NCBI GenBank assembly: GCA_964508005.1
Contig: CAZDTG010000002.1
Coordinates: 41,307 to 105,306 of the forward strand
Reading direction: 5' to 3'
Length of the DNA: 64,000 bases
Origin: an uncultured Steroidobacteraceae bacterium
GTDB taxonomy: Bacteria > Pseudomonadota > Gammaproteobacteria > Steroidobacterales > Steroidobacteraceae
Every line of letters starts with the position of its first letter. Within the stretch, counting starts at the first letter, position 1. The notes below the pieces were generated by a model, which was not told the origin of the DNA, made no database searches, and worked only from the letters and a program-made list of their open reading frames with translations. This document shows positions 1 to 64,000 of the stretch, in pieces. The translations under genes were made by a program, and so were the position numbers.

Positions 1-258
1 GTCTCGCAGTTTGCCCGCGCCATCGATGTGCCGCCGCCGACCCTGCACGCGCCGCGTTGGATGGGGATGAGCGTCGGCTGGGCAGCCGAGCAGGTGAGCG
101 CGGTCGTCGGGGCGGAGCCCCCAATATCCAGGCGCACCCTGGCGTTCTTCGAAAACAACAATGCCTTCGATATCAGCGCCGCGCGTGCGGCATTCGGCTT
201 CGATCCTCGGACGGAGCTGCCCGCGGGAGTGCGGCAGGCGGCCGCGGCCCTGCGCTGA
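1..258 (+). CDS. C-terminal fragment of an SDR-type sugar epimerase/dehydratase-like protein (5' end outside window)
   Basis: Frame-1 ORF is open to the window edge and stops at 256-258. The tail ...FFENNNAFDISAARAAFGFDPRTELPAGV resembles C-termini of NAD-dependent epimerases. The match is short and weak. Confidence 0.4.
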   Translation, partial: VSQFARAIDVPPPTLHAPRWMGMSVGWAAEQVSAVVGAEPPISRRTLAFFENNNAFDISAARAAFGFDPRTELPAGVRQAAAALR

Positions 259-287
259 GCCTGCCGCGACAAATTCGCCGCCCGCTC

Positions 288-1544
288 TCAACCATGGCGG
301 GCAAATCCGCCGATCGCAGTGCCGGCACCGGGGCGCCGCAAATGCGGCAGCGCCATCCAGGCGGCGATGAGACTGCGAACCAGCCAGCCCGCCGAGATCC
401 CATACAGGACACCGACCAGGCCCCAGGGTGCCGCCGCGAACGCCGCGACGACACTCAAGCCAAGTGTTGCCCAGGACACTGCGCTCAGCGTCCGCAACCC
501 CTTGTCCTCGGCCAGAGCAATGACGGTCCCGGTGGCGAAGGCGCTGCAGAGCTTCAGTACGCCTGACACCAGCGCCGCACACATCAGCGAGACGCTCAGG
601 TCGTAGCGGCCCGAGAGGAACCAGTGCGCAAGCGGCGGGGCAACGTTCCAGATGACTAGCGAGCCCGCACCGATGACTCCCGCGACGAGCAGCATCTCAC
701 GACGCAACAGCCGCCGGCGCTCCTCGACGCCGCCCGCCTGCCGCAGGTTCGGAATCAACGTGAAGAGCACCGCCATCTGCAACATGCGGAACGGCGACGC
801 CACGAGCGCCGCGGCCACCCCAAACAGGGCGAGCGCCTGCACGCCGGCTACGGGCGCAAGCAACAGACGCTCGAGCTGCAGGAACATGGAGTTGGAAGTG
901 TGGATGGTGACCAACGAGAAGGCTTCTCCCAGCAAGGCGCGAGCGGGCGCCGATGCCTCTCGAGGCGTGGATCCCCCGGCCGCGTCCTGACGCGCGGCGA
1001 GCACCCATGCGGCGGCCCCGCCAACAGCCGTTGTGAGCGCAAGCACGGCGCACGACTCGACGGCCGTCTCGAGACGAAGCAGGGACGTGAGCAGCGCGGT
1101 GAGCAACAACGTCCAGTTGGAGAGCTGCACGATCCACACGGCGGATCCGAATCGCCGCTGGCCTTGGAAGTGCGCGGCGCTCGCCTGCATGAGCCCGGAG
1201 GCGACCGTGGTGACCAGGATGCAGATCAGCAGCGCAGCATCCAGGCGATAGAAGATGGCGCTGGCGGCCGCGGTCACCAGGCCCACGGCCGTCGAGATAC
1301 CCACTATCGCGCGGCGCAGCCGCGAGTCGAGCCGCAACCCCCTGCGGCCGATCACGAGATCCAGGCCCAGCGGCGCCGCAAGGCCAGCCACCGCGACGAT
1401 ACCGACGATGAGTGAGATGACCCCATATTCCTCCGACGGCAACGTCCTCGCGAGGATCAGGTTGCCCAGCGTGAAGGCCACTCCGCCAAGGCCCAGGACC
1501 GCCGCCGCGCGAAGTGATGCTGACTTGCAGAGTGCGCGCAGCAT
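288..1544 (-). CDS. Polysaccharide flippase-like multi-span membrane protein (Wzx/MOP type)
   Basis: Internal ATG at 1544 (MLRALCKSASLRAAAVLGLGG...) gives a 418-aa protein that is hydrophobic throughout, with many predicted helices. Its start overlaps the asnB stop as TGATG. The upstream 149 codons of the track ORF lie inside asnB and are rejected. The call rests on composition plus glycan-locus context. Confidence 0.6.
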   Translation of the reverse strand: MLRALCKSASLRAAAVLGLGGVAFTLGNLILARTLPSEEYGVISLIVGIVAVAGLAAPLGLDLVIGRRGLRLDSRLRRAIVGISTAVGLVTAAASAIFYRLDAALLICILVTTVASGLMQASAAHFQGQRRFGSAVWIVQLSNWTLLLTALLTSLLRLETAVESCAVLALTTAVGGAAAWVLAARQDAAGGSTPREASAPARALLGEAFSLVTIHTSNSMFLQLERLLLAPVAGVQALALFGVAAALVASPFRMLQMAVLFTLIPNLRQAGGVEERRRLLRREMLLVAGVIGAGSLVIWNVAPPLAHWFLSGRYDLSVSLMCAALVSGVLKLCSAFATGTVIALAEDKGLRTLSAVSWATLGLSVVAAFAAAPWGLVGVLYGISAGWLVRSLIAAWMALPHLRRPGAGTAIGGFARHG

Positions 1545-3460
1545 CAAGCTGCCGCTGTGCGCACCCGCGAGGGTGGCGGCGTACTCGAGGCTGCCTCGGC
1601 GGGCATCGGCCTGGGCCCCGAGAGCAGTTGCCGCTCCCACAGGCTGAGGTTGAGCAGCCCCCAGAACAGGTGGCTGTGATTGTGCCGGCGTTGCTGATGC
1701 TCCTGCCAGCAGCGCTCCAGCGTGTCCTTGCGGAAATGCTCCGCGATGAGCCGCGACGAGAACACCTCGTCCCGGGTGAGCTGCAGGAGCTCGCCGCGGA
1801 TCCAGTTCTTCATCGGAATGCTGAAACCCTGTTTCGCGCGAGTCGCGATGCCCGGGGGCAGCCGCTCGCGCATGACGCTCTTCAGCAGCCACTTGGTTGT
1901 CAGTCCGCGCAGCTTGAGATTCGTCGGCAGGGAATAGCAGAACTCGACGACGCGGTGGTCGAGGAAGGGCGGGCGCACCTCCAGGCCGCACGCCATCGAC
2001 ATTTTGTCCACCTTCATCAGCACGCTGTCGGGCAGTACCGTGTTCAGCTCTACGTACTGCTCACGCGGGCCGCGCTCTTGCGGCGCGAGTCCCGACCAGC
2101 GTTTCACGGGTGCGAACGGATCGGAATCGATGGTCCGCAGCCATTCGGCGGCGAATAGCTGCGCCGCCTCCGCGGGGTCGAGGAAGTACTGCCAGCGAAT
2201 GTGCCCGCCTTCCGCGGGCAGGAGTGCTCCCTGCAGGAAGCGCTTGAGAACATTCCGGACCCCTTTTTTGCGCTCATCATCCGGTATCCGGCGCACGATG
2301 GCGCGGTAGAGCTGGTTGCGGAACGGGAGCGGCAGCGACTCGAGGCCCGCCGCCGCCTTGCTTGCTCTGAACCGGTCGTATCCCATCAGGAGCTCATCAC
2401 CGCCGTCGCCGCTGAGGCACACCTTCACATGACGACGCGCCTCTTCGCAGATGAGCATGAACGGCAGATTCGAGGGATCCGTGGTCGGCTCGTCCAGATG
2501 CCACACGGAGCGCTCGATCGCGGCAGCATCTACCGGCGGAATCAACAACTCCGTGTGCCGGGTCTGGAAGTGGTCCGCGACCTGCCGGGCATATTCGAAC
2601 TCGCTGAACGAGCGCTCACGGTAACCCAGTGCGAAAGTCTGCAACGACGTTGGTAACGCCTTCGCCAGGAAACTCACGACCGTGCTCGAATCGATGCCGC
2701 CGGACAGGAAAGCCCCGAGCGGGACATCGCTCATCGTGTGATCGGCGCACGAGCGCTCGAGGATCTCCAGCAGGCCCGCTCCACTCGGCTCGATGTCCTG
2801 CTGCTGCAGTGTCCAGTACCGCGACAACCGGACACCCTGCGGATCGACGATGAGCAGGCATCCGGGCAGGAGCTTGCGAATGCCTTCAAAGAGCGTGTCG
2901 GGCGCGGGGATGAACTCGTAGCCCATGAAATCGAACAGACCCTGCGCGTTCACCTTGCGGGGCACGAGCGGGTCGGCCAGGAGAGCTTTGATCTCGGAGG
3001 CGAAGCGGACCCGCGTCCCCTCCAGCATGTAGTAGAGCGGCTTGATACCCAGCCGGTCGCGAGCCAACACCAGGCGTCGCTGCCGGGCATCCCAGATCGC
3101 CAGGGCAAACATCCCCGTGAGGTGCTTCACGAAGTCGAGGCCATACTCCTCGTACGCATGCACGATGGATTCGGTATCGCTGCGGCTGCGGAATGCGTGC
3201 CCCTTGCTCTGCAGCCGCGCGCGCAGCTCCAGATGGTTGTAGATTTCGCCGTTGAAGGTGATCCAGATGGAGCCGTCTTCGTTCGAGAGGGGCTGCCGGC
3301 CGCCGTCACTCAGATCGACGATGCTCAGGCGGCGATGCCCCAGGGAGACTCCGTCGGCCACGTACGAGCCGTGGCCGTCGGGACCCCGATGCACCAGCAG
3401 GGCTTTCATCCGCTCAACGAGCGGCGCATCGGTCCAGTTGAAGCCGCAAATTCCGCACAT
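1544..3460 (-). CDS. asnB: Asparagine synthase (glutamine-hydrolysing), AsnB-type amidotransferase
   Basis: 638 aa. It has the N-terminal MCGICGF Ntn-amidotransferase motif and the PP-loop LGAFLSGGIDSSTV. The ATG at 3460 lies 3 nt after the upstream glycosyltransferase stop. Confidence 0.9.
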   Translation of the reverse strand: MCGICGFNWTDAPLVERMKALLVHRGPDGHGSYVADGVSLGHRRLSIVDLSDGGRQPLSNEDGSIWITFNGEIYNHLELRARLQSKGHAFRSRSDTESIVHAYEEYGLDFVKHLTGMFALAIWDARQRRLVLARDRLGIKPLYYMLEGTRVRFASEIKALLADPLVPRKVNAQGLFDFMGYEFIPAPDTLFEGIRKLLPGCLLIVDPQGVRLSRYWTLQQQDIEPSGAGLLEILERSCADHTMSDVPLGAFLSGGIDSSTVVSFLAKALPTSLQTFALGYRERSFSEFEYARQVADHFQTRHTELLIPPVDAAAIERSVWHLDEPTTDPSNLPFMLICEEARRHVKVCLSGDGGDELLMGYDRFRASKAAAGLESLPLPFRNQLYRAIVRRIPDDERKKGVRNVLKRFLQGALLPAEGGHIRWQYFLDPAEAAQLFAAEWLRTIDSDPFAPVKRWSGLAPQERGPREQYVELNTVLPDSVLMKVDKMSMACGLEVRPPFLDHRVVEFCYSLPTNLKLRGLTTKWLLKSVMRERLPPGIATRAKQGFSIPMKNWIRGELLQLTRDEVFSSRLIAEHFRKDTLERCWQEHQQRRHNHSHLFWGLLNLSLWERQLLSGPRPMPAEAASSTPPPSRVRTAAA

Positions 3461-3463
3461 GGG

Positions 3464-4696
3464 TCAGGAACGTGCCGCGGTCGCGGGGGTCGCAGCAGCC
3501 TCCATAGGTACCAACTCATCGAAAACCGCAAGGATGCGCTGTGCCGCCTGTTGCCAGGTGAAGCTCCTCGCGCGGACGACGCCGGCCCGCGCCAGCCGTG
3601 TGCGCAGCTCGTCCGAGCCCGTCACTTCCAACAGCGCCGCGGCGATGTCCGACTCATCGTAAGGATCGATCAGGCGCGCCGCGGAAGCGGCCACCTCCGG
3701 TCCGGCACCCGTAGAGGGCACGATGGCCGGACAGCCCGTCGCCAGGGCTTCCAGGATCGGCAGACCGAAACTCTCGAAGAGTGTCGCCAGCACGAAGCAG
3801 TCGGCGAGTTGATAGGCCATGGCGAGGCGCTCGTTCGGCACGAATCCGATGAAGTGCACGCCTTGCAGGTCGGCGTCGGAAAATCCCCGCGACCGAACGT
3901 ATCTCTCGATTTCCCGTCCTGCGACCACGAGGGGCAGGGGATGCGGCGTCTGTTGCCGGTAGCGGCGATAGGCTCGCAGCAGACGCTCGTTGTTGCCGCC
4001 GGGATAGTCGGGAAAGCCGCGGTGGCCGGTGTGCAGTACGCGCGCGACGGTGAGGATGAAGCGCTCGGGTAGCGCATACTCTTTGCGGAAGCTCTCCTGC
4101 GCGCCCGGATCCCCAGCCACGGTGAATTCGGGGGCGACGCCGGCGTAGGTGATGCCGGTCTGTGGAAGCGTCATCTTCATGTGACGAGTGAGCTCATCGA
4201 GGGTCGTCTTGGAGATGGCGAGCAGGGCGCTGGCCTTGCGGCAGTAAAGCGGCAGCATGAGCCTGATATAAATGTTGTCCCACCATGGATAGTTCCGGGG
4301 ATTGACATACCAGTCGCTGCTCTGCAGGACGAAGACGCCCGGAACGCGGCTCAACAGCGGAAGGGAGAACTTCGGGTTGAACAAGAGATCCACCTTCATC
4401 CGGTGCGCAGCCACCGGCACGAGCACCTGGTCCCAGATGAACTTGCTGGGGCAGGCGATCACGTGCGGCTGTGCGTTGCCGAACTCGGTCCAGCGATCGC
4501 ACGACTGTCCGCTGCCCAGGAAAATGACGTAGCGGGTCTGCGGATCCAGCGCGAGCAGCTGCCGCAATACCTGCTCGCAGTATCTGCCGAGCCCGTCGGG
4601 CTGATCGATCCCGCGCGCCATGACCCCGATCGTTCGTCGGGTCACCCCCCCGGCGGCACTAGTGCGCAAGCGGCTGGCTCCCGCGGAAAGTGGCAA
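3464..4696 (-). CDS. Glycosyltransferase family 4 (GT-B, group 1)
   Basis: C-terminal signature ...CFVLATLFESFGLPILEALATGCPAIVPSTGAGPEV. The start is ambiguous: 4696 overlaps the upstream gene by 38 nt, while ATG 4621 (MARGIDQPDGLGRY) is the more likely start. Confidence 0.85.
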   Translation of the reverse strand: MPLSAGASRLRTSAAGGVTRRTIGVMARGIDQPDGLGRYCEQVLRQLLALDPQTRYVIFLGSGQSCDRWTEFGNAQPHVIACPSKFIWDQVLVPVAAHRMKVDLLFNPKFSLPLLSRVPGVFVLQSSDWYVNPRNYPWWDNIYIRLMLPLYCRKASALLAISKTTLDELTRHMKMTLPQTGITYAGVAPEFTVAGDPGAQESFRKEYALPERFILTVARVLHTGHRGFPDYPGGNNERLLRAYRRYRQQTPHPLPLVVAGREIERYVRSRGFSDADLQGVHFIGFVPNERLAMAYQLADCFVLATLFESFGLPILEALATGCPAIVPSTGAGPEVAASAARLIDPYDESDIAAALLEVTGSDELRTRLARAGVVRARSFTWQQAAQRILAVFDELVPMEAAATPATAARS

Positions 4697-5843
4697 GCTT
4701 GTGGGCGGCGATGGACAGCAGGCTCGCCCGTCCCCGCCCCGGCAGCAGCGGCAGCCAGTCGGACCTCAGCCGTCCAAAGACCGGCAGCGGCAGCCGGGCG
4801 CCCCGCGCCCGGCGATAATCCAGGGCCACGCCGAACGCGTTGCGGAATCCAAACCGTTTGGCGAGCTCCAGCGAGAGCGGTGAGCCGAGCATCCAGGGGT
4901 AGGCCACGGAAGTCGGCGCATAACCCAGGTGAGCCCGAAACTCCGTCCGGGCCAGCTCGAACTCGGAGCTCACCAGGCTCACGAAGTCGGTGTCGCTCAT
5001 GAGCTCGCCGCTCAGCACGGGGGAGCGCGCGCGGTACAGCCTGTGCAGCCGGGCGGCCCAATCTGAAAGCTCGAAGAAAGCTTCTCCCCCCGACTCGGTC
5101 ACCAGCCGGATGCAACATTCCGTCAGTCCCGGACTCTCCAGATAACGCGACGCCGCGGAGAGAAGGGGAGCCGCGCGGTAGATGGGTGCGCCCGGCGGCG
5201 GCGGCCCGAGCCGGTCGCCGGCAACCGTGTTGCACATCGGCCAATCGTACAAGTCGCGCTGCGCGAGCAACTTCGGCGTTGCAAAGCCGACGAGCTGGTC
5301 GGAAGTCGCCACCAACGCGTGGCGATGGGCATGCGATTGCACGTCCACCCGCCCGGACTCCGCGCATGCGCGCACCTGTTCCCAGCTCATGAAGCGCTGA
5401 CAGCCCGTCACGGCGGCCGGATTCATCCAGTACGAAGGCACGAAAAGGGTGGCGCGGGCGTCGAAGGCACGCAGCGCCGGCAAGGCGACTTCGTAAAAAC
5501 TGCTCCTCGCATCGTCAAACGTGAGCAGAACGCGCTTCTCGCGGGTGCCCGCCTTGCGCGAGGCCGCGGCCATGAACTCATCGAGGCCGATCGTCCGATA
5601 GCCATTGGAACGCAGGAATTCGAGTTCCCGGCTGAAGGCGGACGTTTCCACATCATGATAGATGAAGACCGGAATCTCGCCTCGGGACGGGGGTAACCCC
5701 AACAAAAACAGGGGATAACGTGTCCTGAGCACGTTCCCCGCGCCGCGCAGCGCGCGCTTGGCCGCGGCAAAGGCCACTTCGCCCTGCTGGTTGTACCGTG
5801 CATTCCACTTCATGACGCTGAAGAATTGCCCAACGTGAGCCAA
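4659..5843 (-). CDS. Polysaccharide deacetylase (NodB/CE4 family)
   Basis: Motifs IPVFIYHDV and LLTFDDARSSFYEVALPALRAFDARATLFV. The codon at 5843 is TTG; the alternative ATG is at 5813. Confidence 0.8.
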   Translation of the reverse strand: MAHVGQFFSVMKWNARYNQQGEVAFAAAKRALRGAGNVLRTRYPLFLLGLPPSRGEIPVFIYHDVETSAFSRELEFLRSNGYRTIGLDEFMAAASRKAGTREKRVLLTFDDARSSFYEVALPALRAFDARATLFVPSYWMNPAAVTGCQRFMSWEQVRACAESGRVDVQSHAHRHALVATSDQLVGFATPKLLAQRDLYDWPMCNTVAGDRLGPPPPGAPIYRAAPLLSAASRYLESPGLTECCIRLVTESGGEAFFELSDWAARLHRLYRARSPVLSGELMSDTDFVSLVSSEFELARTEFRAHLGYAPTSVAYPWMLGSPLSLELAKRFGFRNAFGVALDYRRARGARLPLPVFGRLRSDWLPLLPGRGRASLLSIAAHKLATFRGSQPLAH

Positions 5844-5878
5844 AGCTCGGGTCCTGTGAGTTCCTGACGACGCGCTTG

Positions 5879-5897
5879 GGCCTGCAAGTTGCAGGCC
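5879..5897. promoter_or_regulatory. 19-bp palindrome in the divergent EPS promoter region (candidate operator)
   Basis: ggcctgcaa-g-ttgcaggcc has perfect 9-bp arms. It lies between the minus-strand deacetylase operon and the plus-strand ydjC-like/GT4 genes. Confidence 0.3.
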
Positions 5898-6052
5898 GGG
5901 GGCCGAGGGTGGAAGACGGATGAGCCGCTGTCATTGCCGAGGCTCAGGCCAAGCGAGCTTGGGCTGAGCTTGTGTGCGGCACGGTTCGTGCTCCCGTCCC
6001 GTGCACCATTCGATAATAGATTTCAGGGCGCTCACAATCGAGTCACGCGCGC

Positions 6053-6922
6053 TTGCACCCATCAGCTGACCTAATCCATGTAGCGAAGCATCGGACCCGA
6101 CTCCAAGACGGATTCCCGCTCGTCATTCATGCCGACGACTTCGGGGAAACGATCGAAATCACCAACGGCATCCGCCGGGGGATCGAGGCGGGTGTGCTCA
6201 CGAGCACCTCCATCATGGCGAACATGCCCGCGACGACTTACGCGCTGCAGCGCGTTCGCCCCCTTGCCGGCCATGCGAGCTTCGGGGTTCATCTGAACCT
6301 GTGCGAGGGGCGACCCCTCACCCGCGCACCGACCCTGAGCGGCGAAGCAGGAGAGTTCCACTGCAAACGGGATCTGATCCGGCGCGCGCTGTCGCGAAGA
6401 TTGTCTCTCCCGGAGTTGGAAAGTGAGATTTCGGCACAGATCGCGCTCGTGCGCGACGCCGGTGTGGCCATCTCCCATGTCGATGGACACAAGCACCTCC
6501 ACCAGCTGCCGGTGATCAGCACCGCGGTGGCCAATGTGTTGCCGCGGTTCGGCATCGAGCGCGTGCGCCTGATGCGCCTGCAAACTCTCGCCGCGCTCGG
6601 CGCCCGCGCCACATTGCTGCGCGAGCTGGCCGCGTCGCGTGCCGCCCGGATCTTCCGGCGTGCCGCCCTCCGTTCCCCGGTTCGCACGCTCGACTTGCGA
6701 GACATACTCGAAAACAGACTCGGCCGCCGCGGACCCCGGGCACTGGTGGACGCGCGCGGGCCCGTGGAGCTGTGTTGCCATCCCGCGTCCGCCGCCGCGC
6801 TGGTGGGCAAACCGAGCAGTCACCGCCGCTCACAGGAGCTCGATTATCTGCTATCGCCGCGTTTCCGCGAGCTCCTGGAAGAAGCTCAGGCGCGACCGGT
6901 CACCTACTGGGAGGTAGGCTGA
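6053..6922 (+). CDS. YdjC/ChbG-family carbohydrate deacetylase
   Basis: Motifs LVIHADDFG, HLNLCEGRP and HVDGHKHLHQLP. The TTG start at 6053 is uncertain. The stop is immediately followed by the next ATG at 6923. Confidence 0.8.
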   Translation: MHPSADLIHVAKHRTRLQDGFPLVIHADDFGETIEITNGIRRGIEAGVLTSTSIMANMPATTYALQRVRPLAGHASFGVHLNLCEGRPLTRAPTLSGEAGEFHCKRDLIRRALSRRLSLPELESEISAQIALVRDAGVAISHVDGHKHLHQLPVISTAVANVLPRFGIERVRLMRLQTLAALGARATLLRELAASRAARIFRRAALRSPVRTLDLRDILENRLGRRGPRALVDARGPVELCCHPASAAALVGKPSSHRRSQELDYLLSPRFRELLEEAQARPVTYWEVG

Positions 6923-8158
6923 ATGCGCATCCTGAAAATCGTCCCGCAGGCGTTCTACACCGCCAGGGGCACACCGCTGAGCGCCTACCACCGCGCGCGT
7001 GAGCTCATTGCACGCGGTCACGAGGTCGACATCCTGACGTATGGGGTCGGGGGCGACCCGCCGAACTCCGCAGCCCGCGTGTTCCGCTCGCGCGGACCGC
7101 ATTTCAAGAGCTCCATTCCCGCCGGCCCCTCGCGGCTGAAGATCTGGTTCGATTTCCTGCTCTTCATCAATCTGCTGGCACACCTTTCCCGGCACCGCTA
7201 TGACGTTCTCTATGCGCACGAGGAGGGCGCGCTGCTGGCGCGGCTGGCCGGCGCGATCTTCCGCATACCTTACATCTACGACATGCATTCGAGCCTGCCA
7301 TTGCAGATCACCGATTGGAAATTCAGCACCCGCCCGTCTGTGATCGCAGCGTTTCGCTGGGTGGAGCGTCTGAGCGTCCGGGGCGCCTGTGCGGTGGTAG
7401 CGATCTCTCCCGCGGTCGCGCGGGCCGCGCATAGCGCCTGCCCCGACACTCCCTGTGTGCTGTTAGCCAATCACTTCGAGCTGAATCAGGTCGTGCCGCG
7501 GGAGGAGGTCGCGGCGGTGCGCTCCCGTCATGGAATTCCGCTCGAGCGCAAGCTCGTGGTGTATGCCGGCTCGTTCGTCGCGTTACAGGCGCTGGATCTG
7601 CTGCTCGATGCGGTTCCCAGTGTTCTTGCCGCCGTGCCCAACACGACGTTCCTGTTGGTGGGAGGCAGCGACCCTGAAATCGCAGCCCTGCGCTCCCAGG
7701 CGCAACGGATGGGCATCTCCGAGCAGGTCATCCTGGAGCGCAATCTGCCGCAGAGTGCCGTCCCGGCTTATCTCGAGGCCGCGGACGTGCTCGTGTCGCC
7801 GCGCATCCAAGGCATCAACTCCCCCGGCAAGCTCCTCAACTACCTGGCATCCGGCCGGCCCATCGTGGCCACCGACACCCTGGTCCACAATCAGCTCCTT
7901 ACGGACAAATCCGCGATCCTGACTCCTCCAACCGCGGCGGGGCTGGCTGCGGGCCTCGTAACGGCGCTCACCGATCCTGCTCGCGTCGCCGAGGTCACGG
8001 CGGGTGCCGCCAAGCTCCTCAGCCGTTACTCCAGCAAGGCGGATCGGGACGCTGCCTACGAGGCAGTTCTGAATGCAGCTCGAATGGCGGCGCTCTCCAG
8101 AAGCGCGCGCCGCAGCACGCCCTCCACGGGTAGCGAAGGACGACGACCCTCCCCATAA
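6923..8158 (+). CDS. Glycosyltransferase family 4
   Basis: N-terminus MRILKIVPQAFYTARGTPLSAYHRARELIARGHEVDILTYG. C-terminal region ...LVSPRIQGINSPGKLLNYLASGRPIVATD. Confidence 0.85.
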   Translation: MRILKIVPQAFYTARGTPLSAYHRARELIARGHEVDILTYGVGGDPPNSAARVFRSRGPHFKSSIPAGPSRLKIWFDFLLFINLLAHLSRHRYDVLYAHEEGALLARLAGAIFRIPYIYDMHSSLPLQITDWKFSTRPSVIAAFRWVERLSVRGACAVVAISPAVARAAHSACPDTPCVLLANHFELNQVVPREEVAAVRSRHGIPLERKLVVYAGSFVALQALDLLLDAVPSVLAAVPNTTFLLVGGSDPEIAALRSQAQRMGISEQVILERNLPQSAVPAYLEAADVLVSPRIQGINSPGKLLNYLASGRPIVATDTLVHNQLLTDKSAILTPPTAAGLAAGLVTALTDPARVAEVTAGAAKLLSRYSSKADRDAAYEAVLNAARMAALSRSARRSTPSTGSEGRRPSP

Positions 8159-8356
8159 GCCTCCCTGTCGCCGGAGGCTGCCGCAGCGACGAGCGCACCG
8201 GGGCGGTCGACCCTGTCGCTCCACCTGCGGGAGCGTTATGTCAACTTCCGGATGACGCCAAACAAAGACAGTTGTGCCGCATCTGAGATTTTTGGTCTCA
8301 TATGTGGCAGATGCTGGCTCGGGTCGGCGGTGACTGACGGCAAAAAAAGGGAGCGT

Positions 8357-8986
8357 ATGGATTCGACGCACGCGTTGTTGACGCCCGGATACATCGAGCA
8401 TGCCGAAACGGGGACCCACGAGCGCCTGGTGCAGCCGCGCGGCTCGTTCTTCCTGACCCTGTGCCCTGTTGCGGCACCGATTCCCGTACCACAGCCGACA
8501 TCGCCCGGACTGCAATCCTACCGATTCTTCTTCACGCGCCGCGGGGAGAACGGCCGGGAGCGCTGCTGGCTCCACTTCGGCCATTTCCGCGGGGCGGCGG
8601 AGGCCCGAAAATGGCTCGAGGTCCTGCGGCGCGTCTATCCGCGCGCGGTGATGCGTCAAGTCCCGCAGACACATGCGGCACCTCCGGCGCGTGAGTCGCA
8701 ACGCGAAACACTCAGCGACAGTCAGGTGTTGGCGCTTCTCGAGAAGAGCCGGAGCGACGACAACCGTCCTCACGAGGCATCACTCCCAGCGACGCAGCGA
8801 CGCGACGAACCGACCCTCGAAGACACCCTGAACGAGCTCCGGCAGAGTGCCTACGACGGTTTGGAAGCGGACGGCGATCTGAGCGCCACCGGAGTGCGGC
8901 ACTTGCGAGTGGAGCTGCAAAAGAAGTCACCCTTTTCGCAACAACAGAAGAGGCGCGGCGCTGCGGCACGTGCCCGCAAGTCATAG
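8357..8986 (+). CDS. Hypothetical protein (possible SPOR-like core, charged C-terminal tail)
   Basis: ATG 8357 is preceded by aagggag. The segment FFLTLCPV...YRFFFTRRGENGRERCWLHFGHFRGAAEARKWLEVLRRVYPRAVM has the hydrophobic/Gly/aromatic pattern of SPOR-type domains. I recognise no family with confidence. Confidence 0.45.
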   Translation: MDSTHALLTPGYIEHAETGTHERLVQPRGSFFLTLCPVAAPIPVPQPTSPGLQSYRFFFTRRGENGRERCWLHFGHFRGAAEARKWLEVLRRVYPRAVMRQVPQTHAAPPARESQRETLSDSQVLALLEKSRSDDNRPHEASLPATQRRDEPTLEDTLNELRQSAYDGLEADGDLSATGVRHLRVELQKKSPFSQQQKRRGAAARARKS

Positions 8987-9008
8987 GCGGGGTAGCGGAG
9001 ATTCCCAA

Positions 9009-9644
9009 GTGCGCAAATATCTCGACATGGCCAAGCGTTCCACGGACCGCGCGGCGACTGTGATGCAACGTCTGTTGGGTTTGTCCCGCGAGCAGCCTCC
9101 CGCTCCGGGGCCGACCGACCTCAACGAGCTGGTTCGCGAGATGGCCGAGCTCCTGCGCAGCTCGCTCGGGCGCGGCGTGTCGATACGAACCCGCCTGGGT
9201 GAGGATGTTGGCACGACCGCCGTCGATGCGGGCGGCCTCGAGACCTCGATTCTCAATCTGGCCGTAAACGCCCGCGAGGCCATGGGAGCCTCCGGAGAGC
9301 TGACGATCGAGACGAGCAACGCGTTACTCGATGAGGCCGACCCCTTCGGCCATCGAGAGGTGACACCTGGTCACTACGTCGTAATCGCCATGGGCGATAC
9401 CGGCGCGGGCATGTCGCGAGAGGTCATCGCGCGGGCGTGCGATCCGTTCTTTAGCGGGCCGCCAGGCGAGGGCACCGGCCTCGGCCTCTCGCAGGTCCGC
9501 GACTTCCTGCGCCAGGCGCGAGGACATATCGCCATAGAAAGTGAGCCGGGCATGGGAACGACGGTCCGCCTGTATCTGCCGCGCTCGACGCCCAGCGCCT
9601 CGGATCCTGTGTACCGCAGCTCGCAGATTTACGCGATCTCGTAG
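9009..9644 (+). pseudogene. Truncated sensor histidine kinase: HATPase_c domain only, no H-box or sensor
   Basis: N, G1 and G2 boxes are present (ILNLAVNAREAM, VIAMGDTGAGM, GEGTGLGLSQV). The sequence begins inside the second DHp helix (LDMAKRSTDRAATVMQRLLGLSREQPP). The space upstream is occupied by another frame's ORF. A GTG at 9009 with GGAG upstream could still give a 211-aa product. Confidence 0.7.
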
Positions 9645-9674
9645 AGGGACGACAACTGCACAGCTCGTGTCGTG

Positions 9675-9704
9675 CATATGTGTTAGGTTGTCCCACATAT
9701 GGAA
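9675..9704 (+). promoter_or_regulatory. Conserved leader motif/inverted repeat embedding the start codon of cassette copy A
   Basis: CATATGTG-N11-CACATATG is a perfect 8-bp inverted repeat, and the ATG at 9699 lies in the right arm. The 26-nt TGTGTTAGGTTGTCCCACATATGGAA matches 38697-38722 at 24/26 positions. No Shine-Dalgarno sequence is visible. Confidence 0.4.
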
Positions 9705-10502
9705 ACGGAACCCGCATCGTCAAGCCAGGCGCTGGCGGCGAGCCGCCAGTGGCTGCGGCCTCTGGTCAATGTATTGCTCCGGTGTGGCATCACCTGGCGC
9801 GAATTCGCGGAGCTTGCAAAGTCGGTGTACGTCGAGGTGGCCACGCAACGGTTCGGCAAGCGCGGCCGTCCCACGAACGTATCGCGCACCGCGGTCCTTA
9901 CCGGCCTGGCGCGGCGGGAAATACGCAGGCAGCGCGAACTGATCGAGGCAGGGCCGCAACCTCTGACGGGCTACGTCACGAAGGGCTCGCTGGTGCTGTC
10001 TGCCTGGCATCTCGATCCGCAGTTCCTCGATGCGGCGGGCAAACCGGCGCTGCTGCCCCTCGAGGGCGACGGCGCCTCGTTCGCGACATTGCTGCGGCGC
10101 TGTGGGGCAGGGGACGTGCGGCCCTCGACCCTGTTGAAGGAGCTGCGCAGCGCAGGTGCCGTCCGCAAGACGGCCGACGGGCGCCTCGAAGCGCTGCAAC
10201 GCATCTACATCCCACACACGATGGATGAGCAGCTCATTCGCTTGTGGGGCACGGTGCTCGCCGATGTCGCAACCACGTACGCTCATAACCTCACTCGCGA
10301 GAGGAAGCCTGCACGCTTCGAGCGCGCGGCGGTCAACGATCGGGTGCGCGCCAGCGCATTGCCTGAATTCCGGCAATTCCTCGATCAGGAGGGCCAGGCA
10401 TTTCTCGAGCGGCTCGACGCGTGGCTGACGCAGCACGAAGCGAAAGATGACTCGGACGCCACCATCCGCCTGGGCGCTGGCGTGTACCACATCGAGGACT
10501 GA
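9699..10502 (+). CDS. Uncharacterised 267-aa protein with N-terminal HTH-like segment (cassette gene 1, copy A)
   Basis: METEPASS...WREFAELAKSVYVEVATQRFGKRGRPTNVSRTAVLTGLARREIRRQRE... It has a clear paralog at 38717-39517. Coding is supported by conservation between copies with mostly synonymous or conservative differences. Confidence 0.8.
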   Translation: METEPASSSQALAASRQWLRPLVNVLLRCGITWREFAELAKSVYVEVATQRFGKRGRPTNVSRTAVLTGLARREIRRQRELIEAGPQPLTGYVTKGSLVLSAWHLDPQFLDAAGKPALLPLEGDGASFATLLRRCGAGDVRPSTLLKELRSAGAVRKTADGRLEALQRIYIPHTMDEQLIRLWGTVLADVATTYAHNLTRERKPARFERAAVNDRVRASALPEFRQFLDQEGQAFLERLDAWLTQHEAKDDSDATIRLGAGVYHIED

Positions 10503-10527
10503 GATCCGCATACAGGGCGGCCACGTT

Positions 10528-11946
10528 ATGTATAGGACTTTGACGATGAATCGCACGGGCGCCTTGATCCTGACGGTCGCGGCATTGCTGCTGGCAGCTT
10601 GCGGCGGCTCGGCGATCACCGCCGGCATACAGGGATCGGGCAGCCCGGCGCCCGCGGCAGCGGTCGGCCCCATCACGGGGTTCGGCAGCATCTTCGTGAA
10701 TGGGGTCGAGTACACCACCTCCGGCGCGCAGATTCTCATCGATGGCCAGGCCGGCACGGAGACGCAGCTGCAAACGGGCCAGGTGGTCGCCATCACAGGC
10801 AGCGTGAATTCGGGCGGCACTACCGGCACGGCGACGCAGGTCACCTTCAACGGCGATGCGCAAGGGCCGGTGGCGCAGATCGATCTCGTGGCCAACACGC
10901 TGGTGATCCTTGGGCAGAAGGTGCAGATAACGGCCTCCACGTTGTTGGACGCTACGATTCAACCTGCGGACCTCACGGGCCTGCAGACAGGCACGATCGT
11001 CGAAGTGAGCGGATTGGCCGATGCCTCGGGGACGATCGTAGCCTCGCGGCTCGACGTCAAGCCTGCCGGCAGCACATTCCAGGTCCGAGGTGTCCTCCAG
11101 GGGCTCGACACCACGACTCACACCTTCCAGATCAACGGACTCACGGTCGATTACGGCTCCGCGACGCCAACAGGCACACTCGCGAATGGCAGTACCGTGC
11201 AGGTGCAGGGAGCGGCCGTGGGCTCCACGGGGACGCTTCTCGCGACACATGTGGAGATCCTGCCGGGGCTGGGGACCTCCACGAACGAGCGCGCGGACAT
11301 CGACGGGATCATTACGGCCTTCACCTCGACTGCCGATTTCGTCGTTCAGGGCGAACACGTCACGACGGATGCCAACACACAGCTCGTGCTGCACGGCGTG
11401 AGCCTCGGCGTGAACATCGAAGTCGACGTGCAGGGGCAATTCAACTCGGCGGGGATGCTGCAGGCAACGAAGGTCGAGACGAGGCCGCGCAGCATGAGTC
11501 TCGTGCGCGGTCCGGTCGACGCGGTGAGCGCTTCCGGCCTGAGCATTCTCGGAGTCACCATCGTGACGAGCGCGTCGACGGGGCTCGAGGACAGGTCGAA
11601 CCAACACCTGCGGCAGCTCCGGCTGACCGATCTGCACGTCGGAGATTACGTCGAGGCCGATGGGACCGAAGGCCCGCCCGGCACGCTCGCCGCGGCGATC
11701 CTCACGCGCGAGAACACCAACTCCCGCGTTTATCTGCAGGGCCTCGCAGGCAATCTCGCGCAGCCCAGCTTCACCGTGCTCGGGGTCGGGGTGACCACCA
11801 CGTCGCAGACCCGGTTCGCCGGCCCCGGCGGAGCAGCTGGTGGCGCGGCAACGTTCTTCGCCCAGGCGGCGAACCGCATCGTCAAGGTGAGCGGGGTGTT
11901 CTCGAACGGAGTGCTCACGGCCGACCAGGTGCAGATCGAACAGTAG
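10528..11946 (+). CDS. Repeat-rich lipoprotein, about six tandem beta-type modules (resembles DUF5666-type repeats) (cassette gene 2, copy A)
   Basis: Signal peptide plus lipobox MYRTLTMNRTGALILTVAALLLAAC. The motif GFGSIFVNGVEY is followed by repeated ...G.VVEV.G.....G.I.A..V... modules. An alternative ATG is at 10546. The paralog is at 39550-40977. Confidence 0.8.
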   Translation: MYRTLTMNRTGALILTVAALLLAACGGSAITAGIQGSGSPAPAAAVGPITGFGSIFVNGVEYTTSGAQILIDGQAGTETQLQTGQVVAITGSVNSGGTTGTATQVTFNGDAQGPVAQIDLVANTLVILGQKVQITASTLLDATIQPADLTGLQTGTIVEVSGLADASGTIVASRLDVKPAGSTFQVRGVLQGLDTTTHTFQINGLTVDYGSATPTGTLANGSTVQVQGAAVGSTGTLLATHVEILPGLGTSTNERADIDGIITAFTSTADFVVQGEHVTTDANTQLVLHGVSLGVNIEVDVQGQFNSAGMLQATKVETRPRSMSLVRGPVDAVSASGLSILGVTIVTSASTGLEDRSNQHLRQLRLTDLHVGDYVEADGTEGPPGTLAAAILTRENTNSRVYLQGLAGNLAQPSFTVLGVGVTTTSQTRFAGPGGAAGGAATFFAQAANRIVKVSGVFSNGVLTADQVQIEQ

Positions 11947-11949
11947 CCC

Positions 11950-13140
11950 TCAGCGAACCGCAGTTGGACGTTGCCTGCCGGCCATCTCACCCGGACGCGC
12001 CGCATCGCGTGCCGGTACGCCAGTTTCGAGAAAGGTCTTGAGGCGGACCAGGTCCTCATCGAGCTCTGTCTTCGGATCGGCCCCGAACAGCTTGACGACG
12101 ACATGTCCGAGCGCGCCTGCCGGCGGGGCGTACGTCATCTCGACGTGGAGCCGGGTGCCGGCTCCGGCTCTCTCGAAGCGGATGATGCCAGCGTGAGCTA
12201 CGGTGGAATTGGCGACGGTACGCCACGCGAGCAGCTCATACGGCTCACACGCGGTCGTCTCGGCATCCCACTCGACTGGGACACCCGCTGGTCCGGCTAC
12301 CACCCAATGCGAGCGTCCATCCGAATATCGGGTCACGCTCCGGACGTTCCGCATGAAGGCAGGGAAGTTTTCGTAATCGGCGAGCACCTCGAATACCTCC
12401 TCGATCGGCGCTTCGACGTGCATCGTCTTGCGGATGTCAATGGCATATCGATCGGTTATGCCGGCGAGCCGCCGGACCGGTGCGTTCGTTATGCTGCGTG
12501 CCAGAAGCAAACTCCCAACCGCGAGGGCAATGCCCCCGAGGAGGCCGCGATCCCGCGTACCGAGGATCTGGCGGGCCCCGATGAGCATGAGCCCGCCACC
12601 GCAGGTGCCGGCGAGCAGTCGCGCGGCCGGAGACCAGCTCGTCTGGGGCGGGCCGAAGCGGGACCCGCGCAGCGACCGCCCGCCCTGAAGCGACGGCACT
12701 CCCTCGGCACTCTCGTACACGGCCAGCTCATCCAGCGCTTCTCTGATACCGCGCACCGAGAGGACGACGTCCAATAGCGCTGCATGCTCGCGAGCGAGCA
12801 CTGCGCCGCTCAGCCTCACCCGTCCGTTTCGGGCCTCGACGTGAATCGCACCCGGGTGCGAAACGGCCCGCCCCAAGGCTGCGCGCACGCGCTCGACCAG
12901 CACCTCGTCAGTGGCCTTATCCGGTGTGAGCACCGAGCGCATACGCGCATCGATCCCTCGTGTCCGGTGCCAAAGATCCCGCCCGGCGACGCCGACACCT
13001 TCCGCGAGATCGCCAGCGGCGCTTCCCAAGCGGTCGCGCAGCAATGCGCGCCGCCGCCGGCCGGTCGCGGGATCCAACCAATACATCGCAGCGGCTCCCA
13101 AGGCCGCGCCGGCCAGGACTCGTGTGACGGGAGTTATCAT
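11950..13140 (-). CDS. BON-domain / membrane / SRPBCC (cyclase-dehydrase-like) fusion protein
   Basis: ATG 13140 has GGAGG upstream. The BON-like segment is VLVERVRAALGRAVSHPGAIHVEARNGRVRLSGAV. A hydrophobic span follows, then an SRPBCC-like C-terminus (VEAPIEEVFEVLADYENFPAFM...WRTVANSTVAHAGIIRFE). Confidence 0.7.
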   Translation of the reverse strand: MITPVTRVLAGAALGAAAMYWLDPATGRRRRALLRDRLGSAAGDLAEGVGVAGRDLWHRTRGIDARMRSVLTPDKATDEVLVERVRAALGRAVSHPGAIHVEARNGRVRLSGAVLAREHAALLDVVLSVRGIREALDELAVYESAEGVPSLQGGRSLRGSRFGPPQTSWSPAARLLAGTCGGGLMLIGARQILGTRDRGLLGGIALAVGSLLLARSITNAPVRRLAGITDRYAIDIRKTMHVEAPIEEVFEVLADYENFPAFMRNVRSVTRYSDGRSHWVVAGPAGVPVEWDAETTACEPYELLAWRTVANSTVAHAGIIRFERAGAGTRLHVEMTYAPPAGALGHVVVKLFGADPKTELDEDLVRLKTFLETGVPARDAARPGEMAGRQRPTAVR

Positions 13141-13246
13141 GCTCAGCCCCTCCGATGCGGGTCTCCAAGGACGTGCAGCGAGCTGAAGCAAGGTGCGCGC
13201 CCGACCTGCACGCGGTGACCGTGACCGTGTCGTTCCGAAAGGCGGC

Positions 13247-14080
13247 TCAGCGGCGCTGTGAGGCGGACGGTGCCGGATATGACGGTCCGGGTCGTCCGTC
13301 TTCATCCCAGCCGTGCTCGCCGATCAGCGGCACGAACGCGACACCGCCGAGATCCTCCTCCTGGTACGCCGTCTCGCTCAGCCGTGTGATCTTGCGTAGT
13401 GTTTGTCTGTACCGCTGCGCGCCGACCGGAATGATCAAGCGGCCGGCGCTTGCGAGCTGCTCCTTGAGCGCCTGGGGCACCTCGGGTCCACTCGCTGCGA
13501 CCAGAATGGCGTTGAATGGTGCGGCTTGCGGCCAGCCGCATGTTCCGTCCCCGACACGCAGCTCGACGTTGTCATACCCGAGTGTCGCGATCCGGCGTTG
13601 CGCCGCCTCGACGAGGACGGCATGACGCTCGATGCCGTAAACCCGCGTGACGATGCGGCTCATCACCGCCGTCGCGTAACCCGAGCCCGCGCCCACTTCC
13701 AACACGCGATCGGTGGGTTTCAGCTCGGCCGCCGCGATCATCAGGGCCACTATGTAGGGTTGCGAGATCGTCTGGCTCGCGTCGATCGGCAACGGGCCGT
13801 CCTCGTACGCGAGCTCCTCGAAGCCGGGCTCGACGAACAGCTCGCGGGGCACAGCCTGCATGGCTTCGAGCACGCGGGAGTCGCGCACGCCGCGGCCGGC
13901 GATCTGAATTTGCACCATTCGCTGGCGGGCGCGGCTGAAGTCCGGCACGTGGCATAGCTCCAGCGCAAGGCTGCGCGTCATCGGCTTGATGGCCACCTGA
14001 GCCGTTAAGCCTTCACCGGCCGGATTGTTCCCGGGCGGCCGCACTGCGGCGACCGTGCTGCAGCCGGAAGCTGCCTGCAT
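13247..14080 (-). CDS. pcm: Protein-L-isoaspartate O-methyltransferase
   Basis: Motifs TISQPYIVALM and VLEVGAGSGYATAVMS, followed by ...IPVG....Q.L. The start is ambiguous. ATG 14080 overlaps the upstream stop as TGATG; a shorter alternative uses ATG 13981. Confidence 0.85.
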   Translation of the reverse strand: MQAASGCSTVAAVRPPGNNPAGEGLTAQVAIKPMTRSLALELCHVPDFSRARQRMVQIQIAGRGVRDSRVLEAMQAVPRELFVEPGFEELAYEDGPLPIDASQTISQPYIVALMIAAAELKPTDRVLEVGAGSGYATAVMSRIVTRVYGIERHAVLVEAAQRRIATLGYDNVELRVGDGTCGWPQAAPFNAILVAASGPEVPQALKEQLASAGRLIIPVGAQRYRQTLRKITRLSETAYQEEDLGGVAFVPLIGEHGWDEDGRPGPSYPAPSASQRR

Positions 14081-14856
14081 CAGCTGTCGAAATGCGACTC
14101 CTGATGAAGGTTGGTGCTGCGCCACAGATACAAGGCGAGGAGGGGGCGTGCACCCGTCCGCATCGCGTGCGGCTCATCGCTCGCGTGATGGATTACGGCT
14201 CCCGGCAGGCGCTCCCGCCAGATTCCGTCACCGTTTTGCCATGACGCGGTGCCGGCTAACGGGATATAGATCTCCTCGGCTTCGTGGCGATGGCGGGGAT
14301 AAAAAGTCGCGGGTCCAAGGAGCAGGAAACCACACGCAAGCCGTTCGCTCGCGAGCGCGCCAGTCAGACCTGCGATCTCACTGTAGCCATAATTCTCCAG
14401 GAATTCGGCACCGGCCTGGGCAGCCGTGTAGGTCCGCCGCCACGCCATCCACGGTGCATCACGACAGATCTGTTCGACCAACTCGAGGCAGACAGCCGGT
14501 GCATCCGCCCGCGCCTCGGGGAGCCAGCGCAGGGCCGGTATGGGTGACGGCACGACCGTACGGCGCGCACCGGCAACCGGCCAGTCAGCGAGGTACGGAC
14601 CCAGCGCGGCCGCTTGCAGCGAGACGAGCAGCGCGTGCGTCCGTGCGATGAGATCCACGCGCCCAGGATCCGGGTCCATTGTTCCGTCCTGCGACTTGTC
14701 CGGCTGCGCATTCGCGGGTTCGAGGCGGGAGGTCTCGCGGGGAACCGCTGGACAGGTGGCGACTAACGCCGCCAGTGCGCCAATGCTCGTGAATCGCCGC
14801 CGTGCATCATGGACCATGTGTTGATCGTAGCACGCACGGTCCCGGGCTGGGCGCAC
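14080..14856 (-). CDS. Cupin-domain protein (HxHxxxxExY metal motif as in DMSP-lyase-type cupins)
   Basis: The sequence FYPRHRHEAEEIYIPLAGTASW...HHASDEPHAMRTG carries a cupin metal motif. The start is uncertain: GTG 14856, ATG 14817 (followed by an RRRF Tat-like motif) or ATG 14679. Confidence 0.6.
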   Translation of the reverse strand: MRPARDRACYDQHMVHDARRRFTSIGALAALVATCPAVPRETSRLEPANAQPDKSQDGTMDPDPGRVDLIARTHALLVSLQAAALGPYLADWPVAGARRTVVPSPIPALRWLPEARADAPAVCLELVEQICRDAPWMAWRRTYTAAQAGAEFLENYGYSEIAGLTGALASERLACGFLLLGPATFYPRHRHEAEEIYIPLAGTASWQNGDGIWRERLPGAVIHHASDEPHAMRTGARPLLALYLWRSTNLHQESHFDS

Positions 14857-14910
14857 GCCGAGTGCTCATCGTGCCGGGGGCTGCAGCGCCTGTGATATGC
14901 TCGCTCGATC

Positions 14911-17151
14911 GTGACCAACGGCTCCCGGCTCCTGTGGCTCTGGCTATCGCTGGCCTGCGCCACCCTTCATGCTACGGACTCCTACGGCGATGTTACGCCG
15001 GTGGATTGGGTCAACACCTACATTGGCACCGGCGGCTCGAGCGACGGGCCGGACTACGGCGGAACCATGCCCTTGGTCACCACGCCGTTCGGAATGACCA
15101 ACTGGACCGCGCAAACCCGACAGAACCGCATCAGCGTGAGCTCGTACGCGTACGAGGACAACACGATCTCGGGATTCATCGGCACGCATCAGCCCGCTAT
15201 CTGGATGGGCGACTATGGTTACGTGACGTTGATGCCCGAGACTGGAGTGGTCCAACCGGCCGTTGAATACCGCCGGCGGCCGTTCTCGCATGCCGACGAA
15301 GTCAGCACGCCGTATTACTATGCGGTGAAACTGGGCGCGAATTCCCGTCATCCCATCACGACGGAGATCACCGCGACCGATCATTGCGGCTATCTGCGTT
15401 TTACATTTCCCGCCGGCGCGCAAGGAAGTGTGCTCGTCGAGGCAACGCGAGCGGGTACCGCGGGCTACGTAGCGGTCGATGCGGGCAGGAGGGAGATCGT
15501 GGGCTACAACCCCGATCGCATGGATGCCTACCTGAGCTCGCTGAAACTGCCGAACTTCAAGGGTTATTTCGTCGTGCGCTTTCGCCAGCCCTTCCACGGC
15601 CAGGGGGTGTATCAGGGCGTGCTGCCGGTATCGGACCAGGTCTCGGTAACAGGGGACGCCGTCGGCGCGTTCGTCCAGTTCGATACGCGGGCGAGTCCGG
15701 TCGTCGAAGCGCAAGTGGGAACGTCTTTCATCAGTATCGAGCAGGCACGCGCCAACCTCGACGCGGAGCTGCCGGCCTGGGATTTCGCGGCAGTGCGCGA
15801 TGCCTTGAAGAACTCCTGGAACGAGAAGCTCGGCATTGCTGCCATCGATGGCGCGAGCGACGACGAGAGGCACATCTTCTATACCGGCCTCTATCATGCG
15901 TTGCTGTATCCAAAGCTGTTCTCGGAGCACGGCCGGTACTACAGCGCCTTCGACGACCAGGTGCATGACGGCATCTCGTACACGGCGTTCTCGATCTGGG
16001 ACACATTCCGCGCCGCGAACAGCTTGCTGACGTTGATCGCTCCCGAGCGCATCGACGGGATGATCAACGCGCTGCTGCAGGACTATCGCGAGGGCGGTTG
16101 GCTGCCGAAGTGGCCAAATCCGTCCTATACCAACATCATGATCGGCACGCACGCCGACTCCCTGATCGCGGAAGCCGTCAACAAGGGCTTCAAAGGCTTC
16201 GACTACCGCCTGGCCTATGCGGCCGTGTACAAGGACGCCATGGTTCCGCCGGACGGGGACGGCACCCGACGCTGGCTCGACCGGGAGCCGGACGTGCCCT
16301 ACGAAGCGCGGGCCGGACTGATATACGCGCGCCAGCTTGGCTACATTCCCGCGGACAAGGTTTCCGAATCCGCATCCAGCACGCTGGAGGAGAGCTACGA
16401 TGATTTCGCGGTGGCGCAGGTTGCCCGGGCAGTCGGCAAGCACAGCGACTATCGCTTCTTTTTGCAGCGCTCGGGGAATTACCGCAACCTCTTCAATCCG
16501 GCGCGCGGCTTCATGCAAGCGCGCAATTCCGACGGCTCATGGGCCAGTCCCGAGGCCGGTTGGACCGAAGGCGACCAGTGGGTTTATCTCTTCGCGCCGC
16601 TCCACGACATCCCGGGGGTCATGGCGCTGTTGGGTGGCGAGCAGGCTTTCAATGCCAGGCTGGATGCGCATTTCGACGGCGGGCACAATCAGCACGACAA
16701 TGAGCCGAGTCATCACTACGGCTACCTGTACGATTTCGGCGGGCAGCCGTGGAAAACGCAGGCCAGGGTGCGACAGCTCGCGCGCACGGCGTATTCCAAC
16801 TCGCCGTCGGGCATTCTCGGCAACGAAGACTGCGGGCAGATGTCGGCGTGGTATGTCTTTACCGCGCTGGGACTCTATCCCCTCAACCCCGCCTCGGCGC
16901 GGTACATGATCGGCAGTCCGCTGTTCACCCGGGTGAGCTTGAAGCTGCCGAACGGCAGGCATTTCGAGATCCTGGCGCCGAACAACTCGGCCGACGACGT
17001 CTACATCCAATCCGCCAGGCTGAACGGCAGGACACTCGCGGTACCCCTCATCACCCATGCGCAGATCGAGGCGGGCGGCAGGCTCGAGTTCGTCATGGGT
17101 CCGCGGCCCTCGAAGTGGGCCTCGGGCTGGCGGGCAAAACCGCTGCATTGA
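14911..17151 (+). CDS. Glycoside hydrolase family 92 (alpha-mannosidase-like)
   Basis: 746 aa with a signal-like N-terminus. It contains NTYIGTGGSSDGPDYGGTMPLVTTPFGMTNW and GNEDCGQMSAWYVF, which are typical of GH92. Confidence 0.9.
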   Translation: MTNGSRLLWLWLSLACATLHATDSYGDVTPVDWVNTYIGTGGSSDGPDYGGTMPLVTTPFGMTNWTAQTRQNRISVSSYAYEDNTISGFIGTHQPAIWMGDYGYVTLMPETGVVQPAVEYRRRPFSHADEVSTPYYYAVKLGANSRHPITTEITATDHCGYLRFTFPAGAQGSVLVEATRAGTAGYVAVDAGRREIVGYNPDRMDAYLSSLKLPNFKGYFVVRFRQPFHGQGVYQGVLPVSDQVSVTGDAVGAFVQFDTRASPVVEAQVGTSFISIEQARANLDAELPAWDFAAVRDALKNSWNEKLGIAAIDGASDDERHIFYTGLYHALLYPKLFSEHGRYYSAFDDQVHDGISYTAFSIWDTFRAANSLLTLIAPERIDGMINALLQDYREGGWLPKWPNPSYTNIMIGTHADSLIAEAVNKGFKGFDYRLAYAAVYKDAMVPPDGDGTRRWLDREPDVPYEARAGLIYARQLGYIPADKVSESASSTLEESYDDFAVAQVARAVGKHSDYRFFLQRSGNYRNLFNPARGFMQARNSDGSWASPEAGWTEGDQWVYLFAPLHDIPGVMALLGGEQAFNARLDAHFDGGHNQHDNEPSHHYGYLYDFGGQPWKTQARVRQLARTAYSNSPSGILGNEDCGQMSAWYVFTALGLYPLNPASARYMIGSPLFTRVSLKLPNGRHFEILAPNNSADDVYIQSARLNGRTLAVPLITHAQIEAGGRLEFVMGPRPSKWASGWRAKPLH

Positions 17152-17301
17152 TGCGCGCGAGCGCTCGCTTCGCCTGAGGCAACGCTCGGTCACGGCTCAG
17201 CATGTCTTCACGGTTGCCGCTGCCGCGGGTTCCTGAAATCATTCTGCAGCCGCCGCCTCGCCTGGCTGTCTCCCCGTTACACATTCCCGGACGATCACGT
17301 C

Positions 17302-17976
17302 ATGACAATCAGACCCGTCTTCATCTTCGATCTCGACGGCACGCTGGTGGACAGCGTCTACGAGCACGTGCTGGCCTGGCAGGAGGCGCTCAATGAGGAG
17401 GGCATCGAGCTGTCCGTGTGGCGCATCCATCGCAAGATCGGCATGAGCGGCGGCCTCTTTACCAACCAGTTGTTGCGCGAGACCAAGGTGGACATCACCG
17501 AGGACCGCATCGAGCGCCTGCGGCAACTGCATGCGCGGGCCTATCGGCGGCTGTCCGGGAAAATTCGCCCGCTTCCGGGAGCACGCGAGCTGCTGCTCAC
17601 CTTGACGCAGGCCGGTATTCCGTGGGCCATTGCGACCAGTGGGCGCATGGAGACCGCGGCACCCAACCTGTCGGCGCTGGGTGTGGATCCGGCCAACGCG
17701 GTCGTGATTACGCGGGATGACGTCAAATACGCGAAGCCGGATCCCGATCTGTTCCTGGCGGCGGCGGCCAGATTGAACGCGCCGATCGCAACCGCCGTGG
17801 TGGTTGGGGACAGCATCTGGGACATGCTCGCCGCGCGGCGCTGCCTGGCACTGGGGGTGGGCCTGCTGTCCGGAGGGTACGGCCTCGACGAGCTCGAGCG
17901 CGCGGGCGCCTACCGGGTGTACGAGGATCCCGCCGACATGTTGGATCATCTCGATGAGGTGGGCGGGCGCCGTTGA
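17302..17976 (+). CDS. HAD-superfamily hydrolase (phosphatase-like)
   Basis: Motif I is IFDLDGTLVDS. The later motifs are ATSG and VGDSIWDM. Confidence 0.85.
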   Translation: MTIRPVFIFDLDGTLVDSVYEHVLAWQEALNEEGIELSVWRIHRKIGMSGGLFTNQLLRETKVDITEDRIERLRQLHARAYRRLSGKIRPLPGARELLLTLTQAGIPWAIATSGRMETAAPNLSALGVDPANAVVITRDDVKYAKPDPDLFLAAAARLNAPIATAVVVGDSIWDMLAARRCLALGVGLLSGGYGLDELERAGAYRVYEDPADMLDHLDEVGGRR

Positions 17977-17983
17977 GCCGGCG

Positions 17984-18415
17984 TCAGGAATCTTCCGGGC
18001 TGAGCACGACGCTGGAGAACCAGACGTCCTGCCAGCGCTTCACCTTGTCGGTCTGTGCCAGCAGCTTGGGTGAGACAGGCTGCTCCGCACCGAAGACTGT
18101 CGGACCGTCCACGATCTTTGCGTTGACCGTGCCATAGAGTCGTGGGTCATCGCGGTACAGAGCGCCGATCAGAACTCCGCAATTCCCGCAGAGCAGCAGC
18201 TCCGCCGTGCCGCTTCCCTGGCGGTACGTGCGCCAATTGCGCTCCGCCTTGATCCGAATATGGAGCGACCCTGCGGGATCGGACACGTAGGCCGCCCCGT
18301 GTTTGCGGCAAAAATCGCAGTCACAAGCTCGCGGGCTGTACGTGATCGGGGGGCGCGAGAGCTCCAGTTTCACTAGAATGCTGCCGCAGTGACATCCGCC
18401 GCTCGCCTGGTGCAT
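17984..18415 (-). CDS. GFA/CENP-V family Cys-rich protein
   Basis: GGCHCGS...CDCDFCRKHGAAY...CGNCG zinc-binding Cys pattern. ATG 18415 is preferred over the longer track ORF. Confidence 0.75.
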   Translation of the reverse strand: MHQASGGCHCGSILVKLELSRPPITYSPRACDCDFCRKHGAAYVSDPAGSLHIRIKAERNWRTYRQGSGTAELLLCGNCGVLIGALYRDDPRLYGTVNAKIVDGPTVFGAEQPVSPKLLAQTDKVKRWQDVWFSSVVLSPEDS

Positions 18416-18687
18416 GACGCTGACCGACCATCCACGACTGTCGCAAACACTACGCCCGCCGCAGCGCGGGTGCAATCCGGCGGCCGGCATGGCGGCAGGG
18501 TCCAGCCCTCTCTTGTTTTGCGTGGGAGTTAAAAGTATTGCATACGGATATCATGCCCCTTAATCTGCGCTCAACGGCAGGGGAGCATCGCCGGCGACCT
18601 CGGGAACGCCGCCGCCAGCGGCGGCCGTGAGTACCGGGCCGGTGGGGGCGCGACGGGTGTTCCGGCCTCGCGAGCAAGGCGGTTAGA

Positions 18688-20007
18688 TTGGGCATTGCTG
18701 CAATTGACCTGACGAAGTTACGCGCTCCCTCGTCGATCGAGCGCTGGTATGTGCTCATCCTCACGTGCCTCATCTACGCAATCAACATTGCCGACCGCTA
18801 TGTGGTCTCCACCGTGCTCGAGCCCATCCGGCTCGAGCTGCGCCTCAATGATGCGGGCGTGGCATTTCTGACGGGCGTGCCGCTGGCCTTGTTCTACGTG
18901 ACGCTCGGCATTCCGATCTCATGGCTCGCCGATCGCTCGAATCGCCGCAATATCCTCGCTGCCTGCGTGCTCATCTGGTCGGGCTTCACCGCTGTCTGCG
19001 GCCTTTCCCGCAACTACCTGCAGTTCCTGTTGGGCCGCATCGGCGTAGGGACCGGGGAGGCAGGGGGCACGCCGTCCTCCTCGGCGCTGCTGGCCGACTA
19101 TTTTCCGGCGGAGCGCCGGCCGATGGCGTTCACCGTCCTGGCGCTTGGTGCACCGATCGGAGCGTGGTTGGGGGCCGACATGGCGGGGGCCATTGCGCAC
19201 GCCTACGGGTGGCGCGCGGCGTTTCTGGCGCTTGGGGTGCCCGGAGTGGTCATCGGCCTGATCGTCTTGCTGACGGTTCGCGAGCCGGAGCGCGGACGGT
19301 TGGATACCGTGGAAGTCGAGCTGCGGCCTTCGATGGCGGAGTCGCTGCGATTCCTGTGGCGCCAGAAGGCGGCATTCCACGTCATCATGGGCAGTGGCGT
19401 GTGCTCTCTTTGGGGCTGGGGCCTCATCTGGTGGACGCCGACGTTCCTGATGCGCACGTACGGACTCAATGTCGGGGAGGCGGGTGCCGTCACCGGACAC
19501 ATTCATCTGGTGGGCGGGGTACTCGCGAGTCTGGGCACGGCCTGGCTGCTGTCGCGGCCGTTCATGGTCGACCCGCGGCGCGTCTGTTGGGTGTTGACTG
19601 TCGGAATCGGCCTCGCCACCATTCCTTCGTTCATCGCCTATTGGACCCACTCGCTGCCGCTGGCGCAGGCGATGTTCTGGCTCTTCATTCCCGCGATCTA
19701 TTTCTATATCGGTCCATGCATGGGCCTGGTGCAGAATCTGGCGGCGTGCCACATGCGTTCCGTGTTCGCGGCATGGTCCGGCCTGTGCGGCAACGTGTTC
19801 AACCTGATCGTGGCGCCCCAGGTAGTGGGGTTCCTCAGCGACTGGTATGCGGCAGGGCACGCCACCGATGCGGCCTCGCTCCGATTCGGCCTGCTGATTC
19901 TGGCGCCCACGGGGTTCTGGGCTGCGTATCATCTCTATCTCACCAGCCGGACCATCATCGAGGATCAGAAGACCGCCGGCACTTACGCAGGAGTCGCGCG
20001 TTCATGA
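18688..20007 (+). CDS. MFS transporter
   Basis: 439 aa and about 12 hydrophobic spans. It carries the MFS loop motif ADRSNRRNIL and GRIGVGTGEAG. Confidence 0.85.
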   Translation: MGIAAIDLTKLRAPSSIERWYVLILTCLIYAINIADRYVVSTVLEPIRLELRLNDAGVAFLTGVPLALFYVTLGIPISWLADRSNRRNILAACVLIWSGFTAVCGLSRNYLQFLLGRIGVGTGEAGGTPSSSALLADYFPAERRPMAFTVLALGAPIGAWLGADMAGAIAHAYGWRAAFLALGVPGVVIGLIVLLTVREPERGRLDTVEVELRPSMAESLRFLWRQKAAFHVIMGSGVCSLWGWGLIWWTPTFLMRTYGLNVGEAGAVTGHIHLVGGVLASLGTAWLLSRPFMVDPRRVCWVLTVGIGLATIPSFIAYWTHSLPLAQAMFWLFIPAIYFYIGPCMGLVQNLAACHMRSVFAAWSGLCGNVFNLIVAPQVVGFLSDWYAAGHATDAASLRFGLLILAPTGFWAAYHLYLTSRTIIEDQKTAGTYAGVARS

Positions 20008-20927
20008 ATCCATACAGACGGGCAGGTTGGCGGGTGGGAGCGGGCCTCGCCGCATGGATCGCCACCCTGGCGGCCCATTCCGCCGGATTCCAGGTCCTGA
20101 ACGGGGACGCTCATTACCCCGAAGGGCCCGTCTGGCACCAGGGGAAGCTCTACTACGTCGAGTACGACCGCAACACCATCACTGTCTGGGACGGTAAGAG
20201 CAATCGCATCTTCGCCTCTCAAAAGGGATGCGGACAGTCTGCCGTGGTTCCCACCGTCCGCGGCGATTTCATCACGACCTGCTACGACAACGGCACCATA
20301 GGCCGTATGTCGGCGGACGGCAGCCAGCTGCCGGCCTACGATCATGATCGCGAGGGCAACAAATTCGTCGGGCCCAACGATTTCGCCCCCGACGATCACG
20401 GCGGGATCTATTTCACCACCTCCGGCACTCCCGGGCCGGTGATCGATGCCAAGGTGTTCTACATTGCGGCTGACGGAACCATCACGCTCGCGGCAGCCGA
20501 TCTTCACAACGCGAACGGTCTGGCCGTCTCGAAGGACGGTGGGACGTTGTACGTCGTGGAGACCGAAGAGAACCGGCTGCTGCAATTCAGGATCGGCCCC
20601 GGAGCGCGACTGTCGGAGCGGCGCATCTTCCTGAATCTCGACGATCTCACCCATCATGTCGGTCACATCTACCCGGACGGCGTGAAGATCGACTCGCGGG
20701 GCCGCCTCTACATCGGCCAGAATCCCCGAGACAGCCACGCGCCGCTCGCCGGCAGCATCTTCGTGGTCGATGCGGCCGGCAAGCTGTTGAAGACGATCAG
20801 CCTGCCATCCCCGGGCGTACCCAACCTCGCGTTCAGCCCCGACGAAAAGACACTCTACGTGACCGCGCTGGATGAGCTGGACAAAGCGCCTTTCCGCGGC
20901 AAGATCTACGCCGTGCGCAACGATTGA
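20004..20927 (+). CDS. SMP-30/gluconolactonase/LRE-family beta-propeller protein, secreted
   Basis: ATG 20004 overlaps the MFS stop (ATGA). A signal peptide is followed by PEGPVWHQGKLYYVE, PNDFAPDDHGGIYFT, NGLAVSKDGGTLYV and PDGVKIDSRGRLY. Only the 3' 308 codons of track ORF 18921-20927 are real. Confidence 0.85.
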   Translation: MNPYRRAGWRVGAGLAAWIATLAAHSAGFQVLNGDAHYPEGPVWHQGKLYYVEYDRNTITVWDGKSNRIFASQKGCGQSAVVPTVRGDFITTCYDNGTIGRMSADGSQLPAYDHDREGNKFVGPNDFAPDDHGGIYFTTSGTPGPVIDAKVFYIAADGTITLAAADLHNANGLAVSKDGGTLYVVETEENRLLQFRIGPGARLSERRIFLNLDDLTHHVGHIYPDGVKIDSRGRLYIGQNPRDSHAPLAGSIFVVDAAGKLLKTISLPSPGVPNLAFSPDEKTLYVTALDELDKAPFRGKIYAVRND

Positions 20928-20979
20928 CGATGCTCTTGGCACGCGAGCCGGCTCGCCTGCGGGGGCAGGTGGATTTTTT

Positions 20980-22233
20980 GTGAACGCAGCGACGCAACCC
21001 GATCTCGACCTGGCCGCCGGACTGTTCGAGCAGCTCGACCGCGCGACCCGTCAGGGCCGCGGTATCGTGCGCGACAGTTACGGCGCGGGCGAGCAGGCGG
21101 CGCACGACATCATGCGTGCCGCGGCGGAGCGTATCGGACTCGAGGTCTCGATCGATGCAATTGGCAACCTGACCCTGACTCTGCCGGGGGCGGATCGGCG
21201 CGCGCCGCGCATTCTCATCGGCTCGCATCTGGACAGCGTGCCTCAGGGAGGCAACTTCGACGGCGCGGCTGGCGTGGTGGCGGGTCTGTGCGCCTTGGCG
21301 TCGCTGCGCAGCGCCCGCTTCGTTCCATCCTGCGACGTGGGTGTCATGGGCATACGCGCGGAGGAGTCTTCCTGGTTCGACGTCTCCTATCTCGGCAGCG
21401 CCGGCGCATTCGGATTGCTCGATCCGGACTGCCTGTCGGTACGCCGGTCCGACAACGGGCGCACCCTGGAGGCCACTCTGATCGAGCGGGGATTCGATCC
21501 TGAGGCGATACGGCAGCGCCGCCGCCTGCTCGAGCCCACCCAGGTGCGAGCTTATCTGGAGCTGCACATCGAACAGGGCCCGAGGCTGGTGGACGCGGGC
21601 ATTCCCGCGGCGATCGTGACTGGCATTCGGGGCTGCAAGAGGTTCCGCAACGCCCGGTGCATGGGCGAGTATGGTCACTCGGGCGCGCTGCCGCGTCCCC
21701 TCAGGCACGATGCAGTCGCGGCGACCGTCGCATTGCTACATCACCTGGAGAGAGTCTGGCTGCGCGAGGAGGCAGGGGGCGCGGACTTGTTGGTGACGAC
21801 GGGCGAGATCGGTACCGATCCCGCCATGCATGCCCCGAGCAAGGTTGCCGGAGAGACGCGTTTCGTGCTCGATTTGCGCAGCGTGTCCGAGGACACCATG
21901 AGCACCGTCGCCGCGGAGGCACTGAGCGCCGCGGAGCGTATCGGCAAGCAATATCGCGTTACCTTCGACCTCGGCGCCGCCACCGATTCGCCACCGGCTG
22001 TGATGGACGCGCGATTGAGGAGTAAGCTGATGACCCTGCTCGAGCGCCCCCTCGAGATGGCGAGCGGGGCGGGGCATGACGCGGCCGTGTTTGCCAAGGT
22101 CGGGGTTCCGTCGGCGATGATTCTCGTTCGCAACGATCACGGCAGCCACAATCCCGACGAGGCGATGGCGCTCGAGGACTTTGCAGTCGGCACGCGGGCG
22201 CTGATCCGGCTGCTGCGGGAGTTCCCCTTCTGA
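20980..22233 (+). CDS. M20-family amidohydrolase (allantoate amidohydrolase / N-carbamoyl-amino-acid hydrolase type)
   Basis: Contains IGSHLDSVPQGGNFDGAAGVVAGL and GAGHDAAVF. GTG 20980 lies after a G-rich RBS and is the likely start. The track ORF start at 20872 overlaps the upstream gene. Confidence 0.8.
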   Translation: MNAATQPDLDLAAGLFEQLDRATRQGRGIVRDSYGAGEQAAHDIMRAAAERIGLEVSIDAIGNLTLTLPGADRRAPRILIGSHLDSVPQGGNFDGAAGVVAGLCALASLRSARFVPSCDVGVMGIRAEESSWFDVSYLGSAGAFGLLDPDCLSVRRSDNGRTLEATLIERGFDPEAIRQRRRLLEPTQVRAYLELHIEQGPRLVDAGIPAAIVTGIRGCKRFRNARCMGEYGHSGALPRPLRHDAVAATVALLHHLERVWLREEAGGADLLVTTGEIGTDPAMHAPSKVAGETRFVLDLRSVSEDTMSTVAAEALSAAERIGKQYRVTFDLGAATDSPPAVMDARLRSKLMTLLERPLEMASGAGHDAAVFAKVGVPSAMILVRNDHGSHNPDEAMALEDFAVGTRALIRLLREFPF

Positions 22234-22249
22234 GCCGGTTCGAGACAGC

Positions 22250-23293
22250 ATGACCTTACTGATAACGGGCGCGACGGGTTTTGTCATGAGTGTTCTGGCC
22301 CGACACTGGCTCGATGCCGATCCGCGCGCGCGCCTGGTTATCCTGGACGCCGCTTCGCCCGATGCGGCCCTCACCCGCTATCTCGCGCCCGTAGCGGACC
22401 GAGTCTCCATCGTGGTTGCAGACGTCACTGAGCCCCAAAGGTGGCGTGAGGCGCTCGCCGGACACGATGTCACTCACATCGTGCATGGCGCCACGATCAC
22501 TCCGATTTCCCGCGGCACGGCGTCCGCGGCCAGACAGGAGCCGGAGGCTGACAATCCCACTCGGATCATCGATGTCAACGTCATGGGTACCGTGGCGGTG
22601 CTCGATTGGGCGCGTGCGCTGCCCCGACTGCGACGCCTGATCTACGTGAGCTCGGGTGCCGTCTACAGGCATCATGGCCCGGACTGTCCCGGCGAGCCGC
22701 TGCCGGAGGACGGGTATGTCATGCCGCGCACGCTCTACGGGATCTCCAAACTGGCGTCCGAGCTGATTGCTGCGCGGTACGGCGAGCTTTTCCGTCTGCC
22801 CACCGCATCGGTGCGGCTGTCATCGGTGTACGGAACGATGGACAGGCCGACGGCGAGCAGAAATTTCCGACATGTGCCCAACCGGATTGCGCACCTGGCC
22901 GTCGATGGCGTGAAACGGGTGCGAGTCAATACCCTGCAGGCCGTTGGGGACTATGTCCACGCCGAGGATGTCGCTCGCGCCATCATCGCACTGCTTCATG
23001 CGGAGCGACTGCGCTACGGCACATACAACATCGCCATGGGATCTGCTGCAACCCTTGGAGACCTGGTGGCGTGGGCTGCCGAGAAATATCCCGGCTTCCA
23101 TGCCGAAGTCACGGCGGAGGAGGACGCAGACATCGTGCAGGATCCAACGCGTACCGATGGGATGTGGGGCGCCTATGACATCTCCCGAATCAGCGCCGAG
23201 ACGGGCTGGAGGCCGCGACCGGTGAGGGAGGCGCTGCATGGCTACATGGACTGGATCGCCGCCGAGCGCCTCGACAGGGGGACCATTAATTGA
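22250..23293 (+). CDS. NAD-dependent epimerase/dehydratase (extended SDR)
   Basis: N-terminus MTLLITGATGFVMSVLARHW with the Rossmann motif GxxGxxG. The catalytic YGISK (YxxxK) is present. Confidence 0.85.
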   Translation: MTLLITGATGFVMSVLARHWLDADPRARLVILDAASPDAALTRYLAPVADRVSIVVADVTEPQRWREALAGHDVTHIVHGATITPISRGTASAARQEPEADNPTRIIDVNVMGTVAVLDWARALPRLRRLIYVSSGAVYRHHGPDCPGEPLPEDGYVMPRTLYGISKLASELIAARYGELFRLPTASVRLSSVYGTMDRPTASRNFRHVPNRIAHLAVDGVKRVRVNTLQAVGDYVHAEDVARAIIALLHAERLRYGTYNIAMGSAATLGDLVAWAAEKYPGFHAEVTAEEDADIVQDPTRTDGMWGAYDISRISAETGWRPRPVREALHGYMDWIAAERLDRGTIN

Positions 23294-24204
23294 ATCCGCC
23301 AGACTCCTATCCGCGCGATCTCATCGGGTATGGCCGGCACCCGCCCGATCCACGTTGGCCCGGCGACGCGCGGGTCGCGGTGTCGCTGGTGTTGAATTAC
23401 GAGGAGGGCGGCGAGTATTGCATCCTGCATGGGGATGCTCATTCCGAATATGTGCTGACCGATGTCGGCGGGGAGCCGCTGGCGAACGCGCGCAACCTGA
23501 ACGTCGAATCGACCTTCGAGTACGGCAGCCGGGTCGGCTTCTGGGAAATCGCCAGGATTCTGCGCGAACGCCGGGTCGCCACGACAGTCTACGCGGTCGG
23601 GATGGCGCTGGAGCGCAATCCGGAGGCGGCCGCCGAAATGGTCGAAAGCGGCTTCGAGGTCGCCTGTCACGGCCAGCGCTGGATCGACTATCAGTTCGTT
23701 CCGGAAGCCGCGGAGCGGGCGGACATACGCGCAAATGTCGAGGTGGTCACGCGCCTGGCCGGCCGCCGGCCGGTGGGCTGGTTCACGGGGCGGCCGGGCC
23801 CCAACACACGGCGGCTGGTCGCTGAGTTGGGAGGCTTTCTATACGACAGCGATGCGTACAACGACGATCTTCCCTACTGGACGCGCGTTGGGGAAGCTCC
23901 ACACCTCGTCCTGCCGCATACCTTCGACAACAACGACAGCCGCCTGCAACGGGGCGGAGACTTCAGCACCGGCGATGATTTCTTCCGTTATTGCCGCGAC
24001 GCGTTCGACTGGCTGTATCGACGCGGGACCGAAGGCAGCCCGCGCATGCTGACGATCAGCCTGCATGGCCGGATCATCGGTCGCCCCGGCCGGATCGGGG
24101 CTCTCGAGCGCCTGCTCGATCACATTCAGCGGCACGAAGCGGTTTGGTTGTGCAACCGCGCCGCCATTGCGCAGCATTGGTGGGCGCATCACCCGCCGAA
24201 GTGA
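23290..24204 (+). CDS. PuuE-type allantoinase-like polysaccharide deacetylase family protein
   Basis: N-terminus YPRDLIGYGRHPPDPRWPGDARVAVSLVLNYEEGGEYCILHGDAHSE matches the PuuE/urate-catabolism deacetylase pattern. The TTG start overlaps the upstream stop. Confidence 0.75.
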   Translation: MNPPDSYPRDLIGYGRHPPDPRWPGDARVAVSLVLNYEEGGEYCILHGDAHSEYVLTDVGGEPLANARNLNVESTFEYGSRVGFWEIARILRERRVATTVYAVGMALERNPEAAAEMVESGFEVACHGQRWIDYQFVPEAAERADIRANVEVVTRLAGRRPVGWFTGRPGPNTRRLVAELGGFLYDSDAYNDDLPYWTRVGEAPHLVLPHTFDNNDSRLQRGGDFSTGDDFFRYCRDAFDWLYRRGTEGSPRMLTISLHGRIIGRPGRIGALERLLDHIQRHEAVWLCNRAAIAQHWWAHHPPK

Positions 24205-24255
24205 AGGCCGCCGACGGATGCGCGCAGCTATCTGCCGAACAAAGGCTCTGCGCGC

Positions 24256-25023
24256 CTACACGCTGCGAATCATTCCGCCATCCACGCGAACGATGTTCCC
24301 CGTCACATAGGAGGCCTGCGTGCTGGCAAGAAAGGCAGCCATGGAGGCGAACTCGCCGGCCTCTCCATAGCGTCCGGCCGGGATCGCGGCGCGCGCTTGC
24401 CGTTCCACCTCATCGAGGCCGATCCCTTCGCGGCGCGCGCGCCCCTGGTCGAGCTCGGCTACGCGGTCGGTGGCGATGCGGCCGGGCGCGAGACAGTTTA
24501 CGGTGATGCCCTGGCCGGCAACCTCGCCCGCCAGGGTCTTCGCCCAACCGACCAACGCCAGGCGGATCGCATTGGAGATCGCAAGGTTGGGAATGGGTTG
24601 TATGACGCCGGAGGACACCACGGCAATGATGCGGCCGAAGCCGCGCTTGCGCATACCGGGAAGCGCCAGGCGCGTGAGGCGCACAGCGGTCAGAAACATG
24701 GCGTCAAACTGTGCGCTCCAGGCAGCATCGGAGGTCTCGGCGGCGGTGCTGGGCGGCGGGCCTCCGGTATTGAGGACGAGCACGTCCACGCTCTCCAACG
24801 GCTCTGCGAGTCCCTGGATCGCGACCGGATCGGAGAGATCGCAGGCGCGCACGGTGATGCTGCCGGACGCAGACGCGGCTGCAAGTTGGTTCAGGCGATC
24901 GAGGTTGCGTGCTACCGCGATGACGTCGGCGCCCTCGGCGGCCAGAGCCAGAGCGATTGCCCGACCCAGCCCGCGGGAAGCTCCGGTGACCAGGGCACGG
25001 CGCTTTTCGAGTCCCAAGTTCAT
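24256..25023 (-). CDS. SDR-family oxidoreductase
   Basis: Contains ALVTGASRGLGRAIALALAAEGADV and a C-terminal ...YVTGNIVRVDGG. Confidence 0.9.
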   Translation of the reverse strand: MNLGLEKRRALVTGASRGLGRAIALALAAEGADVIAVARNLDRLNQLAAASASGSITVRACDLSDPVAIQGLAEPLESVDVLVLNTGGPPPSTAAETSDAAWSAQFDAMFLTAVRLTRLALPGMRKRGFGRIIAVVSSGVIQPIPNLAISNAIRLALVGWAKTLAGEVAGQGITVNCLAPGRIATDRVAELDQGRARREGIGLDEVERQARAAIPAGRYGEAGEFASMAAFLASTQASYVTGNIVRVDGGMIRSV

Positions 25024-25154
25024 TTGTGAGGCTCCGCTGCAGTTCTCAGTCCCGTTATGGTAGCAACATCGGGGAATGGTGTGGCCGGGCCGCCCGGGAC
25101 AAGGCTATGATCCAGTTCCGCGCACCTCCTGGTCCACAAAAACACCCATCCCGT

Positions 25155-25931
25155 ATGTCGAACCTGCTGAGCGGAAAGACTGCCATCATCACCGGTGCCA
25201 GCTCCGGAATTGGCCGGGCGATCGCCATGAGTTTTGCGGCTGAGGGAGCCGATGTCGTCGTCGCCGATGTCAGATCGGACCCGCTCGAAGGCGGCGAGCC
25301 GACCGTCGACTGCATCATCCGCGCCGGGGGCGCGGCGACTTTCGCGCAGACGGACATCGCGCGCTGGCAGGAGGTCGACGAGATGATCGCAAAAACCGTC
25401 AGGCGGCGCGGTCGGCTCGACATCATGGTCAATAATGCCGCCACTTATTCCGGGACAGCGCTGCTGGAGACCAGCGCCGAGCAATGGGAGCGGGTGATGG
25501 CAGTCAACATGACGGGCATGTTCAACTGCTGCAAGCGGGCCATCCAGCAGATGATCACCCAGGAGCCGCTGCACGAGGTGAGAGGGCGCGTCATCAATCT
25601 GGGATCGCAGCAAGGCATCGTGGCCGCGCCGCGGGACACGGCGTACGGTGTGAGCAAGGCCGGGGCGATTTACATTACGAGACAAATCGCCACGGACTAT
25701 GCGAAGGATCTCATCGTCTGCAATTGCATCTCACCCGGCAAGGTCGTCACCGGCGCTCCCGGCTTGCCGATGGATCCCGCGCTGCTCGAAAACGCCCGCC
25801 GCCGCACACCCTGGCCGCGATTGGGCCGACCCGAGGACATAGCGAACGCCGCCGTGTTTCTCGCCAGTGATCGTGCCACGTTCATCACTGGGGCAAATCT
25901 GGTGGTGGATGGGGGATGGCTGGCGCGCTGA
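25155..25931 (+). CDS. SDR-family oxidoreductase
   Basis: ATG 25155 gives MSNLLSGKTAIITGASSGIGRAIA. Also NNAA, YGVSKAG and ITGANLVVDGG. Confidence 0.9.
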   Translation: MSNLLSGKTAIITGASSGIGRAIAMSFAAEGADVVVADVRSDPLEGGEPTVDCIIRAGGAATFAQTDIARWQEVDEMIAKTVRRRGRLDIMVNNAATYSGTALLETSAEQWERVMAVNMTGMFNCCKRAIQQMITQEPLHEVRGRVINLGSQQGIVAAPRDTAYGVSKAGAIYITRQIATDYAKDLIVCNCISPGKVVTGAPGLPMDPALLENARRRTPWPRLGRPEDIANAAVFLASDRATFITGANLVVDGGWLAR

Positions 25932-25980
25932 GCGCTGCCGCCTGCCCATCAGAAACGCGCAGGGCCAAGCTGCCAAGGAC

Positions 25981-27684
25981 TCAGGGTGCGTTGGACAGGA
26001 GGCCTGCCTCGACCAGGGTGGGCGGATGGCGGTGATGGGTCGCCTGTTCGTAAGCGTACGCATAGCCGATCAGGTCGCCGTCGCGCCACGGGCGTGCCGA
26101 AATCTCGAGCCCGAACGGCAGACCTCCCGGATAGAAGCCGCCAACCACGACGATTGCAGGCACACCCAGCATATTCACCCAACTCGTCGCGGAGTGCGGG
26201 CCATCGCTCAGGTGTCCCTTCTGTGGCATCGTCTCATCCACGGGCGGCATTTGGATTGCCGGATAGACGTAACCATCCAGATGCAGCCGGTCGAGCGTTT
26301 CCAGGTACGCCTCCATCATCCGGCGTCGCGGCATGAAGTAGTTCGCCTGAGCCTGGGGGTCCTCTTCAATCATGCGCTGCCCGATGGTGACAGCGCCAAA
26401 TTTCGCATTCAGCGGCTCGGTGCCGATGATCGCCTCGCCGAGCGGATGTCCAACAGCCTTTTCGTACTCGGCTGCGGACCGGTACTGCTGCGGCCCGAAG
26501 CTCTTGAGGAAGAGGTCCGTGCCTTCCCGGACGTAGGGATAAGTGGCTACGCGCGTCGCGATCCTGACGAAGCCTTCCGGCAGGATCGTCTCATCGATCA
26601 CAACCGTGGCGCCCGCCGCCCGCAGCTCCTCGATCGCCTTGAGGAAAGCGGCGCGAGTCGCAGCCTCGAGGGGTATGGCCTGGTCTGCGGCCTGCTTCGC
26701 GGCAAGGTCGTCTCCCACCTCGGCCGGTACACCATGGAACGGCGGCCCGATGCCCTTCAGGACAAACGCGGGTACGCCGAAGCGCCTGCCCCGCAGCGCG
26801 TCGGTTTTCAGATAGCGTGTGTACGGGCCGGGCTGCGCCTTCTCCGTTGCTTCGGCGGTGACGGGATCGAGCGGGTCGGGACCTGCCATGACCGATAGCG
26901 CAATCGCCGCGTCTGTCACGTCGCGCGCGATCGGACCGGTATTGTCGAGCAGCCAGTCCAGCGGCGCGATACCGGCAATGCTCACGAGCCCGCGGGTTGG
27001 GAAAACGCCCACGACAGCGCTCGTGGCGGACGGCATGCGAATCGAGTTGCCTGTGTCGGTCCCGTTGCCCAGGACCGCCATGTTGGAAGTCACCGCGGTC
27101 ACGGTGCCACCCGAGGAACCGCCCGGAGAGAAGCGCACGTCATAGGCGTTGCCCGTGCGGCCGAACGAGCTGCTGCGGTTGGTATCGGCGTTGGCAAAGT
27201 CGGGCATGTTCGTATGCCCGATGAGGATGGCCCCCGCGGCCCGCAGCTTCGCCACGATGGTCGCGTCGCGCGGCGCGACGAGCTCATGCCCCGGGATCGT
27301 GTACCCGTCCCAACCGTCGGTCGTGATCTCGCCTTGGATGCTCGTGTTTGCCTTGATGACGATCGGGACGCCCCACAGTGGTGCATGGGGCGCCCGGCCG
27401 GCTGCGGCCTCGGCATCCTCACGAGCCGCGGCTTCGAGCGCTGCCCGGTCCATGCTCGTTTCAACGGCCCGATAAATGCCGTTGTACCGATGGATGCGCG
27501 CGAGATGCCACCGGACCACTTCAGTGACGGTGTAGCGGTGCTCCGCGTAATAACGCTGCAGCTGGGGGACGGTGACTTCCATCAGATCCCGGTCCTGCGC
27601 CGGGGCGATGCCCGCGGCGGGTGCGGCCGGGACTGCGCCGAAAATACCGAGCACGGCCAGAAAAAGCTTGTGATAGCGATGCAT
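25981..27684 (-). CDS. Amidase-signature family amidase, secreted
   Basis: The signal peptide is MHRYHKLFLAVLGIFGAVPAAPA. The AS signature is GGSSGGTVTAVTSNMAVLGNGTDTGNSIRMPS. Confidence 0.9.
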   Translation of the reverse strand: MHRYHKLFLAVLGIFGAVPAAPAAGIAPAQDRDLMEVTVPQLQRYYAEHRYTVTEVVRWHLARIHRYNGIYRAVETSMDRAALEAAAREDAEAAAGRAPHAPLWGVPIVIKANTSIQGEITTDGWDGYTIPGHELVAPRDATIVAKLRAAGAILIGHTNMPDFANADTNRSSSFGRTGNAYDVRFSPGGSSGGTVTAVTSNMAVLGNGTDTGNSIRMPSATSAVVGVFPTRGLVSIAGIAPLDWLLDNTGPIARDVTDAAIALSVMAGPDPLDPVTAEATEKAQPGPYTRYLKTDALRGRRFGVPAFVLKGIGPPFHGVPAEVGDDLAAKQAADQAIPLEAATRAAFLKAIEELRAAGATVVIDETILPEGFVRIATRVATYPYVREGTDLFLKSFGPQQYRSAAEYEKAVGHPLGEAIIGTEPLNAKFGAVTIGQRMIEEDPQAQANYFMPRRRMMEAYLETLDRLHLDGYVYPAIQMPPVDETMPQKGHLSDGPHSATSWVNMLGVPAIVVVGGFYPGGLPFGLEISARPWRDGDLIGYAYAYEQATHHRHPPTLVEAGLLSNAP

Positions 27685-27812
27685 GACAGACTTTCTAGGA
27701 TCGGCAGCGGAGCGTCAGTCCCTGCCAGCACCGAGCTGCGGTGACGCCGCCGGTACCTTGTTGTTAAGAAATACTGTGCGTCGCTGCATCATACAGGCGC
27801 CTCATGAGAGTG

Positions 27813-27824
27813 CGCAATATTGCG
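27813..27824. promoter_or_regulatory. Perfect 12-bp palindrome in the amidase/TonB-receptor divergent intergenic region (candidate operator)
   Basis: cgcaatattgcg is self-complementary. It lies 130 nt upstream of the receptor ATG. Confidence 0.25.
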
Positions 27825-27955
27825 AGCTGGCACTTGAAGGACGCCGAGCGGCACGTGCGCGAGTGACCGCGCGCGCTTCATTTGGGCCGTGACAACGACG
27901 GATTCGGTTATCATCCGCAGCGACTCCCACCCAAACCCCCACTCGGAGTTAGGTT

Positions 27956-30283
27956 ATGCGTTCCGAACGTTGTATCCCGTTCCCGGGCTTGCTGCTGAGC
28001 GCCATGCTCGCCGCCGGCCCGTTGGCTGCGCAGACGGTCGCCCCCGCCGGCAATGCCGGCCTCGAGGAAGTCGTGGTCACCGCCGAGAAGCGCTCATCGA
28101 CCATCCAGGACACCCCGATCAGCATCTCGGCCTTGTCGGGTGAGCAGTTGCAGCAGCAGGGGATCTCGGGAATCACCGGCGTCGTCCAGTCGATTCCGGG
28201 CATCTCGATGCGCACGTCCGGGCCGGGACAGACGGAGTTGGAAATGCGCGGGCTGTCGTCATCCGGCGGCTCATCCCCGACCGTGGGGTTCTACCTGGGT
28301 GACTACCCGCTTACCGCGCCGGCCGCGGGCCTCGTGGGTAAGGTCGTGATCGACCCGGATCTGTTCGATCTGAATCGCGTTGAAGTGCTGCGCGGACCCC
28401 AGGGAACGTTGTATGGGTCGGGTTCCATGGGTGGGACCGTGAAGCTGGTCCCCAACGAGCCGCGGTTCAACCAGTTCGAGGGAGAAGTCGAGGCCTTTGG
28501 CTCGGGCACGCGCGGCGGCGGCTTCAATCGGGGCGGCAACCTGATGTTGAACATCCCCATCATCGATGATCGGCTGGCGCTGCGTGTTGTTGGCACCGAT
28601 AAATTCCGGGACGGGTGGATCACGCGCTACGTCGAGCCCAATTTTCCGGTGCCGACCAACCCGGGACCCTGCGGACCGGGCTGGCCGGGGTGTACGCGCG
28701 GCGATGTGACCGCCGTGACCCCGTCGCAGGTCACGCCGCGCATCAACTGGGAACGCCTGCAAGGTGGGCGGGTGGAGCTGTTGGCGAAGCCCGCCGCGGG
28801 CCTGGAGATCGACGCGCTCGCCATTTACCAGAAAATCACGCAGGGCGATTACGACGAATACGACCTACCGCCGGGGAATCCCGCCGCGCGCTATCAGCCT
28901 GCCAACGTCAACGAGCCGATTTCCGACGAATTCAAGCTGTTCGGATTGACCGTCAACGGTGACCTGGGCATCGCCAGGCTGACCTCCGCGAGCGCCTACT
29001 ATTCGCGCGGGGAAAGACAGACTCAGGACACTTCCGAGGCGATCTACAGCCTGCTGCCGCTGTATGGCACGAATGCGACGCAGTTCTATCCGAGCCCGTT
29101 TTCGGAAATCGACACGACGCGTCAATTCAGCGAAGAGCTGCGGCTGGCTTCGGCCGAGGATGGCACGCTGCAATGGATAGCCGGAGCGTTCTTCAGCCAC
29201 TTCGAATCCATCTTCGCGGAAGACAACCGCTCGGTGGCGGTAATCGCCGCCATTCCGGGGCAACTCGCCGCCAACCCGGAGGGCATCCTTTACCAGGCCC
29301 ACAACCCGTACCATATAACCCAATATGCGATTTTCGGCGAGGCGACCTACAGGTTCGCGGCAGCCTGGAAGGTGACCGCCGGCGCCCGGTGGTACAAGTT
29401 CGACAGCCGCGCCGACGAAGAGACCTCGGGCTACCTGGCTCCCTCCGGCAGTGCCGCGCCATTTCTGAGCTCCTTCACGCAAGCGAACAGCGGCGTGAAT
29501 CCCAAGCTCACGCTCTCTTATGAGCAAAACCATGACCTGACGGTCTACTCGACCATTGCGCGGGGATTCCGCCCCGGCGGCATCAACCAGCAGATTCCGA
29601 ATCCGCCGTGTACGCTGACGACCGAGACCTATGGTCCGGACAGCATCTGGAACTATGAGATCGGTGAAAAGGCGAGGATGTTTGACAACCGCCTCATCGT
29701 CAATGCGGATGTATATTACATAAGGTGGTCGCAGGTGCAGCAGTCCGTCAACCAGACCTGCGGCTATCCACTCACCGAAAACGCCGGTACTGCCGGCTCC
29801 TACGGTCCGGAGATCGAGATCACCGCGCTGGTGACGCCGGAGCTGACCCTGACATTCAGTGGAACCTATACGCATGCCACGCTGACCTCCGTGAATCCGG
29901 CCTTGCAGGCACAGGACCCCGCCTTGACACCCGGACTTGGCCTGCTGAATGTCCCGAAGTACACGGAAACGACCTCGCTCACGTACACCAAGCCGATCAA
30001 CGGCGACCTCAAGTTCAGCGCCCGCCTGAACAACTCCTATGTTGGCCAGTCGACCGATATCGACTTCACGTACGGCACGCTGCCTTCCTACGATCTCGTC
30101 GGCCTGCGCTTCGGACTGATCGGTGAGAAGCTGTCGGGCTTCCTCTTCGCGGATAATCTCACCGACAAGCGCGCGCAGCTCGGGATCAACACGACCGCCT
30201 TTTCCTACACCATTCCATCACTCATCCGCGTGGCAACCAACCAGCCGAGAACGATCGGGCTCGATTTGACTTACAAGTTCTGA
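27956..30283 (+). CDS. TonB-dependent outer-membrane receptor
   Basis: Signal peptide, then a TonB-box/plug region (LEEVVVTAEKRSSTIQDTPISISALSGEQL, VEVLRGPQGTLYGSGSMGG). The C-terminus is a beta-barrel ending ...TIGLDLTYKF. Confidence 0.9.
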   Translation: MRSERCIPFPGLLLSAMLAAGPLAAQTVAPAGNAGLEEVVVTAEKRSSTIQDTPISISALSGEQLQQQGISGITGVVQSIPGISMRTSGPGQTELEMRGLSSSGGSSPTVGFYLGDYPLTAPAAGLVGKVVIDPDLFDLNRVEVLRGPQGTLYGSGSMGGTVKLVPNEPRFNQFEGEVEAFGSGTRGGGFNRGGNLMLNIPIIDDRLALRVVGTDKFRDGWITRYVEPNFPVPTNPGPCGPGWPGCTRGDVTAVTPSQVTPRINWERLQGGRVELLAKPAAGLEIDALAIYQKITQGDYDEYDLPPGNPAARYQPANVNEPISDEFKLFGLTVNGDLGIARLTSASAYYSRGERQTQDTSEAIYSLLPLYGTNATQFYPSPFSEIDTTRQFSEELRLASAEDGTLQWIAGAFFSHFESIFAEDNRSVAVIAAIPGQLAANPEGILYQAHNPYHITQYAIFGEATYRFAAAWKVTAGARWYKFDSRADEETSGYLAPSGSAAPFLSSFTQANSGVNPKLTLSYEQNHDLTVYSTIARGFRPGGINQQIPNPPCTLTTETYGPDSIWNYEIGEKARMFDNRLIVNADVYYIRWSQVQQSVNQTCGYPLTENAGTAGSYGPEIEITALVTPELTLTFSGTYTHATLTSVNPALQAQDPALTPGLGLLNVPKYTETTSLTYTKPINGDLKFSARLNNSYVGQSTDIDFTYGTLPSYDLVGLRFGLIGEKLSGFLFADNLTDKRAQLGINTTAFSYTIPSLIRVATNQPRTIGLDLTYKF

Positions 30284-30481
30284 TGGCCGGGGGACGTCGC
30301 GGGAGAGGCGATTCGCGCATCCGGTCCGGGGCAGGATCTCGCGCCGCGGCCTCGAAGGCGGGGGCGGCTGCCAAGCACGTTCCCGGTGCAGGTGCCGCTC
30401 GGCCCGACCGGAAAGATCGACAAGAAGGTTCTGAGGTGGCGGCTCGCCTCGGGGGAGCTGAGACGGCCGCCGGCGCCCTGA
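30284..30481 (+). pseudogene. C-terminal remnant of an AMP-dependent synthetase/ligase
   Basis: Frame-2 translation gives ...RGRLPSTFPVQVPLGPTGKIDKKVLRWRLASG*. This matches the conserved ...P..v.fv..lP.T.tGKi.k..L tail of acyl-CoA synthetases. There is no start codon and no upstream body. Confidence 0.45.
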
Positions 30482-30569
30482 GACGTCCTTCCGCGGCGGG
30501 AAACCCTCCGTTGACGAACCGGCCAGCTCAGATAAAGTCCTGTCGTAGCGCGGACAGCACGGGACCACC

Positions 30570-31022
30570 ATGAACATGTCGCAAGAGGGTACTTACGCGA
30601 GCGGGCTCGAGCAGCTGCGTGCATGGCTCGCGGCCGGACGCCGGCCGCCGATCGCAGAGACGTTGAAAATCGATCTGGTCGAGGTCTCGGAGGGCCGCGC
30701 CGTATTCGCAGGCACGCCCGGGATGCACGCCTACAATCCGCTGGGAGTCGTGCATGGCGGCTATGCCGCCACGCTTCTCGACTCCGCCTGCGGCTGTGCG
30801 GTTCACTCGAGCCTCAGCGCTGAGCAGGCGTACACGACATTGGAGCTCAAGGTGGCTTACCACCGTGCCCTGAGGTCGACGACCGGCCTCGTACGCGCCG
30901 AGGGAAAGGTCGTGTCGGTCGGCAAGCGTGTAGCGTTTGCCGAGGGGCGGCTCACGGATGCCTCCGGGCAACTGTATGCGTCGGCTACCTCGACGTTGCT
31001 GGTGTTCGAGCGACAGATCTGA
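30570..31022 (+). CDS. PaaI-family hotdog thioesterase
   Basis: NPLGVVHGGYAATLLDSACGCAVHS is typical of PaaI/YdiI thioesterases. 150 aa. Confidence 0.85.
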   Translation: MNMSQEGTYASGLEQLRAWLAAGRRPPIAETLKIDLVEVSEGRAVFAGTPGMHAYNPLGVVHGGYAATLLDSACGCAVHSSLSAEQAYTTLELKVAYHRALRSTTGLVRAEGKVVSVGKRVAFAEGRLTDASGQLYASATSTLLVFERQI

Positions 31023-31155
31023 ACGGGAGTGCCTCCCGCGCGGCGCGGGCCCGCCGTGTCACACGGGCGTCATGTCAGTTTGGCAAGTTCCGGGCAGCCG
31101 CAATTCCCGCCCGCCAAGACACTGCGCTGGCTCCCTTGGGAGTGATGGATTTCCC

Positions 31156-31806
31156 GTGAACGACACATTGCACCGCAACGTCATCTTCGATTTCGGCGGC
31201 GTCCTGGTTCGATGGCGGCCGCAGGAAATCATCGACGGGTTTTGCAGCGATGATGCCCTGCGCGATGCGCTGAAGCGATCCGTCTTCCAGCACCCGGACT
31301 GGCTCGAAATGGACCGAGGCGTGCTCAGCGAGGAGAGCGCAGCACTGCGATTCGCAGCGCGCCTGCAGCGGCCGCCTGCCGAGATGCGAGCGCTCCTCCG
31401 GCACGTCAAGGAATCCCTCACGCCCCTAGAGGAGTCCTTCGCTGTCCTGCAAGAGCTGTCCAGCCGCAATGTGCCGCTCTATGGGCTGTCCAACATGCCG
31501 GCATCCACGTTTGCCTATCTTCGCCAACGCTACCCTCATTGGCGTGTTTTTCGAGGCATCGTGATTTCCGGAGAAGTCCGGTTGCTCAAGCCGGAGCGGG
31601 CGATCTTCGATCATATCTGCACGATGTATCGCTTCAAGCCGGAGGAAACGGCATTCATCGACGATCACCTGCCCAACGTCGAAGCCGCCAGACAGCTCGG
31701 CTTTCACGCGATCCTGTTTGCCAACCCACAGCAATGCGCGGCCGAGTTGGACGAATTCCTCCGGGGCAGCGATGCCGCGGCACCTGTGAGCGCGCCTCGC
31801 GTATGA
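31156..31806 (+). CDS. HAD-superfamily hydrolase
   Basis: GTG 31156 gives VNDTLHRNVIFDFGGVLV (motif I DxG variant), followed by LSN and FIDDHLPNVEAA. The track ORF start at 30937 overlaps the thioesterase gene and is rejected. Confidence 0.7.
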   Translation: MNDTLHRNVIFDFGGVLVRWRPQEIIDGFCSDDALRDALKRSVFQHPDWLEMDRGVLSEESAALRFAARLQRPPAEMRALLRHVKESLTPLEESFAVLQELSSRNVPLYGLSNMPASTFAYLRQRYPHWRVFRGIVISGEVRLLKPERAIFDHICTMYRFKPEETAFIDDHLPNVEAARQLGFHAILFANPQQCAAELDEFLRGSDAAAPVSAPRV

Positions 31807-31845
31807 CCGCGAGACAGCGCGCCGTTTCAGCTGTCACAGCCCCCG

Positions 31846-34800
31846 CTAGTTCTCGCCGGAGGACTTCCAGAAGACCTCCCGCCGGGCGGGTGTGAAGGGC
31901 AGCGAAACTTGCGGGGTGCCGAGAGGGGAGCCGGTCACAGTGGCCTGATTCGATGAACTGCTGCTGTTGGTGCCCTCGGTTCGATCGATCGCACCGATCA
32001 CGACCGTTTCCATTTGCGTCGTGCCGACGTTGCCGTTGTTCACGACAGTCACTGGCAGCGTGGCAAGCACCGGGGAGGGCGGCAGGCCGCCGCCGATGAA
32101 GATACCCGAACGCGCTCCCCCGCAGGAGCCCGTGACGCCGATGGCGCCGGAGGCATTGAACAGGTTCACCACATATCCACGCGCCTCGCCCAAAGTCGTG
32201 GCGCACGTGCCCTGAGTGGCCGGAATCGGGCGATTGGTACTGAAATAGATGAGACCGCCGGCAACTGTTGCGGAAGTGACGGTCTGCTCGCCCTGGCCGT
32301 ACTGGTTCAGGGCCATGGACCAGCCTCTCATGGAGGATGTCGGCAGAACCTGCGTCGCACCGCAGGTCGTCGCGGTCGTGTAGTCGTACAGGAGCGCAGG
32401 ATCGTCGAGGTTCGTGGCGGTCGTCGAGGCCAGATTGTCCTTGTAGACATAGAAGCGATTCGGATTCACGAGACTGTTACTGTAGGGATATTGGCTCTGC
32501 AGCGGGTGCTCGCGGTCGCCCGAGCCGAGAACGACGTAAACCTGTCCTCCCGGAGCGGGCACGAGCGCAGGCGAAAACAGGAATTTCCTGCCGGCGCCGC
32601 TCGTATAAGCCACCTGGTGGATGGTCCACTGCGCGACCGAGGCGCCGAAGTCGATCCGGTAAATGCTGCCCCCGGTATCGACAGCGTAGGCATGGTCGAT
32701 GACGCTCGGGTTGGCGACCGCGGCCAGCGCAATGTCAGCCGCTATAGCGCGCATCGACGAGGTGCTGAAGGATTGGATCAGCGCTCCCGTGTTGGCGTCG
32801 AGCACGTAAATGGCCGCGCCCATCTCGCCGGAACAGCTCGGGCTGGCGGAGTTGGCATCCTCGCAGGGATCGTAGCCGCCGCCGACCACCACGACCGGCC
32901 CCGAATAGCCCTGGATATTCGCCGCAGCGAGGGGCGCGGACCAGGTCTGCCCGATACCGGACATTCCCGAGCTGCAGCCCGATGTGCCGGACTGCGACGT
33001 GCAGCCTGCCTTCCACTTGAAGACCGGCGCGTCCGGACTGGTGACATCCAGGGCGTAGAGCTCACGTCCCCCGCGCCGCATGCTCGCATAGATCCAGACG
33101 TTCGTGTTATTCAGACTCTGATACAAGCCGAGCGAGCCGTCAAAGTAGAAATCTTTCGGCACCGGCGCCGGCGTGATGGTCCCGACGGGGAGGCTCGGAT
33201 AGTTGATCAAGGGACTGTTGTACATCAGGCGTGCGAGCCCGGTCGGCGTGGCGGGCGGCATGGCCGGAGCCGGTGTGTAGAACTCGGGAGCAATGAACGC
33301 CCAGCGCTCCCTGCCCGTAGTCGCATCTACCGCGCGCAACGTGCCGTCGTTGGAGCCGTAATAGACTGTCACGCCCGTCGAGGAGCCATAATCGACCGGG
33401 AGGGGCCGCGAGTGGATCTCGTCACCATGCAGAGACGGCCGGGGTTCGGTCGTATTGCTGTTGCTGTTTTCGTCGAGGACATCCTGCCCGAGCACCCAGT
33501 TGACGAGCGAGGACGCAAGGCCCGTCGAGGCGGCAGTGAAGGGGATCAGGGTGCTGCCGCTCAGGCCGGACAGCGTGTAGACGTTGCGGTTGACGGCCCA
33601 GGTCGGAGTCGTATTGGTGGAAGGCGGGTTGTTGCCCTTGCGGATGACTTCGGCAACACCGCCTTTCTCCACGAACGGACCGTCAGGCGCATCTGACCAT
33701 GGACTGTACGAGGTTGACGTGCAGGTCCCCTTCGGAGCCGGACTTTCAGGCACGATGCTCCAGTAGGTGCCCGAGTCGGACGTCCAGAAACTCAGCGCGC
33801 AGGGGGTCAGAAAGCCCGTGAGCGGATTCACGGCGGCAATCGGCGGGTTCGAGGCATCCCCGAGCTGCGTCTGGCCGTTCAAATTAACCACCTGATAACG
33901 CTTCAGGTTGCCCATCCAGCGCGGAGACGCATTGGGGTCCGGACGGAATACCGGGATGAACACCTGATTCTGGTTCAGGGCCCGGTTGGTGGTGTTCACC
34001 GGCAGGCTTGCCGAGGCAAACGTACTGTTGACCGCCTGGATCTCCGCCAGGATCTGTGCCAGGTCCGTTGCGATATCGGACTGGCTGCCGACGTGGTAGT
34101 ACTTGCCGCCACCCACCTTTGCGGCGTTGATCAGCGAGTTGGAATAACTGACATTCTGCTGGGCGTTATAGGCGTCCAGAACATAGGTAACCACCGAGCC
34201 GTTGCTGTTGCCCGACGGGACGACCACGCCGTTCATGTAGAGCAATTTGGTCCACTCGTCGGTCCACGTGTCCCAGCCGGACGTCGCCGCCAACGCCGGA
34301 TCGGCGTCGGCTACCCACTTCTCGTAGTACGGTTGGCCGAGAGCACCGCCGCTGGGAACATTGTTCTGGCCGCCCTGAGAGTTGTTCGCGATATAGATGA
34401 TGTAAGTGCGTGCGCAGGGTTTCGACGAGCTGATCGGAGTCTGATACAGGCCATTGACGAGCGCGTACCCTGAGGTCAAACCCTGACCCGCGGCGGAGTT
34501 CGGATCGGTATTGCCCGCAACGTCCACCTTGCCGTTCTGTTTCGCGTAGGAGCTTCCGAAAGGGCCTGTGTAGGGGGCCAGGCCGGACAGATACTTGTAG
34601 ATTTCGTAAAACGCGGCATCCTCTTCCTTGCTTCCCGTGCCGGACAGTTTCTCGGTCGGGTCGGTGGGATTGTTCTGGATGTACGTGAGGATGTTCTGTA
34701 ACGCCGTGCGATTCGCCGCAATTGTCATGTCGCGGACGCCGAAACGGATGTAGCCGCCACCTTTGTCGGGTGTGGCGCCGCCGGCAGTGCTCCCGGCGTA

Positions 34801-35100
34801 AGAGGTGAGCATCGCCAGCCCCACGTTGACGGGCTGTGAGGCCGTGATCAGATTCAGCACATTGCTCAGCGCGGCCGCCTCGGCCGCGCCCTGCACACCG
34901 CCGTTGTCCGGCCACTTCTGCGCGGTCCGGCTCCAGTCGGGGCCGTTGTCCAGGAGAAATATCACATTGGGAACGTCGGCATTGGTCCCCGAAGTCCCGA
35001 CATAGAGGTCGATGTCCTCGGCGCCGGCCTGCGGCGCAGCCGCAGCCAGCCAGGCGACGAAGACCAATGCCAGAAGAGCCGTTCTGCGGAGCGCAATCAT
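31846..35100 (-). CDS. pilY1: PilY1-like type IV pilus tip/biogenesis protein with N-terminal vWA-like region
   Basis: ATG 35100 gives the signal peptide MIALRRTALLALVFVAWLAAAAPQAGA. The vWA-like N-terminus contains VIFLLDNGPDWS. The C-terminal propeller region has RELYALDVTSPDAPVFKW, VVVGGGYDP, HAYAVDTGGSIYRIDF and LGSGDREHP. It is the last gene of the minor-pilin operon. Confidence 0.85.
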   Translation of the reverse strand: MIALRRTALLALVFVAWLAAAAPQAGAEDIDLYVGTSGTNADVPNVIFLLDNGPDWSRTAQKWPDNGGVQGAAEAAALSNVLNLITASQPVNVGLAMLTSYAGSTAGGATPDKGGGYIRFGVRDMTIAANRTALQNILTYIQNNPTDPTEKLSGTGSKEEDAAFYEIYKYLSGLAPYTGPFGSSYAKQNGKVDVAGNTDPNSAAGQGLTSGYALVNGLYQTPISSSKPCARTYIIYIANNSQGGQNNVPSGGALGQPYYEKWVADADPALAATSGWDTWTDEWTKLLYMNGVVVPSGNSNGSVVTYVLDAYNAQQNVSYSNSLINAAKVGGGKYYHVGSQSDIATDLAQILAEIQAVNSTFASASLPVNTTNRALNQNQVFIPVFRPDPNASPRWMGNLKRYQVVNLNGQTQLGDASNPPIAAVNPLTGFLTPCALSFWTSDSGTYWSIVPESPAPKGTCTSTSYSPWSDAPDGPFVEKGGVAEVIRKGNNPPSTNTTPTWAVNRNVYTLSGLSGSTLIPFTAASTGLASSLVNWVLGQDVLDENSNSNTTEPRPSLHGDEIHSRPLPVDYGSSTGVTVYYGSNDGTLRAVDATTGRERWAFIAPEFYTPAPAMPPATPTGLARLMYNSPLINYPSLPVGTITPAPVPKDFYFDGSLGLYQSLNNTNVWIYASMRRGGRELYALDVTSPDAPVFKWKAGCTSQSGTSGCSSGMSGIGQTWSAPLAAANIQGYSGPVVVVGGGYDPCEDANSASPSCSGEMGAAIYVLDANTGALIQSFSTSSMRAIAADIALAAVANPSVIDHAYAVDTGGSIYRIDFGASVAQWTIHQVAYTSGAGRKFLFSPALVPAPGGQVYVVLGSGDREHPLQSQYPYSNSLVNPNRFYVYKDNLASTTATNLDDPALLYDYTTATTCGATQVLPTSSMRGWSMALNQYGQGEQTVTSATVAGGLIYFSTNRPIPATQGTCATTLGEARGYVVNLFNASGAIGVTGSCGGARSGIFIGGGLPPSPVLATLPVTVVNNGNVGTTQMETVVIGAIDRTEGTNSSSSSNQATVTGSPLGTPQVSLPFTPARREVFWKSSGEN

Positions 35101-35149
35101 GGAAGTCACCCTGAGGAATCCGCGTTTCAGATCATGAGGGCGGTGCGGC

Positions 35150-35704
35150 CTAACAACTGGTGTTGGCAGGTACACGCACGGCCGTGCCTTCGTCGACCAC
35201 ATAGCTTGCGTTGGTGACCGCGTCGACCGCGGTGGCCTGCGTGTCCCAGATCGTGTCGGCGCACAGCGAGTTCGCGGTCGGTGCTCCGACGATACCCGCG
35301 CTCTCGGAGTTGCTGCTCGCGAGGCAGGCCCGGTCGTTCGCGTTGCCCCAGGCGAGTTGAGAGTTCTGGAGCACGTAGTTCGAGACGCAAGTTGGATTGA
35401 CGGTTACGGTAACGTCAACGACGCCGTCGTCGTTGAGGTCGACGCAAGTGGTGTTGGGAACGCCGTTGCACGGATTTGGCACAGCGTACGTCGGTGTCTG
35501 GGTGAACTTCAGGCTGCTGACTACGGTTTCGACCGCACCCTGCGCGGCGGCGAGCGCCTGGTTGCGCTGCTGCATGTTGCCTACTATCTGCAGGTTGCTC
35601 TTGCCGAGCCTGAAAGCCGTGACGGCCAGGACGGTGATGAGCAGCAGCATGATGAGGCTGACGATGAGCGCGGCGCCGCCCTGTCGGGCCCGTGGCGATC
35701 TCAT
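35150..35704 (-). CDS. pilX: PilX-like minor pilin/assembly protein
   Basis: PilX N-terminal motif RQGGAALIVSLIMLLLITVLAVTAFRLGKSNLQIVGNMQ. The start overlaps the pilW stop (ATGA). Confidence 0.8.
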   Translation of the reverse strand: MRSPRARQGGAALIVSLIMLLLITVLAVTAFRLGKSNLQIVGNMQQRNQALAAAQGAVETVVSSLKFTQTPTYAVPNPCNGVPNTTCVDLNDDGVVDVTVTVNPTCVSNYVLQNSQLAWGNANDRACLASSNSESAGIVGAPTANSLCADTIWDTQATAVDAVTNASYVVDEGTAVRVPANTSC

Positions 35705-36777
35705 GGCGAATTTCTCCCGGCGATGTTGTTCAGTCGGACGGCCGACTCGAAGACGTGCCGCTTGTAGCCGTCGTTCTGCGCAGCGATCGTAAGAGGTGTG
35801 CCGGCGTCATTGAGGAGTCCCAGCGTGTAGCTCTTGTTGTCGCTCCAGCCCGGCGTCTTGCTGGTATTGACCGCCAGCAGGTGGATCTTCACTTCCACGA
35901 CGTTCTGCCAATTGGTGACGCACGCCGCGCCGGTGCAGCCGTTGTACGTATTGGGATTGACCGTATACACGGCCGGCGCACCGGTGGTCGGGTTGCCGTC
36001 GATTCCGTATTCGATCTGCAGGTTCTGCACGCCCTCGACCAGCGGCACGATATTGAACCCGAGGCCGGAGCCCAGAAGCCCGAGCTCTGCCCGCTTGAGC
36101 GTCGGAATCCCATCGCCCGGTTTGTCATTGTTGGCGACGAAGTAAATATGGGTGCGGTACTGATGAACGGGAGCGGCCGTCGCGCAGTCGATCTTGTGAT
36201 ATTGGGCGGCGAATCCGCTCGTATTGATGTCCAGGCCGAAGTAGTTGCCGTTTTGATAGTCGGTGGTGCATCCGGCGGCTGCGAAGTAGGGATCACCGGC
36301 CACGGCGGGATCGCAACCGGCATCGGCCGTCGCACAGGTGCTGGCCCGCCGGATGACGAGTATGTCGGTGTTGTTGGCGATATCGCCGCCGAGGCACGCC
36401 GGAGCGCCCGCCGCTCCCGGGCGGTCGTAACCCTGCACCGGTACCGCGATGTTACTGCGCAGGACGGGGAGGCCGACTGCACAGGGGTCTGGAATGGCGG
36501 TTGGAATCCCGGCCGCCGCCATTCCGGGAGTCGGTGTCGCCGCCGTTCCGGGATTGAACTCGGCGTAGTACCCGGCGTTGTGCAGATCGTCCATCAGGAG
36601 CTGCAGCGCGTAGCGACCGTTTTCGATCTGCTGATTGGCGCGGTCGAGCTCGTCGCGCGCCCGGCTGTTGTTTGCGAACAGCGTCGTGAGACCCGCCAGG
36701 ATCAGCAGTCCGATGGTTATCGCCACCATCAGCTCGACGATGGTGTAGCCGCGAGGGCGGGGCGCATTCACTGGCAT
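35701..36777 (-). CDS. pilW: PilW-like minor pilin
   Basis: ATG 36777 gives MPVNAPRPRGYTIVELMVAITIGLLILAGL, a prepilin G/Y..E5 motif, followed by NGRYALQLLMDDLHNAGYY. The first 96 codons of the track ORF are rejected. Confidence 0.85.
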   Translation of the reverse strand: MPVNAPRPRGYTIVELMVAITIGLLILAGLTTLFANNSRARDELDRANQQIENGRYALQLLMDDLHNAGYYAEFNPGTAATPTPGMAAAGIPTAIPDPCAVGLPVLRSNIAVPVQGYDRPGAAGAPACLGGDIANNTDILVIRRASTCATADAGCDPAVAGDPYFAAAGCTTDYQNGNYFGLDINTSGFAAQYHKIDCATAAPVHQYRTHIYFVANNDKPGDGIPTLKRAELGLLGSGLGFNIVPLVEGVQNLQIEYGIDGNPTTGAPAVYTVNPNTYNGCTGAACVTNWQNVVEVKIHLLAVNTSKTPGWSDNKSYTLGLLNDAGTPLTIAAQNDGYKRHVFESAVRLNNIAGRNSP

Positions 36778-37382
36778 GACGTCGTGCCGTCCGGCATCTG
36801 CACGGCGATCACCACCTTGGTGGTAATCAGCCGGCGCGTGTCTTCGGAGGTGTAGAGTCCCTGGCCGCAGGCAAGAGCGGGGGCGTGAGTGTGGTTCATG
36901 CCTTGCCACACCACCGAGACCTGATAGATGCCCGGGGTGCAGGCCCCCACGGCAGGATTGGGGGCCTGCAGCTGGGTGATACAGCCGCGCGCGGCGGCCA
37001 TGCCGCCGACGTTCGCGGCGGACTTCTGTTCGCCAGCGCCTTTGAGCGAGTTGCTCCATTCGCACAGATCACGGGCCGGACCTGCCGCGAGGGTAGTGCA
37101 GTCCGGGGGTTGGCTGTCTCCGGTTCCGATCGTCCCGGCGCTGACGTAGCTGGCCGCTTGCGCGCGGTTGGCGTTGATGCGCTCGGTGAGTTGTTCCAGC
37201 GCCAGAACCGCCTGGGAGCGTTGGTACGAGTCCATCTCGGCCACGCTCATCTTGCCTTGCAACCCGGCCACACCCAGCAGGCCGAAGGCCAGGATGAGGA
37301 GCGTCACCAGGATTTCGATCAACGAGGTGCCGCTCTGGGCTGCGGATCCCGGGTAGGGCGCGTGCCCTCGAGGACGACGCAT
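36768..37382 (-). CDS. pilV: PilV-like minor pilin
   Basis: Contains ...SAAQSGTSLIEILVTLLILAFGLLGVAGLQ and SYQRSQAVLALEQL. The start is ATG 37382 or 37403. It overlaps the pilW start by 10 nt. Confidence 0.85.
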   Translation of the reverse strand: MRRPRGHAPYPGSAAQSGTSLIEILVTLLILAFGLLGVAGLQGKMSVAEMDSYQRSQAVLALEQLTERINANRAQAASYVSAGTIGTGDSQPPDCTTLAAGPARDLCEWSNSLKGAGEQKSAANVGGMAAARGCITQLQAPNPAVGACTPGIYQVSVVWQGMNHTHAPALACGQGLYTSEDTRRLITTKVVIAVQMPDGTTSCQ

Positions 37383-37396
37383 GGCTCGATGAGCTT

Positions 37397-37882
37397 TCAG
37401 CATGTCGAGGCCGCCTGCATGGAGGGACGTCCGTTCAGATCGACCGACACGCACTGATAGCTCGTGGCCGATCCGGAGCTCGCGGTGATGACGAAGGTCG
37501 GTGCGGCCGTTGCCTGGACCCGACCGGACGGGCGGAAAGTGACTGTCGCGGGCGCCCCCGCGCTGACGTTAACGCCGCTCAGCGCGCCGTGGTTATCCAA
37601 TGCGCTCGCGATATTGGTGGGAGCCGTGGGATTTTCGATGTACCAGCCGTTATTCCAACCTCCGCTGTACTGCGACACGGTGATATTCGCGTTGCGCATG
37701 ATCGCTTCGGAGCGTGTCCTCATGAGCTCCAGGAACAACTCCGACGCCGCCGCTTTCGCGCGCTGACTCGCCATGAGATTCGAGAAAGACGGAACGGCCA
37801 CCGTCGCGAGAATGGCCGCGATCGCCACCGTGATGGTGAGCTCCATCATGGTGAACCCGCCGATGCAGCGCCGATACGGCAT
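37397..37882 (-). CDS. fimT: GspH/FimT(FimU)-family minor pilin
   Basis: ATG 37882 gives MPYRRCIGGFTMMELTITVAIAAILATVAVPSFSNLMASQR, with a canonical short leader, G-1, F+1 and E+5. A longer alternative starts at ATG 37945. Confidence 0.8.
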   Translation of the reverse strand: MPYRRCIGGFTMMELTITVAIAAILATVAVPSFSNLMASQRAKAAASELFLELMRTRSEAIMRNANITVSQYSGGWNNGWYIENPTAPTNIASALDNHGALSGVNVSAGAPATVTFRPSGRVQATAAPTFVITASSGSATSYQCVSVDLNGRPSMQAASTC

Positions 37883-37953
37883 GCGCGCGCAGCCCGGGGC
37901 TGCTGCGCCTCGACCGGAATGCTGTTGCTCGCACACGCTGGTCATGACCGTTG

Positions 37954-38415
37954 TCACCAAAGGCTGGAAGGCGTCTTGGCGCCCGTATTGTCGATGGTCA
38001 AAACCGAATCGCTTGCTTGCGCGGCGATTGGAGTTGCAACCGCGAAGTAAGCGAGGGATCCGGCTGGCGGTGCCGTGCACGGGGGCGTGGATGACTGGCA
38101 GATCTGAACCGTGTAGTAAGGCGTGACCTCCTGCGGAATAGTGACGTTCAGCGTGCCAATGTCCGGCGCGTAGCTGCGCTGGTCGAGCAGGTACTGCTGC
38201 TGGCGTTGCGCTATATCCATCAGCAGCGACTCGGCAGCCGAGCGCCGGCCCTTTTTCATCTGGCTCGTATAGGCGGGATAGGCGATTGCAGCCAGAATCC
38301 CCACGACAGCAACGGCGACCATCAGCTCGATGAGAGAGAAGCCCGCGACCGACGGCGCGGATCGTGGCTGAATCCTCACGTAAGGACGTGAGCGAAAGAC
38401 GTACCCGTGATTCAT
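37954..38415 (-). CDS. pilE: PilE-like type IVa pilin
   Basis: Contains ...SVAGFSLIELMVAVAVVGILAAIAYPAYTSQMKKGRRSAAES. With ATG 38415 the leader is unusually long (25 aa); an in-frame GTG would give 13 aa. It is the first gene of the operon. Confidence 0.8.
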   Translation of the reverse strand: MNHGYVFRSRPYVRIQPRSAPSVAGFSLIELMVAVAVVGILAAIAYPAYTSQMKKGRRSAAESLLMDIAQRQQQYLLDQRSYAPDIGTLNVTIPQEVTPYYTVQICQSSTPPCTAPPAGSLAYFAVATPIAAQASDSVLTIDNTGAKTPSSLW

Positions 38416-38430
38416 TTCAAGCTACCGCAG

Positions 38431-38449
38431 GTGAGACTTCGGGTCTCAC
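38431..38449. promoter_or_regulatory. 7-bp perfect hairpin just upstream of the pilE-like start
   Basis: gtgagac-ttcgg-gtctcac lies 16 nt from ATG 38415, inside the 300-nt divergent control region. Confidence 0.3.
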
Positions 38450-38537
38450 GAAGGCACGTAGCATCTCATCGCCTCGAGCGGTTCAGCGTGACGGGGCGCA
38501 CAGGCTGAAGACTCTGGAAGCCATGCAGGCCGCCGGA

Positions 38538-38642
38538 CTCACAATTTATGTTGAATCTGGGCCTGATCAGCCGTGAATCGTTGGCCGGTTTCAGCCGGCG
38601 CGTCACGTTTAGATGGGCGAAGGGTGCGCGCCCTCACAATTT
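38538..38642. promoter_or_regulatory. Direct repeat of the 10-mer CTCACAATTT, 95 nt apart, in the pilus/cassette-B intergenic region
   Basis: The 10-mer ctcacaattt occurs at 38538-38547 and 38633-38642. Both copies sit in locally AT-rich patches. Confidence 0.3.
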
Positions 38643-38716
38643 GTCAGTGACTTATGACAACTCCGCGCCCGTTGCTTTGGCCGGAAGGGCGGCCGGTGTG
38701 TTAGCGTGTCCCACAT

Positions 38717-39517
38717 ATGGAATCTGCGGAAAAGGGAGACGTTCTCTCCGCCACCCGTCAGTGGCTGAACCCACTGGTCCACGTTCTCATCCGCTGTGGA
38801 ATCACGTGGCGGGAATTCTCTGAGCTCGCGAAGACGGTGTACGTCGAGGTGGCGACTGGAGAGTTCGGCAAGCGCGGACGGCCGAGCAACGTGTCGCGGA
38901 CGGCACTGCTCACGGGTCTCGCCCGGCGGGAGGTGCGCAAGCAGCGCGAGCGGCTCGAATCCGGACCCGCGCCCCTGGAAGGTTACGTCACGAAGGGATC
39001 GCTGGTGCTGTCAGCGTGGCACCTCGACCCCGAGTTCCTGGACGCCACTGGGAAGCCCTCATTGCTGCCCGTGAACGGAGAGGGCGCAACGTTCGAGAGC
39101 TTACTGCGGCGCTGTGGTGCCACGGACGTCCGTGCGTCGACGCTGTTGAAAGAGCTACGCGCGGCAGGTGCGGTTCGCGCGACGCCGGATGGCCGAGTCG
39201 AAGCGCTGAAGCGCATTTACATCCCGCACACGATGGCCCAGGAGCTCATTCGGCTGTGGGGTACCGTGATAGCGGACATCGGCACGACCTATGTCCACAA
39301 CCTCACTCGAAATCCCAAAATACCCGCCCGGTTCGAGCGCGCGGCGGTGAACGATCGCGTGCGCGCGAGCACCCTGCCTGAATTCCAACAGTTCCTCCAG
39401 CAGGAGGGCCAGGCGTTTCTCGAGCGGATGGACGCCTGGTTGACGGCACATCAGGCAGACGCCGGTGACGAGAGTGGGATCCGTGTGGGCGCCGGTGTAT
39501 ATCACATCCAGGACTGA
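38717..39517 (+). CDS. Uncharacterised 266-aa protein with N-terminal HTH-like segment (cassette gene 1, copy B)
   Basis: MESAEKGDVLSATRQWLNPLVHVLIRCGITWREFSELAKTVYVEVATGEFGKRGRPSNVSRTALLTGLARREV... It is collinear with the 9699-10502 product. Confidence 0.8.
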   Translation: MESAEKGDVLSATRQWLNPLVHVLIRCGITWREFSELAKTVYVEVATGEFGKRGRPSNVSRTALLTGLARREVRKQRERLESGPAPLEGYVTKGSLVLSAWHLDPEFLDATGKPSLLPVNGEGATFESLLRRCGATDVRASTLLKELRAAGAVRATPDGRVEALKRIYIPHTMAQELIRLWGTVIADIGTTYVHNLTRNPKIPARFERAAVNDRVRASTLPEFQQFLQQEGQAFLERMDAWLTAHQADAGDESGIRVGAGVYHIQD

Positions 39518-39549
39518 CCCTCCAAGCTTCAAGAGATGGTGTATCGTTT

Positions 39550-40977
39550 ATGTGTGGAATAACGACGGGCAATCGCAGCCGGGCGGGGATCGCCGCCGCC
39601 ATGGCATTGCTGCTGATGGCCTGCGGGCAGTCGGGCGATGTGGCCGGAATCCAGGGCTCCGGCCTGGTGAGTCCCGCGGCGGTAACAACCGGTCCGATCT
39701 CCGGCTTCGGGAGCGTCTTCGTCGGCGGCGTCGAGTACGCGACCTCCGCGGCACAGATTGTCATCGACGGCCAGACCGCCACGGAAGCGCAACTGCAGAT
39801 CGGCCAGGTGGTCACTATCCACGGCACCGTCAATTCCGACGGCATCTCGGGGGCTGCGACGGCGCTCACTTTCACGGGGGACGTCCAGGGGCCGGTGTCG
39901 CAGGTCGACCTGGTGGGCAACACCTTCACCGTACTCGGCCAGACCGTGCGGGTCACGGCCTCTACGACCCTGGACGCGAGCATTCAACCGGCCGATCTTA
40001 CTGGCCTGCCGAGCAGCGCGGTCGTCGAAGTGAGCGGGTTTGCGGACCCGGCCGGTGAGATCGTCGCCTCGCGCGTGGACGTCAAGGCCGCCGGCAGCGG
40101 CTTGCAGCTGAAGGGCGTTGTCCAGGGGCTCGATACCACGGCCCACACGTTCCAGATCAACGGGTTTGTCGTTGACTACAGCGCCGCGACCTCTGCTCCC
40201 GCGTTGAGCAGTGGCGATACGGTCGTGGCGCACGGCTCGGCACTCACTCCCTCGGGTGCGCTGTTAGCGACACACCTGGAAGTGTTGCCCGGTCTCGGGG
40301 CGAGCGCGAACGAACGTGCGGATCTCGACGGCCTCATCACGACGTTCACGTCCAGCTCCGATTTCGCGCTGGGCGGCCAACGGGTCGCGGCGGGGGCGAG
40401 CACGGTCCTCGTACTACACGGACTCACGCTCGCTACGGGAGTCGAAGTCGACGTCAAGGGGACGTTCGATACCTACGGAGTGCTGCAGGCGCAAAAGATC
40501 GAGGCGAAGCCCTTCAGCTCGGGCCTTACAGCCGGACTGGTCGATTCCGTGAACGCCTCGACGAACACGCTGAGCGTGCTGGGCGTGAACATCAACGCCG
40601 GCATCGCGACCGCGTTCGAGGATCGATCCAGTCAACACGTGAGGACATTTCGCCTGACCGACCTGCACACGGGTGACTACGTCGTGGTGGGCGGAACCGA
40701 GAGCACCCCAGGTACGCTCGATGCAGCAACGCTCGTGCGCGAGAACCTCACGAGCCGCTCTTACTTGCAAGGAACCGCCCGCAACGTCGCGCAACCCAAC
40801 TTCACCGTTCTGGGTGTCACCGTGACGACGACTGCGCAGACCCGATTCGCGGGTCCCGGCGGCGCGGCGAACGGGGCTGCGACGTTCTTCAGCCAGGCAT
40901 CCAACCGTCTCGTTCGCGTGAGCGGGTCCTACTCGGGCGGCGTTTTGACGGCCACTCAGGTGCAGCTTGCGCAGTAG
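39550..40977 (+). CDS. Repeat-rich lipoprotein (cassette gene 2, copy B)
   Basis: Lipobox in MCGITTGNRSRAGIAAAMALLLMAC. GFGSVFVGGVEY is followed by the same module series as 10528-11946. Confidence 0.8.
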   Translation: MCGITTGNRSRAGIAAAMALLLMACGQSGDVAGIQGSGLVSPAAVTTGPISGFGSVFVGGVEYATSAAQIVIDGQTATEAQLQIGQVVTIHGTVNSDGISGAATALTFTGDVQGPVSQVDLVGNTFTVLGQTVRVTASTTLDASIQPADLTGLPSSAVVEVSGFADPAGEIVASRVDVKAAGSGLQLKGVVQGLDTTAHTFQINGFVVDYSAATSAPALSSGDTVVAHGSALTPSGALLATHLEVLPGLGASANERADLDGLITTFTSSSDFALGGQRVAAGASTVLVLHGLTLATGVEVDVKGTFDTYGVLQAQKIEAKPFSSGLTAGLVDSVNASTNTLSVLGVNINAGIATAFEDRSSQHVRTFRLTDLHTGDYVVVGGTESTPGTLDAATLVRENLTSRSYLQGTARNVAQPNFTVLGVTVTTTAQTRFAGPGGAANGAATFFSQASNRLVRVSGSYSGGVLTATQVQLAQ

Positions 40978-40987
40978 CGCAAGGGAA

Positions 40988-41045
40988 GGCTCGCTCCCGC
41001 GAGGGCGATAGGCGCAAGCGAGCCGAAGCGTCGACGCAATTTTTT
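40988..41045 (+). terminator. Possible intrinsic terminator after cassette B
   Basis: GGCTCGCT (40988-40995) pairs with AGCGAGCC (41017-41024). This is followed by the gcgtcgacgc palindrome and a T6 run at 41040-41045. The loop is long, so the geometry is not canonical. Confidence 0.35.
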
Positions 41046-41386
41046 GTATCAAGGTCTTCCGGCGTGGACGTGCATGCAGCGTCCTCCTACATGAAAGTCA
41101 GGCGAGCTCCTACGAACAAGTGCAAATGGGTTGGGTGAGTGTGGCCTTGCCCCCAAATTGAGCGCGCGGAATGATCCGCCATACGGGGTCAATACTTGCG
41201 TGAAATCAATGCGTTACGCATGTAACATCATGGAATTTATAACACGTTGGTGCGCGCCAACGGAAGACACCGCCCGGCTTGGCGAGCGACCTGTCGACAA
41301 CCTCGTGCCTGGGCCTGGGAACATTGTTTGCGAATTTCCCGACAGCCGGACTCCGACGGCAGCTGGGGAAACACCGAGGAGCTCAA

Positions 41387-41602
41387 ATGCATAAGATCGC
41401 GCGCACCTGTACGTACGCACTGATGACGACGGGCATCCTATTCAGCTCGGGATGCGTTGTCGCTCCGGATCGCGAGCATGATCGCTACTACGAGCGCCGA
41501 GCCGACAGCGCCGAATATCGCGAGCACGAGCGTCGCGAGGCATACCGGCGGTGCCGTGAGGAAGGCGGGCACGATTGCGACGATATTCTGCACGGACATT
41601 AA
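41387..41602 (+). CDS. Small (71 aa) possible lipoprotein, highly charged His/Arg/Glu-rich
   Basis: gaggag lies upstream of ATG 41387. The N-terminus MHKIARTCTYALMTTGILFSSGC has an imperfect lipobox. The mature part is DREHDRYYERRADSAEYREHERREAYRRCREEGGHDCDDILHGH. Confidence 0.5.
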   Translation: MHKIARTCTYALMTTGILFSSGCVVAPDREHDRYYERRADSAEYREHERREAYRRCREEGGHDCDDILHGH

Positions 41603-41921
41603 TTGAGCTGTCGCCGCACCTGAGGCTCCTTCATCTTCGGCGGGGGTGGCCCTCTGGGATACATGATTCCGGGTGGGTTGCCGGCTATGAGTGCGGTACG
41701 GCGCCTCCTGGACGCGCGTCAGCCCGGCCTGTGAAGCGGAAGAGGGTGGCGGCGGTGCCGCCGACCTCGTTCATTCACTGCCTCGACACATACCGATTGA
41801 TTCCATCAAAATACAAGTGAGCACGATCCTGTGCAAGAGCGTGCAGACACTGCCGCGCAGCTCAGGGATTTCACTGTGCTCAATATCGTGACTGGCTTAC
41901 CTCGACAAGGTTTCCAGTCGC

Positions 41922-42350
41922 TTACAGGTCGGTACGACTGTGGGGCTCGGTGGCCTTCAAGCCCTGCGTGTCGCACCCAACTTCGACGCGCTCGCTGCGC
42001 TTGGCGGAGTTGTAGGCGAGAGTAACCAGATCCTCGGCCTTGATGCTCGAGCCCGCGTTCTTGTCGAAGCGAATGAGCTTGCCATCCTGCATGGTGAAGT
42101 AAACGGCCACGACCAGATTGCACTGTGTGACGACGACCGCCGTTAGAGGCTGGCCCTCTTTCACATTGACTTCGGGGTTTTGAGCTACCTCGGATGCCGG
42201 TGCATGCGCACCATTGAGAACGAGAGCCTGAACCGGACTGATTGGACTCGCGGTTTGGTCCTGAGGCGAGGCGTCGCGAGCATACGCGGCGTCTGCCGCC
42301 ACCACCGCCATCACTGTCGTGATCATCATCGCACTAAAGTAGCGTTTCAC
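41922..42350 (-). CDS. Secreted hypothetical protein (142 aa)
   Basis: GTG 42350 has GGAGA 8 nt upstream. The signal peptide is VKRYFSAMMITTVMAVVAADAAYA. I recognise no family. Confidence 0.5.
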   Translation of the reverse strand: MKRYFSAMMITTVMAVVAADAAYARDASPQDQTASPISPVQALVLNGAHAPASEVAQNPEVNVKEGQPLTAVVVTQCNLVVAVYFTMQDGKLIRFDKNAGSSIKAEDLVTLAYNSAKRSERVEVGCDTQGLKATEPHSRTDL

Positions 42351-42619
42351 TTCGGAATCTCCAGTTGGGTGATCTCTCAAGACCTTGCGGGGCGCTTTGT
42401 CGAGGAGGAGCGGTCCAGGTGGAATCGCCCAACGACCTCGCCCCCACAGCATTGCCAGGGACCGTTACCGCACAGTTGCGTGAGGCGCGGCTTGTATTTC
42501 ACGTGAAACGCGCTCGCCCTGGGGCCGCGGATCTATACGCTCCGCCACGATCGTGGCAGAGGAACTGGTCGCCGCATTCGACCGCGTCGCAGCACGGTGG
42601 ATCCCGCTCCGCTTCCGCC

Positions 42620-42934
42620 CCAGTGCAGATCACAGGGAGCGTAGGGATAGACCCGCTCATGGGTCGCGCGGCACTTCCTTCTACCAACGTGGAGTACATC
42701 GAAGTGACTCCGCCAGAGCGGCTGGTCTGGCTTCACTCGAGCTCCGATGCGGACTGGAACATCATTCCCTCTCCCGCGATGGCTAACTGGCCGCGGGTGC
42801 TGGTGACGACGGTGACGTTCGAGGACAGAGAGTCCGCGAACTGCGACATCTGCACGACCGAAAGCTGGTGTCAGCGATCACCGAAAGTGACAGTGGCGTG
42901 CCAGCTGACGATGATAGTTGCACGTTGTCAGTAA
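42620..42934 (+). pseudogene. Possible decayed SRPBCC/AHSA1-like gene fragment
   Basis: VEYIEVTPPERLVWLHSS...VLVTTVTFEDRE resembles the central Y.EV.PPERLV ... VTVTFE pattern of AHSA1-type SRPBCC proteins. The N- and C-terminal parts are not readable in this frame. Confidence 0.3.
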
Positions 42935-43150
42935 TTTGGGGTGACGTGGTTGCGTCATTGAGTGTCTGCAGTGTTTGTCCGCCGGCAATGAGCCCGTGCG
43001 AGAAATCCGCCGGCCCGGCTACGAGCGTAACCGATCCCGCAGCGGGCTGAGGGCAACGAAGACACAGACCCAATCAAAGAAGACGGAAAACTGTCCACGG
43101 AAGCGGGGCGGGTCCAGAATGGCGAGCAGAACAGACCTGGAGGCAGCCAA

Positions 43151-43621
43151 ATGGGCAAATGGGCCGATCAGTCGTTTCTCAAAGTTGAGTCGATGACCTA
43201 CATCGTTCTCGGCGTATTGCTCACCTTGGCACTGGTCAAAGGGTTGGCAGACGCCGGCAGCGAGCTTCTCGACTCGGTGCGGGTGCACAGGGATGCCGGC
43301 GCACTGATTTTCGCGATTGACCGCATGCTCCTCGTGCTGATGATCGTTGAGATCCTGCACACGGTGGGGGTGTCCTTTCGTTCTCACTCCCTGACTGCCG
43401 AGCCATTTCTCGTCGTCGGCCTCATCGCCTCGATACGGCGCATGCTGGTCATCACGCTCGAGTCCTCACAGGCCGGTCAGACGAGCCATCTCGCGGCCGA
43501 GGGAGGGGTATCGCTGAATGCGGGCATGTTGGAGCTCATCGTGTTGGGATTTCTCATCCTCGTCATGGTGATCTCAATCTTCCTTCTTCGGCAAAGCAAA
43601 TGGAGCTCTGTCGATAAATGA
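43151..43621 (+). CDS. psiE: PsiE-like (phosphate-starvation-inducible) membrane protein
   Basis: Four hydrophobic spans. LLVLMIVEILHTVGVSF...FLVVGLIASIRRMLVITLE follows the PsiE family pattern. The start is possibly ATG 43193. Confidence 0.55.
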   Translation: MGKWADQSFLKVESMTYIVLGVLLTLALVKGLADAGSELLDSVRVHRDAGALIFAIDRMLLVLMIVEILHTVGVSFRSHSLTAEPFLVVGLIASIRRMLVITLESSQAGQTSHLAAEGGVSLNAGMLELIVLGFLILVMVISIFLLRQSKWSSVDK

Positions 43622-43840
43622 GCTGGCGTCCGAAGCCGACCATGCCGTTCCCGCGACGTGCGAATCCGCGCCGCGCGCCATTCACGATCTTGGCGAAGCC
43701 TCCAACGCACCGAGAGCGAGAAGAAACACCACGGCGCGCCAGATCCAGTCGGGCGGCGCACGCCAGTCGAACGCGAGCTTCGGCCCCTTCATGCACGTAC
43801 GGTAACTCCGAGGAGCTCCAAAAAAACACGCCGCCACAGT

Positions 43841-44866
43841 TCAGGACTGCATGGTTAGAACCATACGAAAGCGCGCCTTGCCCGCCATCATCTTGGCGTA
43901 AGCCTCCGCAGCTTTCTCGAGCGGCATGGTCTCGATCATCGCAGCGACGCCGGTGAGCACACTAAACTTCAGGGTCGCGTCGCCCGTGGCGGGATCTCCG
44001 GTCAAGGCACCTTCGATCGAACGGCTCGCAAAGAGTAGATCGCCCGTCGAGACTTCGATCGGATCCGGTGCTGCGCCGAGCGTCACGAGCCGGCCACGCG
44101 GGCGCAAGCCCTTCACGACTTGCGCCGCCGCCTTGCCACTGGAGGCGGTAGCGATCACCAGCGCGGCTCCGCCCAGGTCCTGCAGGGCCTGAGCCGGATC
44201 AACGGACGAACTGTCAATATAGTGGTGCGCACCGAGCTTTCTCGCGAGTTCGGCCTTGTCCGCTCCACGTCCAATCGCGGCGACCTCAAATCCCATGTGC
44301 CGCGCGTATTGGACCCCTAGATGTCCGAGTCCGCCGATCGCCAATACAGCGACAAGGTCGCCCGCTCTGGCGGAGGAGTTGCGGAGCGCGCTGAACGTTG
44401 TGAGGCCAGCGCACAGGAGGGGTGCAGCGTCGACGGCGGCGAGGTCGTCCGGAATTGAGATGAGCCCGCTCGCCCTGGCGAGCAGCACCTCCGCGTAGCC
44501 GCCATCGCGTTCTATCCCTGTGAACTCCTGGTTGCGACAATTTACAAGGTCGCCACCGCGGCACTGATCGCAACGTCCGCAGCTTCCACCCAAAAATCCC
44601 ACCCCGACGCGCTGTCCCACGGCCCATCTCTCGACACCCGCGCCGAGCATGTCGATTACACCCACCGCCTCGTGTCCCGGCACCCGCGGCCACGCGATCT
44701 GAAACACGCCCTCAACAGTCGCCGCGTCGGAATGGCAAACGCCACAAGCCTCGAGGCGTATTCGGACATAGCCTGGCGGCGGATTTACCAGCGGCTTGCG
44801 GACCAGTTCGAGCTTGCCGGGGCTGACAGCCTGAACGGCCTGATATGTCAGTTCGGGGTTAGACAC
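43841..44866 (-). CDS. Zinc-dependent alcohol dehydrogenase (MDR family)
   Basis: GTG 44866 follows GGAGAG. Catalytic and structural zinc motifs are present: ACGVCHSD, GHEAVGVI and GSCGRCDQCRGG. The NAD motif is AIGGLGHLG. Confidence 0.9.
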   Translation of the reverse strand: MSNPELTYQAVQAVSPGKLELVRKPLVNPPPGYVRIRLEACGVCHSDAATVEGVFQIAWPRVPGHEAVGVIDMLGAGVERWAVGQRVGVGFLGGSCGRCDQCRGGDLVNCRNQEFTGIERDGGYAEVLLARASGLISIPDDLAAVDAAPLLCAGLTTFSALRNSSARAGDLVAVLAIGGLGHLGVQYARHMGFEVAAIGRGADKAELARKLGAHHYIDSSSVDPAQALQDLGGAALVIATASSGKAAAQVVKGLRPRGRLVTLGAAPDPIEVSTGDLLFASRSIEGALTGDPATGDATLKFSVLTGVAAMIETMPLEKAAEAYAKMMAGKARFRMVLTMQS

Positions 44867-45306
44867 TTTGTCTCTCCAGTTGTCTCTTTGCGGGTGGTTC
44901 ACAGATCGACACTCGGCGCTCAACCTCCGCCGTGCCGCTTGCTATCCCAGCCGTCCAGTGAGGCTCGAGCCGTTCCGAAAACGTGTTGCCACAGTTCGAC
45001 TGCGGCTACGTGCTTTCTGGATGCCGCATCGGCATCCCCAGGGCGTGCCGCCGGTTGAGTTGGGAACAGTTGCCTGCAAGAGTGATCACGAAACCGTAAG
45101 CTCCTCTGCGATCTGTCGATCGAAAAATTACAGGCGAGGTCCGCCGTCCGCGTCACGACATGCAGGGACGCTTTGTTACCACTTTCGGGTAAGGCAATGA
45201 TCTCTTCGAAGGACCGGGCGAGCGCCTCCTTGTCATTCCGCTGGATGTCACCGACGGAGAGCATTCCAGAGCCTTAGACGAGGCCATAGCCGCCTTCGGC
45301 GGATGA

Positions 45307-45630
45307 GTGAGGGCCGTGGGCCAATTTGATGTCTTCGACAACCCTATCGCGCAAGCGCGGCGCGCTTACCCATTCGTGGCCGTGCTGCAATCCGATCTTT
45401 CCGAGACTGGTCGTGAGCGCGTCGTTGCTCCGCTTGTCCCGAGCGCGCATCTCCCCGGCATAGTGGGACGACTGACGCCTCGGGTAAAGGTGTCGGGTAT
45501 CGAACACATTCTGATAGTTCAGGGCTTGACCCCGATTGTGGCCTCCGATCTGGGTGACGTCCGCGACGAGCTAACTTCCTATAGGAACGAGATCGTCGCA
45601 GCGCTCGACTATCTGTTTCTCGGAGTGTGA
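45307..45630 (+). CDS. ccdB: CcdB-family gyrase-poisoning toxin
   Basis: Collinear by eye with F-plasmid CcdB: QFDVF, VAVLQSD, RVVAPL, LTPRVKV and ...NEIVAALDYLFLGV. It has a GTG start at 45307 or 45316, directly after an upstream TGA. Confidence 0.85.
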   Translation: MRAVGQFDVFDNPIAQARRAYPFVAVLQSDLSETGRERVVAPLVPSAHLPGIVGRLTPRVKVSGIEHILIVQGLTPIVASDLGDVRDELTSYRNEIVAALDYLFLGV

Positions 45631-45672
45631 CTACGGCGGCTGTTGAACGGGTGAGAGGGCGCGACCAAAGTA

Positions 45673-45921
45673 TGAAACCGGACGATCACACAGCGGGAGC
45701 TTCGTAATCAGTCTGCAGCCGTGCTTCGCGAAGTGGAGGCGGGTCGAACGATCGTGGTCACCCGCAACGGCACGCCTGTGGCAGAGCTGCGGCCCATTCG
45801 ACCGCGCCGGTTCGTACCTCGCGCAACCCTTGCCGAAGCGGCAGTGCGCGCGCCTCGGATCGACGCTGATCGGTTTCGTGCAGATCTCGATGCTGTGATC
45901 GATCAGCGCATCGATGGCTGA
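45673..45921 (+). pseudogene. Phd/YefM-VapB-type antitoxin gene with disrupted 5' end
   Basis: Frame 1 reads NRTITQRELRNQSAAVLREVEAGRTIVVTRNGTPVAELRP..., a Phd-type N-terminus. The only ATG (45672) is in another frame (MKPDD...), so either a 1-nt indel or GTG 45721 gives a truncated product. Confidence 0.55.
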
Positions 45922-46028
45922 ACCGACGAGAGGGCTTCCTCGACACATCGGCGGTGATCGACCACGACGTGATCGATCCCGCATTGCTGCCCGATCAGTC
46001 TGCGATCTCCGCCATAAAGACTGCCTGA
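45914..46028 (+). pseudogene. VapC (PIN) toxin remnant, frameshifted and truncated
   Basis: ATGGCTGA overlaps the antitoxin stop. MAEPTRGL in frame 2 continues, after one extra nucleotide at 45938, as LDTSAVIDHDVIDPALLPDQSAISAI in frame 3 (the PIN N-terminal LDTS motif). It stops at 46026-46028, and the rest is missing before the LysR gene end at 46061. Confidence 0.55.
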
Positions 46029-46060
46029 GGACTTTCGGCAGAACGAGTCCGCTGCCCATG

Positions 46061-47032
46061 TCAGCGCACTTTCACTCCTCGTCTTCGCCTGTCGTCAGTG
46101 TCAACTCGTGTTTTGTTGGCGGCGCCCGAGCGGGCCTTCACGTGATCGATGAAGGCTCGTAGCTTCGGCATTATTTGCCGGCCGCCGGGATAGCACAGAA
46201 ATACACCCGATGCCGTCGGCGCGAACCGCTCCAGCACGTGCACGAGTCTGCCCGCTCTCAGCGGCTCGGCGGCGATCGGCTCTGGCACTTGCGCAAGACC
46301 CACACCTTCGACGGCCGCGCCAAGCATGGTGGGGAAGTCGTTGGCAATGAGGGGTCCCGATACGGCAATCTCGATCGCGCGGCCATTGTCGTTGAGCGAC
46401 CATAGCGCGAGCGCGCCGTTGGATCGTCTCAGTCTCAAGCATGAATGTTGGCGCAAATCGTCCGGGCGGTCGGGCCTGCCAGTGCGGGCGAGGTAGGCTG
46501 GGCTGCCGACGATGACGAGGCGAAACGGCGGCGTCAGCCGCACCGCGACCATATCGGCGGCGATGAACTGGCCCAGCCGGATGCCGGCGTCAAACCCTTC
46601 GGCCGCGAGGTCGACCAGCTCCTCGCTGGCGGCGATCTCCACCTCGACCTCGGGATAGGCCTGGCAGAAGGATCCGATCAGGCGCTCCAGCACGATCGGC
46701 ACCACTGCGCGCGGCGCCGCCAGGCGCAATAGTCCCGCTGGCCGCCGTCCGAGTTCACGCGCGACCTCGCTTGCGGCGACGAGCTCCTCGAAGGCGGGCT
46801 TTGCGCGCGAGAGGAATCGTTCGCCGGCTTCGGTCAGGCCGACACTGCGCGTAGTACGTATGAAGAGCGTTACGCCGAGGCGCGCCTCCAGTGCTCGTAC
46901 CGCCTGGCTCATGGCCGATGGACTCACACTGAGTTCCGCGGCCGCTCTGCGAAAGCTGCGGTGCTGGGCGACGCTCAGGAACGCCTCTACGCCATCGAGC
47001 GCGCGTTGCCTGATTATGAAGCTCTGCTTCAT
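46061..47032 (-). CDS. LysR-family transcriptional regulator
   Basis: N-terminal HTH LDGVEAFLSVAQHRSFRRAAAELSVSPSAMSQAVRALEARLG. 323 aa. Confidence 0.9.
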   Translation of the reverse strand: MKQSFIIRQRALDGVEAFLSVAQHRSFRRAAAELSVSPSAMSQAVRALEARLGVTLFIRTTRSVGLTEAGERFLSRAKPAFEELVAASEVARELGRRPAGLLRLAAPRAVVPIVLERLIGSFCQAYPEVEVEIAASEELVDLAAEGFDAGIRLGQFIAADMVAVRLTPPFRLVIVGSPAYLARTGRPDRPDDLRQHSCLRLRRSNGALALWSLNDNGRAIEIAVSGPLIANDFPTMLGAAVEGVGLAQVPEPIAAEPLRAGRLVHVLERFAPTASGVFLCYPGGRQIMPKLRAFIDHVKARSGAANKTRVDTDDRRRRGVKVR

Positions 47033-47162
47033 ACCCCATCGACATTACCGCGAATAGTCATCCGCGGGAAGCGGCCGTACATTTGACCTGCAAATCGGCC
47101 GTCGTGCCGGTCTCCAGACCCAATGCCTGCGACAACCACCTGAAGCATCGAGGAACCTTGTT

Positions 47163-47981
47163 ATGGCTGATGTACTGGATGGCGTGCGCGATCACTATCG
47201 CGCCACGGGCCTAACCGAACGCCTGAAGACGGCGCTCACTGCCCTGGGACCGGAGGATCAGCGGCTGACGCCGCAGCAACTGGGTCCCCTCGACCAGTTT
47301 CATACCCGTGGGCTCGCGGCGACCGTTAAGCTCGCCAAGTTGGCTGGAATCACCGCCGACATGTCGGTTCTGGATGTCGGCTCGGGCGTCGGCGGGCCGG
47401 CGCGCTTTCTGGCTGCGACCTATGGCTGCCGGGTTACGGGAGTCGACCTAAGCGAGTCGTTCGTGGATGCCGCGCGCTATCTGACCGAGCGCACGGGACA
47501 GAGCGGGCAGGTGTCGTTCCAGACCGCAAACGCGCTGGAGCTTCCATTTGAAGATGGCCGTTTCAACGTCGTGTTGCTGCAGCATGTGGCGATGAACATC
47601 TCCGACCGGGCGCGGCTCTACCGCGAGATCCGGCGCGTCCTGAAGTCAGGCGGCAGGCTTGCAACCTTCGACGTCGTGTTGAACAGCGGCGAGCCGCACT
47701 ATCCGCTCCCTTGGGCGCGAACGCCGGCAACGAGCTTTCTCCTGACAGCCGCGGCAACGCGCGACGCGATCGAACCGGCGGGTTTCCGCACGCTGACATG
47801 GCAAGACGACTCAGAGGCCGCCAAGGCCTGGATCGCCCAGCTGCGCGCGTCGGGGCCGCCGCCTTCACCCAATCTCGGCGTTGTGATGGGGCCGGACTTT
47901 GCACAGCTTGCTACCAACCTGGGACGAAATCTCATGGAAGGCCGACTCGGCATCCTGACCGCGGTGTTCGAAGCCCCCTGA
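47163..47981 (+). CDS. Class I SAM-dependent methyltransferase
   Basis: Motif I VLDVGSGVGGPARFLA, followed by VTGVDLS. It is divergent from the LysR gene. Confidence 0.85.
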   Translation: MADVLDGVRDHYRATGLTERLKTALTALGPEDQRLTPQQLGPLDQFHTRGLAATVKLAKLAGITADMSVLDVGSGVGGPARFLAATYGCRVTGVDLSESFVDAARYLTERTGQSGQVSFQTANALELPFEDGRFNVVLLQHVAMNISDRARLYREIRRVLKSGGRLATFDVVLNSGEPHYPLPWARTPATSFLLTAAATRDAIEPAGFRTLTWQDDSEAAKAWIAQLRASGPPPSPNLGVVMGPDFAQLATNLGRNLMEGRLGILTAVFEAP

Positions 47982-48004
47982 ACTGACACCTGATGGGAGC
48001 TCAC

Positions 48005-48529
48005 ATGTCTCCGGCAACCATTTTCCAGTTACATCTCGTTCTGGGTTACGTTCCCTGGCTGCTTCTTTTCGGCGCGTACGTCCTGCCCAGACTCAACTCG
48101 ATGGACCAGGTCGAAGCGCAGCGCGCGATCGCTACTCTGCACAGCTTCCGCTTCTTCGGTCTCGTCTTCATCGTTCCAGGCGTCATCGGCCCCAATCTGC
48201 CCGCTGGCTTCGCGACGTTCGCCGCCTACGGCGACCTGGCAACCGGGATACTGGCCATGGTCGCGCTTCTCACGGTAAGGATGCGTCCTCTCTTTTGGTT
48301 GTTCGTCGTCGCCTTCAATGTCGTGGGTGCGGCGGACATCATCATCGACTATTACCGCGGCAATCAGCTGGGCCTTGCGGCGCTGGCAGGGGAGTTGGGC
48401 GCGACATACGCGATCCCGGTCATCTACGTGCCCGTGCTGATGATCACGCACGTTGTCGCATTCTATTTGCTCGTGCGTCCTAAGCTCGAACGGCGTATGC
48501 ATCACTGGCCCCGGAGGGCTCTACAATAG
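48005..48529 (+). CDS. Hypothetical integral membrane protein
   Basis: ATG 48005 (MSPATIF...). Four to five hydrophobic spans. No recognised family. Confidence 0.55.
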   Translation: MSPATIFQLHLVLGYVPWLLLFGAYVLPRLNSMDQVEAQRAIATLHSFRFFGLVFIVPGVIGPNLPAGFATFAAYGDLATGILAMVALLTVRMRPLFWLFVVAFNVVGAADIIIDYYRGNQLGLAALAGELGATYAIPVIYVPVLMITHVVAFYLLVRPKLERRMHHWPRRALQ

Positions 48530-48978
48530 CTCTACGCTGCCATCTGGTATTCCGCGGATCGCTCGCCCGAAAGGCGCTCACCGGACGATCCAGGAGGGGA
48601 TCGAATCCGCCGATGCAGGCAACCAGGGACAACAGCTCGCTGCACAGCTCGTCGTCATTGCCGGCTAGTCGAAGGCACGCAGCGTGCCAATCGCGTTCCG
48701 GCAACGACAGGATCGTATCGAGCGCCGCCTCTTGATGTCATCCACTGCTGCTTTGGCTCAAGCCAATGAAAACTAAGGAATTCCTGGTGCCACAATGTTC
48801 AGTCTGCGATTCCGCTCGATCCACAAAGGGCGCGGTAGAGGAGGGCACAGCGGTAAAGTGCCATCAATGAGCAGTCTCGGCGCTGGATGACGGATGCGGT
48901 GCCTGGGTCATGATTCGGCGCTCCAGGCACTTCGCGGAAACGACGGCGGGGGCAGGAGCGGGCCCCGGAGGAATATAT

Positions 48979-49812
48979 ATGACAGGTAAGGGCTGGGCGA
49001 TCGTCACCGGTGCATCTGGCGGAATGGGCGCGGCGTTCACGAAGGCGCTCGCAAAACGCGGCTACTCTGTGCTCGCTGTGGCGCGCGGAGTCGAGCCCCT
49101 TGCGAGGATGGCCGACGAACTGAGGAAGGACGGAGGGTTCGTCGAGACGCTGGCCGTAGATCTCGCAAGCGCCGAAGGCGTCAATGCCGTCGTCGAGAGA
49201 GCGCACGCCCTGGGCGACATCGAACTGCTCGTCAACAACGCTGGACTCTCCACATCGGGTCACTTTCTCGACCAATCCGTTGACAAGGAGATTCAGTCGA
49301 TCCGGGTGAACGTCGAGGCCCTGTACACGCTGACGCGAAAGATCGTCCCGGCGATGGTGGAACGGAAACGCGGCGGGATCCTCAACGTCGCATCCATTGT
49401 CGCGTTCCAGGCGATTCCCTATTGGACGACGTATGCAGCGACGAAAGCCTTCGTATTGGCGTTTGGAGAAGGGCTCGCGTACGAGTTACACAACACTGGT
49501 GTCCGCGTGGTCACCGTGTGCCCCGGCTTCACGAAGACCGGGCTCTATGCGGATTCCGGTGTCCCCGGTTTGGCTGGAAGGCTCTTGCCCTTCGCAACGC
49601 CGGAAGAGGTCGTGCGCGTTGCCGTCGCGGCATACGACGCCGGTCGCGTGATTCGCGTCGTTGGGCTGACGAACCGCATCGTGGCTTTCGCCGGTGCCCT
49701 GACCCCGCGTTTCGTTCTGCGTTGGCTTATGGCGACGATGTTCGCGCCGATTGCGGCGACCGCGCGTTCGAGCGGGCCGCCGACAACACACGACGCAACG
49801 CCGCGTGTCTAA
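48979..49812 (+). CDS. SDR-family oxidoreductase
   Basis: ggagga precedes ATG 48979. MTGKGWAIVTGASGGMGAAF, NNAG and YAATKAF. Confidence 0.9.
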   Translation: MTGKGWAIVTGASGGMGAAFTKALAKRGYSVLAVARGVEPLARMADELRKDGGFVETLAVDLASAEGVNAVVERAHALGDIELLVNNAGLSTSGHFLDQSVDKEIQSIRVNVEALYTLTRKIVPAMVERKRGGILNVASIVAFQAIPYWTTYAATKAFVLAFGEGLAYELHNTGVRVVTVCPGFTKTGLYADSGVPGLAGRLLPFATPEEVVRVAVAAYDAGRVIRVVGLTNRIVAFAGALTPRFVLRWLMATMFAPIAATARSSGPPTTHDATPRV

Positions 49813-49907
49813 TCTCCTATAGCGTTTGCATCAATCTGCCGCGTGAAGCGGCCTTCCTCGATGAACTGCAGGATTTCGCGCTCACGCTGGGTGAGGTGGC
49901 GGTGCCG
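49809..49907 (-). pseudogene. LuxR-type HTH fragment (about 32 codons)
   Basis: Minus-strand translation gives RHRHLTQREREILQFIEEGRFTRQIDANAIGD*. LTQREREIL.FI.EG is the start of a LuxR/FixJ C-terminal HTH. The fragment is bounded by stops on both sides. Confidence 0.35.
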
Positions 49908-50509
49908 TCAACTGACCCTCGGGTGCCTCGCCTCCCGCCGAGCTTGAGAGGGTTCTCAGGCGCTCGAAATTGGCCCGTGTGGTCACTCACGCCACGCGCT
50001 CTGGCGGCCCGATCTCACGACCGCGAGCGGAGTGCCGCGCGCCGGTCGGCACCGGCGACACTATCCCGGAGGACGCGTGATCTGACGCGGCAGTTGCGTG
50101 CTGCGGGGGCTGTCGGTGCGGCCGCTCGGGTGGTTCGGGACTCACTCTCCATATGTGCACATTGCGCATCAACGATTGCGGTATCTTGGAAGCACTCACC
50201 GAAGGTAGGCCTGAGGCTCCAAAACCCAAGCGGGCGCCCGCCCGATGGGCGGTGGTCGGGCAGCTCCGGGCCGATTTGCCTCAGGGGGCAGGGCGCTATT
50301 GCGTCCAGCGTGAACGGACAGCGACCGTATGGCGAGTGCGCTTCGCTCGCACTCACGAGTTGTTGCCGCCTAGGTCAAAACCCGTGAGCCATCAAGGTGA
50401 AGGGGAAAGCCCGGCAAGGCGAAGCGTACGCCGCGGTAGCACAGGCATTTTAGGTCCGCAGATGGACCTTAAGCAGATGACATGATAGTCGACACAGTGG
50501 GCCCACAAC

Positions 50510-51034
50510 ATGAAAGTTCTCTCTGCGCGCGTTGAGCTTCGGGATACCGGTACCCCGAAGGGTCGAGGTGTGTTTGCACTCCAGGCCCTCCACGCGGGCG
50601 AGGTTGTCGAGATCTGTCCGGTTGTGATTTTTGCAACGCCATCCGAGGCCCTCCCGGAGGCGATCGACAGGCTAATGTTTGACTGGGGGGTGCTCGCGAA
50701 AAAACCCGGAACCGATGCGCTGGCCCTCGGTTATGGCAGCCTGTACAACGATGACAACCCCGCCAATATGCGATATGAGGCGATCCCCTCGGAGGCGGTG
50801 CTTCGATTTATCGCGGTTCGTGACATCAAAGCCGACGAGGAACTGACGATCAATTACAGCGCTCGCGGCGGGGGTGCCACCTGGCACGACGACAACTGGT
50901 TCGACCGTAAGATGACACCCGTGCGGAGTGCTCCTCGGACAGCAGCACCCGCGTCGCGCGCGCGCGACGCTGGGCGTGTGATTTGTACGAAGCTTTTCCT
51001 GCTGCTCATGGCATCCTTTACGCTTCTTCGATGA
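50510..51034 (+). CDS. SET-domain protein (putative protein lysine methyltransferase)
   Basis: Contains GRGVFALQALHAGEVV, GYGSLYNDDNPANMRY and ADEELTINY. The canonical NH(S/x)C motif reads NDDN. There is no post-SET Cys cluster. Confidence 0.7.
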   Translation: MKVLSARVELRDTGTPKGRGVFALQALHAGEVVEICPVVIFATPSEALPEAIDRLMFDWGVLAKKPGTDALALGYGSLYNDDNPANMRYEAIPSEAVLRFIAVRDIKADEELTINYSARGGGATWHDDNWFDRKMTPVRSAPRTAAPASRARDAGRVICTKLFLLLMASFTLLR

Positions 51035-51260
51035 ATGGCGGTGCACCCGCCCTGGCGGTGAGCGACCGCGCCGAGAAACGCGGAATGTTTCCGGAGCATC
51101 CGTTGTTCCACCGAGCCTTGGCGGACGATGCCTTGCTCGATACTCTGAAGGATGCCGCAGACAAGCTCGGTTAGGCGCTGCGCTGAATCGCCGCGCAGTC
51201 GAGCCTTCACGACTCGACCGCCGCAGTCGATCAAGCTGCTCAAGCAATGATCCATCAGAA

Positions 51261-51482
51261 TCACGGGCGATTCTTGTCGAGGAATTTCTGCCGCCGATCC
51301 ACCGCTTTCTTCTGTGCCCCGGCGGCGCGCCGATACGAGCTCAGTGCTGCACTTTTTGCGGGCCCCGCGGGAGCATCGATCATGCGCAAAAAAGCGTCTC
51401 TCTCTGCCGCCAGGAGCTGGTTCAATACCTGCTCGATTCGCTCAACCTCTGCAAAGAAGTCCGCACGTTTCCGGCGTGGCAT
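51261..51482 (-). CDS. Small hypothetical protein (73 aa, helical, basic)
   Basis: ATG 51482 gives MPRRKRADFFAEVERIEQVLNQLLAAERDAFLRMID... It lies downstream of, and on the same strand as, the GTPase gene and the 56-aa ORF. Confidence 0.35.
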   Translation of the reverse strand: MPRRKRADFFAEVERIEQVLNQLLAAERDAFLRMIDAPAGPAKSAALSSYRRAAGAQKKAVDRRQKFLDKNRP

Positions 51483-51601
51483 GTTGCGCTCCAGCCCGAG
51501 AAAGGGCTGCTGTAATCTAGCACGGGGGCAACCGGTTGTATCAGGGGTCGATAGTACGCGCGGACGAAAGGGGTGGAGCATGCAGGGGGAAGGCGGCTCT
51601 C

Positions 51602-51772
51602 TCAAATGCTCAATTGCTCAATCACCCCTTCGAGGATCTCTTTCTCCAGGTGCAGCGCTTGTCGCCATTCGTGTCGCTCCGTTTTGACGATCTCCTCCCG
51701 CAAATCGGAAACATAGATTTCCAATGCGCGACGTGCGGTATTTCGTTCCGGCTCGCTGAAGTCGAATAGCAT
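51602..51772 (-). CDS. Small hypothetical protein (56 aa, helical)
   Basis: It is not in the ORF track because it is under 60 aa. A strong RBS (ggaaggagaagcaa) precedes ATG 51772. Translation: MLFDFSEPERNTARRALEIYVSDLREEIVKTERHEWRQALHLEKEILEGVIEQLSI. Confidence 0.45.
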   Translation of the reverse strand: MLFDFSEPERNTARRALEIYVSDLREEIVKTERHEWRQALHLEKEILEGVIEQLSI

Positions 51773-51832
51773 TTGCTTCTCCTTCCGGGCACTGATTCGA
51801 GAGGATGGGGTGCAACTACCTGTCCCAAACTC

Positions 51833-52870
51833 CTACCTTGCATGCAGCTCCACAACATCGCCGTCGGCAACGAGATGATCTGGCCCTACCTGCTGTCCCT
51901 CGAATGCGCCGCTACCCCACAACCGCGCGAACTTGAACCTGCAGGCAACATTCTGATGCACGAGCCGCGCCACATCGAGCACGGTGTCACCCCTGCGTAC
52001 GGTGAAGGGTCTGTTTCGGTCAGGCGGCTGTCCGGGTGGTTTCGTGTACACGCGTATGATCTGCAGCGATTCAAACAGGAAGCGCGCGAGTTGATCGAGC
52101 CCATGGCCCGTGCGGGCCGAGCAGGAGATCGCGGGAAAGCGCGCGCCCGTCAATTCCTCCAGCGCCTTAACTTCCTCCGGGTCGCTATCGAGGTCGCTCT
52201 TGTTTGCCACTAGTAGGGTGGGGAGGTGGACTCGGAATGGATCGGGGACGTCACCGGCCCCAGGCAGCCCGAGTACGTTTGACCCAACGCCGAGATGGGG
52301 CCAGTGATCGTCCAGTGTGATGCTACGCTGTGCGAGCTGCGCCCGGATTGAGAGCAAGTACTCGGCGCACGCGGGGTCGGCCAGGTCAACGACCAGCCAC
52401 GCGGCATCCGCCGATTGAAGCAATTCAGCGATCCACGGCTCGATGCGCTGAGCAGATATCGGCGGCAGATCTACGAGCTGGAACGCGATGTCCTCGAAGG
52501 GCAGCATGCCCGGAAGCGGCTCCCGGGTCGTATAGGGAAACGGGCCGATCTCGGTTTTCGAGCCCGTCAGGAGCGCGTGCAGGCTCGACTTGCCCGAATT
52601 CGGGGGGCCGATCAAACAGACCTGCGCGGCGCCTTCACGGCGCACTACATGAACTGTGCCGCTGCGCGTCGGTCCCTTGTGAGGGGTATTGAGCTCGCCG
52701 GTCAGCTGCCGCATCCGCGATTTGATGTCGGCCTGAATGTGTTCCGTCCCTTTGTGCTTCGGGATGGTGCGCAGCATCTCCCTCAAACACGCGAGGCGCT
52801 CGCGCGCTTCGTGTGCCCCACGGAAGGCCTGCTCGGCCTTCTTGTACTCAGGCGAGAGGTTGGCCGGCAT
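51833..52870 (-). CDS. DRG/Obg-like GTPase with C-terminal TGS domain
   Basis: Motifs: G1 GPPNSGKS, G2 FPYTT, G4 NKSD, G5 SCSA. The TGS-like tail is IIRVYTKPPG...GDVVELH. The G3 position reads DLPP instead of DxxG. ATG 52870 (MPANLSPEYKK) is preferred over TTG 52891. Confidence 0.8.
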   Translation of the reverse strand: MPANLSPEYKKAEQAFRGAHEARERLACLREMLRTIPKHKGTEHIQADIKSRMRQLTGELNTPHKGPTRSGTVHVVRREGAAQVCLIGPPNSGKSSLHALLTGSKTEIGPFPYTTREPLPGMLPFEDIAFQLVDLPPISAQRIEPWIAELLQSADAAWLVVDLADPACAEYLLSIRAQLAQRSITLDDHWPHLGVGSNVLGLPGAGDVPDPFRVHLPTLLVANKSDLDSDPEEVKALEELTGARFPAISCSARTGHGLDQLARFLFESLQIIRVYTKPPGQPPDRNRPFTVRRGDTVLDVARLVHQNVACRFKFARLWGSGAFEGQQVGPDHLVADGDVVELHAR

Positions 52871-53188
52871 CGCGTACACAGGGTACAGCAATTCCCGCGA
52901 TACGGCGTAGCCGCAGGACTCTGAAGTTGACGCGGCGCTTCAGCTCAGCGGACATTTCCAGGTCGCAGCGCGTCTTCACAGTCCGATTGGCCAGGTGACT
53001 TCATGTCGAAGGAGAGCGCTCGGTGGATTTCAGCCTCGGATGTGGTTCCGATGTTCCCCCTCGTCTGGAAGGTCCAGCTTGAGACTAAGCTGCATAGGCC
53101 AGTGCTGCCAACATCTTTGCGTCGATCGCGGACTCATTACGGCGATTCGCATGTCGTGTCCGGCTAGTAACTTTACCGAGAGGTTCCC

Positions 53189-54310
53189 ATGACTGACCCC
53201 AAACTCCCGAGCAGGTCAATGCTGCCGGTTCCCGTTCGTTACCAGCCCTCCATGGAGACGATCGGCGAGCACGAGGCGAAGACCATCCGGGGGATGATCG
53301 AAACGATGGACAGGATACAGAGCATTGTCGCCGAGGACATCGGCCATGCGAAGCGCGGCGTGCATGCCAAAGCGCACGGCCTGCTCGTCGGAGAGTTGGA
53401 AGTGCTTCCGGATCTACCCCTCGTGCTGGCGCAAGGACTATTCGCCGCCCCGCAGAATTATCCTGCGGTATTGCGCCTGTCCACCATTCCCGGTGACGTG
53501 TTGGATGATGCGGTCTCCGTGCCGCGAGGCGCGGCGCTGAAGATCGTTGGCGTCAACGGTGCGCGCGTGCCGGGTTCGGAGCAAGAGGTTACGCAGGACT
53601 TCCTGTTCGTCAACGGAAAGGCGTTCGGGGCGGCCACCCCGGACGCCTTTCTCCGCAATCTGAAGCTCTTGGCCGCCACGACCGACAAGGCGCCCGGCTT
53701 GAAGAAGGTGCTGTCCTTCGTGGTCCGCGGCCTGGAGAAGATCGTGGAAGGCGCCGGCGGACAAAGCCCGACGCTTTTGACTTTGGGAGGGTACCCGGAA
53801 ATCAACATCCTGGGCGACGAGTTTTATAGCCAGGGGCCCATCCTCTACGGCGACTACATCGCCAAGCTCGCTCTGAAACCCTTCTCGGACAATCTGCGTG
53901 CCTTGACTCGGCAACCGCTCAAACTGTCCGGCCACCCCGACGGTATTCGACAGGCTGTCGTCGAGTTCTTTCAGACCAACTCGGCCGTATGGGACATACA
54001 GGTGCAATTGTGCACCAACCTCGAGACCATGCCGATCGAGGACGCGGCAGCAACGTGGCCGGAAACGGAAAGCCCCTATCTATCCGTCGCGCGGCTGCAC
54101 ATGCCGGCGCAGGACGCTTGGCGCGCCGACAGGGTAGAACTGGTGGACGAACGGATGTCCTTCTCCGCTTGGCACGCGCTCGCGGCGCACCGCCCCCTAG
54201 GTGGGATCATGCGAGTCCGACGAGCCGTCTACGCCGCGGCCGCCCGGTTCCGTGTTGACTACAACCATCGGACTCTCGTGGAACCGCGCAGCGCCGCCGA
54301 TCTCTCGTGA
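53189..54310 (+). CDS. Catalase-related small haem protein (catalase-family core only)
   Basis: The distal His region is KRGVHAKAHG. The proximal Tyr region is RVRRAVYAAAARFR. At 373 aa it is much shorter than a canonical catalase. Confidence 0.75.
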   Translation: MTDPKLPSRSMLPVPVRYQPSMETIGEHEAKTIRGMIETMDRIQSIVAEDIGHAKRGVHAKAHGLLVGELEVLPDLPLVLAQGLFAAPQNYPAVLRLSTIPGDVLDDAVSVPRGAALKIVGVNGARVPGSEQEVTQDFLFVNGKAFGAATPDAFLRNLKLLAATTDKAPGLKKVLSFVVRGLEKIVEGAGGQSPTLLTLGGYPEINILGDEFYSQGPILYGDYIAKLALKPFSDNLRALTRQPLKLSGHPDGIRQAVVEFFQTNSAVWDIQVQLCTNLETMPIEDAAATWPETESPYLSVARLHMPAQDAWRADRVELVDERMSFSAWHALAAHRPLGGIMRVRRAVYAAAARFRVDYNHRTLVEPRSAADLS

Positions 54311-54544
54311 CCGCCGTCACGGCGATTGAGCGAGATGGTGGTCTTCGTCTCGATCAACGCGCCTCGGTGACGGGAGTGGGGCTCAGCGAGCCAGCGATCG
54401 TGTCAGAGCGAGGCAAGCGTGAATGGTGCTCCGAGCGAGAGTACAAAGTTCACGGGAGAACTATAACGATTCCAAGTGAGCCCGATGTGATGAAAACCCG
54501 ACCGCTCGCGGCTACACGAGTGGCGTAGTCCGCAACGCAGGTGA

Positions 54545-54706
54545 GCAATCCCGCATCGGCTTTTTGTTCCGCGGGTCAGTCCCGGCCTGGTGTTCGCGCA
54601 GACTCAATACGACGCAAAGGCAAGCGCGAACCGGTACTCTATAGTGAGCGGTGCACGCATGTACGGGCTCGAGCCCTACGCGTACCTGCGGCACCTCCTT
54701 GAAGGT
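54545..54706 (+). mobile_element. IS66-family transposase C-terminal fragment
   Basis: Frame 2 reads ...HRLFVPRVSPGLVFAQTQYDAKASANRYSIVSGARMYGLEPYAYLRHLLE. This matches the conserved IS66 TnpC tail (..nwLF.gS..g...a..ySli.tAk.nGlePyaYL..vL). There is no upstream body. Confidence 0.55.
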
Positions 54707-54721
54707 TCATCTCCCAGCTGC

Positions 54722-54810
54722 TCTTCTGCGAAGAGCGACCGAAGTACTGCTCCTTGAGCCAGCGGACTTCCTCCTCCAGCAGCATCACCCGCGCGCTAAA
54801 GCGAGCGTTC
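54722..54810 (-). mobile_element. IS66-family transposase N-terminal fragment (inverted relative to the adjacent C-terminal piece)
   Basis: The minus strand reads ARFSARVMLLEEEVRWLKEQYFGRSSQK, the leucine-zipper/..FGr.SEK motif of IS66 TnpC N-termini. Confidence 0.45.
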
Positions 54811-54986
54811 CCGGGCTCAAGCCCCTTCGTCGACCTGCACGAGATTCTCGATCACGGCACTCGCCACTTCCGATTGCCGGCGACCGCCACTCGAGAAGGC
54901 GAAAGAGGAGGGCGAGATCGCGGATCCCGATGAGGCCGTCCGCCAGCAAGTTGAGGGGAAGGTCGCGTAAGAGAGAGAATAGAGCA

Positions 54987-56651
54987 ATGCCGAAGATTCT
55001 CTTGTTTCGCCTCCCTCACGATTTGAGCGCGAGGCTCGTGTCGGAACTTTCTCGCGCAGGGTACGAAGCTGCGGCGCCGGAATCCGCGGATGTGCGCACA
55101 GTTCTTCAGCATGAGCCTGATCTGATCCTGCTGCAGACGGATGTACGCACACTCGACTGCTGTGGTCTTGTCACTCAGCTCAAAGGCAACGAGGCCACAG
55201 CGCCAGTGAAGATAATCCTTCTGGCCGATGGTGGGCCTTTGGAGCGCAGCCGTGCCCTCGACCTGGGTGCGGACGACGTCCTGAGCATTCCCTTTGAGCC
55301 CGTTGAGCTCTTCGCCCGAATCCGGGCGCACCTGCGAGAGAAAGCGCCGGACGATCGCTTGCGTTTGGAGGTGCTCGACGCCAAGAGGAAAGAGCTCGAA
55401 GCTGAAGCGGCGCTGACAGCAATCGTCGCGCAAAAAGAGACGGGGAAGAGACGCTGGATTGCACTTGGGGTGGTAACCGCTCTAGCGGTGATCGGCGTAG
55501 GTATTGCTGTTCGAAACGCCCAGGTAAGCAGCAAGTCAAACGCGAGCCTGGTTTTGCAGCTGGAGAGTCTCCGCTCGCAGATACTCACTCGAGACCAGCT
55601 TCTGGAACGCGCCCAAAAGAGCCGCGAGGCACGCGATCAGGAATTGACAGTTTCGGTGAGCAAGCAATTGGAAGCATTGCGGGCAGAGAGCGCAGACCTG
55701 CGGAACAAGATCTCCACGTCGGCCGGGCCCTCCCTGTCTGATCTTGACAACCGTTTGAAGCAAACCGACTCCCGGATCGGAAAACTCGAGAACGAGTCGC
55801 GCATCGCACAAGAGATCGTCCGGGATTATTCAAACAGCGTTTGCCTGATCTACGCGATTCTCGCTTTTCACGACAAGAAGACTGGCGCTCTGCTCAAGTT
55901 CGCCGGCATTGACGCGAATGGCAATCCCGTCGCCGATAGCAAGGGAAAGCTCATTGTCACCACGGAAGGCGGCGGCCCGCCCGTGCACATAGACGTATTT
56001 GGAAGCGGCTTTCTGATCGATACCGCCGGTCACATCCTCACCAATCATCACGTACTCGAACCATGGTGGCACAACGCTGAGGCGATCCCTGTGCCCAGCG
56101 ATTCTTTCGAGCCGACCATCTGGTCGATGTGGGCTTATTTTCCGGGGAACGAAACGCCAATGCCTCTGCGCGTGCAAGGCTTGAGTGAGGACTCTGACCT
56201 TGGGCTGGCAGCAGTCGATCTGCCTGAGAGCCATCCGAGGCCTGTCACAATCGATCCGCAAGTCGCCATTTCCGGCAGCCCGGTGGTCTTGATTGGATAC
56301 CCCACCGGACTCGAAGGGATTATTGCCCGTATCGACGAGCCCACGCTCAAACGGATCGCACAGGCAACCGGGAACAGGACGGAGGATCTCGTGCAAGAGC
56401 TTGCACGAAGAAAGCTGATCCGACCGCTGGTGACGCAGGGCCATCTTGGCGTTGTTGGCCCCGATCGACTGGTCTACGACGCACAAACAACTTCTGGCGG
56501 GTCCGGTGGCCCAGTATTCAATGCCAGCGGAAAAGTGATCGGAGTGAACTTCGCCATCCTGTCGGGCTTCTCTGGCTCGAATTTCGCTGTCCCCATCTCA
56601 CACGCTGCAAAGATGCTTGAAACGTCAAAATCCGCGAAAGCAGCGCGTTGA
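54987..56651 (+). CDS. Pseudo-receiver / TM / coiled-coil / trypsin-like (S1, HtrA-type) serine protease fusion
   Basis: ATG 54987 (MPKILLF...). Domains in order: a CheY-like fold with degenerate active-site positions, one TM span (RRWIALGVVTALAVIGVGIAV), a roughly 120-aa heptad-rich region, and a protease triad context (LTNHHV, DSDLGLAAV, TSGGSGGPVF). The first 112 codons of the track ORF overlie IS debris and are rejected. Confidence 0.85.
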   Translation: MPKILLFRLPHDLSARLVSELSRAGYEAAAPESADVRTVLQHEPDLILLQTDVRTLDCCGLVTQLKGNEATAPVKIILLADGGPLERSRALDLGADDVLSIPFEPVELFARIRAHLREKAPDDRLRLEVLDAKRKELEAEAALTAIVAQKETGKRRWIALGVVTALAVIGVGIAVRNAQVSSKSNASLVLQLESLRSQILTRDQLLERAQKSREARDQELTVSVSKQLEALRAESADLRNKISTSAGPSLSDLDNRLKQTDSRIGKLENESRIAQEIVRDYSNSVCLIYAILAFHDKKTGALLKFAGIDANGNPVADSKGKLIVTTEGGGPPVHIDVFGSGFLIDTAGHILTNHHVLEPWWHNAEAIPVPSDSFEPTIWSMWAYFPGNETPMPLRVQGLSEDSDLGLAAVDLPESHPRPVTIDPQVAISGSPVVLIGYPTGLEGIIARIDEPTLKRIAQATGNRTEDLVQELARRKLIRPLVTQGHLGVVGPDRLVYDAQTTSGGSGGPVFNASGKVIGVNFAILSGFSGSNFAVPISHAAKMLETSKSAKAAR

Positions 56652-56921
56652 TGCTCGTTTGGAAGGTCACCGGCACACGATCGACCGCGTGCGAATGCGC
56701 TTCGGGGCTCCCCCAACACCATCAACGATCACTTAGATACCTGGTGGGCCAAGCTCGGCTCTCGTCGGTCGACTCGCAACTCGTTTGCGCCCGGCCCAAC
56801 GAGGAATCAGGTCGATGGCAGCGAACAGTCCGCGATCCGAGCAGATTGTGTTGGGGGATGAAGGAGTTTCCCGCAAGGTTGGCAACGCATCGGTTCGTTG
56901 AGATCCCGGGGCGCCGTGGCG

Positions 56922-57413
56922 CTACGGGATAATGCCGAGTCTGATCTTGGTCCTGATCTCACTGAGCCAGACCTCGCGGTAATGCTGAGGGAGTGCGGAG
57001 AAGACCGCCGGCTGCGCGCCGCAGCCCTGCAGAAGTCGCTCGAGGGAGATCACGGCATCCAGCCAGGCGAGAGTGTTGCAGCCAACGAGTGCCGCCTTGT
57101 CGGTAGTGGTGACCCAGAGAAGGTTGGCACTCGGGCTTTCGTGTGCCTTCAGCCATGTGAGAAGGTCCCGCTCGCCCGGGTCGAGTGTCAGAAGCCGCGG
57201 GTGGCCAGTGGCGAACGTGGCCAGATCCCGTTTGGACGGGGTGTGCACGGCCGCGAGCCCGGCTTTCAACTCCGGCAAAGGTACTGGAACTCTTCTCGGG
57301 TTGAGCGGATCGCCCGTCTGCGTCTCCGAGACCACCGCGCTCACGGTCTCGATGCGGTATGCGTTCGCGAGGAGCTTCCAGCATCCGAGCTCGAAGGCCG
57401 TGAACACCATCAT
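56922..57413 (-). CDS. Hypothetical protein, possibly PIN-like
   Basis: 163 aa, 26 nt downstream of the XRE-ImmA gene. LDPGERDLLTWL and VTTTDKAAL resemble PIN acidic motifs. An in-frame LDT lies immediately upstream of the ATG, reachable only from a CTG (57422) or ATT start. Confidence 0.55.
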   Translation of the reverse strand: MMVFTAFELGCWKLLANAYRIETVSAVVSETQTGDPLNPRRVPVPLPELKAGLAAVHTPSKRDLATFATGHPRLLTLDPGERDLLTWLKAHESPSANLLWVTTTDKAALVGCNTLAWLDAVISLERLLQGCGAQPAVFSALPQHYREVWLSEIRTKIRLGIIP

Positions 57414-57439
57414 GGTGTCCAGCCTTGACTCACGAGCGG

Positions 57440-58546
57440 TTAGAATTCAAACGGGGCCGCGAGCTCGTAGGAGGCAAACAGGGCTGCCAGCTGCTCCCCA
57501 TCCAGAGCGAGTGTCTTCGCGACCTTCCGCGCCGACAACCGCCCGCGGTCAAGCGCGCTATGGAGCGCACGCACGAAAGACTCCGAGTAGAGCCGAGGCA
57601 GTGTCTGCTTCACGGTCACGGGCCGGCGGACCAGCGCCTCGTGCACCTCATCGTCGATACGCCCGAGCCCGAGGAGCCGCCAGCCGAGCGCCGAGGTCGA
57701 CACACGAAGGCGCTCTGCGACCGCGCGAAGTCGCGCGACGTCTGCAGGCTCGGTGACGAGCTGGTCCAGAACCACTCGTGGCATGAGCAGCGAGGAGGCG
57801 AAGTTGTTGGCGAGTTGTTCGACCCGCTTGCGGCTGGGAGTTCCACGGTCATCCGTGGTGTTGGATTCGCGGCGCTCAGGCTCCATCGCATCCCACGTGA
57901 GCGCGTGAAACAACTCGTGCGCGAGCGTGTATGCGCGGCGCGTCTCGCCCTCCCGGCGATTGAGCAGGATGCAGGTCAGGTCTTCCAGATGGCACGTCGC
58001 GCCTGACAGAGAACCGTCGCCAAATACGCCCGGATCAACCATGAGCACCGGGATGTCGAGCTCTCGTTCGATCGTTTCGAGCAGACTCCCGGCCGGAACC
58101 TCGCCGAGGCCGAGCTCCTGAGCGAGTCTCTCCGCCCGCGCCTGTGAAGCTTCGAACGTCGACTCGCTCGACAGCCGAAGCCCGCGCTTGAGCGCGCTCG
58201 CATCTGACGGCGTTTGGTCACGCAGCCAGCGCAGTATGCCAACGAGCTGATTCGTGCGGTTTTCGAAGTCGTCCAGCGTCTCGTCCCGAACCTCCGGCGA
58301 TACGCGCCAGTTGTACTTCGCCTCGCCGGCGACGGAGAAGGGATCGACAAAGTAGTCGATGGGCCGGTCGAAGGCGTCCGAGAGGATCACCAACTCATCC
58401 GGCTTCACGCCGCGCTTGCCATTCTCCAGGTCCGACACGGACTGGCGATTCTCCAGCCCGAGCAGGGCGGCGAGATCGTCTTGCGTACGGCCGGCTGCCT
58501 CGCGGGCGGCGCGCACGCGAAACCCAATATGGCGAGTTGATTCCAT
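57440..58546 (-). CDS. XRE-family HTH fused to ImmA/IrrE (COG2856) zinc metallopeptidase
   Basis: ATG 58546 follows GGAGGAAG. The HTH is IGFRVRAAREAAGRTQDDLAALLGLENRQSVSDLENGKR. The HEXXH motif is in YTLAHELFHALTW. The first 124 codons of the track ORF are rejected. Confidence 0.85.
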   Translation of the reverse strand: MESTRHIGFRVRAAREAAGRTQDDLAALLGLENRQSVSDLENGKRGVKPDELVILSDAFDRPIDYFVDPFSVAGEAKYNWRVSPEVRDETLDDFENRTNQLVGILRWLRDQTPSDASALKRGLRLSSESTFEASQARAERLAQELGLGEVPAGSLLETIERELDIPVLMVDPGVFGDGSLSGATCHLEDLTCILLNRREGETRRAYTLAHELFHALTWDAMEPERRESNTTDDRGTPSRKRVEQLANNFASSLLMPRVVLDQLVTEPADVARLRAVAERLRVSTSALGWRLLGLGRIDDEVHEALVRRPVTVKQTLPRLYSESFVRALHSALDRGRLSARKVAKTLALDGEQLAALFASYELAAPFEF

Positions 58547-58576
58547 CGGCTCTTCCTCCTGTCCACAGTATACGAC

Positions 58577-58625
58577 TTGCGAACATCGAAACGCAAGTTT
58601 ACATGGCAAGGCAGTATTTGCAAGA
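58577..58625. promoter_or_regulatory. Candidate operator half-sites between the divergent XRE-ImmA gene and the 290-aa gene
   Basis: CTTGCG (58577-58582) and CGCAAG (58593-58598) form a 6-bp inverted repeat with a 10-nt spacer. A third related site, TTGCAAG, is at 58619-58625. Confidence 0.35.
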
Positions 58626-58735
58626 TCGGAGGGCTGAGTACCAGAAGTTGGGTACCCACTGTCTGTGCCCAAGAGCTGTCGGTGGCGCGAGATTGGCGGC
58701 TTCGCTATTGCGTGGCATTGAAAGGACGGTCGTAT

Positions 58736-59608
58736 ATGAGCATTACTGATGGTGAGGGCTATATCGTGGCCGAGTTCCGGCCCCAAGGTGTCTATGGGGT
58801 ACGTGGTCTCGGAATGAACCGCCTCCAGTTCGGACTGGAGTTCCAGATCAACGCCAGTCGTGCCGGGGGCGCTGCGCTGAGCAGTGCCGTCTGCTTCGTT
58901 TGGGCCGGCCGAACGCAAGCCGATGTGAGGCCTCTCGGCGTCGCGACTATGGAAACGAGCTGGTACGTGGAAACTACAGACTACGCTCGCCGTGACACGG
59001 TGTCTGCGTATTTAGACTTGAGCTTCGAGCAGTTGGAAGCGCTCGAGCGAATGCGCGAAGGCGGATCGCTCTTTTTCAAGTTGGATCTGCGTGTCTTGGT
59101 CCATTCACGTCAACGTGGTCTACAGCGGGGTGATCAGCAGTCGTGGTTCGAGGCGTCGTTGAGCACTTGGTCGAAGGTTCTTGAGCAGATCGGATACAGC
59201 GAAACACTGCTGCTCGGCCTAGAATTGCCGGTGCAAGGAGTGCCAACAGAGCTGCATGGTGCAGCGAGTCAGTTACGCGAGGCGCACCGGGATCTGATAG
59301 CGGGTCGCTTTGACGGCACGGTCGCTCGAGTACGGCTGGCGATAGATACGGTGCTCGGCTTTGATAGCCGACCTCAGGTACTTCAGGAGTTTTCTGGAAG
59401 CAGCGCGAGTCGCGAACAGATGTCAAAACGTTCCCGAGCAGACTTGGTCCGCATCGCGGTTCGACACTACACACACTTGGCACATCATGTCGACGATTCC
59501 GGCGCACCGGAAACCTTTAGCAGACACGATGCTCAATTTGCGCTGGCTGGAGCGACGGCAGCGATATGGGATGCTGTTACCGAGTTCCGCAGGAGCCGAA
59601 GCCAATAG
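58736..59608 (+). CDS. Hypothetical 290-aa protein (beta-rich N-half, helical C-half with Rx4-6H motifs)
   Basis: ATG 58736 follows aaaggacgg. I recognise no family. The C-terminal LVRIAVRHYTHLAHH contains RIAVRH (Rx4H) and RHYTHLAH (Rx6H). It is divergent from the XRE-ImmA gene. Confidence 0.55.
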   Translation: MSITDGEGYIVAEFRPQGVYGVRGLGMNRLQFGLEFQINASRAGGAALSSAVCFVWAGRTQADVRPLGVATMETSWYVETTDYARRDTVSAYLDLSFEQLEALERMREGGSLFFKLDLRVLVHSRQRGLQRGDQQSWFEASLSTWSKVLEQIGYSETLLLGLELPVQGVPTELHGAASQLREAHRDLIAGRFDGTVARVRLAIDTVLGFDSRPQVLQEFSGSSASREQMSKRSRADLVRIAVRHYTHLAHHVDDSGAPETFSRHDAQFALAGATAAIWDAVTEFRRSRSQ

Positions 59609-59677
59609 GGGAGCTACCTCGACTAACGCCGTTTCCTCATCGCAGGCGGCCAAGAACACGGCAGCGTGTATAACTTT

Positions 59678-59702
59678 TAGTGCCGTTTGGTACTAAATTT
59701 TG
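59678..59702 (+). terminator. Possible intrinsic terminator after the 290-aa gene
   Basis: tagtgcc-gttt-ggtacta forms a 7-bp stem with one G-U pair, followed by aattttg. It lies 70 nt after the stop at 59608. Confidence 0.4.
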
Positions 59703-59923
59703 TGCCCAATAGCTATCGCAAGGCCCGGACGGCGCGCCATAGTCTCGACATTACATAATATACATTATGCGCAATTGAGATACCGCCTGTGGCGCAAGCG
59801 GTACCGCTGATCGGATCGCACCTTATATACAGCGCCACGCCCCGCAATCTCCCGCGCCCCTTTAGTACAGTCCCGGCCGGCCACGCATTGTGGCCAGGCC
59901 CACGGTATGTGGTGAGGGACTGC

Positions 59924-60688
59924 ATGCGGATCCTGGTGGTCGAAGATAACGAGCTGGTTGCGGACGCGATCGTGCGCGGTCTCGGCATGGCGGGGTTTGC
60001 GGTCGATCGGGCGGCGAACGCGGAAAGCGCGGCGGCGGCGCTGGCTGCCGAGCATTTCGACCTCGCGCTGCTTGATATCGGGTTGCCCGGGACCGATGGA
60101 CTCAGCCTGTTGCGCCGCCTCAGACGCGATGGCAAGACCATTCCCGTCATGGTGCTCACGGCACGGGACACGCTGGCCACCAAGATCGAGGCGCTGGATC
60201 TGGGCGCCGATGACTTTCTGATGAAGCCATTCGAGCAGGCCGAGCTCGCGGCTCGCTGCCGGGCGTTGATTCGCCGCTCGAACCTGAGCACGAGTGGCCA
60301 GTTGAGCCTGGGGCGGCTGCGCATCGACCTCAACGGGCGGCAGCTGCAAATCGACGCGGCGGCTGTGGAGTTGACCGGCCGTGAATGGGCTGTGCTGGAA
60401 TGCCTGGCGCTGAGCGCCGGCCGTCTGGTCTCCAAGGAACGCCTGCAACAGGCGATCGCGAGCTGGGATCAGGCGCTGACACCGAATGCGGTCGAGGTCT
60501 ATGTCTCGCGCTTGCGCACGAAGCTCGCCGACGCCGCGACCATTCGTGTCGTGCGCGGGCTCGGTTACCGGCTCGAGCTCGATGACCCGAAGTCCGGCCG
60601 CCCGCAGAAGCTTGAACGATCGAGGGCCGAGCCGTTGCGGCCCGATCAGAACCCGCGCGAGCGCGACTCCGCTGCCGATCCCCAATGA
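59924..60688 (+). CDS. OmpR/PhoB-family response regulator
   Basis: MRILVVEDNELVADAI, LALLDIGLPGTDG, VLTARD, FLMKPF and a winged-helix region (VYVSRLRTKL...VRGLGYRLE). A roughly 35-aa charged C-terminal extension follows. The stop overlaps the kinase ATG (ATGA). Confidence 0.9.
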   Translation: MRILVVEDNELVADAIVRGLGMAGFAVDRAANAESAAAALAAEHFDLALLDIGLPGTDGLSLLRRLRRDGKTIPVMVLTARDTLATKIEALDLGADDFLMKPFEQAELAARCRALIRRSNLSTSGQLSLGRLRIDLNGRQLQIDAAAVELTGREWAVLECLALSAGRLVSKERLQQAIASWDQALTPNAVEVYVSRLRTKLADAATIRVVRGLGYRLELDDPKSGRPQKLERSRAEPLRPDQNPRERDSAADPQ

Positions 60689-62196
60689 CCCGCGCGCCGG
60701 CACGAACTCCGTCCATCCGCCATCGGCTGCTCTTTTTTCTGCTGCCGCCCCTGACTGCCTTGCTGGTGGTCGGCGTTTTCGTGGATTACCGCGCCGCATT
60801 GATCTTCGCGCGCAAGACCTATGATCAACGCCTCACCGATGCGGTCCTCGCAGTAGCCGGGCAGATCGATGCGGCAGGCGTCGAGGCGGCGGCGCAACGG
60901 TTACCCCGGCGGCTGCCTACCTGGGGTGTGGATCGCGATCCCGACTTCTCATACGCGATCCTGGGGCCACGGGGACAGCTGATTGCAGGCAACCCCCTGC
61001 TCTCGCGCCCGACTGCCAATGCGCCTCGGGCCGGCAGCAACCCCTCCTTCGCCGACGCTACGCTCGGCGGAAAAAACGTCCGCGTGGCGAGCTACGAGCT
61101 GCGCACCGCGGCCGGAGCCACCACGGTCAAAGTTGCCGGCGAAGACGACTCACGCACGGGCCCGGCGCACTTCGTTCTGGGCAGCACCTGGCTCATCGGC
61201 TTCATCCAACTCGACATCACCCTCCTCCTCGTCTGGATCGGCGTGCATTTCGGGCTGAAGCCGCTGCTCGACGTACGGCGCGACATCGAAGCACGCTCGG
61301 CGCGCGAGTTGCGGCCGTTGGAGCTGGCGAGCGTGCCCACCGAGGTGCGTCCGCTGGTCGAAGGACTCAACATGCTGTTCGAGATGCTGGCGGAGGCTGC
61401 GCGCTCGCAACGGCAATTCGTAGCCGACACGGCGCACCAGCTGCGCACGCCCATTACGGGCCTCCTGGGCCATCTCGACGTTCTGATGCGGGAGCCGGCC
61501 GCGGCGGCACTGCATGACCGTCTGGCCTCCCTACATGAAGGGATGAGCGGCCTGGCGCATTCCGCGAACCAGTTGCTGGCGCTTGCCCGAGCGGAGCCCT
61601 CCGCGAACCTTGCCGATCCTTTCGAAAGTGTTGACGTGAAGGCCCTCGTGGAACGGGTGCTGGAACGCAACATCGACCGCTCGGTCGAGGCGCGGCTGGA
61701 CCTCGGTGCCGAGGCCCAAGCCACGCAAGTGACGGGCAGCGTACGTCTTCTCGAGGACCTGCTCGGCAATCTGATCGATAACGCGCTGCATTACACGCCA
61801 GCGGGCGGTCATGTCACGGTCCGGTGTGGCTCGGATGACAGCAAGCCCTATCTCGAAGTCGAGGACGACGGGCCGGGCATCCCGGCGGCCGAGCGCTCGC
61901 GGGTGCGCGAGCGTTTCTATCGCATGCCGGGATCCTCGGGGCACGGCTGCGGATTGGGGCTCGCGATCGTGGATGAGATCGCTCGCCTGCATGGCGCCGA
62001 ATTGACGATCGAGGCCGGCGCGAAGGGTCGCGGCGCGAGGATGAGAGTGAGCTTTCGCGGCCGCCCCGCTGTCGACTCTCCTCGCGCTGAGCCAGCCACG
62101 ACGCGGCGTAACAACACCGGTGGTGCCAAGGTGACGCCCGCCGCCGGCGCAGCCGGCCTGGAACTGAGAACCGCGTCGCAATCCGGAGGTGTCTGA
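60685..62196 (+). CDS. Sensor histidine kinase (QseC/PmrB-like, two TM)
   Basis: The H-box is FVADTAHQLRTPITGL, the N box NLIDNALHYT, G1 VEDDGPGIP and G2 GCGLGLAIV. The tail is about 50 aa and low-complexity. The stop overlaps an ATG opening the fimT-like frame (TGATG). Confidence 0.9.
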   Translation: MTRAPARTPSIRHRLLFFLLPPLTALLVVGVFVDYRAALIFARKTYDQRLTDAVLAVAGQIDAAGVEAAAQRLPRRLPTWGVDRDPDFSYAILGPRGQLIAGNPLLSRPTANAPRAGSNPSFADATLGGKNVRVASYELRTAAGATTVKVAGEDDSRTGPAHFVLGSTWLIGFIQLDITLLLVWIGVHFGLKPLLDVRRDIEARSARELRPLELASVPTEVRPLVEGLNMLFEMLAEAARSQRQFVADTAHQLRTPITGLLGHLDVLMREPAAAALHDRLASLHEGMSGLAHSANQLLALARAEPSANLADPFESVDVKALVERVLERNIDRSVEARLDLGAEAQATQVTGSVRLLEDLLGNLIDNALHYTPAGGHVTVRCGSDDSKPYLEVEDDGPGIPAAERSRVRERFYRMPGSSGHGCGLGLAIVDEIARLHGAELTIEAGAKGRGARMRVSFRGRPAVDSPRAEPATTRRNNTGGAKVTPAAGAAGLELRTASQSGGV

Positions 62197-62333
62197 TGTT
62201 TTGGAGTCAACTCCGAGGCTCGTTGTCAGCTTCCCGCAAGCTTGCCTCCCTAGAGTCATGCGCCATGGACTCCTTACCCTCATGTCGCGGGAACGCAACC
62301 GGTATGTCGCCGCCGGCAGACGTCGACAGCCGC

Positions 62334-62927
62334 ATGGCAGCGCCGATCTTGCGCAGCAACGCCGGATTGCGCGCTGCCGCCGGGTTCAACCTCGTGGAGC
62401 TGCTCGTCGTCATCACGATCGCCTCCATCCTGATGGGCATCGGGGTGCCCTCGTACCGCTATGTCACCAACTCCAACCGGGTGTCGAGCGAGGTCAATGC
62501 CCTTTTGGGCGACATGATGATCGCGCGCTCCGAGGCCATCAAGGAGGGCCAGACGGTCAGCGTGTGCCCTTCCAACACCGGTACGAGCTGCGACGCCAAT
62601 GCCACCGACTGGTCGGAAGGCTGGATCGTCTTTACCGACTTCAATGGCAACGGCAGCGTCGATGCGGGTGCCCCCAACAATGACACGGTAATGCGTTATC
62701 AGCAGAAGTTCGGCAACAGCGATACTCTCACCACGATCAATGCCGTCAACAACTGGGTGAGCTTCAACCGCGACGGCTTCGCCATCGGCCTGCCGACCAA
62801 CGTCAACACGCATCTCGTTTACCGCTTGCACACCACTCCGGTGAACGATCAGTGGACGCGCTGCCTGGAGCTCACCCTGGCCGGAATGATGACCACGGAA
62901 CACAAAGGGACCGGAGGTTGCACATGA
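62334..62927 (+). CDS. fimT: GspH/FimT-family minor pilin (second set)
   Basis: ATG 62334 gives MAAPILRSNAGLRAAAGFNLVELLVVITIASILMGIGVPSY. The frame is open from ATG 62196, so the start is ambiguous. Confidence 0.8.
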   Translation: MAAPILRSNAGLRAAAGFNLVELLVVITIASILMGIGVPSYRYVTNSNRVSSEVNALLGDMMIARSEAIKEGQTVSVCPSNTGTSCDANATDWSEGWIVFTDFNGNGSVDAGAPNNDTVMRYQQKFGNSDTLTTINAVNNWVSFNRDGFAIGLPTNVNTHLVYRLHTTPVNDQWTRCLELTLAGMMTTEHKGTGGCT

Positions 62928-63490
62928 TGAGCTCCGGACGCCCCCCGGCGCGCTGCGCAGGCTTCAGCATGATCGAGGTCATGGTGGCCCTGCTCATCAT
63001 CTCGGTCGGCCTGCTCGGCATCGCGAAAATGCAGGCTCTGGCGATCTCGAACACGGGTAACTCCAGGGTGCGCGCGCTCGTGGCGCTCGAGGCGGGCGGG
63101 CTCGCCTCGGCGATGCAGGCGGACCGGCTCTATTGGACGACCGTACCCACGGTCGGCAACGACGTCACCGCGACCATCTCCGGCGCGTCGGTCACGGCGG
63201 CGAGTGACGCCACGCTCAGTACGGGGCAAAACTGCACCAGCGCCGTCTGCACGGTGGCCCAGATGGCGGCCTACGACCTGCAGAGCTGGGCCACGAATCT
63301 GAACAGCCTCATACCCAACGACACCGCTTCCATCGATTGCAAGCTGCCGAGTGCCACCTCTTACGTGACGTGCACGATCACGGTCAACTGGACGGAAAAC
63401 CTGGTCAATTCGAACTCGGCGCAGCAGATCAATTCCACGGTGCAGGCAGCTCTCGCGACGCCTACATACGTCCTCATCGTGCAGCCATGA
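62924..63490 (+). CDS. pilV: PilV-like minor pilin (second set)
   Basis: ggagg precedes ATG 62924, which overlaps the fimT stop (ATGA). Translation begins MMSSGRPPARCAGFSMIEVMVALLIISVGLLGIAKMQ. Confidence 0.85.
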   Translation: MMSSGRPPARCAGFSMIEVMVALLIISVGLLGIAKMQALAISNTGNSRVRALVALEAGGLASAMQADRLYWTTVPTVGNDVTATISGASVTAASDATLSTGQNCTSAVCTVAQMAAYDLQSWATNLNSLIPNDTASIDCKLPSATSYVTCTITVNWTENLVNSNSAQQINSTVQAALATPTYVLIVQP

Positions 63491-64000
63491 AGCACATACG
63501 TCCCCACCCGCTGCCGCTGCCCCATTCCCGACAGCGCGGTTTCAGCCTGGTCGAGCTGATCGTCGCGATGGTGGTCGCGGTGTTCCTGTTGGCCGGCCTG
63601 TTCAGCGTTCTGCAGGGCACCCGCGATACCTCCACGCAGCAGACCGCGCTCGCGCAGCTGGAGGACAATGAGCGCTTTGCCATGTCGGTCTTCACGAACA
63701 TGATCGAGTCGGCCGGCTACTTTCCGACGTTGAACCCCGATGGCACGGCCAATTCGCTCGCCGCTGCCCTTCCGCAGGACGGCGCCAGCCTGGCGAGCGG
63801 CCAGGCACTCACGGGCGGAGGCAACGGCGCGGGGGGCGACAGCATCGTGGTCCGGTTTCAGACGAACCCGAACGATGGCGTGTCGAGCTGTCTGGGCCAT
63901 GCCAATACCGGCGCCGGTCAGAAAGTCTACAAGAACATCCTGCAGGTCGACTCCACTCAGAATGCCCTGACCTGTTCGGACGGTAACGGCGTGACGGCGG
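63487..64000 (+). CDS. pilW: PilW-like minor pilin (second set; 3' end outside window)
   Basis: ATG 63487 overlaps the pilV stop (ATGA). Contains ...RQRGFSLVELIVAMVVAVFLLAGLFSVLQGTRD...EDNERFAMSVFTNMIESAGYF. The frame is open to the window end. Confidence 0.8.
   Translation, partial: MKHIRPHPLPLPHSRQRGFSLVELIVAMVVAVFLLAGLFSVLQGTRDTSTQQTALAQLEDNERFAMSVFTNMIESAGYFPTLNPDGTANSLAAALPQDGASLASGQALTGGGNGAGGDSIVVRFQTNPNDGVSSCLGHANTGAGQKVYKNILQVDSTQNALTCSDGNGVTA

Follow-up and report, generated by a model that had tools for sequence, protein, structure and literature searches.

What function is served by a pair of adjacent genes, one for a putative DNA-binding protein and one for a repeat protein of the cell envelope, that a single bacterial chromosome carries twice? 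The pair lies in a 64,000-nt stretch of DNA from an uncultured Steroidobacteraceae bacterium, here called the window. An earlier note on this DNA had singled it out as a functional module; each part of its interpretation that could be checked was upheld, with corrections to two points of detail given below.

Two old copies of a DUF6502-DUF5666 operon

The window holds two old, well-preserved copies of a DUF6502-DUF5666 operon. As the earlier note had reported, the ORF pairs 9699-10502 plus 10528-11946 (copy A) and 38717-39517 plus 39550-40977 (copy B) have the same order and lie on the same (+) strand, and tblastn found exactly two cassette copies in the window. They are 29 kb apart. Gene 1 encodes a DUF6502 protein of 267 aa in copy A (9699..10502; pI 9.4, no signal peptide) and of 266 aa in copy B (38717..39517; pI 8.9). 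After an intergenic spacer (25 nt for copy A, 32 nt for copy B), gene 2 encodes a predicted exported lipoprotein with six DUF5666 modules, of 472 aa in copy A (10528..11946; pI 4.7) and 475 aa in copy B (39550..40977).

BLASTP identities between the copies were 75% (200/265) for the gene 1 proteins and 62% (295/475) for the gene 2 proteins, close to the three quarters and two thirds that had been judged by eye. The claim that nucleotide identity is clearly below protein identity was not borne out, at 73% vs 76% for gene 1 and 67% vs 62% for gene 2. With blastn the copies aligned as one block of 2304 columns with 69% DNA identity (9679-11947 vs 38697-40978), and no significant homology between them was detected outside that block. 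Synonymous sites are saturated in both genes (Nei-Gojobori, copy A vs copy B: dS 1.31, dN 0.17 and dN/dS 0.13 for gene 1; dS 1.06, dN 0.30 and dN/dS 0.28 for gene 2). These ratios are far below the value near 1 expected of a decaying copy, and they agree with the view of an old duplication kept under selection. Both genes are under purifying selection, and the copies are paralogues of long standing, each fixed at a chromosomal site of its own.

The gene pair is conserved across genomes

The two genes are kept together as a unit. Of 64 genome loci, 60 could be assessed, and at 50 of these a DUF6502 gene is directly followed by a DUF5666 gene of the same strand, so the linkage on which the idea of a dedicated module depended is found well beyond the window. 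The arrangement extends to distant members (loci L065, L066 and L073), several loci have stop/start overlaps between the two genes, and the divergences of gene 1 and gene 2 are correlated across loci (rho 0.74). At least 12 genomes carry two or three cassette copies. Each copy in the window is a self-contained two-gene operon of a type common in Steroidobacteraceae, Woeseiaceae and related uncultured Gammaproteobacteria, and the cassette is widespread in uncultured Gammaproteobacteria of soil and sediment. Copy A adjoins polysaccharide genes and copy B is divergent from a pilE-fimT-pilV-pilW-pilY1 operon; orthologues of each copy retain that copy's neighbours.

A conserved third cassette gene was sought by clustering the flanking ORFs and was rejected, since only sporadic neighbours emerged: receiver-domain proteins at 24 loci, a methyltransferase at 8 and an unassigned ORF like that at window positions 8252-8986 at 7. 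At 5 loci a lipoprotein that by eye has a DUF4382-like sequence lies near the cassette. DUF6502 genes do not always come with DUF5666: solo copies exist (L008, L012 and L013), as does a subfamily directly downstream of smc-zipA-ligA that has no DUF5666 partner. One gene call fuses DUF6502 to the C-terminus of LigA.

Neither protein was matched in NCBIfam, PADLOC or PHROGs. In those portions of the literature that our searches reached, DUF6502 was not mentioned and DUF5666 appeared in gene lists and tables only, with no experimental function for either family. The earlier statement that the cassette maps to no described system is accurate to the same extent: the linkage, the promoter architecture and the predicted folds are undescribed in the portions searched.

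Gene 1 encodes a probable DNA-binding regulator

The suspicion that gene 1 belongs to another family of the DUF type was correct. Both copies are full-length matches to DUF6502 (PF20112, gathering score 27 bits), with 171.4 bits over residues 13-267 in copy A (E 2e-50) and 158.5 bits over residues 11-265 in copy B. The family is large: clustered at 50% identity, it comprises over 6,000 clusters. In length, architecture and motifs the window proteins show no difference from other members of either DUF6502 or DUF5666; they are clear full-length members.

The segment GRPTNVSRTAVLTGLARREI, which had been proposed as a helix-turn-helix (HTH), is the best conserved part of the DUF6502 family, with the conserved stretch reading GxRGRPTNxSRxAxLTGLxRxEV. 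Structure modelling and fold searches, which had been recommended for both proteins, predicted an HTH and winged-helix-like unit for gene 1 and six barrels for gene 2. In the AlphaFold2 model of gene 1 of copy A (pLDDT 92), the HTH occupies residues 61-84 (nt 9879-9950), with helices at 61-68 and 72-84 separated by a turn; a winged-helix-like module (residues 128-165) and a C-terminal helical hairpin (residues 177-245) follow. Immediately before the first helix stands K54-R-G-R-P58, which contains the RGRP sequence at residues 55-58 (nt 9861-9872) and resembles an AT-hook or the arm of Hin. G53, R55, G56 and R57 are conserved in at least 90% of 95 diverse DUF6502 members.

The structural neighbours of the model found with Foldseek were all DNA-binding regulators, namely HetR and winged-helix regulators; a BFVD fold search returned generic HTH proteins only, and the DUF6502 profile matched no PDB sequence at E values up to 10. 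The pI of about 9 is consistent with DNA binding. On the strength of the conservation, the modelled fold and the pI, gene 1 is a probable basic DNA-binding regulator.

HetR (4yrv, 4hri, 3qoe) was the top and the only full-length structural neighbour (Foldseek probability 0.96). HetR begins with a helical HTH unit, carries two more domains after it and recognises a palindrome in promoter DNA; its fold has an intertwined HTH dimer core with flap and hood domains. The two proteins are 299 aa (HetR) and 267 aa (gene 1) long, and their superposition was loose (TM 0.35, E 0.013, rmsd 14 Å over about 290-298 columns). Membership of the HetR family was rejected at the sequence level: hhalign gave a probability of 0.13% with a HetR query verified against 4hri and 4yrv, and the DUF6502 profile hits no PDB sequence. 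A literature search for HetR homologues in proteobacteria returned nothing relevant. Gene 1 is thus not a HetR family member and would be at most a distant fold analogue.

Gene 2 encodes a lipoprotein of six DUF5666 modules

The guess that gene 2 encodes a six-module lipoprotein of the DUF5666 type proved right for both copies. PF18914 (a 60-residue domain HMM, gathering score 27 bits) matched six stretches in each, with 164.2 bits in copy A (E 8e-49) and 143.9 bits in copy B, and jackhmmer confirmed six modules per copy. In copy A they span residues 40-472 (nt 10645-11943). The N-terminus has a basic n-region and a hydrophobic stretch followed by a lipobox (searched as [LVI][ASTVI][GAS]C), as in lipoprotein signals: LAAC in copy A (nt 10591-10602, + strand) and LMAC in copy B (nt 39613-39624, + strand), each ending at Cys25. 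Cys25 is nearly invariant in close gene 2 homologues, an export signal is universal among the relatives, and at least 31 of 49 have a lipobox. In copy A, a conserved AGIQGSG motif stands between the lipobox and the modules. At position +2 stands Gly, which under the E. coli rule would direct the protein to the outer membrane; that rule is not validated for this lineage.

The gene 2 model (copy A; pLDDT 85, pTM 0.79) consists of six beta-barrels, and its Foldseek matches were tandem cold-shock domains, PilY2 and CusF; the protein is accordingly modelled as a chain of OB/cold-shock-like barrels. PDB sequence searches with gene 2 and with a single-module DUF5666 profile were empty. The best overall structural match was Drosophila Unr CSD789 (7zhh; E 5e-7), in which small five-stranded barrels likewise follow one another with a fixed packing between domains, at a low overall TM-score of 0.15-0.27. 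Unr is a eukaryotic cytoplasmic RNA-binding protein, whereas gene 2 encodes an acidic exported bacterial lipoprotein, for which nucleic-acid binding is therefore unlikely.

Single modules superpose on PilY2 (3tdq) and CusF (1zeq, 2qcp) with target TM of 0.6-0.68 and rmsd of 2.5-3.5 Å, and all three proteins are located in the envelope. Gene 2 differs from both in having six tandem modules and a lipid anchor, and shares no significant sequence similarity with either. The gene 2 product most likely has a structural role in the envelope or binds a ligand or partner there, rather than acting as an enzyme or as a metal chaperone.

A core-promoter-like leader within an operator-like dyad

The earlier note had described a conserved 26-nt leader before each copy. 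The conservation stood: the 26 nt comprise 20 non-coding bases, identical at 18 (p about 2e-4 given about 50% identity at third codon positions), and the first two codons of gene 1. Directly upstream, identity between the copies falls to 3-4/20. The segment is better described as a promoter/operator-like element plus two codons than as a transcribed leader. In copy A this element (9675..9701, + strand) is a perfect 27-bp dyad, CATATGTG-N11-CACATATG, whose right arm includes the gene 1 start codon. It encloses an extended -10-like box (TG at 9681-9682, TAGGTT at 9684-9689, + strand) that ends 9 nt before the ATG. The copy B element (38693..38719, + strand) reads CCGGTGTG-N11-CACATATG, with a degenerate left arm (3 mismatches) and its -10-like box (TG at 38699-38700, TAGCGT at 38702-38707, + strand) at the same 9 nt from the ATG.

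A pattern search of the window found dyad sites only at the two cassette starts, with 0.07 expected and no mismatch in copy A. The symmetry of copy A was significant against shuffles (p = 0.003); that of copy B, where the left arm is only a remnant, was not significant alone. Across the family the dyad symmetry was significant in 16 of 61 loci, with about 3 expected, and the dyad was centred on -12 in 20 of 61. Many Steroidobacteraceae loci had no significant dyad. The arms vary by lineage (CACAT, CCCCAC, CCTCAA) yet remain symmetric; co-variation of HTH and operator is suggestive and is confounded with phylogeny.

The position of the gene 1 ATG is fixed across the family, and a TAnnnT motif peaks 8-9 nt before it (20 of 61 loci, vs 0-3 at any other offset). 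Full -35/-10 promoters at this position were found at 3 loci under strict settings (0.02 expected) and at 9 under relaxed ones (0.19 expected); canonical -35 boxes at the conserved -10 occur in AT-richer relatives. A generic sigma-70 scan gave no promoter at either window copy, where a poor -35 precedes a -10 that matches at T, A and T alone. By its sequence, the leader resembles a core promoter set within an operator-like dyad. With 8-9 nt separating the -10-like box from the ATG, the mRNA would be nearly leaderless. Shine-Dalgarno-like motifs occur in 4 of 64 loci, a count whose control on other genes was weak, as longest-ORF starts are unreliable.

The predicted -10 box just before the start codon, the lack of a Shine-Dalgarno sequence and the dyad overlapping the promoter recall lambda cI expressed from PRM and TetR of Tn1721, which are autoregulated regulators on leaderless mRNAs. 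The cassette differs from them in that gene 1 has no sequence or fold relation to either and in that its predicted leaderless cistron precedes a second gene, for an exported protein.

A self-repressed regulator-effector operon and its alternatives

The best reading, to which we would give an even chance, is a self-repressed regulator-effector operon with a leaderless start and an exported lipoprotein as output. The gene 1 product would be a cytoplasmic, basic, dimeric DNA-binding regulator whose RGRP minor-groove arm and HTH (residues 55-84) read the dyad-symmetric operator. The operator would be centred on the operon's own -10 box, its right arm taking in the start codon, so that bound protein would block RNA polymerase and repress its own operon. 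From the position of the -10 box, transcripts are predicted to start 2-4 nt before the start codon, effectively leaderless and with no Shine-Dalgarno sequence. Gene 2 would be translated from the same mRNA, and its product exported and lipid-anchored, its chain of six OB/cold-shock-like beta-barrels forming the output of the module in the cell envelope. The lack of any sensor domain or membrane transducer in the cassette speaks against this reading.

DUF6502 may instead have no part in regulating its own operon and act as a general factor that associates with DNA or binds proteins (for example as an accessory to the nucleoid, replication or segregation), or it may partner the precursor of the lipoprotein in the cytoplasm, its linkage to DUF5666 reflecting some other functional coupling. 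The solo copies and the partnerless subfamily after smc-zipA-ligA, with its call fused to LigA, fit this alternative, as does the role in protein contacts that winged-helix modules of the matched type (ScpB, replisome organisers) also have. We consider it unlikely, though deserving of some weight: a promoter-overlapping dyad at the gene's own start codon suits an autoregulator, conservation within the protein is highest in the RGRP-HTH segment, and the gene pair co-evolves and is often translationally coupled.

A broader version of the self-repressed operon would make DUF6502 a large unrecognised class of proteobacterial transcription factors, with a HetR-like three-domain architecture and a palindrome-binding mode known only from cyanobacteria, acting on leaderless mRNAs and controlling a dedicated envelope 'rod' lipoprotein of tandem OB barrels, with paralogues wired to different surface structures (polysaccharide for copy A, type IV pili for copy B). 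This version is distinctly unlikely.

The position of copy B beside the pilin operon, repeated at its orthologue L068 and at L005, raises the question whether the lipoprotein serves type IV pili as an accessory factor, related to PilY2 but built of several modules, with gene 1 regulating pilus-related functions. Single modules superpose on PilY2 3tdq with target TM of 0.67-0.68, but the OB fold is very common, the Pfam PilY2 match (PF14481; E 0.0055, copy A only) scored 16.7 against a cutoff of 25 bits, and the single-module profile retrieves no PilY2 from PDB sequences. A PilY2 gene would be expected inside the minor-pilin operon, whereas copy B is outside it and divergent, and copy A adjoins polysaccharide genes instead. 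Prepilin genes were present at only 3 of 73 loci (flanks of up to 10 kb on each side), and a general link to type IV pili was rejected on this count. We regard a pilus role as quite improbable.

The copy A dyad could also act in RNA, its 8-bp arms pairing to sequester the AUG and control translation, with transcription starting further upstream. Predicted folding was no more stable than that of shuffled sequences (z +0.62 and -1.54), the copies fold differently and copy B is without the left arm, so the hairpin was rejected. Moreover, the spacer between the arms is the positionally conserved -10 box, which has a canonical -35 in AT-richer relatives, and the left arm would therefore be untranscribed. 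Such translational control is very unlikely. A periplasmic metal-binding role of the CusF type has still less to recommend it: CusF is matched in structure by single modules (target TM about 0.6) and copy B has a weak Pfam match to CcmE, but the protein has no sequence match to CusF, contains 1.3% His and 0.8% Met with its sole Cys at the lipid-attachment site, and lacks the CusF metal ligands (the His/Met/Met(/Trp) site), the near-invariant module columns being only G, T, V, G and A. Finally, a mobile element (such as a composite transposon), a recent duplication or a decaying copy, as two copies 29 kb apart within a single window might suggest, is hardly credible and was rejected, since homology begins 20 nt before gene 1 and stops with the stop codon of gene 2, no repeats or transposase flank either copy, orthologues in related metagenomes sit at the same positions, dS is saturated with low dN/dS, and both copies retain full-length ORFs and Pfam scores.

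Significance

The finding itself is a conserved-hypothetical operon and brings no surprising new mechanism. New here are the core-promoter-like leader, the operator-like dyad and the fold models for gene 1 and gene 2. The analysis gives a concrete hypothesis whose reagents are defined: the 267-aa protein, the dyad of 27 bp and the start predicted to be nearly leaderless. The cassette is a clean, testable entry to two sizeable uncharacterised families that are abundant in little-studied Gammaproteobacteria of soil and sediment (Steroidobacteraceae and Woeseiaceae). If the self-repressed operon is the true reading, DUF6502 could be renamed as a transcription-factor family and DUF5666 lipoproteins as its regulated envelope output, and annotation would improve for thousands of genes.

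Gene 1 encodes a putative DNA-binding protein of the DUF6502 family

The two gene pairs described in the earlier note were recovered at 9699-10502 and 10528-11946 (copy A) and at 38717-39517 and 39550-40977 (copy B), all on the + strand, and tblastn detected exactly these two cassette copies in the window. Both genes are ordinary members of catalogued, uncharacterised Pfam families. Gene 1, for which another domain of unknown function had been guessed, is a full-length match to DUF6502 (171 and 158 bits, cutoff 27). Neither protein had a match in NCBIfam, PADLOC, PHROGs or the PDB sequences. No mention of DUF6502 was found in the searchable literature, and six papers mention DUF5666, the family of gene 2, those consulted only as entries in gene or protein tables.

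The gene 1 product is basic (pI 9.4 in copy A and 8.9 in copy B), and no export signal was detected in it. A structure model built from a 95-sequence alignment (pLDDT 92) comprises an N-terminal helical unit (residues 8-105) containing a helix-turn-helix (HTH; residues 61-68 and 72-84), a winged-helix-like unit (residues 128-165) and a helical hairpin (residues 177-245). The best-conserved stretch of the family, G-x-R-G-R-P-T-N-x-S-R-x-A-x-L-T-G-L-x-R-x-E-V, places an RGRP arm immediately before the HTH; the same RGRP core is found in AT-hooks and in the minor-groove arm of Hin. HetR-DNA complexes were the top Foldseek match of the model in the PDB (E 0.013, prob 0.96, TM 0.35) and the only full-length ones, followed by MarR, IclR and other winged-helix proteins. 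A verified HetR sequence had no profile similarity to DUF6502 (probability 0.1%), and membership of gene 1 in the HetR family was rejected at sequence level. The predicted likeness is a weak, fold-level lead. A non-regulatory role of DUF6502 in binding DNA or protein is less well supported than a regulatory one.

The family contains 6,408 clusters at 50% identity (E≤1e-3), and the best 150 are nearly all stand-alone proteins of ~270 aa. The sole apparent fusion among these 150, to the C-terminus of LigA (database protein P0411, a fused call), is accounted for by a DUF6502 subfamily that comes directly after smc-zipA-ligA, in the same orientation (L067:6001-6852, L071:5001-5831 and L073:5001-5774, in other genomes or metagenomic contigs). 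This subfamily has no DUF5666 partner. A second DUF6502 gene, whose partner is either a DUF5666 gene or one without annotation, lies near the ligA-linked one.

DUF6502 and DUF5666 genes are linked across genomes

Scanning the DUF6502 alignment against species-representative genomes yielded 64 loci, all from Steroidobacteraceae, Woeseiaceae or unclassified gammaproteobacterial MAGs. The linkage seen in the window holds in 50 of them, where the next gene on the same strand encodes DUF5666 repeats, after a short gap or with stop and start codons overlapping; of the remaining 14, contig ends truncate 4. Solo DUF6502 copies facing a convergent gene account for 3 of the 64 loci (L008, L012 and L013), L044 carries a different lipoprotein instead, and in L045 (9992-10797) two overlapping ORFs together make up DUF6502, apparently through a frameshift or as a pseudogene. 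A DUF5666-like neighbour is convergent in three distant loci (L054:10891-11746, L055:5659-6472 and L057:10378-11272; by score in the first two, by eye only in L057), and no DUF5666 gene was found near gene 1 in L059 and L062, the most distant of the 64. The pairing also occurs in distant members (35-45% identity) on long metagenomic contigs, among them L065, L066 and L073; in L065 (6001-9915) one DUF6502 gene precedes three DUF5666 genes. At least 12 genomes have two or three cassettes, and gene 1 and gene 2 divergences correlate across loci (Spearman 0.74). A conserved third cassette gene was sought across the loci and none was found.

Several arrangements were observed beside these. An extra DUF5666 gene lies upstream of gene 1 in L006, L019, L051 and L066 (gene 2 - gene 1 - gene 2). 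The same conserved gene, of GIY-YIG-type appearance by eye, is convergent with all three solo copies (L008:6747-7622, L012:10792-11622 and L013:10965-11561, - strand); the gene after it encodes an ABC transporter ATPase in L008 and L012, and in L013 such a gene comes ~3 kb later. In L045, the place of the DUF5666 gene after DUF6502 is taken by genes for a histidine kinase and a LuxR-type response regulator. Long tandem oligopeptide repeats (in L057 e.g. AIGGTRLR, many times) precede the convergent DUF5666-like gene in L054, L055 and L057, and recall the GIxG(S/T)G motif conserved after the signal peptide of gene 2.

In the window, copy A is preceded by an exopolysaccharide-type cluster (1544-8158; asparagine synthase-like, two GT4 glycosyltransferases, polysaccharide deacetylase, YdjC), conserved in L069, and directly by an ORF without family match (8252-8986, + strand) and an orphan HATPase_c-only gene (8970-9644, + strand) that matches the catalytic half of histidine kinases and has no HisKA or sensor part. 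These two ORFs are separate gene calls in the close relatives L069 and L070 too, and in 7 other loci an ORF resembling the first lies close to gene 1, in five of them immediately upstream. A gene for a 451-aa BON + SRPBCC (polyketide cyclase-like) protein (11950-13305, - strand) converges on copy A gene 2 and is followed by a protein-L-isoaspartate O-methyltransferase gene (13247-14125, - strand), an arrangement conserved in L069 and L070. Copy B is divergent from a type IV pilus minor-pilin operon (31846-38415, - strand; ComP/PilE-like, GspH/FimT-like, PilV-like, PilW, PilY1), an adjacency shared with L068, and L005 has one divergent pilin-like gene upstream of gene 1. The predicted lipoprotein of gene 2 could be a pilus accessory, but this is less well supported, as only 3 of 73 loci have pilins close to the cassette.

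A promoter/operator-like element precedes gene 1

The conserved leader pointed out in the earlier note comprises 20 non-coding bases that are 18/20 identical between the copies (p~2e-4 against the synonymous-site background), and identity falls to 3-4/20 in each of the three adjoining 20-nt blocks upstream. The upstream regions of all loci were aligned on the gene 1 ATG, the position of which is fixed. In 20 of 61 non-redundant loci a TAnnnT box stands 8-9 nt before the ATG, a sharp peak given the 0-3 loci found for every other offset; the consensus is TGnG.TA...T..CTCACAT-ATG, and AT-richer relatives carry TTGACA-like hexamers 16-17 nt before this box. By the scan tool's own criteria, promoters with a -10 ending 8-9 nt before the ATG were called in 3 loci (0.02 expected), and relaxed criteria with a 6-10 nt window gave 9 loci (0.19 expected); the generic scan called no promoter upstream of copy A or copy B. 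Shine-Dalgarno-like motifs occurred in 4/64 loci. Given standard -10-to-start spacing, transcription is predicted to start 2-4 nt before the ATG, and the mRNA would therefore be near-leaderless.

Dyad symmetry exceeded 95% of shuffles in 16/61 loci (~3 expected), and many loci were without a significant dyad. In 20/61 loci the best inverted repeat has its centre at -12, with the right arm extending into the start codon, and the arms vary by lineage while symmetry is kept (CATATGTG/CACATATG, ATGTGGGG/CCCCACAT, ATTATTGAGG/CCTCAATAAT). The copy A dyad has perfect 8-bp arms (9675-9701) and that of copy B three mismatches in the left arm; no other such site occurs in the window. HTH sequences differ from one operator class to another, in a pattern confounded with phylogeny. 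Judged from these sequence features, the leader is a promoter/operator-like element. Its reading as an RNA hairpin is less well supported, since the leader regions are not unusually stable as RNA and those of copies A and B fold differently.

Gene 2 encodes a predicted lipoprotein of six DUF5666 modules

The suspected DUF5666-type repeat of gene 2 was borne out by Pfam (six modules, 164 and 144 bits) and by iterative self-search. The product is acidic (pI 4.7-4.8), rich in Thr, Gly, Ala and Val, and begins with a signal peptide ending in a lipobox, LAAC in copy A or LMAC in copy B (Cys25). An export signal is present in all relatives and the lipobox Cys in most, Gly being the usual residue at +2. 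Next to the signal peptide comes a conserved (A/G)GI(Q/E/D)G(S/T)G motif, and versions with six and with four modules exist. The model shows six small beta-barrels in succession (pLDDT 85, pTM 0.79), with the tandem cold-shock domains of Unr as best structural match (E 5e-7); single modules best match PilY2, CusF and eukaryotic OB folds (target TM 0.6-0.68). A metal chaperone is less well supported despite the CusF match, because the conserved module positions hold only Gly, Thr, Val and Ala and thus no CusF-type metal site.

The two copies are old paralogues under purifying selection

The copies are collinear end to end, with protein identities of 75% for gene 1 and 62% for gene 2, and align by blastn as a single 2,304-column block (9679-11947 against 38697-40978, 69% DNA identity) with no significant similarity outside it. 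Homology thus runs from 20 nt 5' of the gene 1 ATG to the gene 2 stop codon. Nucleotide identity had been described as clearly lower than protein identity; this did not hold (gene 1, 73% nucleotide against 76% amino acid; gene 2, 67% against 62%). In the codon alignment of copy A with copy B, dS is saturated (1.31 for gene 1, 1.06 for gene 2), third positions are ~50% identical, and dN is 0.17 and 0.30, giving dN/dS of 0.13 and 0.28, respectively. These values indicate, as first proposed, an old duplication with purifying selection on both genes of both copies.

The copy A orthologues (L069 and L070) follow polysaccharide genes, a 208-aa ORF and an orphan HATPase_c gene, and the copy B orthologue (L068) is divergent from a pilE-fimT-pilV-pilW-pilX-pilY1 operon. 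Since close orthologues keep each copy's neighbours, the copies are stable chromosomal paralogues rather than mobile copies, and the low dN/dS of both genes argues against a decaying copy.

A model for the cassette

The most likely reading of the cassette is an operon that represses itself. The DUF6502 protein, probably dimeric, would bind the dyad lying over the -10 box and start site of its own gene. From one bicistronic, near-leaderless mRNA this regulator would be made together with an exported, lipid-anchored string of six OB-like barrels, which may act in the envelope as a structural or a binding component. The analysis establishes what the genes are, their linkage, the selection on them and their paralogy; DNA binding, autoregulation, the leaderless start and the envelope role are inferred. 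The earlier description and guesses were accurate overall; the present work puts numbers on the paralogy and adds synteny that is robust across genomes, fold models of high confidence and a family-wide promoter/operator architecture, and together they make the module directly testable. As a conserved hypothetical operon the cassette is a good target, not a surprising new system.

Follow-up and report, generated by a model that had tools for sequence, protein, structure and literature searches.

HtrA-type proteases are the classic quality-control enzymes of the envelope, and those of the DegS type act as periplasmic stress sensors. A further described protease, MarP (Rv3671c) of Mycobacterium tuberculosis, is a PDZ-less S1 protease held at the cytoplasmic membrane, its catalytic domain being outside; its anchor is a four-helix CvpA-type membrane domain, and it carries neither a cytoplasmic receiver (REC) or FHA domain nor a helical stalk. 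On the signaling side, the response regulators and FHA proteins are, to our knowledge, known to control cytoplasmic outputs, namely DNA binding, enzymes, and motors.

Pseudo-receivers, whose definitions and mechanisms have been reviewed (PMC4395418, PMC12632262), are computationally recognizable as receivers while the residues needed for phosphotransfer are absent, and protein-protein interaction is a possible mode of action for them and for single-domain receivers (PMC12632262). Among proteases, a 2008 survey of the serine proteases of prokaryotes (PMC2605481) lists a Colicin_V-Tryp architecture and an FHA-FHA-Trypsin protein of Bacteroides thetaiotaomicron, NP_811686.1, which is the only earlier listed architecture of the reader-protease type that we found in the literature. 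It resembles the protein described here in placing a phospho-signaling reader N-terminal to a trypsin-like protease, but its head is FHA rather than REC, and the survey records it once, giving neither a topology nor a function. A sequence-only reading of the present gene had named no characterized example, and the literature searched for REC-, pseudo-receiver-, or FHA-trypsin/HtrA proteins yielded none; in the supplementary text of the ALR survey, no trypsin or peptidase effector appears.

The gene lies in a 64,000-nucleotide stretch of DNA from an uncultured Steroidobacteraceae bacterium (the window), and its 554-aa product consists of four parts: pseudo-receiver, transmembrane (TM) helix, helical stalk, and HtrA-like protease (54987..56651; this and all features below are on the + strand). 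It shares with DegS, DegP, and HtrA1 a chymotrypsin-fold domain with an aligned His-Asp-Ser triad, and with DegS also the N-terminal membrane anchor and the catalytic domain in the periplasm, while its ~105-aa stalk and 156-aa cytoplasmic signaling domain are both missing from HtrA proteins. With MarP, it shares the PDZ-less trypsin fold, the membrane tether, and the catalytic domain outside. Its REC resembles RitR, ShkA REC1, and PleD D2, in which the fold is recognizable without the acceptor Asp or catalytic residues and α4-β5-α5 is conserved; however, known pseudo-receivers are soluble, with DNA-binding, kinase, or cyclase outputs, whereas the "output" here is a protease across the membrane.

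Anatomy of the 554-residue protein

Translation runs from an ATG at 54987 to a stop codon at 56649-56651. Homologues in more than 120 clusters (82-94% identity) have the same length of ~554 aa and the architecture in common, and the ATG is placed here in every aligned locus; a longer GTG ORF from 54651 was therefore rejected as the gene. The build had been called unusual, which stands insofar as neither a curated family nor a studied member was found and fails insofar as it is common in metagenomes. The automatic names of the homologues are generic: [quoted passage not shown] at JGI and "trypsin-like peptidase domain-containing protein" at NCBI.

The N-terminal domain (aa 1-120; 54987..55346) has the CheY-type fold that had been read from its sequence. 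Pfam Response_reg (PF00072) matches at E 5e-5 and 23.9 bits, under the gathering cut-off of 30.2, and the NCBIfam PhoB, PleD, MtrA, and OmpR models match at E 1e-14 to 1e-11 (PhoB, 7e-14). PleD in the PDB matches at E 3e-16, with alignments to both of its receiver domains (33 and 30 bits), the second of which we take to be the adaptor receiver D2. AlphaFold models a (βα)5 fold with block-mean pLDDT values mostly of 76-91 and one block at 68. Receivers of the OmpR/PhoB family (PhoB, MtrA, OmpR) are the best NCBIfam matches, and the α4-β5-α5 pattern is nearly identical to that of PhoB, but the protein has no winged-helix DNA-binding domain and has lost the acidic pair, Asp, Thr, aromatic switch, and Lys of that family.

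These losses were read from a MAFFT alignment with CheY and PhoB. The acidic pair after β1 (CheY D12/D13), on which Mg2+ binding in a functional REC depends, is replaced by R8-L9 (55008..55013), with R8 in 118 of 121 aligned sequences and a gap in the remaining 3. At the end of β3, the position of the phospho-acceptor (CheY D57) holds Q50 (55134..55136) in both the MAFFT and the PleD alignments, so that no acceptor Asp is restored, and Q is kept in 120/121 close homologues. The conserved Lys (CheY K109) has become I101 (55287..55289), which is Ile in 117/121 close homologues, and the CheY switch residue Y106 has become V98, with loss of the aromatic switch. These three substitutions of the acidic pair, acceptor, and Lys agree with the sequence-only reading. 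Its fourth, Ala for the conserved Thr/Ser, holds as the loss of a hydroxyl, although the residue itself depends on the alignment: CheY T87 falls on L79 in one and on A80 in the other. The Thr/Ser (β4), aromatic, and Lys (β5) set of a functional receiver is thus represented by L79 or A80, V98, and I101. By alignment, all five phospho-switch residues are lost, and a receiver with these substitutions should no longer be phosphorylatable. The domain is a pseudo-receiver, or aspartate-less receiver: a recognizable REC without the phosphotransfer residues.

The pseudo-receiver is the most conserved region of the protein, ahead of the catalytic domain (entropy of 0.37 versus 0.49-0.70 for the other regions; 121 close homologues). 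It is under strong purifying selection, above all on two elements: (i) the α4-β5-α5 face (aa 84-120, RSRALDLGADDVLSIPFEPVELFARIRAHLRE; 55236..55346), a near match to the corresponding PhoB segment, and (ii) a Cys58-Cys59 motif in the β3-α3 loop or at the start of α3 (55158..55163). Across 56 degenerate-REC relatives, the face shows the highest conservation in the REC, with entropies of 0.9-1.5 for α4, β5, and α5 versus 2.3-2.6 for α1 and α2, and conservation reaches at least 80% at each of R87, D92, G94, D97, P102, E107, R111, R113, and R117. The Cys pair is present in 121/121 close homologues; part of the degenerate-REC groups have CC, or C followed by G or R, and the second Cys is not kept throughout these groups. 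In many of the pseudo-receivers whose structures are solved, dimers form without phosphorylation (2025 review, PMC12632262), and the β3-α3 loop and α3 region are of greater functional importance in pseudo-receivers (PMC12632262).

A juxtamembrane helix (aa 121-156; 55347..55454) continues α5 toward the membrane, where AlphaFold predicts one unbroken helix over aa 105-151. It leads to the single TM helix (aa 157-179; 55455..55523) that had been predicted, supported by the only hydrophobic segment of the protein (157-175; Kyte-Doolittle, 2.45), an AlphaFold helix over 158-181, and the flanking charges, with four K/R in the 15 residues before the 23-residue TM window and one in the 15 after it. 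No signal peptide is present in the 554-aa protein. By hydropathy and the positive-inside rule, the predicted topology is N-in/C-out, which fits the proposed cytoplasmic pseudo-receiver and outside protease.

Beyond the membrane, a periplasmic helical stalk is predicted (aa 180-284; 55524..55838), with AlphaFold helices at 202-219, 224-244, and 248-284 and low confidence over aa 170-222. It had been described as ~120 aa of heptad-like sequence; its length is closer to 105 aa, and tested against shuffled sequences, a 3.5-residue periodicity is seen for 224-284 (p ~0.02) and 248-284 (p ~0.01), whereas the region taken as a whole does not show it (p 0.36). Heptad-like helix can thus be assigned to 224-284 only, and the periodicity test does not support a canonical coiled coil that runs unbroken through aa 183-284.

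The C-terminal domain (aa 285-545; 55839..56621) is a PDZ-less HtrA-like serine protease domain. Pfam Trypsin_2 matches it at E 2e-20, hhalign aligns the family profile with DegS at 97.7% probability, and Foldseek retrieves HtrA1, DegS-deltaPDZ, Deg1, and DegP at E ~1e-13 with TM-scores of 0.72-0.81 against protease-domain-only chains. The intact triad noticed earlier falls on that of DegS and is conserved in the family: across 82 diverse members, His355 (56049..56051) and Asp404 (56196..56198) are invariant, and Ser506 (56502..56504, within GGSGGP) is at least 90% conserved. Identity to HtrA proteins is only 17-20%, and two features set the domain apart from them: a family-specific E-P-W-W motif after the catalytic His, with P359 and W360 invariant, and a helical insertion of ~40 aa in the second barrel (aa 440-480; 56304..56426), which hhalign shows as extra residues relative to DegS, AlphaFold models as helices 442-446, 451-461, and 465-474, and which contains the LARRKLIRP motif kept across the family. 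Neither Pfam nor NCBIfam matches a PDZ domain, only 9 residues lie beyond the protease domain, and the NCBIfam Do/HtrA models score far under their cut-offs (52 bits versus 416). Because the PDZ domain is absent, the peptide-sensing and activation mechanism of HtrA cannot apply. Judged against the HtrA/DegP/DegS group (MEROPS S1C), the domain has the chymotrypsin fold and the triad and lacks the PDZ domain. The product is best explained as a serine protease of HtrA-type structure that crosses the inner membrane once and has its catalytic domain in the periplasm.

Membership in PADLOC RT-Protease type XI was also considered and rejected, as the RT fusion is missing: the weak similarity of the protease domain to RT-Protease_XI (E 1e-10) covers the generic protease part only (model positions 349-505 of 506), and Pfam finds no RT domain.

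Cytoplasmic heads and genomic surroundings of the family

Throughout the wider family of 317 clusters (50% identity, E<1e-30), the TM-stalk-protease cassette stays the same, and the cytoplasmic head is swapped among FHA, canonical REC, and degenerate REC. An FHA head occurs in ~60% of sampled members. Pfam gave FHA-type models in 44 and REC in 8 of 82 representatives, while the 188 full-length members divide into 112 with FHA, 16 with a canonical REC, 39 with a degenerate REC that retains the Asp, and 17 without the Asp. The family tree is a simple neighbor-joining tree on identity distances, crude and without support values. The REC heads may stem from two independent fusions, with the Asp lost more than once. 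Members are plentiful in metagenomes from soil and occur on contigs assigned to several phyla (Acidobacteriota, Gemmatimonadota, and Pseudomonadota); the family is under-annotated because its REC scores under the Pfam threshold.

A histidine kinase is adjacent to, or within ~1.5 kb of, the canonical-REC members in 4/4 distinct loci checked, and in one of these loci the protease and kinase genes overlap by 14 nt. The kinase paired with these canonical relatives has a thioredoxin fold and apparently contains selenocysteine. Among the degenerate-REC loci examined, neither a kinase nor any other neighbor is conserved; likewise, no conserved kinase of the sort expected for a two-component output lies beside the gene in the window or beside close homologues of it, and the OmpR-type response regulator/histidine kinase pair at 59789-62196 forms a complete system of its own.

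The XRE-ImmA module next to the window gene had been put forward as a possible conserved partner, a suggestion that did not survive comparison: it is absent beside every homologue examined, and the link was rejected because the neighborhood is not conserved. A tblastn search of 10 related loci with 10 proteins encoded around the gene in the window revealed no shared neighbors, the only matches being low-identity paralogues (SDR, histidine kinase), and when the neighboring ORFs of 12 loci were compared all against all, synteny was confined to genomes that are nearly identical. These comparisons speak against a conserved operon with XRE-ImmA or with any other neighbor.

What does travel with the gene is a leader or promoter-proximal sequence immediately upstream (54920..54986), conserved in alignment across loci whose upstream genes are unrelated. 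It shows no conserved RNA structure, Rfam has no match in the whole window, and a regulatory RNA in the 680-nt upstream gap was discarded; neither a sigma-70-like promoter nor a + strand terminator was found in that gap. The gene occurs in genomes of differing composition at 75-85% identity, and downstream of an identical protein the context differs by integrase-bearing insertions. In three loci (L011-L013), variable islands lie beyond the gene, which is itself on the conserved side, with a tRNA-Glu at the island junction in L011 and no tRNA detected in L012 or L013. A tRNA-linked island in the window was rejected, since a tRNA search of the window returned none and it is at other loci only that a tRNA-Glu and integrases follow downstream.

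Competing readings of the cytoplasmic head

The reading that best explains the protein overall is an inside-out device, a pseudo-receiver head on a membrane-anchored periplasmic protease, to which we assign a probability of about one half. Control or positioning of the protease would come from the cytoplasm and would do without phosphotransfer; the control may act through protein-protein contact. Control from the inside, as suggested from the sequence, gains indirect comparative support from the family, where the same cassette sits on an FHA domain, on a canonical REC with a kinase nearby, or on a degenerate REC.

It is possible, though on balance doubtful, that the pseudo-receiver is only a structural anchor: a relic serving cytoplasmic oligomerization and anchoring, with a constitutive, membrane-tethered protease working in envelope quality control and no transmembrane signal. 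This would agree with the conserved part of the REC being exactly the dimerization face, with the lack of a conserved partner gene, with a gene that seemingly stands alone with its own conserved upstream leader, and with the fold match to HtrA-type proteases; however, the N-terminal heads that occur in this family (FHA, canonical REC by a kinase, degenerate REC) are all phospho-signaling modules and not generic oligomerization domains, the pseudo-receiver is better conserved than the catalytic domain, and the invariant Cys-Cys is located outside the dimer face.

Signaling in the opposite direction is improbable. Here, the periplasmic protease would sense an envelope cue (e.g., unfolded proteins) and change or release the pseudo-receiver toward a cytoplasmic target, as in regulated proteolysis cascades, for which the structural similarity to DegS-type proteases and the protein-protein interaction mode of single-domain receivers and pseudo-receivers (PMC12632262) could be cited. 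Yet the protein lacks both an output domain and a known target in the cytoplasm, the kinase beside canonical-REC relatives implies information moving into the REC and not out of it, and FHA heads are phospho-peptide readers, i.e., inputs. A defense or mobile-element effector, in which protease and XRE-ImmA (HTH plus M78 peptidase) would form part of an anti-phage or toxin-antitoxin-like island, can be set aside as highly improbable, since matches of the neighbor to the PADLOC RmrA and CapP models (E 1e-19 to 1e-18), the weak RT-Protease_XI likeness, the spread over compositionally different genomes, and the downstream integrases in some loci are outweighed by an XRE-ImmA module next to none of the homologues examined, a match confined to the generic protease part, and islands that, in L011-L013, lie beyond the gene.

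Returning to the inside-out device, the cytoplasmic head would be its input module. In canonical relatives, phosphorylation of the REC may alter α4-β5-α5 association, and in FHA relatives, phospho-Thr binding may take the place of that phosphorylation; the change would be relayed through the α5-continuous helix and the TM helix to the periplasmic stalk, where altered packing of the protease domains would alter activity, presumably on envelope proteins. In the clade of the window protein, the phospho-switch would have been replaced: the retained OmpR/PhoB-like dimer face would give a constitutive or partner-dependent association, as a homodimer or with another protein, and the invariant vicinal Cys pair, which presumably lies next to the former active site, may provide a thiol (redox or metal) trigger. 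The thioredoxin-fold kinase of the canonical relatives, with its apparent selenocysteine, is a thematic hint for a thiol switch.

Several observations weigh against this proposal. HtrA proteases are normally trimers, a mismatch with the dimeric association of REC domains through α4-β5-α5. The low-confidence stalk segment (aa 170-222) and the lack of a clean coiled coil leave rigid transmission unproven. The conservation of the dimer face would equally fit a purely structural role in oligomerization. The second residue of the Cys pair, moreover, varies among the degenerate-REC groups.

Implications for envelope proteolysis

A bolder reading, which we hold to be less likely than not, is that the family forms an unrecognized class of inside-out signaling proteases in which a REC or FHA reader controls an HtrA-like protease across the membrane through a continuous helix, with a thiol (C58-C59) or partner switch in the clade of the window protein. 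If true, the coupling of a receiver or pseudo-receiver to a protease in the periplasm would add a new class of output to two-component and Ser/Thr-phospho signaling and would be a rare bacterial example of inside-out control of envelope proteolysis. Non-phosphorylation switching of pseudo-receivers is an open question (PMC12632262), and the family series from canonical REC with a kinase, through the degenerate REC that retains the Asp, to the Asp-less REC offers a test bed for it. For the clade of the window protein itself, the device would constitute a kinase-independent link from cytoplasmic state to periplasmic proteolysis.

Receiver, stalk and protease in one polypeptide

By translation, the window gene is a 554-aa open reading frame (ORF) on the forward strand, with its ATG at 54987, directly preceded by a purine-rich stretch, and its stop codon at 56649-56651. 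A GTG-started ORF from 54651 was ruled out by the homologues, which are about 554 aa long in more than 120 clusters (82-94% identity) and share the ATG at the identical point in every locus of the upstream alignment.

The assignment of the N-terminal domain as a receiver (REC) is solid, although its Pfam Response_reg match (aa 21-113, E 5e-5, 23.9 bits) lies below the cut-off of 30.2. NCBIfam PhoB, PleD, MtrA and OmpR models match it at E 1e-14 to 1e-11, PleD structures match at E 3e-16, and AlphaFold2, run on a 37-sequence alignment for the window protein, predicted a (beta-alpha)5 fold (pLDDT averaging 76-91 in most blocks and 68 in one). When phosphorylation-site positions were mapped in a MAFFT alignment with CheY and PhoB and in a second, larger alignment, the acidic pair (CheY D12/D13) corresponded to R8/L9, the acceptor D57 to Q50, T87 to L79 in one alignment and A80 in the other, the aromatic switch Y106 to V98, and K109 to I101; a HMMER alignment to PleD independently paired Q50 with the acceptor Asp and I101 with the Lys. 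The by-eye claim of the sequence-only reading that these residues are replaced was essentially right. Its Ala at the conserved Thr/Ser position is one of two alignment-dependent candidates, but neither carries a hydroxyl. The domain lacks all the phospho-switch residues of a functional REC and fits the definition of a pseudo-receiver (aspartate-less receiver, ALR).

The sole hydrophobic segment is at aa 157-175 (Kyte-Doolittle 2.45), with four Lys/Arg in the 15 residues before the 23-residue transmembrane (TM) window and one in the 15 after it, and the hydropathy scan found no N-terminal signal-like segment in the window protein. In the AlphaFold model, alpha5 runs on as one helix (105-151) and is followed by a TM helix (158-181). 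Because of the lone TM helix, the Lys/Arg asymmetry, the N-terminus and the predicted helices, the protease domain should be periplasmic under the positive-inside rule, and the earlier proposal of a cytoplasmic receiver and an extracytoplasmic protease holds as a predicted topology. For residues 180-284 the model has three helices, and its confidence is low over 170-222. Heptad-type periodicity exceeded that of shuffles for 224-284 (p ~0.02) and 248-284 (p ~0.01), but not for 180-284 as a whole (p 0.36), so the long heptad-like coiled coil first described was overstated, and the region is better called a helical stalk of partly heptad-like sequence.

Pfam Trypsin_2 covers aa 339-520 (E 2e-20), and the family profile matched DegS with 97.7% probability, H355, D404 and S506 falling on the DegS triad, which bears out the S1/HtrA-type protease with intact H, D and S that had been recognized by eye. 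The best Foldseek matches were HtrA1, DegS-deltaPDZ, Deg1 and DegP (E ~1e-13, identity 17-20%), with TM-scores of 0.72-0.81 against protease-domain-only chains. P359-W360, directly after the catalytic His, is invariant and family-specific. A second family-specific feature, seen in the AlphaFold model and in the DegS and family alignments, is a helical insertion (aa 440-480) that bears the LARRKLIRP motif. The protease domain is homologous to HtrA and DegS and works like them, but the window protein has no PDZ domain and scores far below the NCBIfam cut-offs, and it is therefore filed as HtrA-like rather than as an HtrA-family member. Among the closest precedents in architecture are DegS, which has a TM anchor but lacks a cytoplasmic domain, and MarP/Rv3671c, whose PDZ-less S1 protease sits on a multi-pass anchor.

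Exchangeable heads and selection

HMMER, run exhaustively against 1.84 billion cluster representatives (50% identity), gave 317 at E<1e-30; the database names of homologues are generic and automatic. With few exceptions, the full-length members consist of some 150 cytoplasmic residues followed by a single TM helix, a helical region and the protease. Pfam matches in 82 representatives were to the FHA-like Yop-YscD_cpl (44), FHA (35) and Response_reg (8). Head types were classified in 188 full-length members, with REC signatures taken from the second, larger alignment and written in the order CheY D12 D13 D57 T87 Y106 K109. FHA heads accounted for 112, canonical REC (group A; D-D-D-G-Y/F-K) for 16, degenerate REC retaining the Asp (group B; E/D-x-D-V-A-R) for 39, Asp-less REC including the window protein (group C; Q, G, E or N as acceptor and I, L or F in place of the Lys) for 17, and other heads for four. 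In a neighbor-joining tree built on the protease domain, members of groups B and C intermingled in one clade, and group A formed a clade of its own among the FHA types. The pattern suggests that REC was fused twice, independently, and degenerated progressively in the B/C lineage, a tentative conclusion because the tree is crude and has no support values.

Across 121 close homologues, mean column entropy was lowest in the REC (0.37), compared with 0.49 in protease and stalk, 0.52 in the juxtamembrane helix and 0.70 in the TM helix, and R8, Q50, C58, C59 and I101 were fixed or nearly fixed. Among 56 group B and C sequences, alpha4, the alpha4-beta5 loop, beta5 and alpha5 were best conserved (entropy 0.9-1.5; alpha1 and alpha2, 2.3-2.6), with R87, D92, G94, D97, P102, E107, R111, R113 and R117 each at least 80% conserved. 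These patterns indicate that the pseudo-receiver is under selection. In the MAFFT alignment, RSRALDLGADDVLSIPFEPVELFARIRAHLRE of the window protein closely resembles the alpha4-beta5-alpha5 sequence of PhoB, a face that in OmpR/PhoB regulators is the dimer interface promoted by phosphorylation. According to a review (PMC12632262), many of the pseudo-receiver structures solved so far are of unphosphorylated dimers, and the beta3-alpha3 loop and alpha3 region gains functional importance in pseudo-receivers. The invariant Cys58-Cys59 pair of the window protein is located there.

Genomic neighbourhood

A histidine kinase lies close to the group A genes in all four distinct loci examined: an AhpC-TSA/HisKA/HATPase_c kinase overlaps the protease gene start by 14 nt in locus L015 and lies ~1.4-1.6 kb downstream in L017 and L024, and a PAS-HATPase_c kinase lies 130 nt upstream in L026. 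No kinase adjoins the group B member P0304 or the distant group C member P0332. The AhpC-TSA (thioredoxin-fold) kinase is interrupted by one in-frame TGA, placed where W-C-x-x-C has its first Cys (…FFRSTVW*PSC…) in three distinct loci (L015, 4689-6014, TGA at 4875-4877; L017, near 9061; L024, 7734-9035, TGA at 7935-7937), and gene callers break it into two ORFs. A hairpin 17 nt 3' of the TGA is conserved, has GGUCG in its loop and shows a compensatory change in one pair, and it resembles a bacterial SECIS element; the protein is a candidate selenocysteine-containing sensor kinase. Upstream of the canonical-REC genes in L017, L018 and L024, the recurrent neighbours are a divergently transcribed Omp85-family gene, a TLC/MFS-like transporter gene and a 541-562-aa protein without family match; a rhodanese gene recurs downstream. 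For the canonical branch this hints at a tie to the biogenesis of the outer membrane or to sulfur and redox metabolism. Near two unrelated FHA-type members is a PMT/PMT_2 (ArnT-like glycosyltransferase) gene, overlapping the protease stop codon in L021 (7626-8885) and adjoining or near the protease gene in L022 (8516-10012); the FHA branch may be linked to envelope glycosylation.

For the window gene and its close homologues, neither tblastn of flanking proteins nor all-against-all ORF comparison found conserved neighbours. The XRE-ImmA gene (57440-58918, reverse strand; HTH_3 and Peptidase_M78), flagged earlier as a neighbour to check for conservation, is therefore a chance neighbour, given also the variable downstream side, and possibly belongs to an island of its own. 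This XRE-type HTH fused to an M78 ImmA/IrrE peptidase matches PADLOC RmrA and CapP (E 1e-19 to 1e-18) and is followed on the same strand by a 163-aa ORF without family match (56922-57413); the two may make up a module of toxin-antitoxin or defence-like type, which has no relation to the protease gene. The flanking forward-strand ORFs of 373 aa (53189-54310) and 343 aa (58577-59608; GC3 0.60, below its surroundings) gave no Pfam or PADLOC match.

Upstream genes are unrelated between loci, and yet ~70-110 nt 5' of the start codon are kept (54920-54986 in the window, forward strand; pattern …GATGAGGCCGTCCGCCAGC.AGTTGAGCGGAAGGT.GC… in the upstream alignment A4), which fits a self-contained transcription unit. 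The segment showed no conserved secondary structure or Rfam match and may be a promoter or operator travelling with the protease gene. An identical family protein, P0021, occurs in L011, L012 and L013 with a shared upstream side and different downstream sequence (~9665-11500): tRNA-Glu (9991-10066) and then a TonB-dependent receptor in L011, and two different integrase-led islands in L012 and L013, one with AbiEii, HTH and DUF2924 genes and the other with an RHS/YD-repeat toxin gene. The site resembles an integration hotspot. Contigs ranging from 53% to 64% GC carry the window's protease gene at 75-85% protein identity, which speaks for horizontal spread, for unusually strong constraint or for both. 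The low-GC contigs (L005 and L006, 53%) and the 62-64% GC contigs (the window, L001, L003 and L004) are labelled Acidobacteriaceae or Ca. Angelobacter and Gammaproteobacteria or Burkholderiaceae MAGs, respectively, and the GC of the gene itself is 0.56-0.63; the identity across labels suggests horizontal transfer, although MAG binning errors may contribute.

Proposed control from the cytoplasm

From the anatomy, degeneracy, selection and family modularity established here, we infer the rest of the mechanism. Since every head type is a phospho-signal module of the cytoplasm and the canonical REC version is tied to a kinase, the most economical reading makes the head an input by which the periplasmic protease is controlled or positioned from inside; the signal would travel through the alpha5, juxtamembrane, TM and stalk helices. 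In the window clade, which has no phospho-switch, control would have to operate through (i) association of the retained alpha4-beta5-alpha5 face with itself or a partner and/or (ii) chemistry at the vicinal cysteines, a reading to which we assign a probability of about one half. A difficulty is that dimeric REC association does not match the trimeric unit on which HtrA proteases are typically built. The main rival, somewhat unlikely, is that the domain's role is now purely structural, anchoring and oligomerising an envelope protease that is constitutive. A device working outside-in, with the direction of control reversed, is improbable, and a defence-island effector scarcely credible. Of the original interpretation, the predicted topology and the loss of phosphotransfer stand, but the XRE-ImmA link does not, and the coiled coil holds only in part.

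Among known architectures, a 2008 survey of prokaryotic serine proteases has a single "FHA-FHA-Tryp" entry, a near precedent, and lists the Colicin_V-Tryp architecture (PMC2605481), to which MarP corresponds. In the portion of the ALR survey's supplementary text files consulted, no trypsin or peptidase effector is listed, and the literature searched, with incomplete coverage, yielded no characterised member of the family. An HtrA-like protease joined to a pseudo-receiver in a transmembrane arrangement is, within that literature, new. The receiver/stalk/protease architecture, whose function we infer, is a real and abundant one that is under selection and lends itself to experiment.

What the first reader, a model, noticed from the sequence alone, without database searches (positions are those of the whole stretch)
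56922..59608. XRE-ImmA/IrrE fusion flanked by two uncharacterised genes: candidate three-gene switch/effector module
A single 368-aa protein combines an XRE HTH and a COG2856-type HEXXH peptidase (AHELFH).

Established paradigms for this pair are ImmR/ImmA of ICEBs1 and DdrO/IrrE. In both, the peptidase cleaves a repressor to trigger a response, and such pairs have also been proposed as parts of TA-like or defence modules.

Here the fusion protein has two partners:
- Downstream, 26 nt away, is a 163-aa protein with PIN-like acidic motifs (LDPGERDLL, TTDKAAL). The canonical N-terminal LDT exists in frame just before its ATG, reachable only from CTG 57422 or an ATT codon.
- Divergently placed is a 290-aa protein of unknown family. 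Its helical C-half carries RIAVRH/RHYTHLAH (Rx4-6H, reminiscent of HEPN RNases). This reading is speculative.

No phage structural or integrase genes are nearby.
Basis: inference. Interest (0 to 1): 0.6.

Follow-up and report, generated by a model that had tools for sequence, protein, structure and literature searches.

The report
Rosmer-type PIN cassette, toxin start deleted
The regulator-protease gene and the small gene after it form a two-gene toxin-antitoxin or anti-phage cassette of a known kind (RosmerTA-like, with a PIN nuclease toxin) whose toxin lost its start to a 13-base deletion here, and the third, divergent gene is an unrelated, uncharacterised gene that is not part of the module.

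Summary
They are not a three-gene module.

**Two-gene cassette.** The 368-aa XRE-HTH + M78 peptidase (PADLOC RmrA 1e-19) and the 163-aa ORF form a discrete 1.77-kb cassette (window 56869 to about 58640).
- In about 125 homologous loci, mostly temperate phages, the same pair sits 11-14 nt apart.
- The pair lies behind a conserved operator, CTTGC-N12-GCAAG (64 of 76 distinct upstream regions; window 58576-58597).
- None of these loci carries a relative of the 290-aa gene.
- A 97%-identical contig has the cassette between entirely different flanks.

**Toxin.** The small protein folds as a PIN domain but matches no Pfam or PADLOC model. The odd 'LDT before the ATG' has a simple cause. Sister contigs (99.4% identical) carry 13 more bases and an in-frame GTG start (MSQGRRVFVDT...). 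The window's deletion frameshifts that start. Another lineage has a nonsense codon there.

**290-aa gene.** It belongs to a large unnamed family (1853 clusters). It has an Ig-like beta-sandwich plus a weakly HEPN/DUF4145-like helical domain (R243-x7-H251), and its neighbours vary.

**Verdict.** This is a new member of a known kind (RosmerTA / HTH-COG2856 + PIN). The scan has noted similar cassettes in at least 23 other genomes.

The parts
56869..58640 (-). The mobile unit: a 1.77-kb cassette made of operator/promoter, the XRE-M78 antitoxin-regulator gene and the PIN-like toxin gene.
   Evidence: Contig L026 (97.4% identical) matches the window only over 56869-58632 and is unrelated on both sides. 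In the alignment, the shared sequence runs a few bases further, to about 58640.
57440..58546 (-). 368-aa XRE-HTH + M78 (ImmA/IrrE, COG2856) zinc-peptidase fusion with HEXXH = HELFH. It is an RmrA-like antitoxin and autorepressor.
   Evidence: Family matches: Pfam HTH_3 and Peptidase_M78; PADLOC RmrA models, best 8.6e-20 over residues 5-305; phrog_2439 at 2e-34, full length. It is 54-56% identical end to end to the partner proteins of phage-borne homologues.
56922..57413 (-). 163-aa ORF, the remaining body of a PIN-like toxin gene. It lacks strand beta1 and the first catalytic Asp.
   Evidence: AF2 pLDDT is 89.6 and pTM 0.84. Foldseek returns PIN domains, best E 3.3e-3, TM 0.56/0.66. The family alignment conserves D10, E41, D89/E92 and D116 in the extended numbering. 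There is no Pfam, NCBIfam, PADLOC or PHROG model hit.
57410..57439 (-). Damaged toxin 5' end.
- The remnant GTG start (57433-57431) is now out of frame and reads M-S-Q-G-W-T-P-stop.
- TGA 57412-57410 overlaps ATG 57413 (ATGA).
- The 13-nt deletion junction lies between 57422 and 57421.
- An AAGG (57426-57423) now sits 9 nt before the ATG.
   Evidence: Sister contigs L024, L025, L027 and L028 carry an extra CGACGAGTCTTCG here. That gives an in-frame GTG start and the N-terminus MSQGRRVFVDTMVV. L026 instead has CGA to TGA at codon 6.
58576..58597 (.). Operator: the inverted repeat CTTGCG-N10-CGCAAG (= CTTGC-N12-GCAAG), 51 nt upstream of the antitoxin ATG. With its 7-nt arms it spans 58575-58598.
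   Evidence: Seen. The same CTTGC-N12-GCAAG occurs in 64 of 76 distinct upstream regions of homologous XRE-M78 genes, most often at -52. Shuffled sequences give 0.0007 hits per sequence. It is the only hit in the 64-kb window, and 104 of 113 hits in 925 kb of related loci lie at this position.
58618..58623 (.). TTGCAA palindrome, a possible extra half-site. It lies inside the cassette.
   Evidence: Its function is inferred only.
58736..59608 (+). 290-aa gene that is not part of the module.
- N-terminal Ig-like beta-sandwich, about residues 1-155.
- C-terminal helical domain, about residues 165-290, with invariant R200, R234, R243 (codon 59462-59464), H251 (codon 59486-59488) and R263.
- This copy has an in-frame 9-nt deletion (MDT) at 59341|59342.
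   Evidence: The family has 33 clusters by word search and 1853 clusters at E<=1e-3 by profile search. AF2 pLDDT is 86.9. Foldseek hits fall on the beta-sandwich only. Signals to HEPN, DUF4145 and AbiJ are weak. Its neighbours vary. The deletion relative to L024 is shown.

Best explanation
The finding covers two independent things.

**1. A solitary two-gene cassette of the RosmerTA / 'HTH-COG2856 + PIN-like' type.**
- The XRE-M78 protein binds the CTTGC-N12-GCAAG operator that overlaps its own promoter, and so autoregulates the operon (inferred).
- It also neutralises the PIN-like nuclease encoded 6-12 nt downstream. Its zinc-peptidase domain would be the switch that releases the toxin on some signal, such as phage infection. 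This is inferred by analogy with RmrA, RipB and ImmA.
- The cassette descends from a module that sits next to the serine integrase in a widespread group of temperate phages.
- In this genome a 13-nt deletion has frameshifted the toxin's start. Only a 163-aa product lacking beta1 and the first catalytic Asp can be made from ATG 57413. The toxin is therefore most likely dead or attenuated, and the antitoxin-regulator is left as the functional part.

**2. The divergent 290-aa gene is a separate accessory gene.**
- It belongs to a large unnamed family with an Ig-like beta-sandwich and a HEPN/DUF4145-like domain.
- It is a candidate stand-alone RNase effector of the abortive-infection type.
- It merely abuts the cassette.
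For: **Shown**
- Domain content and RmrA-model matches.
- PIN fold.
- The pair is conserved with an 11-14 nt gap in 116 loci by strict criteria, and in all but one (L168) of the roughly 125 loci that have upstream DNA.
- 53 of those loci are IMG/VR viral contigs.
- Conserved synteny: serine integrase <- | -> XRE-M78 -> PIN -> 759-aa -> HTH_17 -> Bro-N Ant -> Sak4.
- Operator conserved in sequence, spacing and position.
- The cassette recurs between different flanks in L026.
- The 13-nt deletion relative to four 99.4%-identical contigs restores, when present, an in-frame GTG and the family N-terminus. L026 has an independent nonsense codon.
- Of 9 conserved family positions in the first 19 residues the window differs at 7, against 6 of 35 elsewhere.
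- No co-occurrence with the 290-aa family.
- The 290-aa family was not found in viral contigs.
- All three genes are absent at DNA level from 40 other species of the genus.

**From papers**
- XRE + Zn-peptidase proteins are antitoxins of RosmerTA systems and pair with diverse toxins, including PIN-like ones (PMC10440598; bioRxiv 10.1101/2022.05.11.491447; RipAB, 10.1101/2025.09.02.673660).
- HTH-DUF955 + PIN-like operons were predicted in 2009 and 2017 (PMC2701414, PMC5499597).
Against: - No toxicity, neutralisation, DNA-binding or defence data exist for this family. Every functional step is inferred.
- The toxin matches no RmrT model in PADLOC and no Pfam PIN or DUF4411 model.
- The Foldseek E-values are modest (3e-3).
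- The 13-nt deletion is seen in one MAG assembly only.
- The rest of the toxin ORF is intact, and its divergence from relatives is within the family's normal range: 45.6% identity against about 51% expected. So decay, if real, is recent.
- In the phages the pair is co-directional with early genes, which also fits a role in the lysogeny switch.
Confidence: 0.68

Rival explanations
1. One reading: the three genes form one switch/effector module. The XRE-M78 protein would control both the PIN-like protein and the divergent 290-aa HEPN-like effector.
For: - The genes are divergent neighbours that share a 190-nt intergenic region containing the operator.
- The same arrangement is found in the 99.4%-identical contig L024.
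- One distant relative of the 290-aa gene (L037) has a small HTH ORF upstream.
Against: - 0 of 133 PIN-family loci contain a relative of the 290-aa gene.
- 0 of 20 loci of the 290-aa family contain the PIN-like or an XRE-M78 gene.
- L026 has the cassette with a vapC-like gene in place of the 290-aa gene. The homology breakpoint (about 58640) lies between the operator and the 290-aa start.
- L024 is the same strain-level lineage as the window, so it is not independent evidence.
Confidence: 0.04
2. Relic phage immunity region. In the phages the XRE-M78 protein would be the prophage master repressor, a fused ImmR-ImmA that self-cleaves on induction, and the PIN-like protein an accessory of the lysogeny switch. 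The window cassette would be what remains of a decayed prophage. It would act, if at all, as a superinfection-immunity repressor and not as a toxin-antitoxin pair.
For: - The pair sits directly beside the serine integrase, at the head of the early-gene block, in about 70-80 related phage loci. No other XRE repressor was seen between the integrase and the early genes.
- There is a single conserved operator at the promoter.
- ImmR/ImmA provides a precedent (PMC2701414; PMC10440598).
Against: - The cassette occurs alone, without any phage genes, between two different pairs of flanks. It also occurs in non-phage settings next to AbiE, RES and a TraW-like gene.
- The very tight 12-nt coupling to a nuclease with a conserved active site is typical of toxin-antitoxin pairs.
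- The operator occurs only once per locus, so there is no sign of a multi-operator switch.
- Related XRE-M78 proteins are proven antitoxins (RmrA, RipB).
Confidence: 0.18
3. The toxin is not broken. Either the 13-nt gap is an assembly or consensus error of the MAG, or translation from CTG 57422, ATT 57446 or ATG 57413 still yields an active nuclease.
For: - The ORF body is intact and keeps 31 of 44 family-conserved positions, including E41, D89, E92 and D116.
- An AAGG lies 9 nt before ATG 57413.
- Four sister contigs have the 13 nt.
- The same MAG has a second small deletion 2 kb away, which could hint at consensus problems.
Against: - The catalytic Asp and the central beta1 strand cannot be included from any ATG, GTG or TTG start.
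- The residues around them are degenerate: 7 of 9 conserved positions are changed.
- An independent nonsense mutation in L026 shows that loss of this N-terminus recurs in nature.
- Deletions of 13 nt and 9 nt are not typical sequencing errors (general knowledge).
Confidence: 0.15

Closest known systems
RosmerTA (RmrT/RmrA; Millman et al. 2022, bioRxiv 10.1101/2022.05.11.491447; Gordonia phage Kita RmrTA, Ernits et al. 2023, PMC10440598; RipAB of S. pneumoniae, bioRxiv 10.1101/2025.09.02.673660)
   Same: - A two-gene operon whose antitoxin is an XRE-HTH + ImmA-type Zn-peptidase.
- P0001 matches 16 PADLOC RmrA models, best 8.6e-20.
- Frequently phage-borne.
- Toxins are interchangeable, and PIN-like toxins have been noted (PMC10440598).
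   Different: - The toxin matches no RmrT model.
- It is a PIN-like nuclease, not a membrane-depolarising toxin (Kita RmrT) or a DnaN-targeting one (RipA).
- Neither defence nor toxicity has been tested.
- In this genome the toxin start is deleted.
Predicted 'three-component' TA: HTH + DUF955/COG2856 protease + PIN-like toxin (Makarova et al. 2009, PMC2701414; Matelska et al. 2017, PMC5499597: DUF4411, COG2405, PIN_14, PIN_20, PIN_26)
   Same: - A fused HTH-COG2856 gene directly upstream of a small VapC-like PIN protein with four conserved acidic residues.
- Abundant in phages and prophages.
   Different: - No member of this toxin family matches Pfam DUF4411 or PIN, even at E<=10.
- Whether it equals one of Matelska's non-Pfam clusters (PIN_14, PIN_20, PIN_26) could not be tested.
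ImmR/ImmA of ICEBs1 and DdrO/IrrE
   Same: The same two domains are involved: an XRE repressor and an M78 peptidase. In those systems the peptidase cleaves the repressor.
   Different: - Here the two domains are fused in one chain and coupled to a nuclease gene.
- No separate repressor substrate is present.
- No integrase or SOS-type regulon is adjacent in the window.
VapBC (PIN toxin with RHH/AbrB/Phd antitoxin)
   Same: - The toxin fold matches: Foldseek hits include VapC4 5h4g, VapC 3tnd and 9h6a.
- The operon is autoregulated with the antitoxin gene first.
   Different: - The antitoxin is a 368-aa HTH-peptidase, not a small DNA-binding protein.
- There is no sequence-level match to PF01850.
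For the 290-aa gene: RAZR / PD-T7-4 (Zn-finger + DUF4145 HEPN RNase; PMC13017515) and AbiJ-type HEPN Abi proteins (PMC3710099)
   Same: - A single polypeptide with an N-terminal non-catalytic domain and a C-terminal helical domain carrying a conserved Arg...His pair. R243-x7-H251 has the same spacing as RAZR R146/H154.
- Found in defence-island settings. In L015 a relative sits beside CBASS and a RAZR-like gene.
   Different: - The N-terminal domain is an Ig-like beta-sandwich, not a zinc ribbon.
- HMM matches to DUF4145, HEPN and AbiJ are all below family thresholds.
- The fold of the C-domain alone was not searched.

Membership tests
RosmerTA | Antitoxin with an N-terminal XRE HTH and a C-terminal ImmA/M78 Zn-peptidase (HEXXH) | tested here: met
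   Pfam HTH_3 at 4.4e-14 and Peptidase_M78 at 6.3e-14. PADLOC RmrA models match down to 8.6e-20 with near full-length coverage. HELFH is present.
RosmerTA | Adjacent, co-oriented toxin gene conserved as a pair | tested here: met
   The gap is 11-14 nt in 116 loci. The pair is present in all but one locus with upstream DNA.
RosmerTA | Toxin recognised by an RmrT model | tested here: not met
   No PADLOC hit for the window protein or for any of 8 relatives at E<=10. RmrT toxins are known to be heterogeneous, so this is a weak criterion.
RosmerTA | Toxin is toxic, antitoxin neutralises it, and the system protects against phage | not testable with these tools
   Requires expression and phage assays.
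PIN-like nuclease superfamily | PIN (Rossmannoid alpha/beta/alpha) fold | tested here: met
   AF2 pLDDT 89.6 and pTM 0.84. The top 34 Foldseek PDB hits are PIN domains, best E 3.3e-3, probability 1.0, TM 0.56/0.66. The modelled sequence includes 11 residues upstream of the ATG.
PIN-like nuclease superfamily | Four conserved acidic active-site residues | tested here: inconclusive
   The family conserves D10, E41, D89/E92 and D116. In the window copy D10 lies upstream of the only usable start, so this copy most likely lacks one of the four.
PIN-like nuclease superfamily | Match to a curated PIN-type HMM (PF01850, DUF4411 and others) | tested here: not met
   No Pfam or NCBIfam hit for any member. 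No PDB sequence-profile hit either.
ImmR/ImmA-type switch | A separate XRE repressor is cleaved by the M78 peptidase to derepress an element's genes | tested here: not met
   HTH and peptidase are one chain. There is no second XRE gene in the cassette and no element genes nearby. Cleavage itself cannot be tested here.
HEPN superfamily (for the 290-aa protein) | Conserved Arg...His catalytic motif (Rx4-6H; R-x7-H in DUF4145/RAZR) | tested here: met
R243 and H251 are invariant in the 25-sequence alignment, and H251 also in the 70-sequence one. H250 is at least 90% conserved, which gives Rx6H. hhalign aligns R243/H247/H251 with the RxxGNxxxH of DUF4145.
HEPN superfamily (for the 290-aa protein) | Significant sequence or profile similarity to a HEPN-clan family | tested here: inconclusive
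   - Of 70 members, 7 hit Pfam HEPN (best 0.011) and 5 hit DUF4145 (best 0.0017).
- Two members hit PADLOC AbiJ (1.1e-5) and one hit CARF_HEPN.
- The family consensus against DUF4145 gives E 0.033 over 5-86 of 88 positions.
- hhalign gives P 0.005 and score 15.8, against at most 8.4 in 30 column shuffles.
- All of these are below curated cut-offs.
HEPN superfamily (for the 290-aa protein) | Four-helix up-and-down bundle fold | not tested
   The model is helical from residue 171, but Foldseek hits were taken up by the beta-sandwich.

The most novel reading that the evidence does not exclude
The 290-aa gene may represent a large, unnamed family of single-gene abortive-infection RNases. The family has 1853 clusters at 50% identity, no Pfam, NCBIfam, PADLOC or PHROG model, and is rare and sporadic in genomes. 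In this reading, an Ig-like beta-sandwich sensor domain controls a divergent DUF4145/AbiJ-like HEPN domain (R243-x7-H251), by analogy with RAZR. A secondary possibility is that the XRE-M78/PIN pair is the lysogeny switch of a widespread group of serine-integrase temperate phages.
Probability: 0.3. Interest if true: 0.55.

Novelty: new member of a known kind. Interest (0 to 1): 0.3.

Why it matters
The cassette itself is ordinary, but three points have some value.
- The PIN-like toxin family has no model in Pfam or PADLOC, so annotation and defence-finding pipelines miss it. This is despite more than 100 occurrences, many of them in temperate phages.
- The conserved CTTGC-N12-GCAAG operator gives a directly testable binding site for this branch of XRE-M78 antitoxins.
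- Three natural alleles (intact GTG start, 13-nt deletion, nonsense codon) form a ready-made series for testing toxicity and how chromosomal copies are disarmed.

The neighbouring 290-aa family is a reasonable candidate for an undescribed HEPN-type defence gene.

Tried and rejected
- **HMM and PDB searches.** Pfam, NCBIfam, PADLOC and PHROG scans gave no hits for the 163-aa and 290-aa proteins. PDB sequence-profile searches gave nothing for the PIN-like family. For the 290-aa family they gave only a TPR-like hairpin hit, 2hr2 at 1e-5 on residues 171-216.
- **Foldseek on the 290-aa model.** Searches against PDB and BFVD returned only generic Ig-like beta-sandwich matches (ApaG, TMEM106B, LEA, Kir C-domains). 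They were uninformative about the helical domain.
- **The search for related loci.** I repeated the searches with the closer alignments A2 and A7.
- **My first account of the missing N-terminus.** I initially read it as about 16 nt lost relative to the phage homologues. The exact 13-nt deletion relative to sister contigs replaced that reading.
- **Relaxed-constraint test on the toxin.** Toxin identity given antitoxin identity fell within the family's range, so there is no support for long-term decay.
- **P0012's apparently short N-terminus.** This was a start-calling artefact. An in-frame TTG upstream gives ...AIILVDSM.
- **Prophage or ICE around the block.** None was found.


Full report
**1. 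Observation**

- 57440-58546 (-), 368 aa
- 56922-57413 (-), 163 aa, 26 nt downstream of the first
- 58736-59608 (+), 290 aa, divergent

The 368-aa protein matches Pfam HTH_3 (residues 11-66, 4.4e-14) and Peptidase_M78 (180-291, 6.3e-14), and it carries HELFH. It also matches 16 PADLOC RmrA models (best 8.6e-20, residues 5-305) and phrog_2439 over its full length (2e-34). RmrA is the antitoxin of RosmerTA. The other two proteins hit nothing in Pfam, NCBIfam, PADLOC or PHROGs.

**2. The 163-aa protein is PIN-like and strictly paired with the XRE-M78 gene**

- A word-based search found only 9 clusters. Their N-termini read MPKxRVFADTNVILE, and the window's in-frame 'DT' aligns exactly with this DTN.
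- An AF2 model of the 174-aa extended reading is confident (pLDDT 89.6, pTM 0.84). Its top 34 Foldseek PDB hits are all PIN domains: VapC4 5h4g/1v96, PAE2754, Shigella and F-plasmid VapC, Nob1 and Utp24. The best E is 3.3e-3, with TM 0.56/0.66.
- No member matches a Pfam PIN or DUF4411 model or any PADLOC model, nor any PDB sequence.
- Gene tables of eight contigs showed a 373-375-aa HTH_3 + Peptidase_M78 gene 12 nt upstream every time. The settings were mobile or defence-related: serine recombinase + DUF2924, Bro-N, AAA_24, TraW-like, AbiEii, RES.
- Pattern scans then fetched 80 metagenome loci (of 131 hits) and 53 IMG/VR viral loci.
- With my own HMMs, 116 loci have the XRE-M78 ORF directly upstream with a gap of 11-14 nt (102 of them at exactly 12). 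Of the 15 that failed my coordinate filter, 7 have the gene adjacent, 7 lack upstream DNA, and one (L168) has it on the other strand.
- One search pattern contained the DTN motif, so this sample is biased toward intact N-termini.
- The conserved neighbours identify a group of temperate phages: large serine integrase (phrog_95) <- | -> XRE-M78 -> PIN-like -> a 759-aa protein with no family -> HTH_17 -> phrog_2480 -> Bro-N anti-repressor -> Sak4-like AAA_24.
- P0001 is 54-56% identical end to end to these partner proteins.

**3. A conserved operator**

I confirmed it, with 7-nt arms spanning 58575-58598.
- The same CTTGC-N12-GCAAG, always with a 12-nt spacer, is present in 64 of 76 distinct upstream regions of the homologous genes. 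It lies most often at -52 from the ATG, and at -51 in the window.
- Shuffled sequences give 0.0007 hits per sequence.
- It occurs once in the 64-kb window. In 925 kb of related loci, 104 of 113 hits are at this position.
- This is strong evidence for a conserved cis-element. That the XRE domain binds it and autorepresses the operon is inference.

**4. The unit is two genes, not three**

- None of the 133 PIN-family loci has an ORF matching a profile of the 290-aa family within 6 kb.
- None of 20 loci carrying relatives of the 290-aa protein has the PIN-like gene or an XRE-M78 gene. One has a weak hit to a small HTH ORF.
- The neighbours of those relatives are varied:
  - a type II CBASS operon plus a Zn-ribbon-DUF4145 gene (L015)
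  - ThiF + JAB
  - PIN-TPR-GreABC
  - CHAT, lipase and caspase
  - a relaxase region
  - a KfrA_N-like gene
- Contig L026 (97.4% identical) matches the window only from 56869 to about 58640, that is operator + XRE-M78 + PIN-like gene. Beyond both ends it is unrelated.
- Upstream of the cassette L026 carries a PF01850 vapC-like gene. The DNA of that flank (query bases 358-689, from the gene's 5' part into the intergenic region) resembles window 45685-46017 at 82%.
- The breakpoint lies between the operator and the 290-aa start codon.
- Close relatives of the 290-aa protein were not found in IMG/VR, in contrast to the phage-rich PIN family.

**5. Why the toxin has no proper start**

- Four contigs that are 99.4% identical to the window over 4.55 kb (L024, L025, L027, L028) differ from it by six substitutions, all inside the cassette, and by two indels.
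- One indel is 13 nt (CGACGAGTCTTCG) between window positions 57422 and 57421. With it the spacer reads TAA-CCGCTC-GTG AGT CAA GGC CGA CGA GTC TTC GTG GAC ACC ATG.
- That gives an in-frame GTG 6 nt after the antitoxin stop and the N-terminus MSQGRRVFVDTMVV. This is the family's beta1 strand plus the catalytic Asp.
- In the window the deletion puts that GTG (57433-57431) out of frame. It now reads M-S-Q-G-W-T-P-stop, and the TGA overlaps ATG 57413 (ATGA).
- L026 has instead CGA to TGA at codon 6 of the same N-terminus. That is a second, independent hit.
- Of 9 family positions that are at least 95% conserved in the first 19 residues, the window differs at 7. Elsewhere it differs at 6 of 35.
- The rest of the ORF is intact and no more diverged than expected, so the damage looks recent.

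**6. The 290-aa protein**

- A profile search finds 1853 representative clusters at E<=1e-3, and 292 at E<=1e-30. Nearly all are about 285 aa and match end to end.
- In genomes the family is rare: 2 of 399 other genomes of the class.
- AF2 (pLDDT 86.9) gives a beta-sandwich (about residues 1-155) and six helices (171-289). Foldseek matches only Ig-like sandwiches.
- Invariant residues are R107, W145, A183, R200, R234 and H251. R243, R263, H247 and H250 are invariant or nearly so within the closer set. R238 of 'RIAVRH' is variable.
- Signals for a HEPN-clan relationship are individually weak but consistent:
  - Pfam HEPN in 7 and DUF4145 in 5 of 70 members
  - PADLOC AbiJ (1.1e-5) in 2 members and CARF_HEPN in 1
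  - the family consensus aligned collinearly to nearly the whole DUF4145 model, E 0.033
  - hhalign against an 8-sequence DUF4145 alignment: P 0.005, score 15.8, against at most 8.4 in 30 column shuffles and 4.4 for the reversed alignment
- That hhalign alignment pairs 'CR-x-ALE' (R200) with DUF4145's 'R-x-aLE'. It also pairs R243-x3-H247-x3-H251 with 'R-x-x-G-N-x-x-x-H'.
- DUF4145 is a HEPN family (PMC3710099). In RAZR its catalytic pair is R146/H154, the same R-x7-H spacing (PMC13017515).
- I therefore rate 'HEPN-like RNase domain' as plausible but unproven. The reading as a stand-alone abortive-infection effector is inference from architecture and neighbourhood.
- The window copy has an in-frame 9-nt deletion (MDT) just after R200, relative to L024.

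**7. Context**

- None of 40 other species of the genus has DNA matching 56922-59608. Only the protease gene to the left and the two-component genes to the right have relatives, and those sit in other contexts.
- The PIN-like family was not found in 40 relatives.
- The larger ORFs from 39.5 to 54.3 kb are housekeeping-type or accessory genes: DUF5666, PsiE, ADH, LysR, methyltransferase and SDR. No phage or ICE genes were seen.

**8. Comparison with what is known**

- Fused Xre-COG2856 genes in operons with PIN or RelE toxins, abundant in phages, were described in 2009 (PMC2701414).
- HTH-DUF955 + PIN-like operons (DUF4411, COG2405, PIN_14, PIN_20, PIN_26) were described in 2017 (PMC5499597).
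- The antitoxin role of the XRE-Zn-peptidase was shown for RosmerTA (10.1101/2022.05.11.491447; PMC10440598) and for RipAB (10.1101/2025.09.02.673660).
- The module here meets the architectural criteria of that class. Its toxin belongs to no catalogued model.
- The scan's own index lists similar XRE-M78 + PIN cassettes in at least 23 other genomes, all judged new members of a known kind. Those are unchecked notes and I do not count them as evidence.

**9. Verdict**

- The three-gene interpretation is not supported.
- The PIN-like reading is supported, and the 'LDT' oddity is explained by a 13-nt deletion.
- Overall this is a new member of a known kind, of modest interest.

Noticed in passing
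window 59341|59342 (within 58736-59608): The window's 290-aa gene lacks 9 nt (codons M-D-T, ATGGACACC next to ATCGACACC) that are present in the 99.4%-identical contig L024 and in all relatives. The site is just after invariant R200, and the pattern looks like repeat slippage.
   Followed up: partly
window 55191-59742 vs L024: All six substitutions between the window and L024 fall inside the 1.77-kb cassette: 4 in the antitoxin, 1 in the toxin and 1 in the intergenic region. None falls in the 2.8 kb of flanking genes. This suggests faster turnover or recombination of the cassette, or a mixed-strain consensus.
   Followed up: no
L026:1-999 and window about 45685-46017: In L026 the cassette abuts a PF01850 (VapC-type PIN) gene. 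The DNA of that flank (query bases 358-689) is 82% identical to window 45685-46017, 11 kb away from the cassette. So the region between has been rearranged between lineages. The window ORF 45631-46059 (-) itself gave no Pfam hit.
   Followed up: partly
L137:6209-8878 and 82 other loci (e.g. L004:5171-7450): A protein of about 759 aa with no Pfam or PHROG match is conserved directly downstream of the PIN-like gene in 83 phage-type loci.
   Followed up: no
L015:1-5876: A relative of the 290-aa gene (79% identical) sits after a type II CBASS operon (DncV-like NTase, E1/E2 ThiF, JAB, SAVED-HNH) and a 252-aa Zn-ribbon + DUF4145 protein with the architecture of RAZR/PD-T7-4.
   Followed up: partly
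L010:5001-9799; L013:1439-8445: Other relatives of the 290-aa gene overlap by 4 nt with a 1298-aa PIN-TPR-GreABC protein, or lie inside a CHAT / lipase / caspase operon. These may be lineage-specific partnerships.
   Followed up: no
L168:5800-7762: This is the one locus where the XRE-M78 gene lies downstream of the PIN-like gene on the opposite strand.
   Followed up: no
L022:889-1403: The gene call for P0012 (155 aa, starting MIVIE) misses an in-frame TTG start that restores ...AIILVDSM. Database entries of this family can therefore be N-terminally mis-called, as also happened for the 163-aa call in L024-L028.
   Followed up: yes
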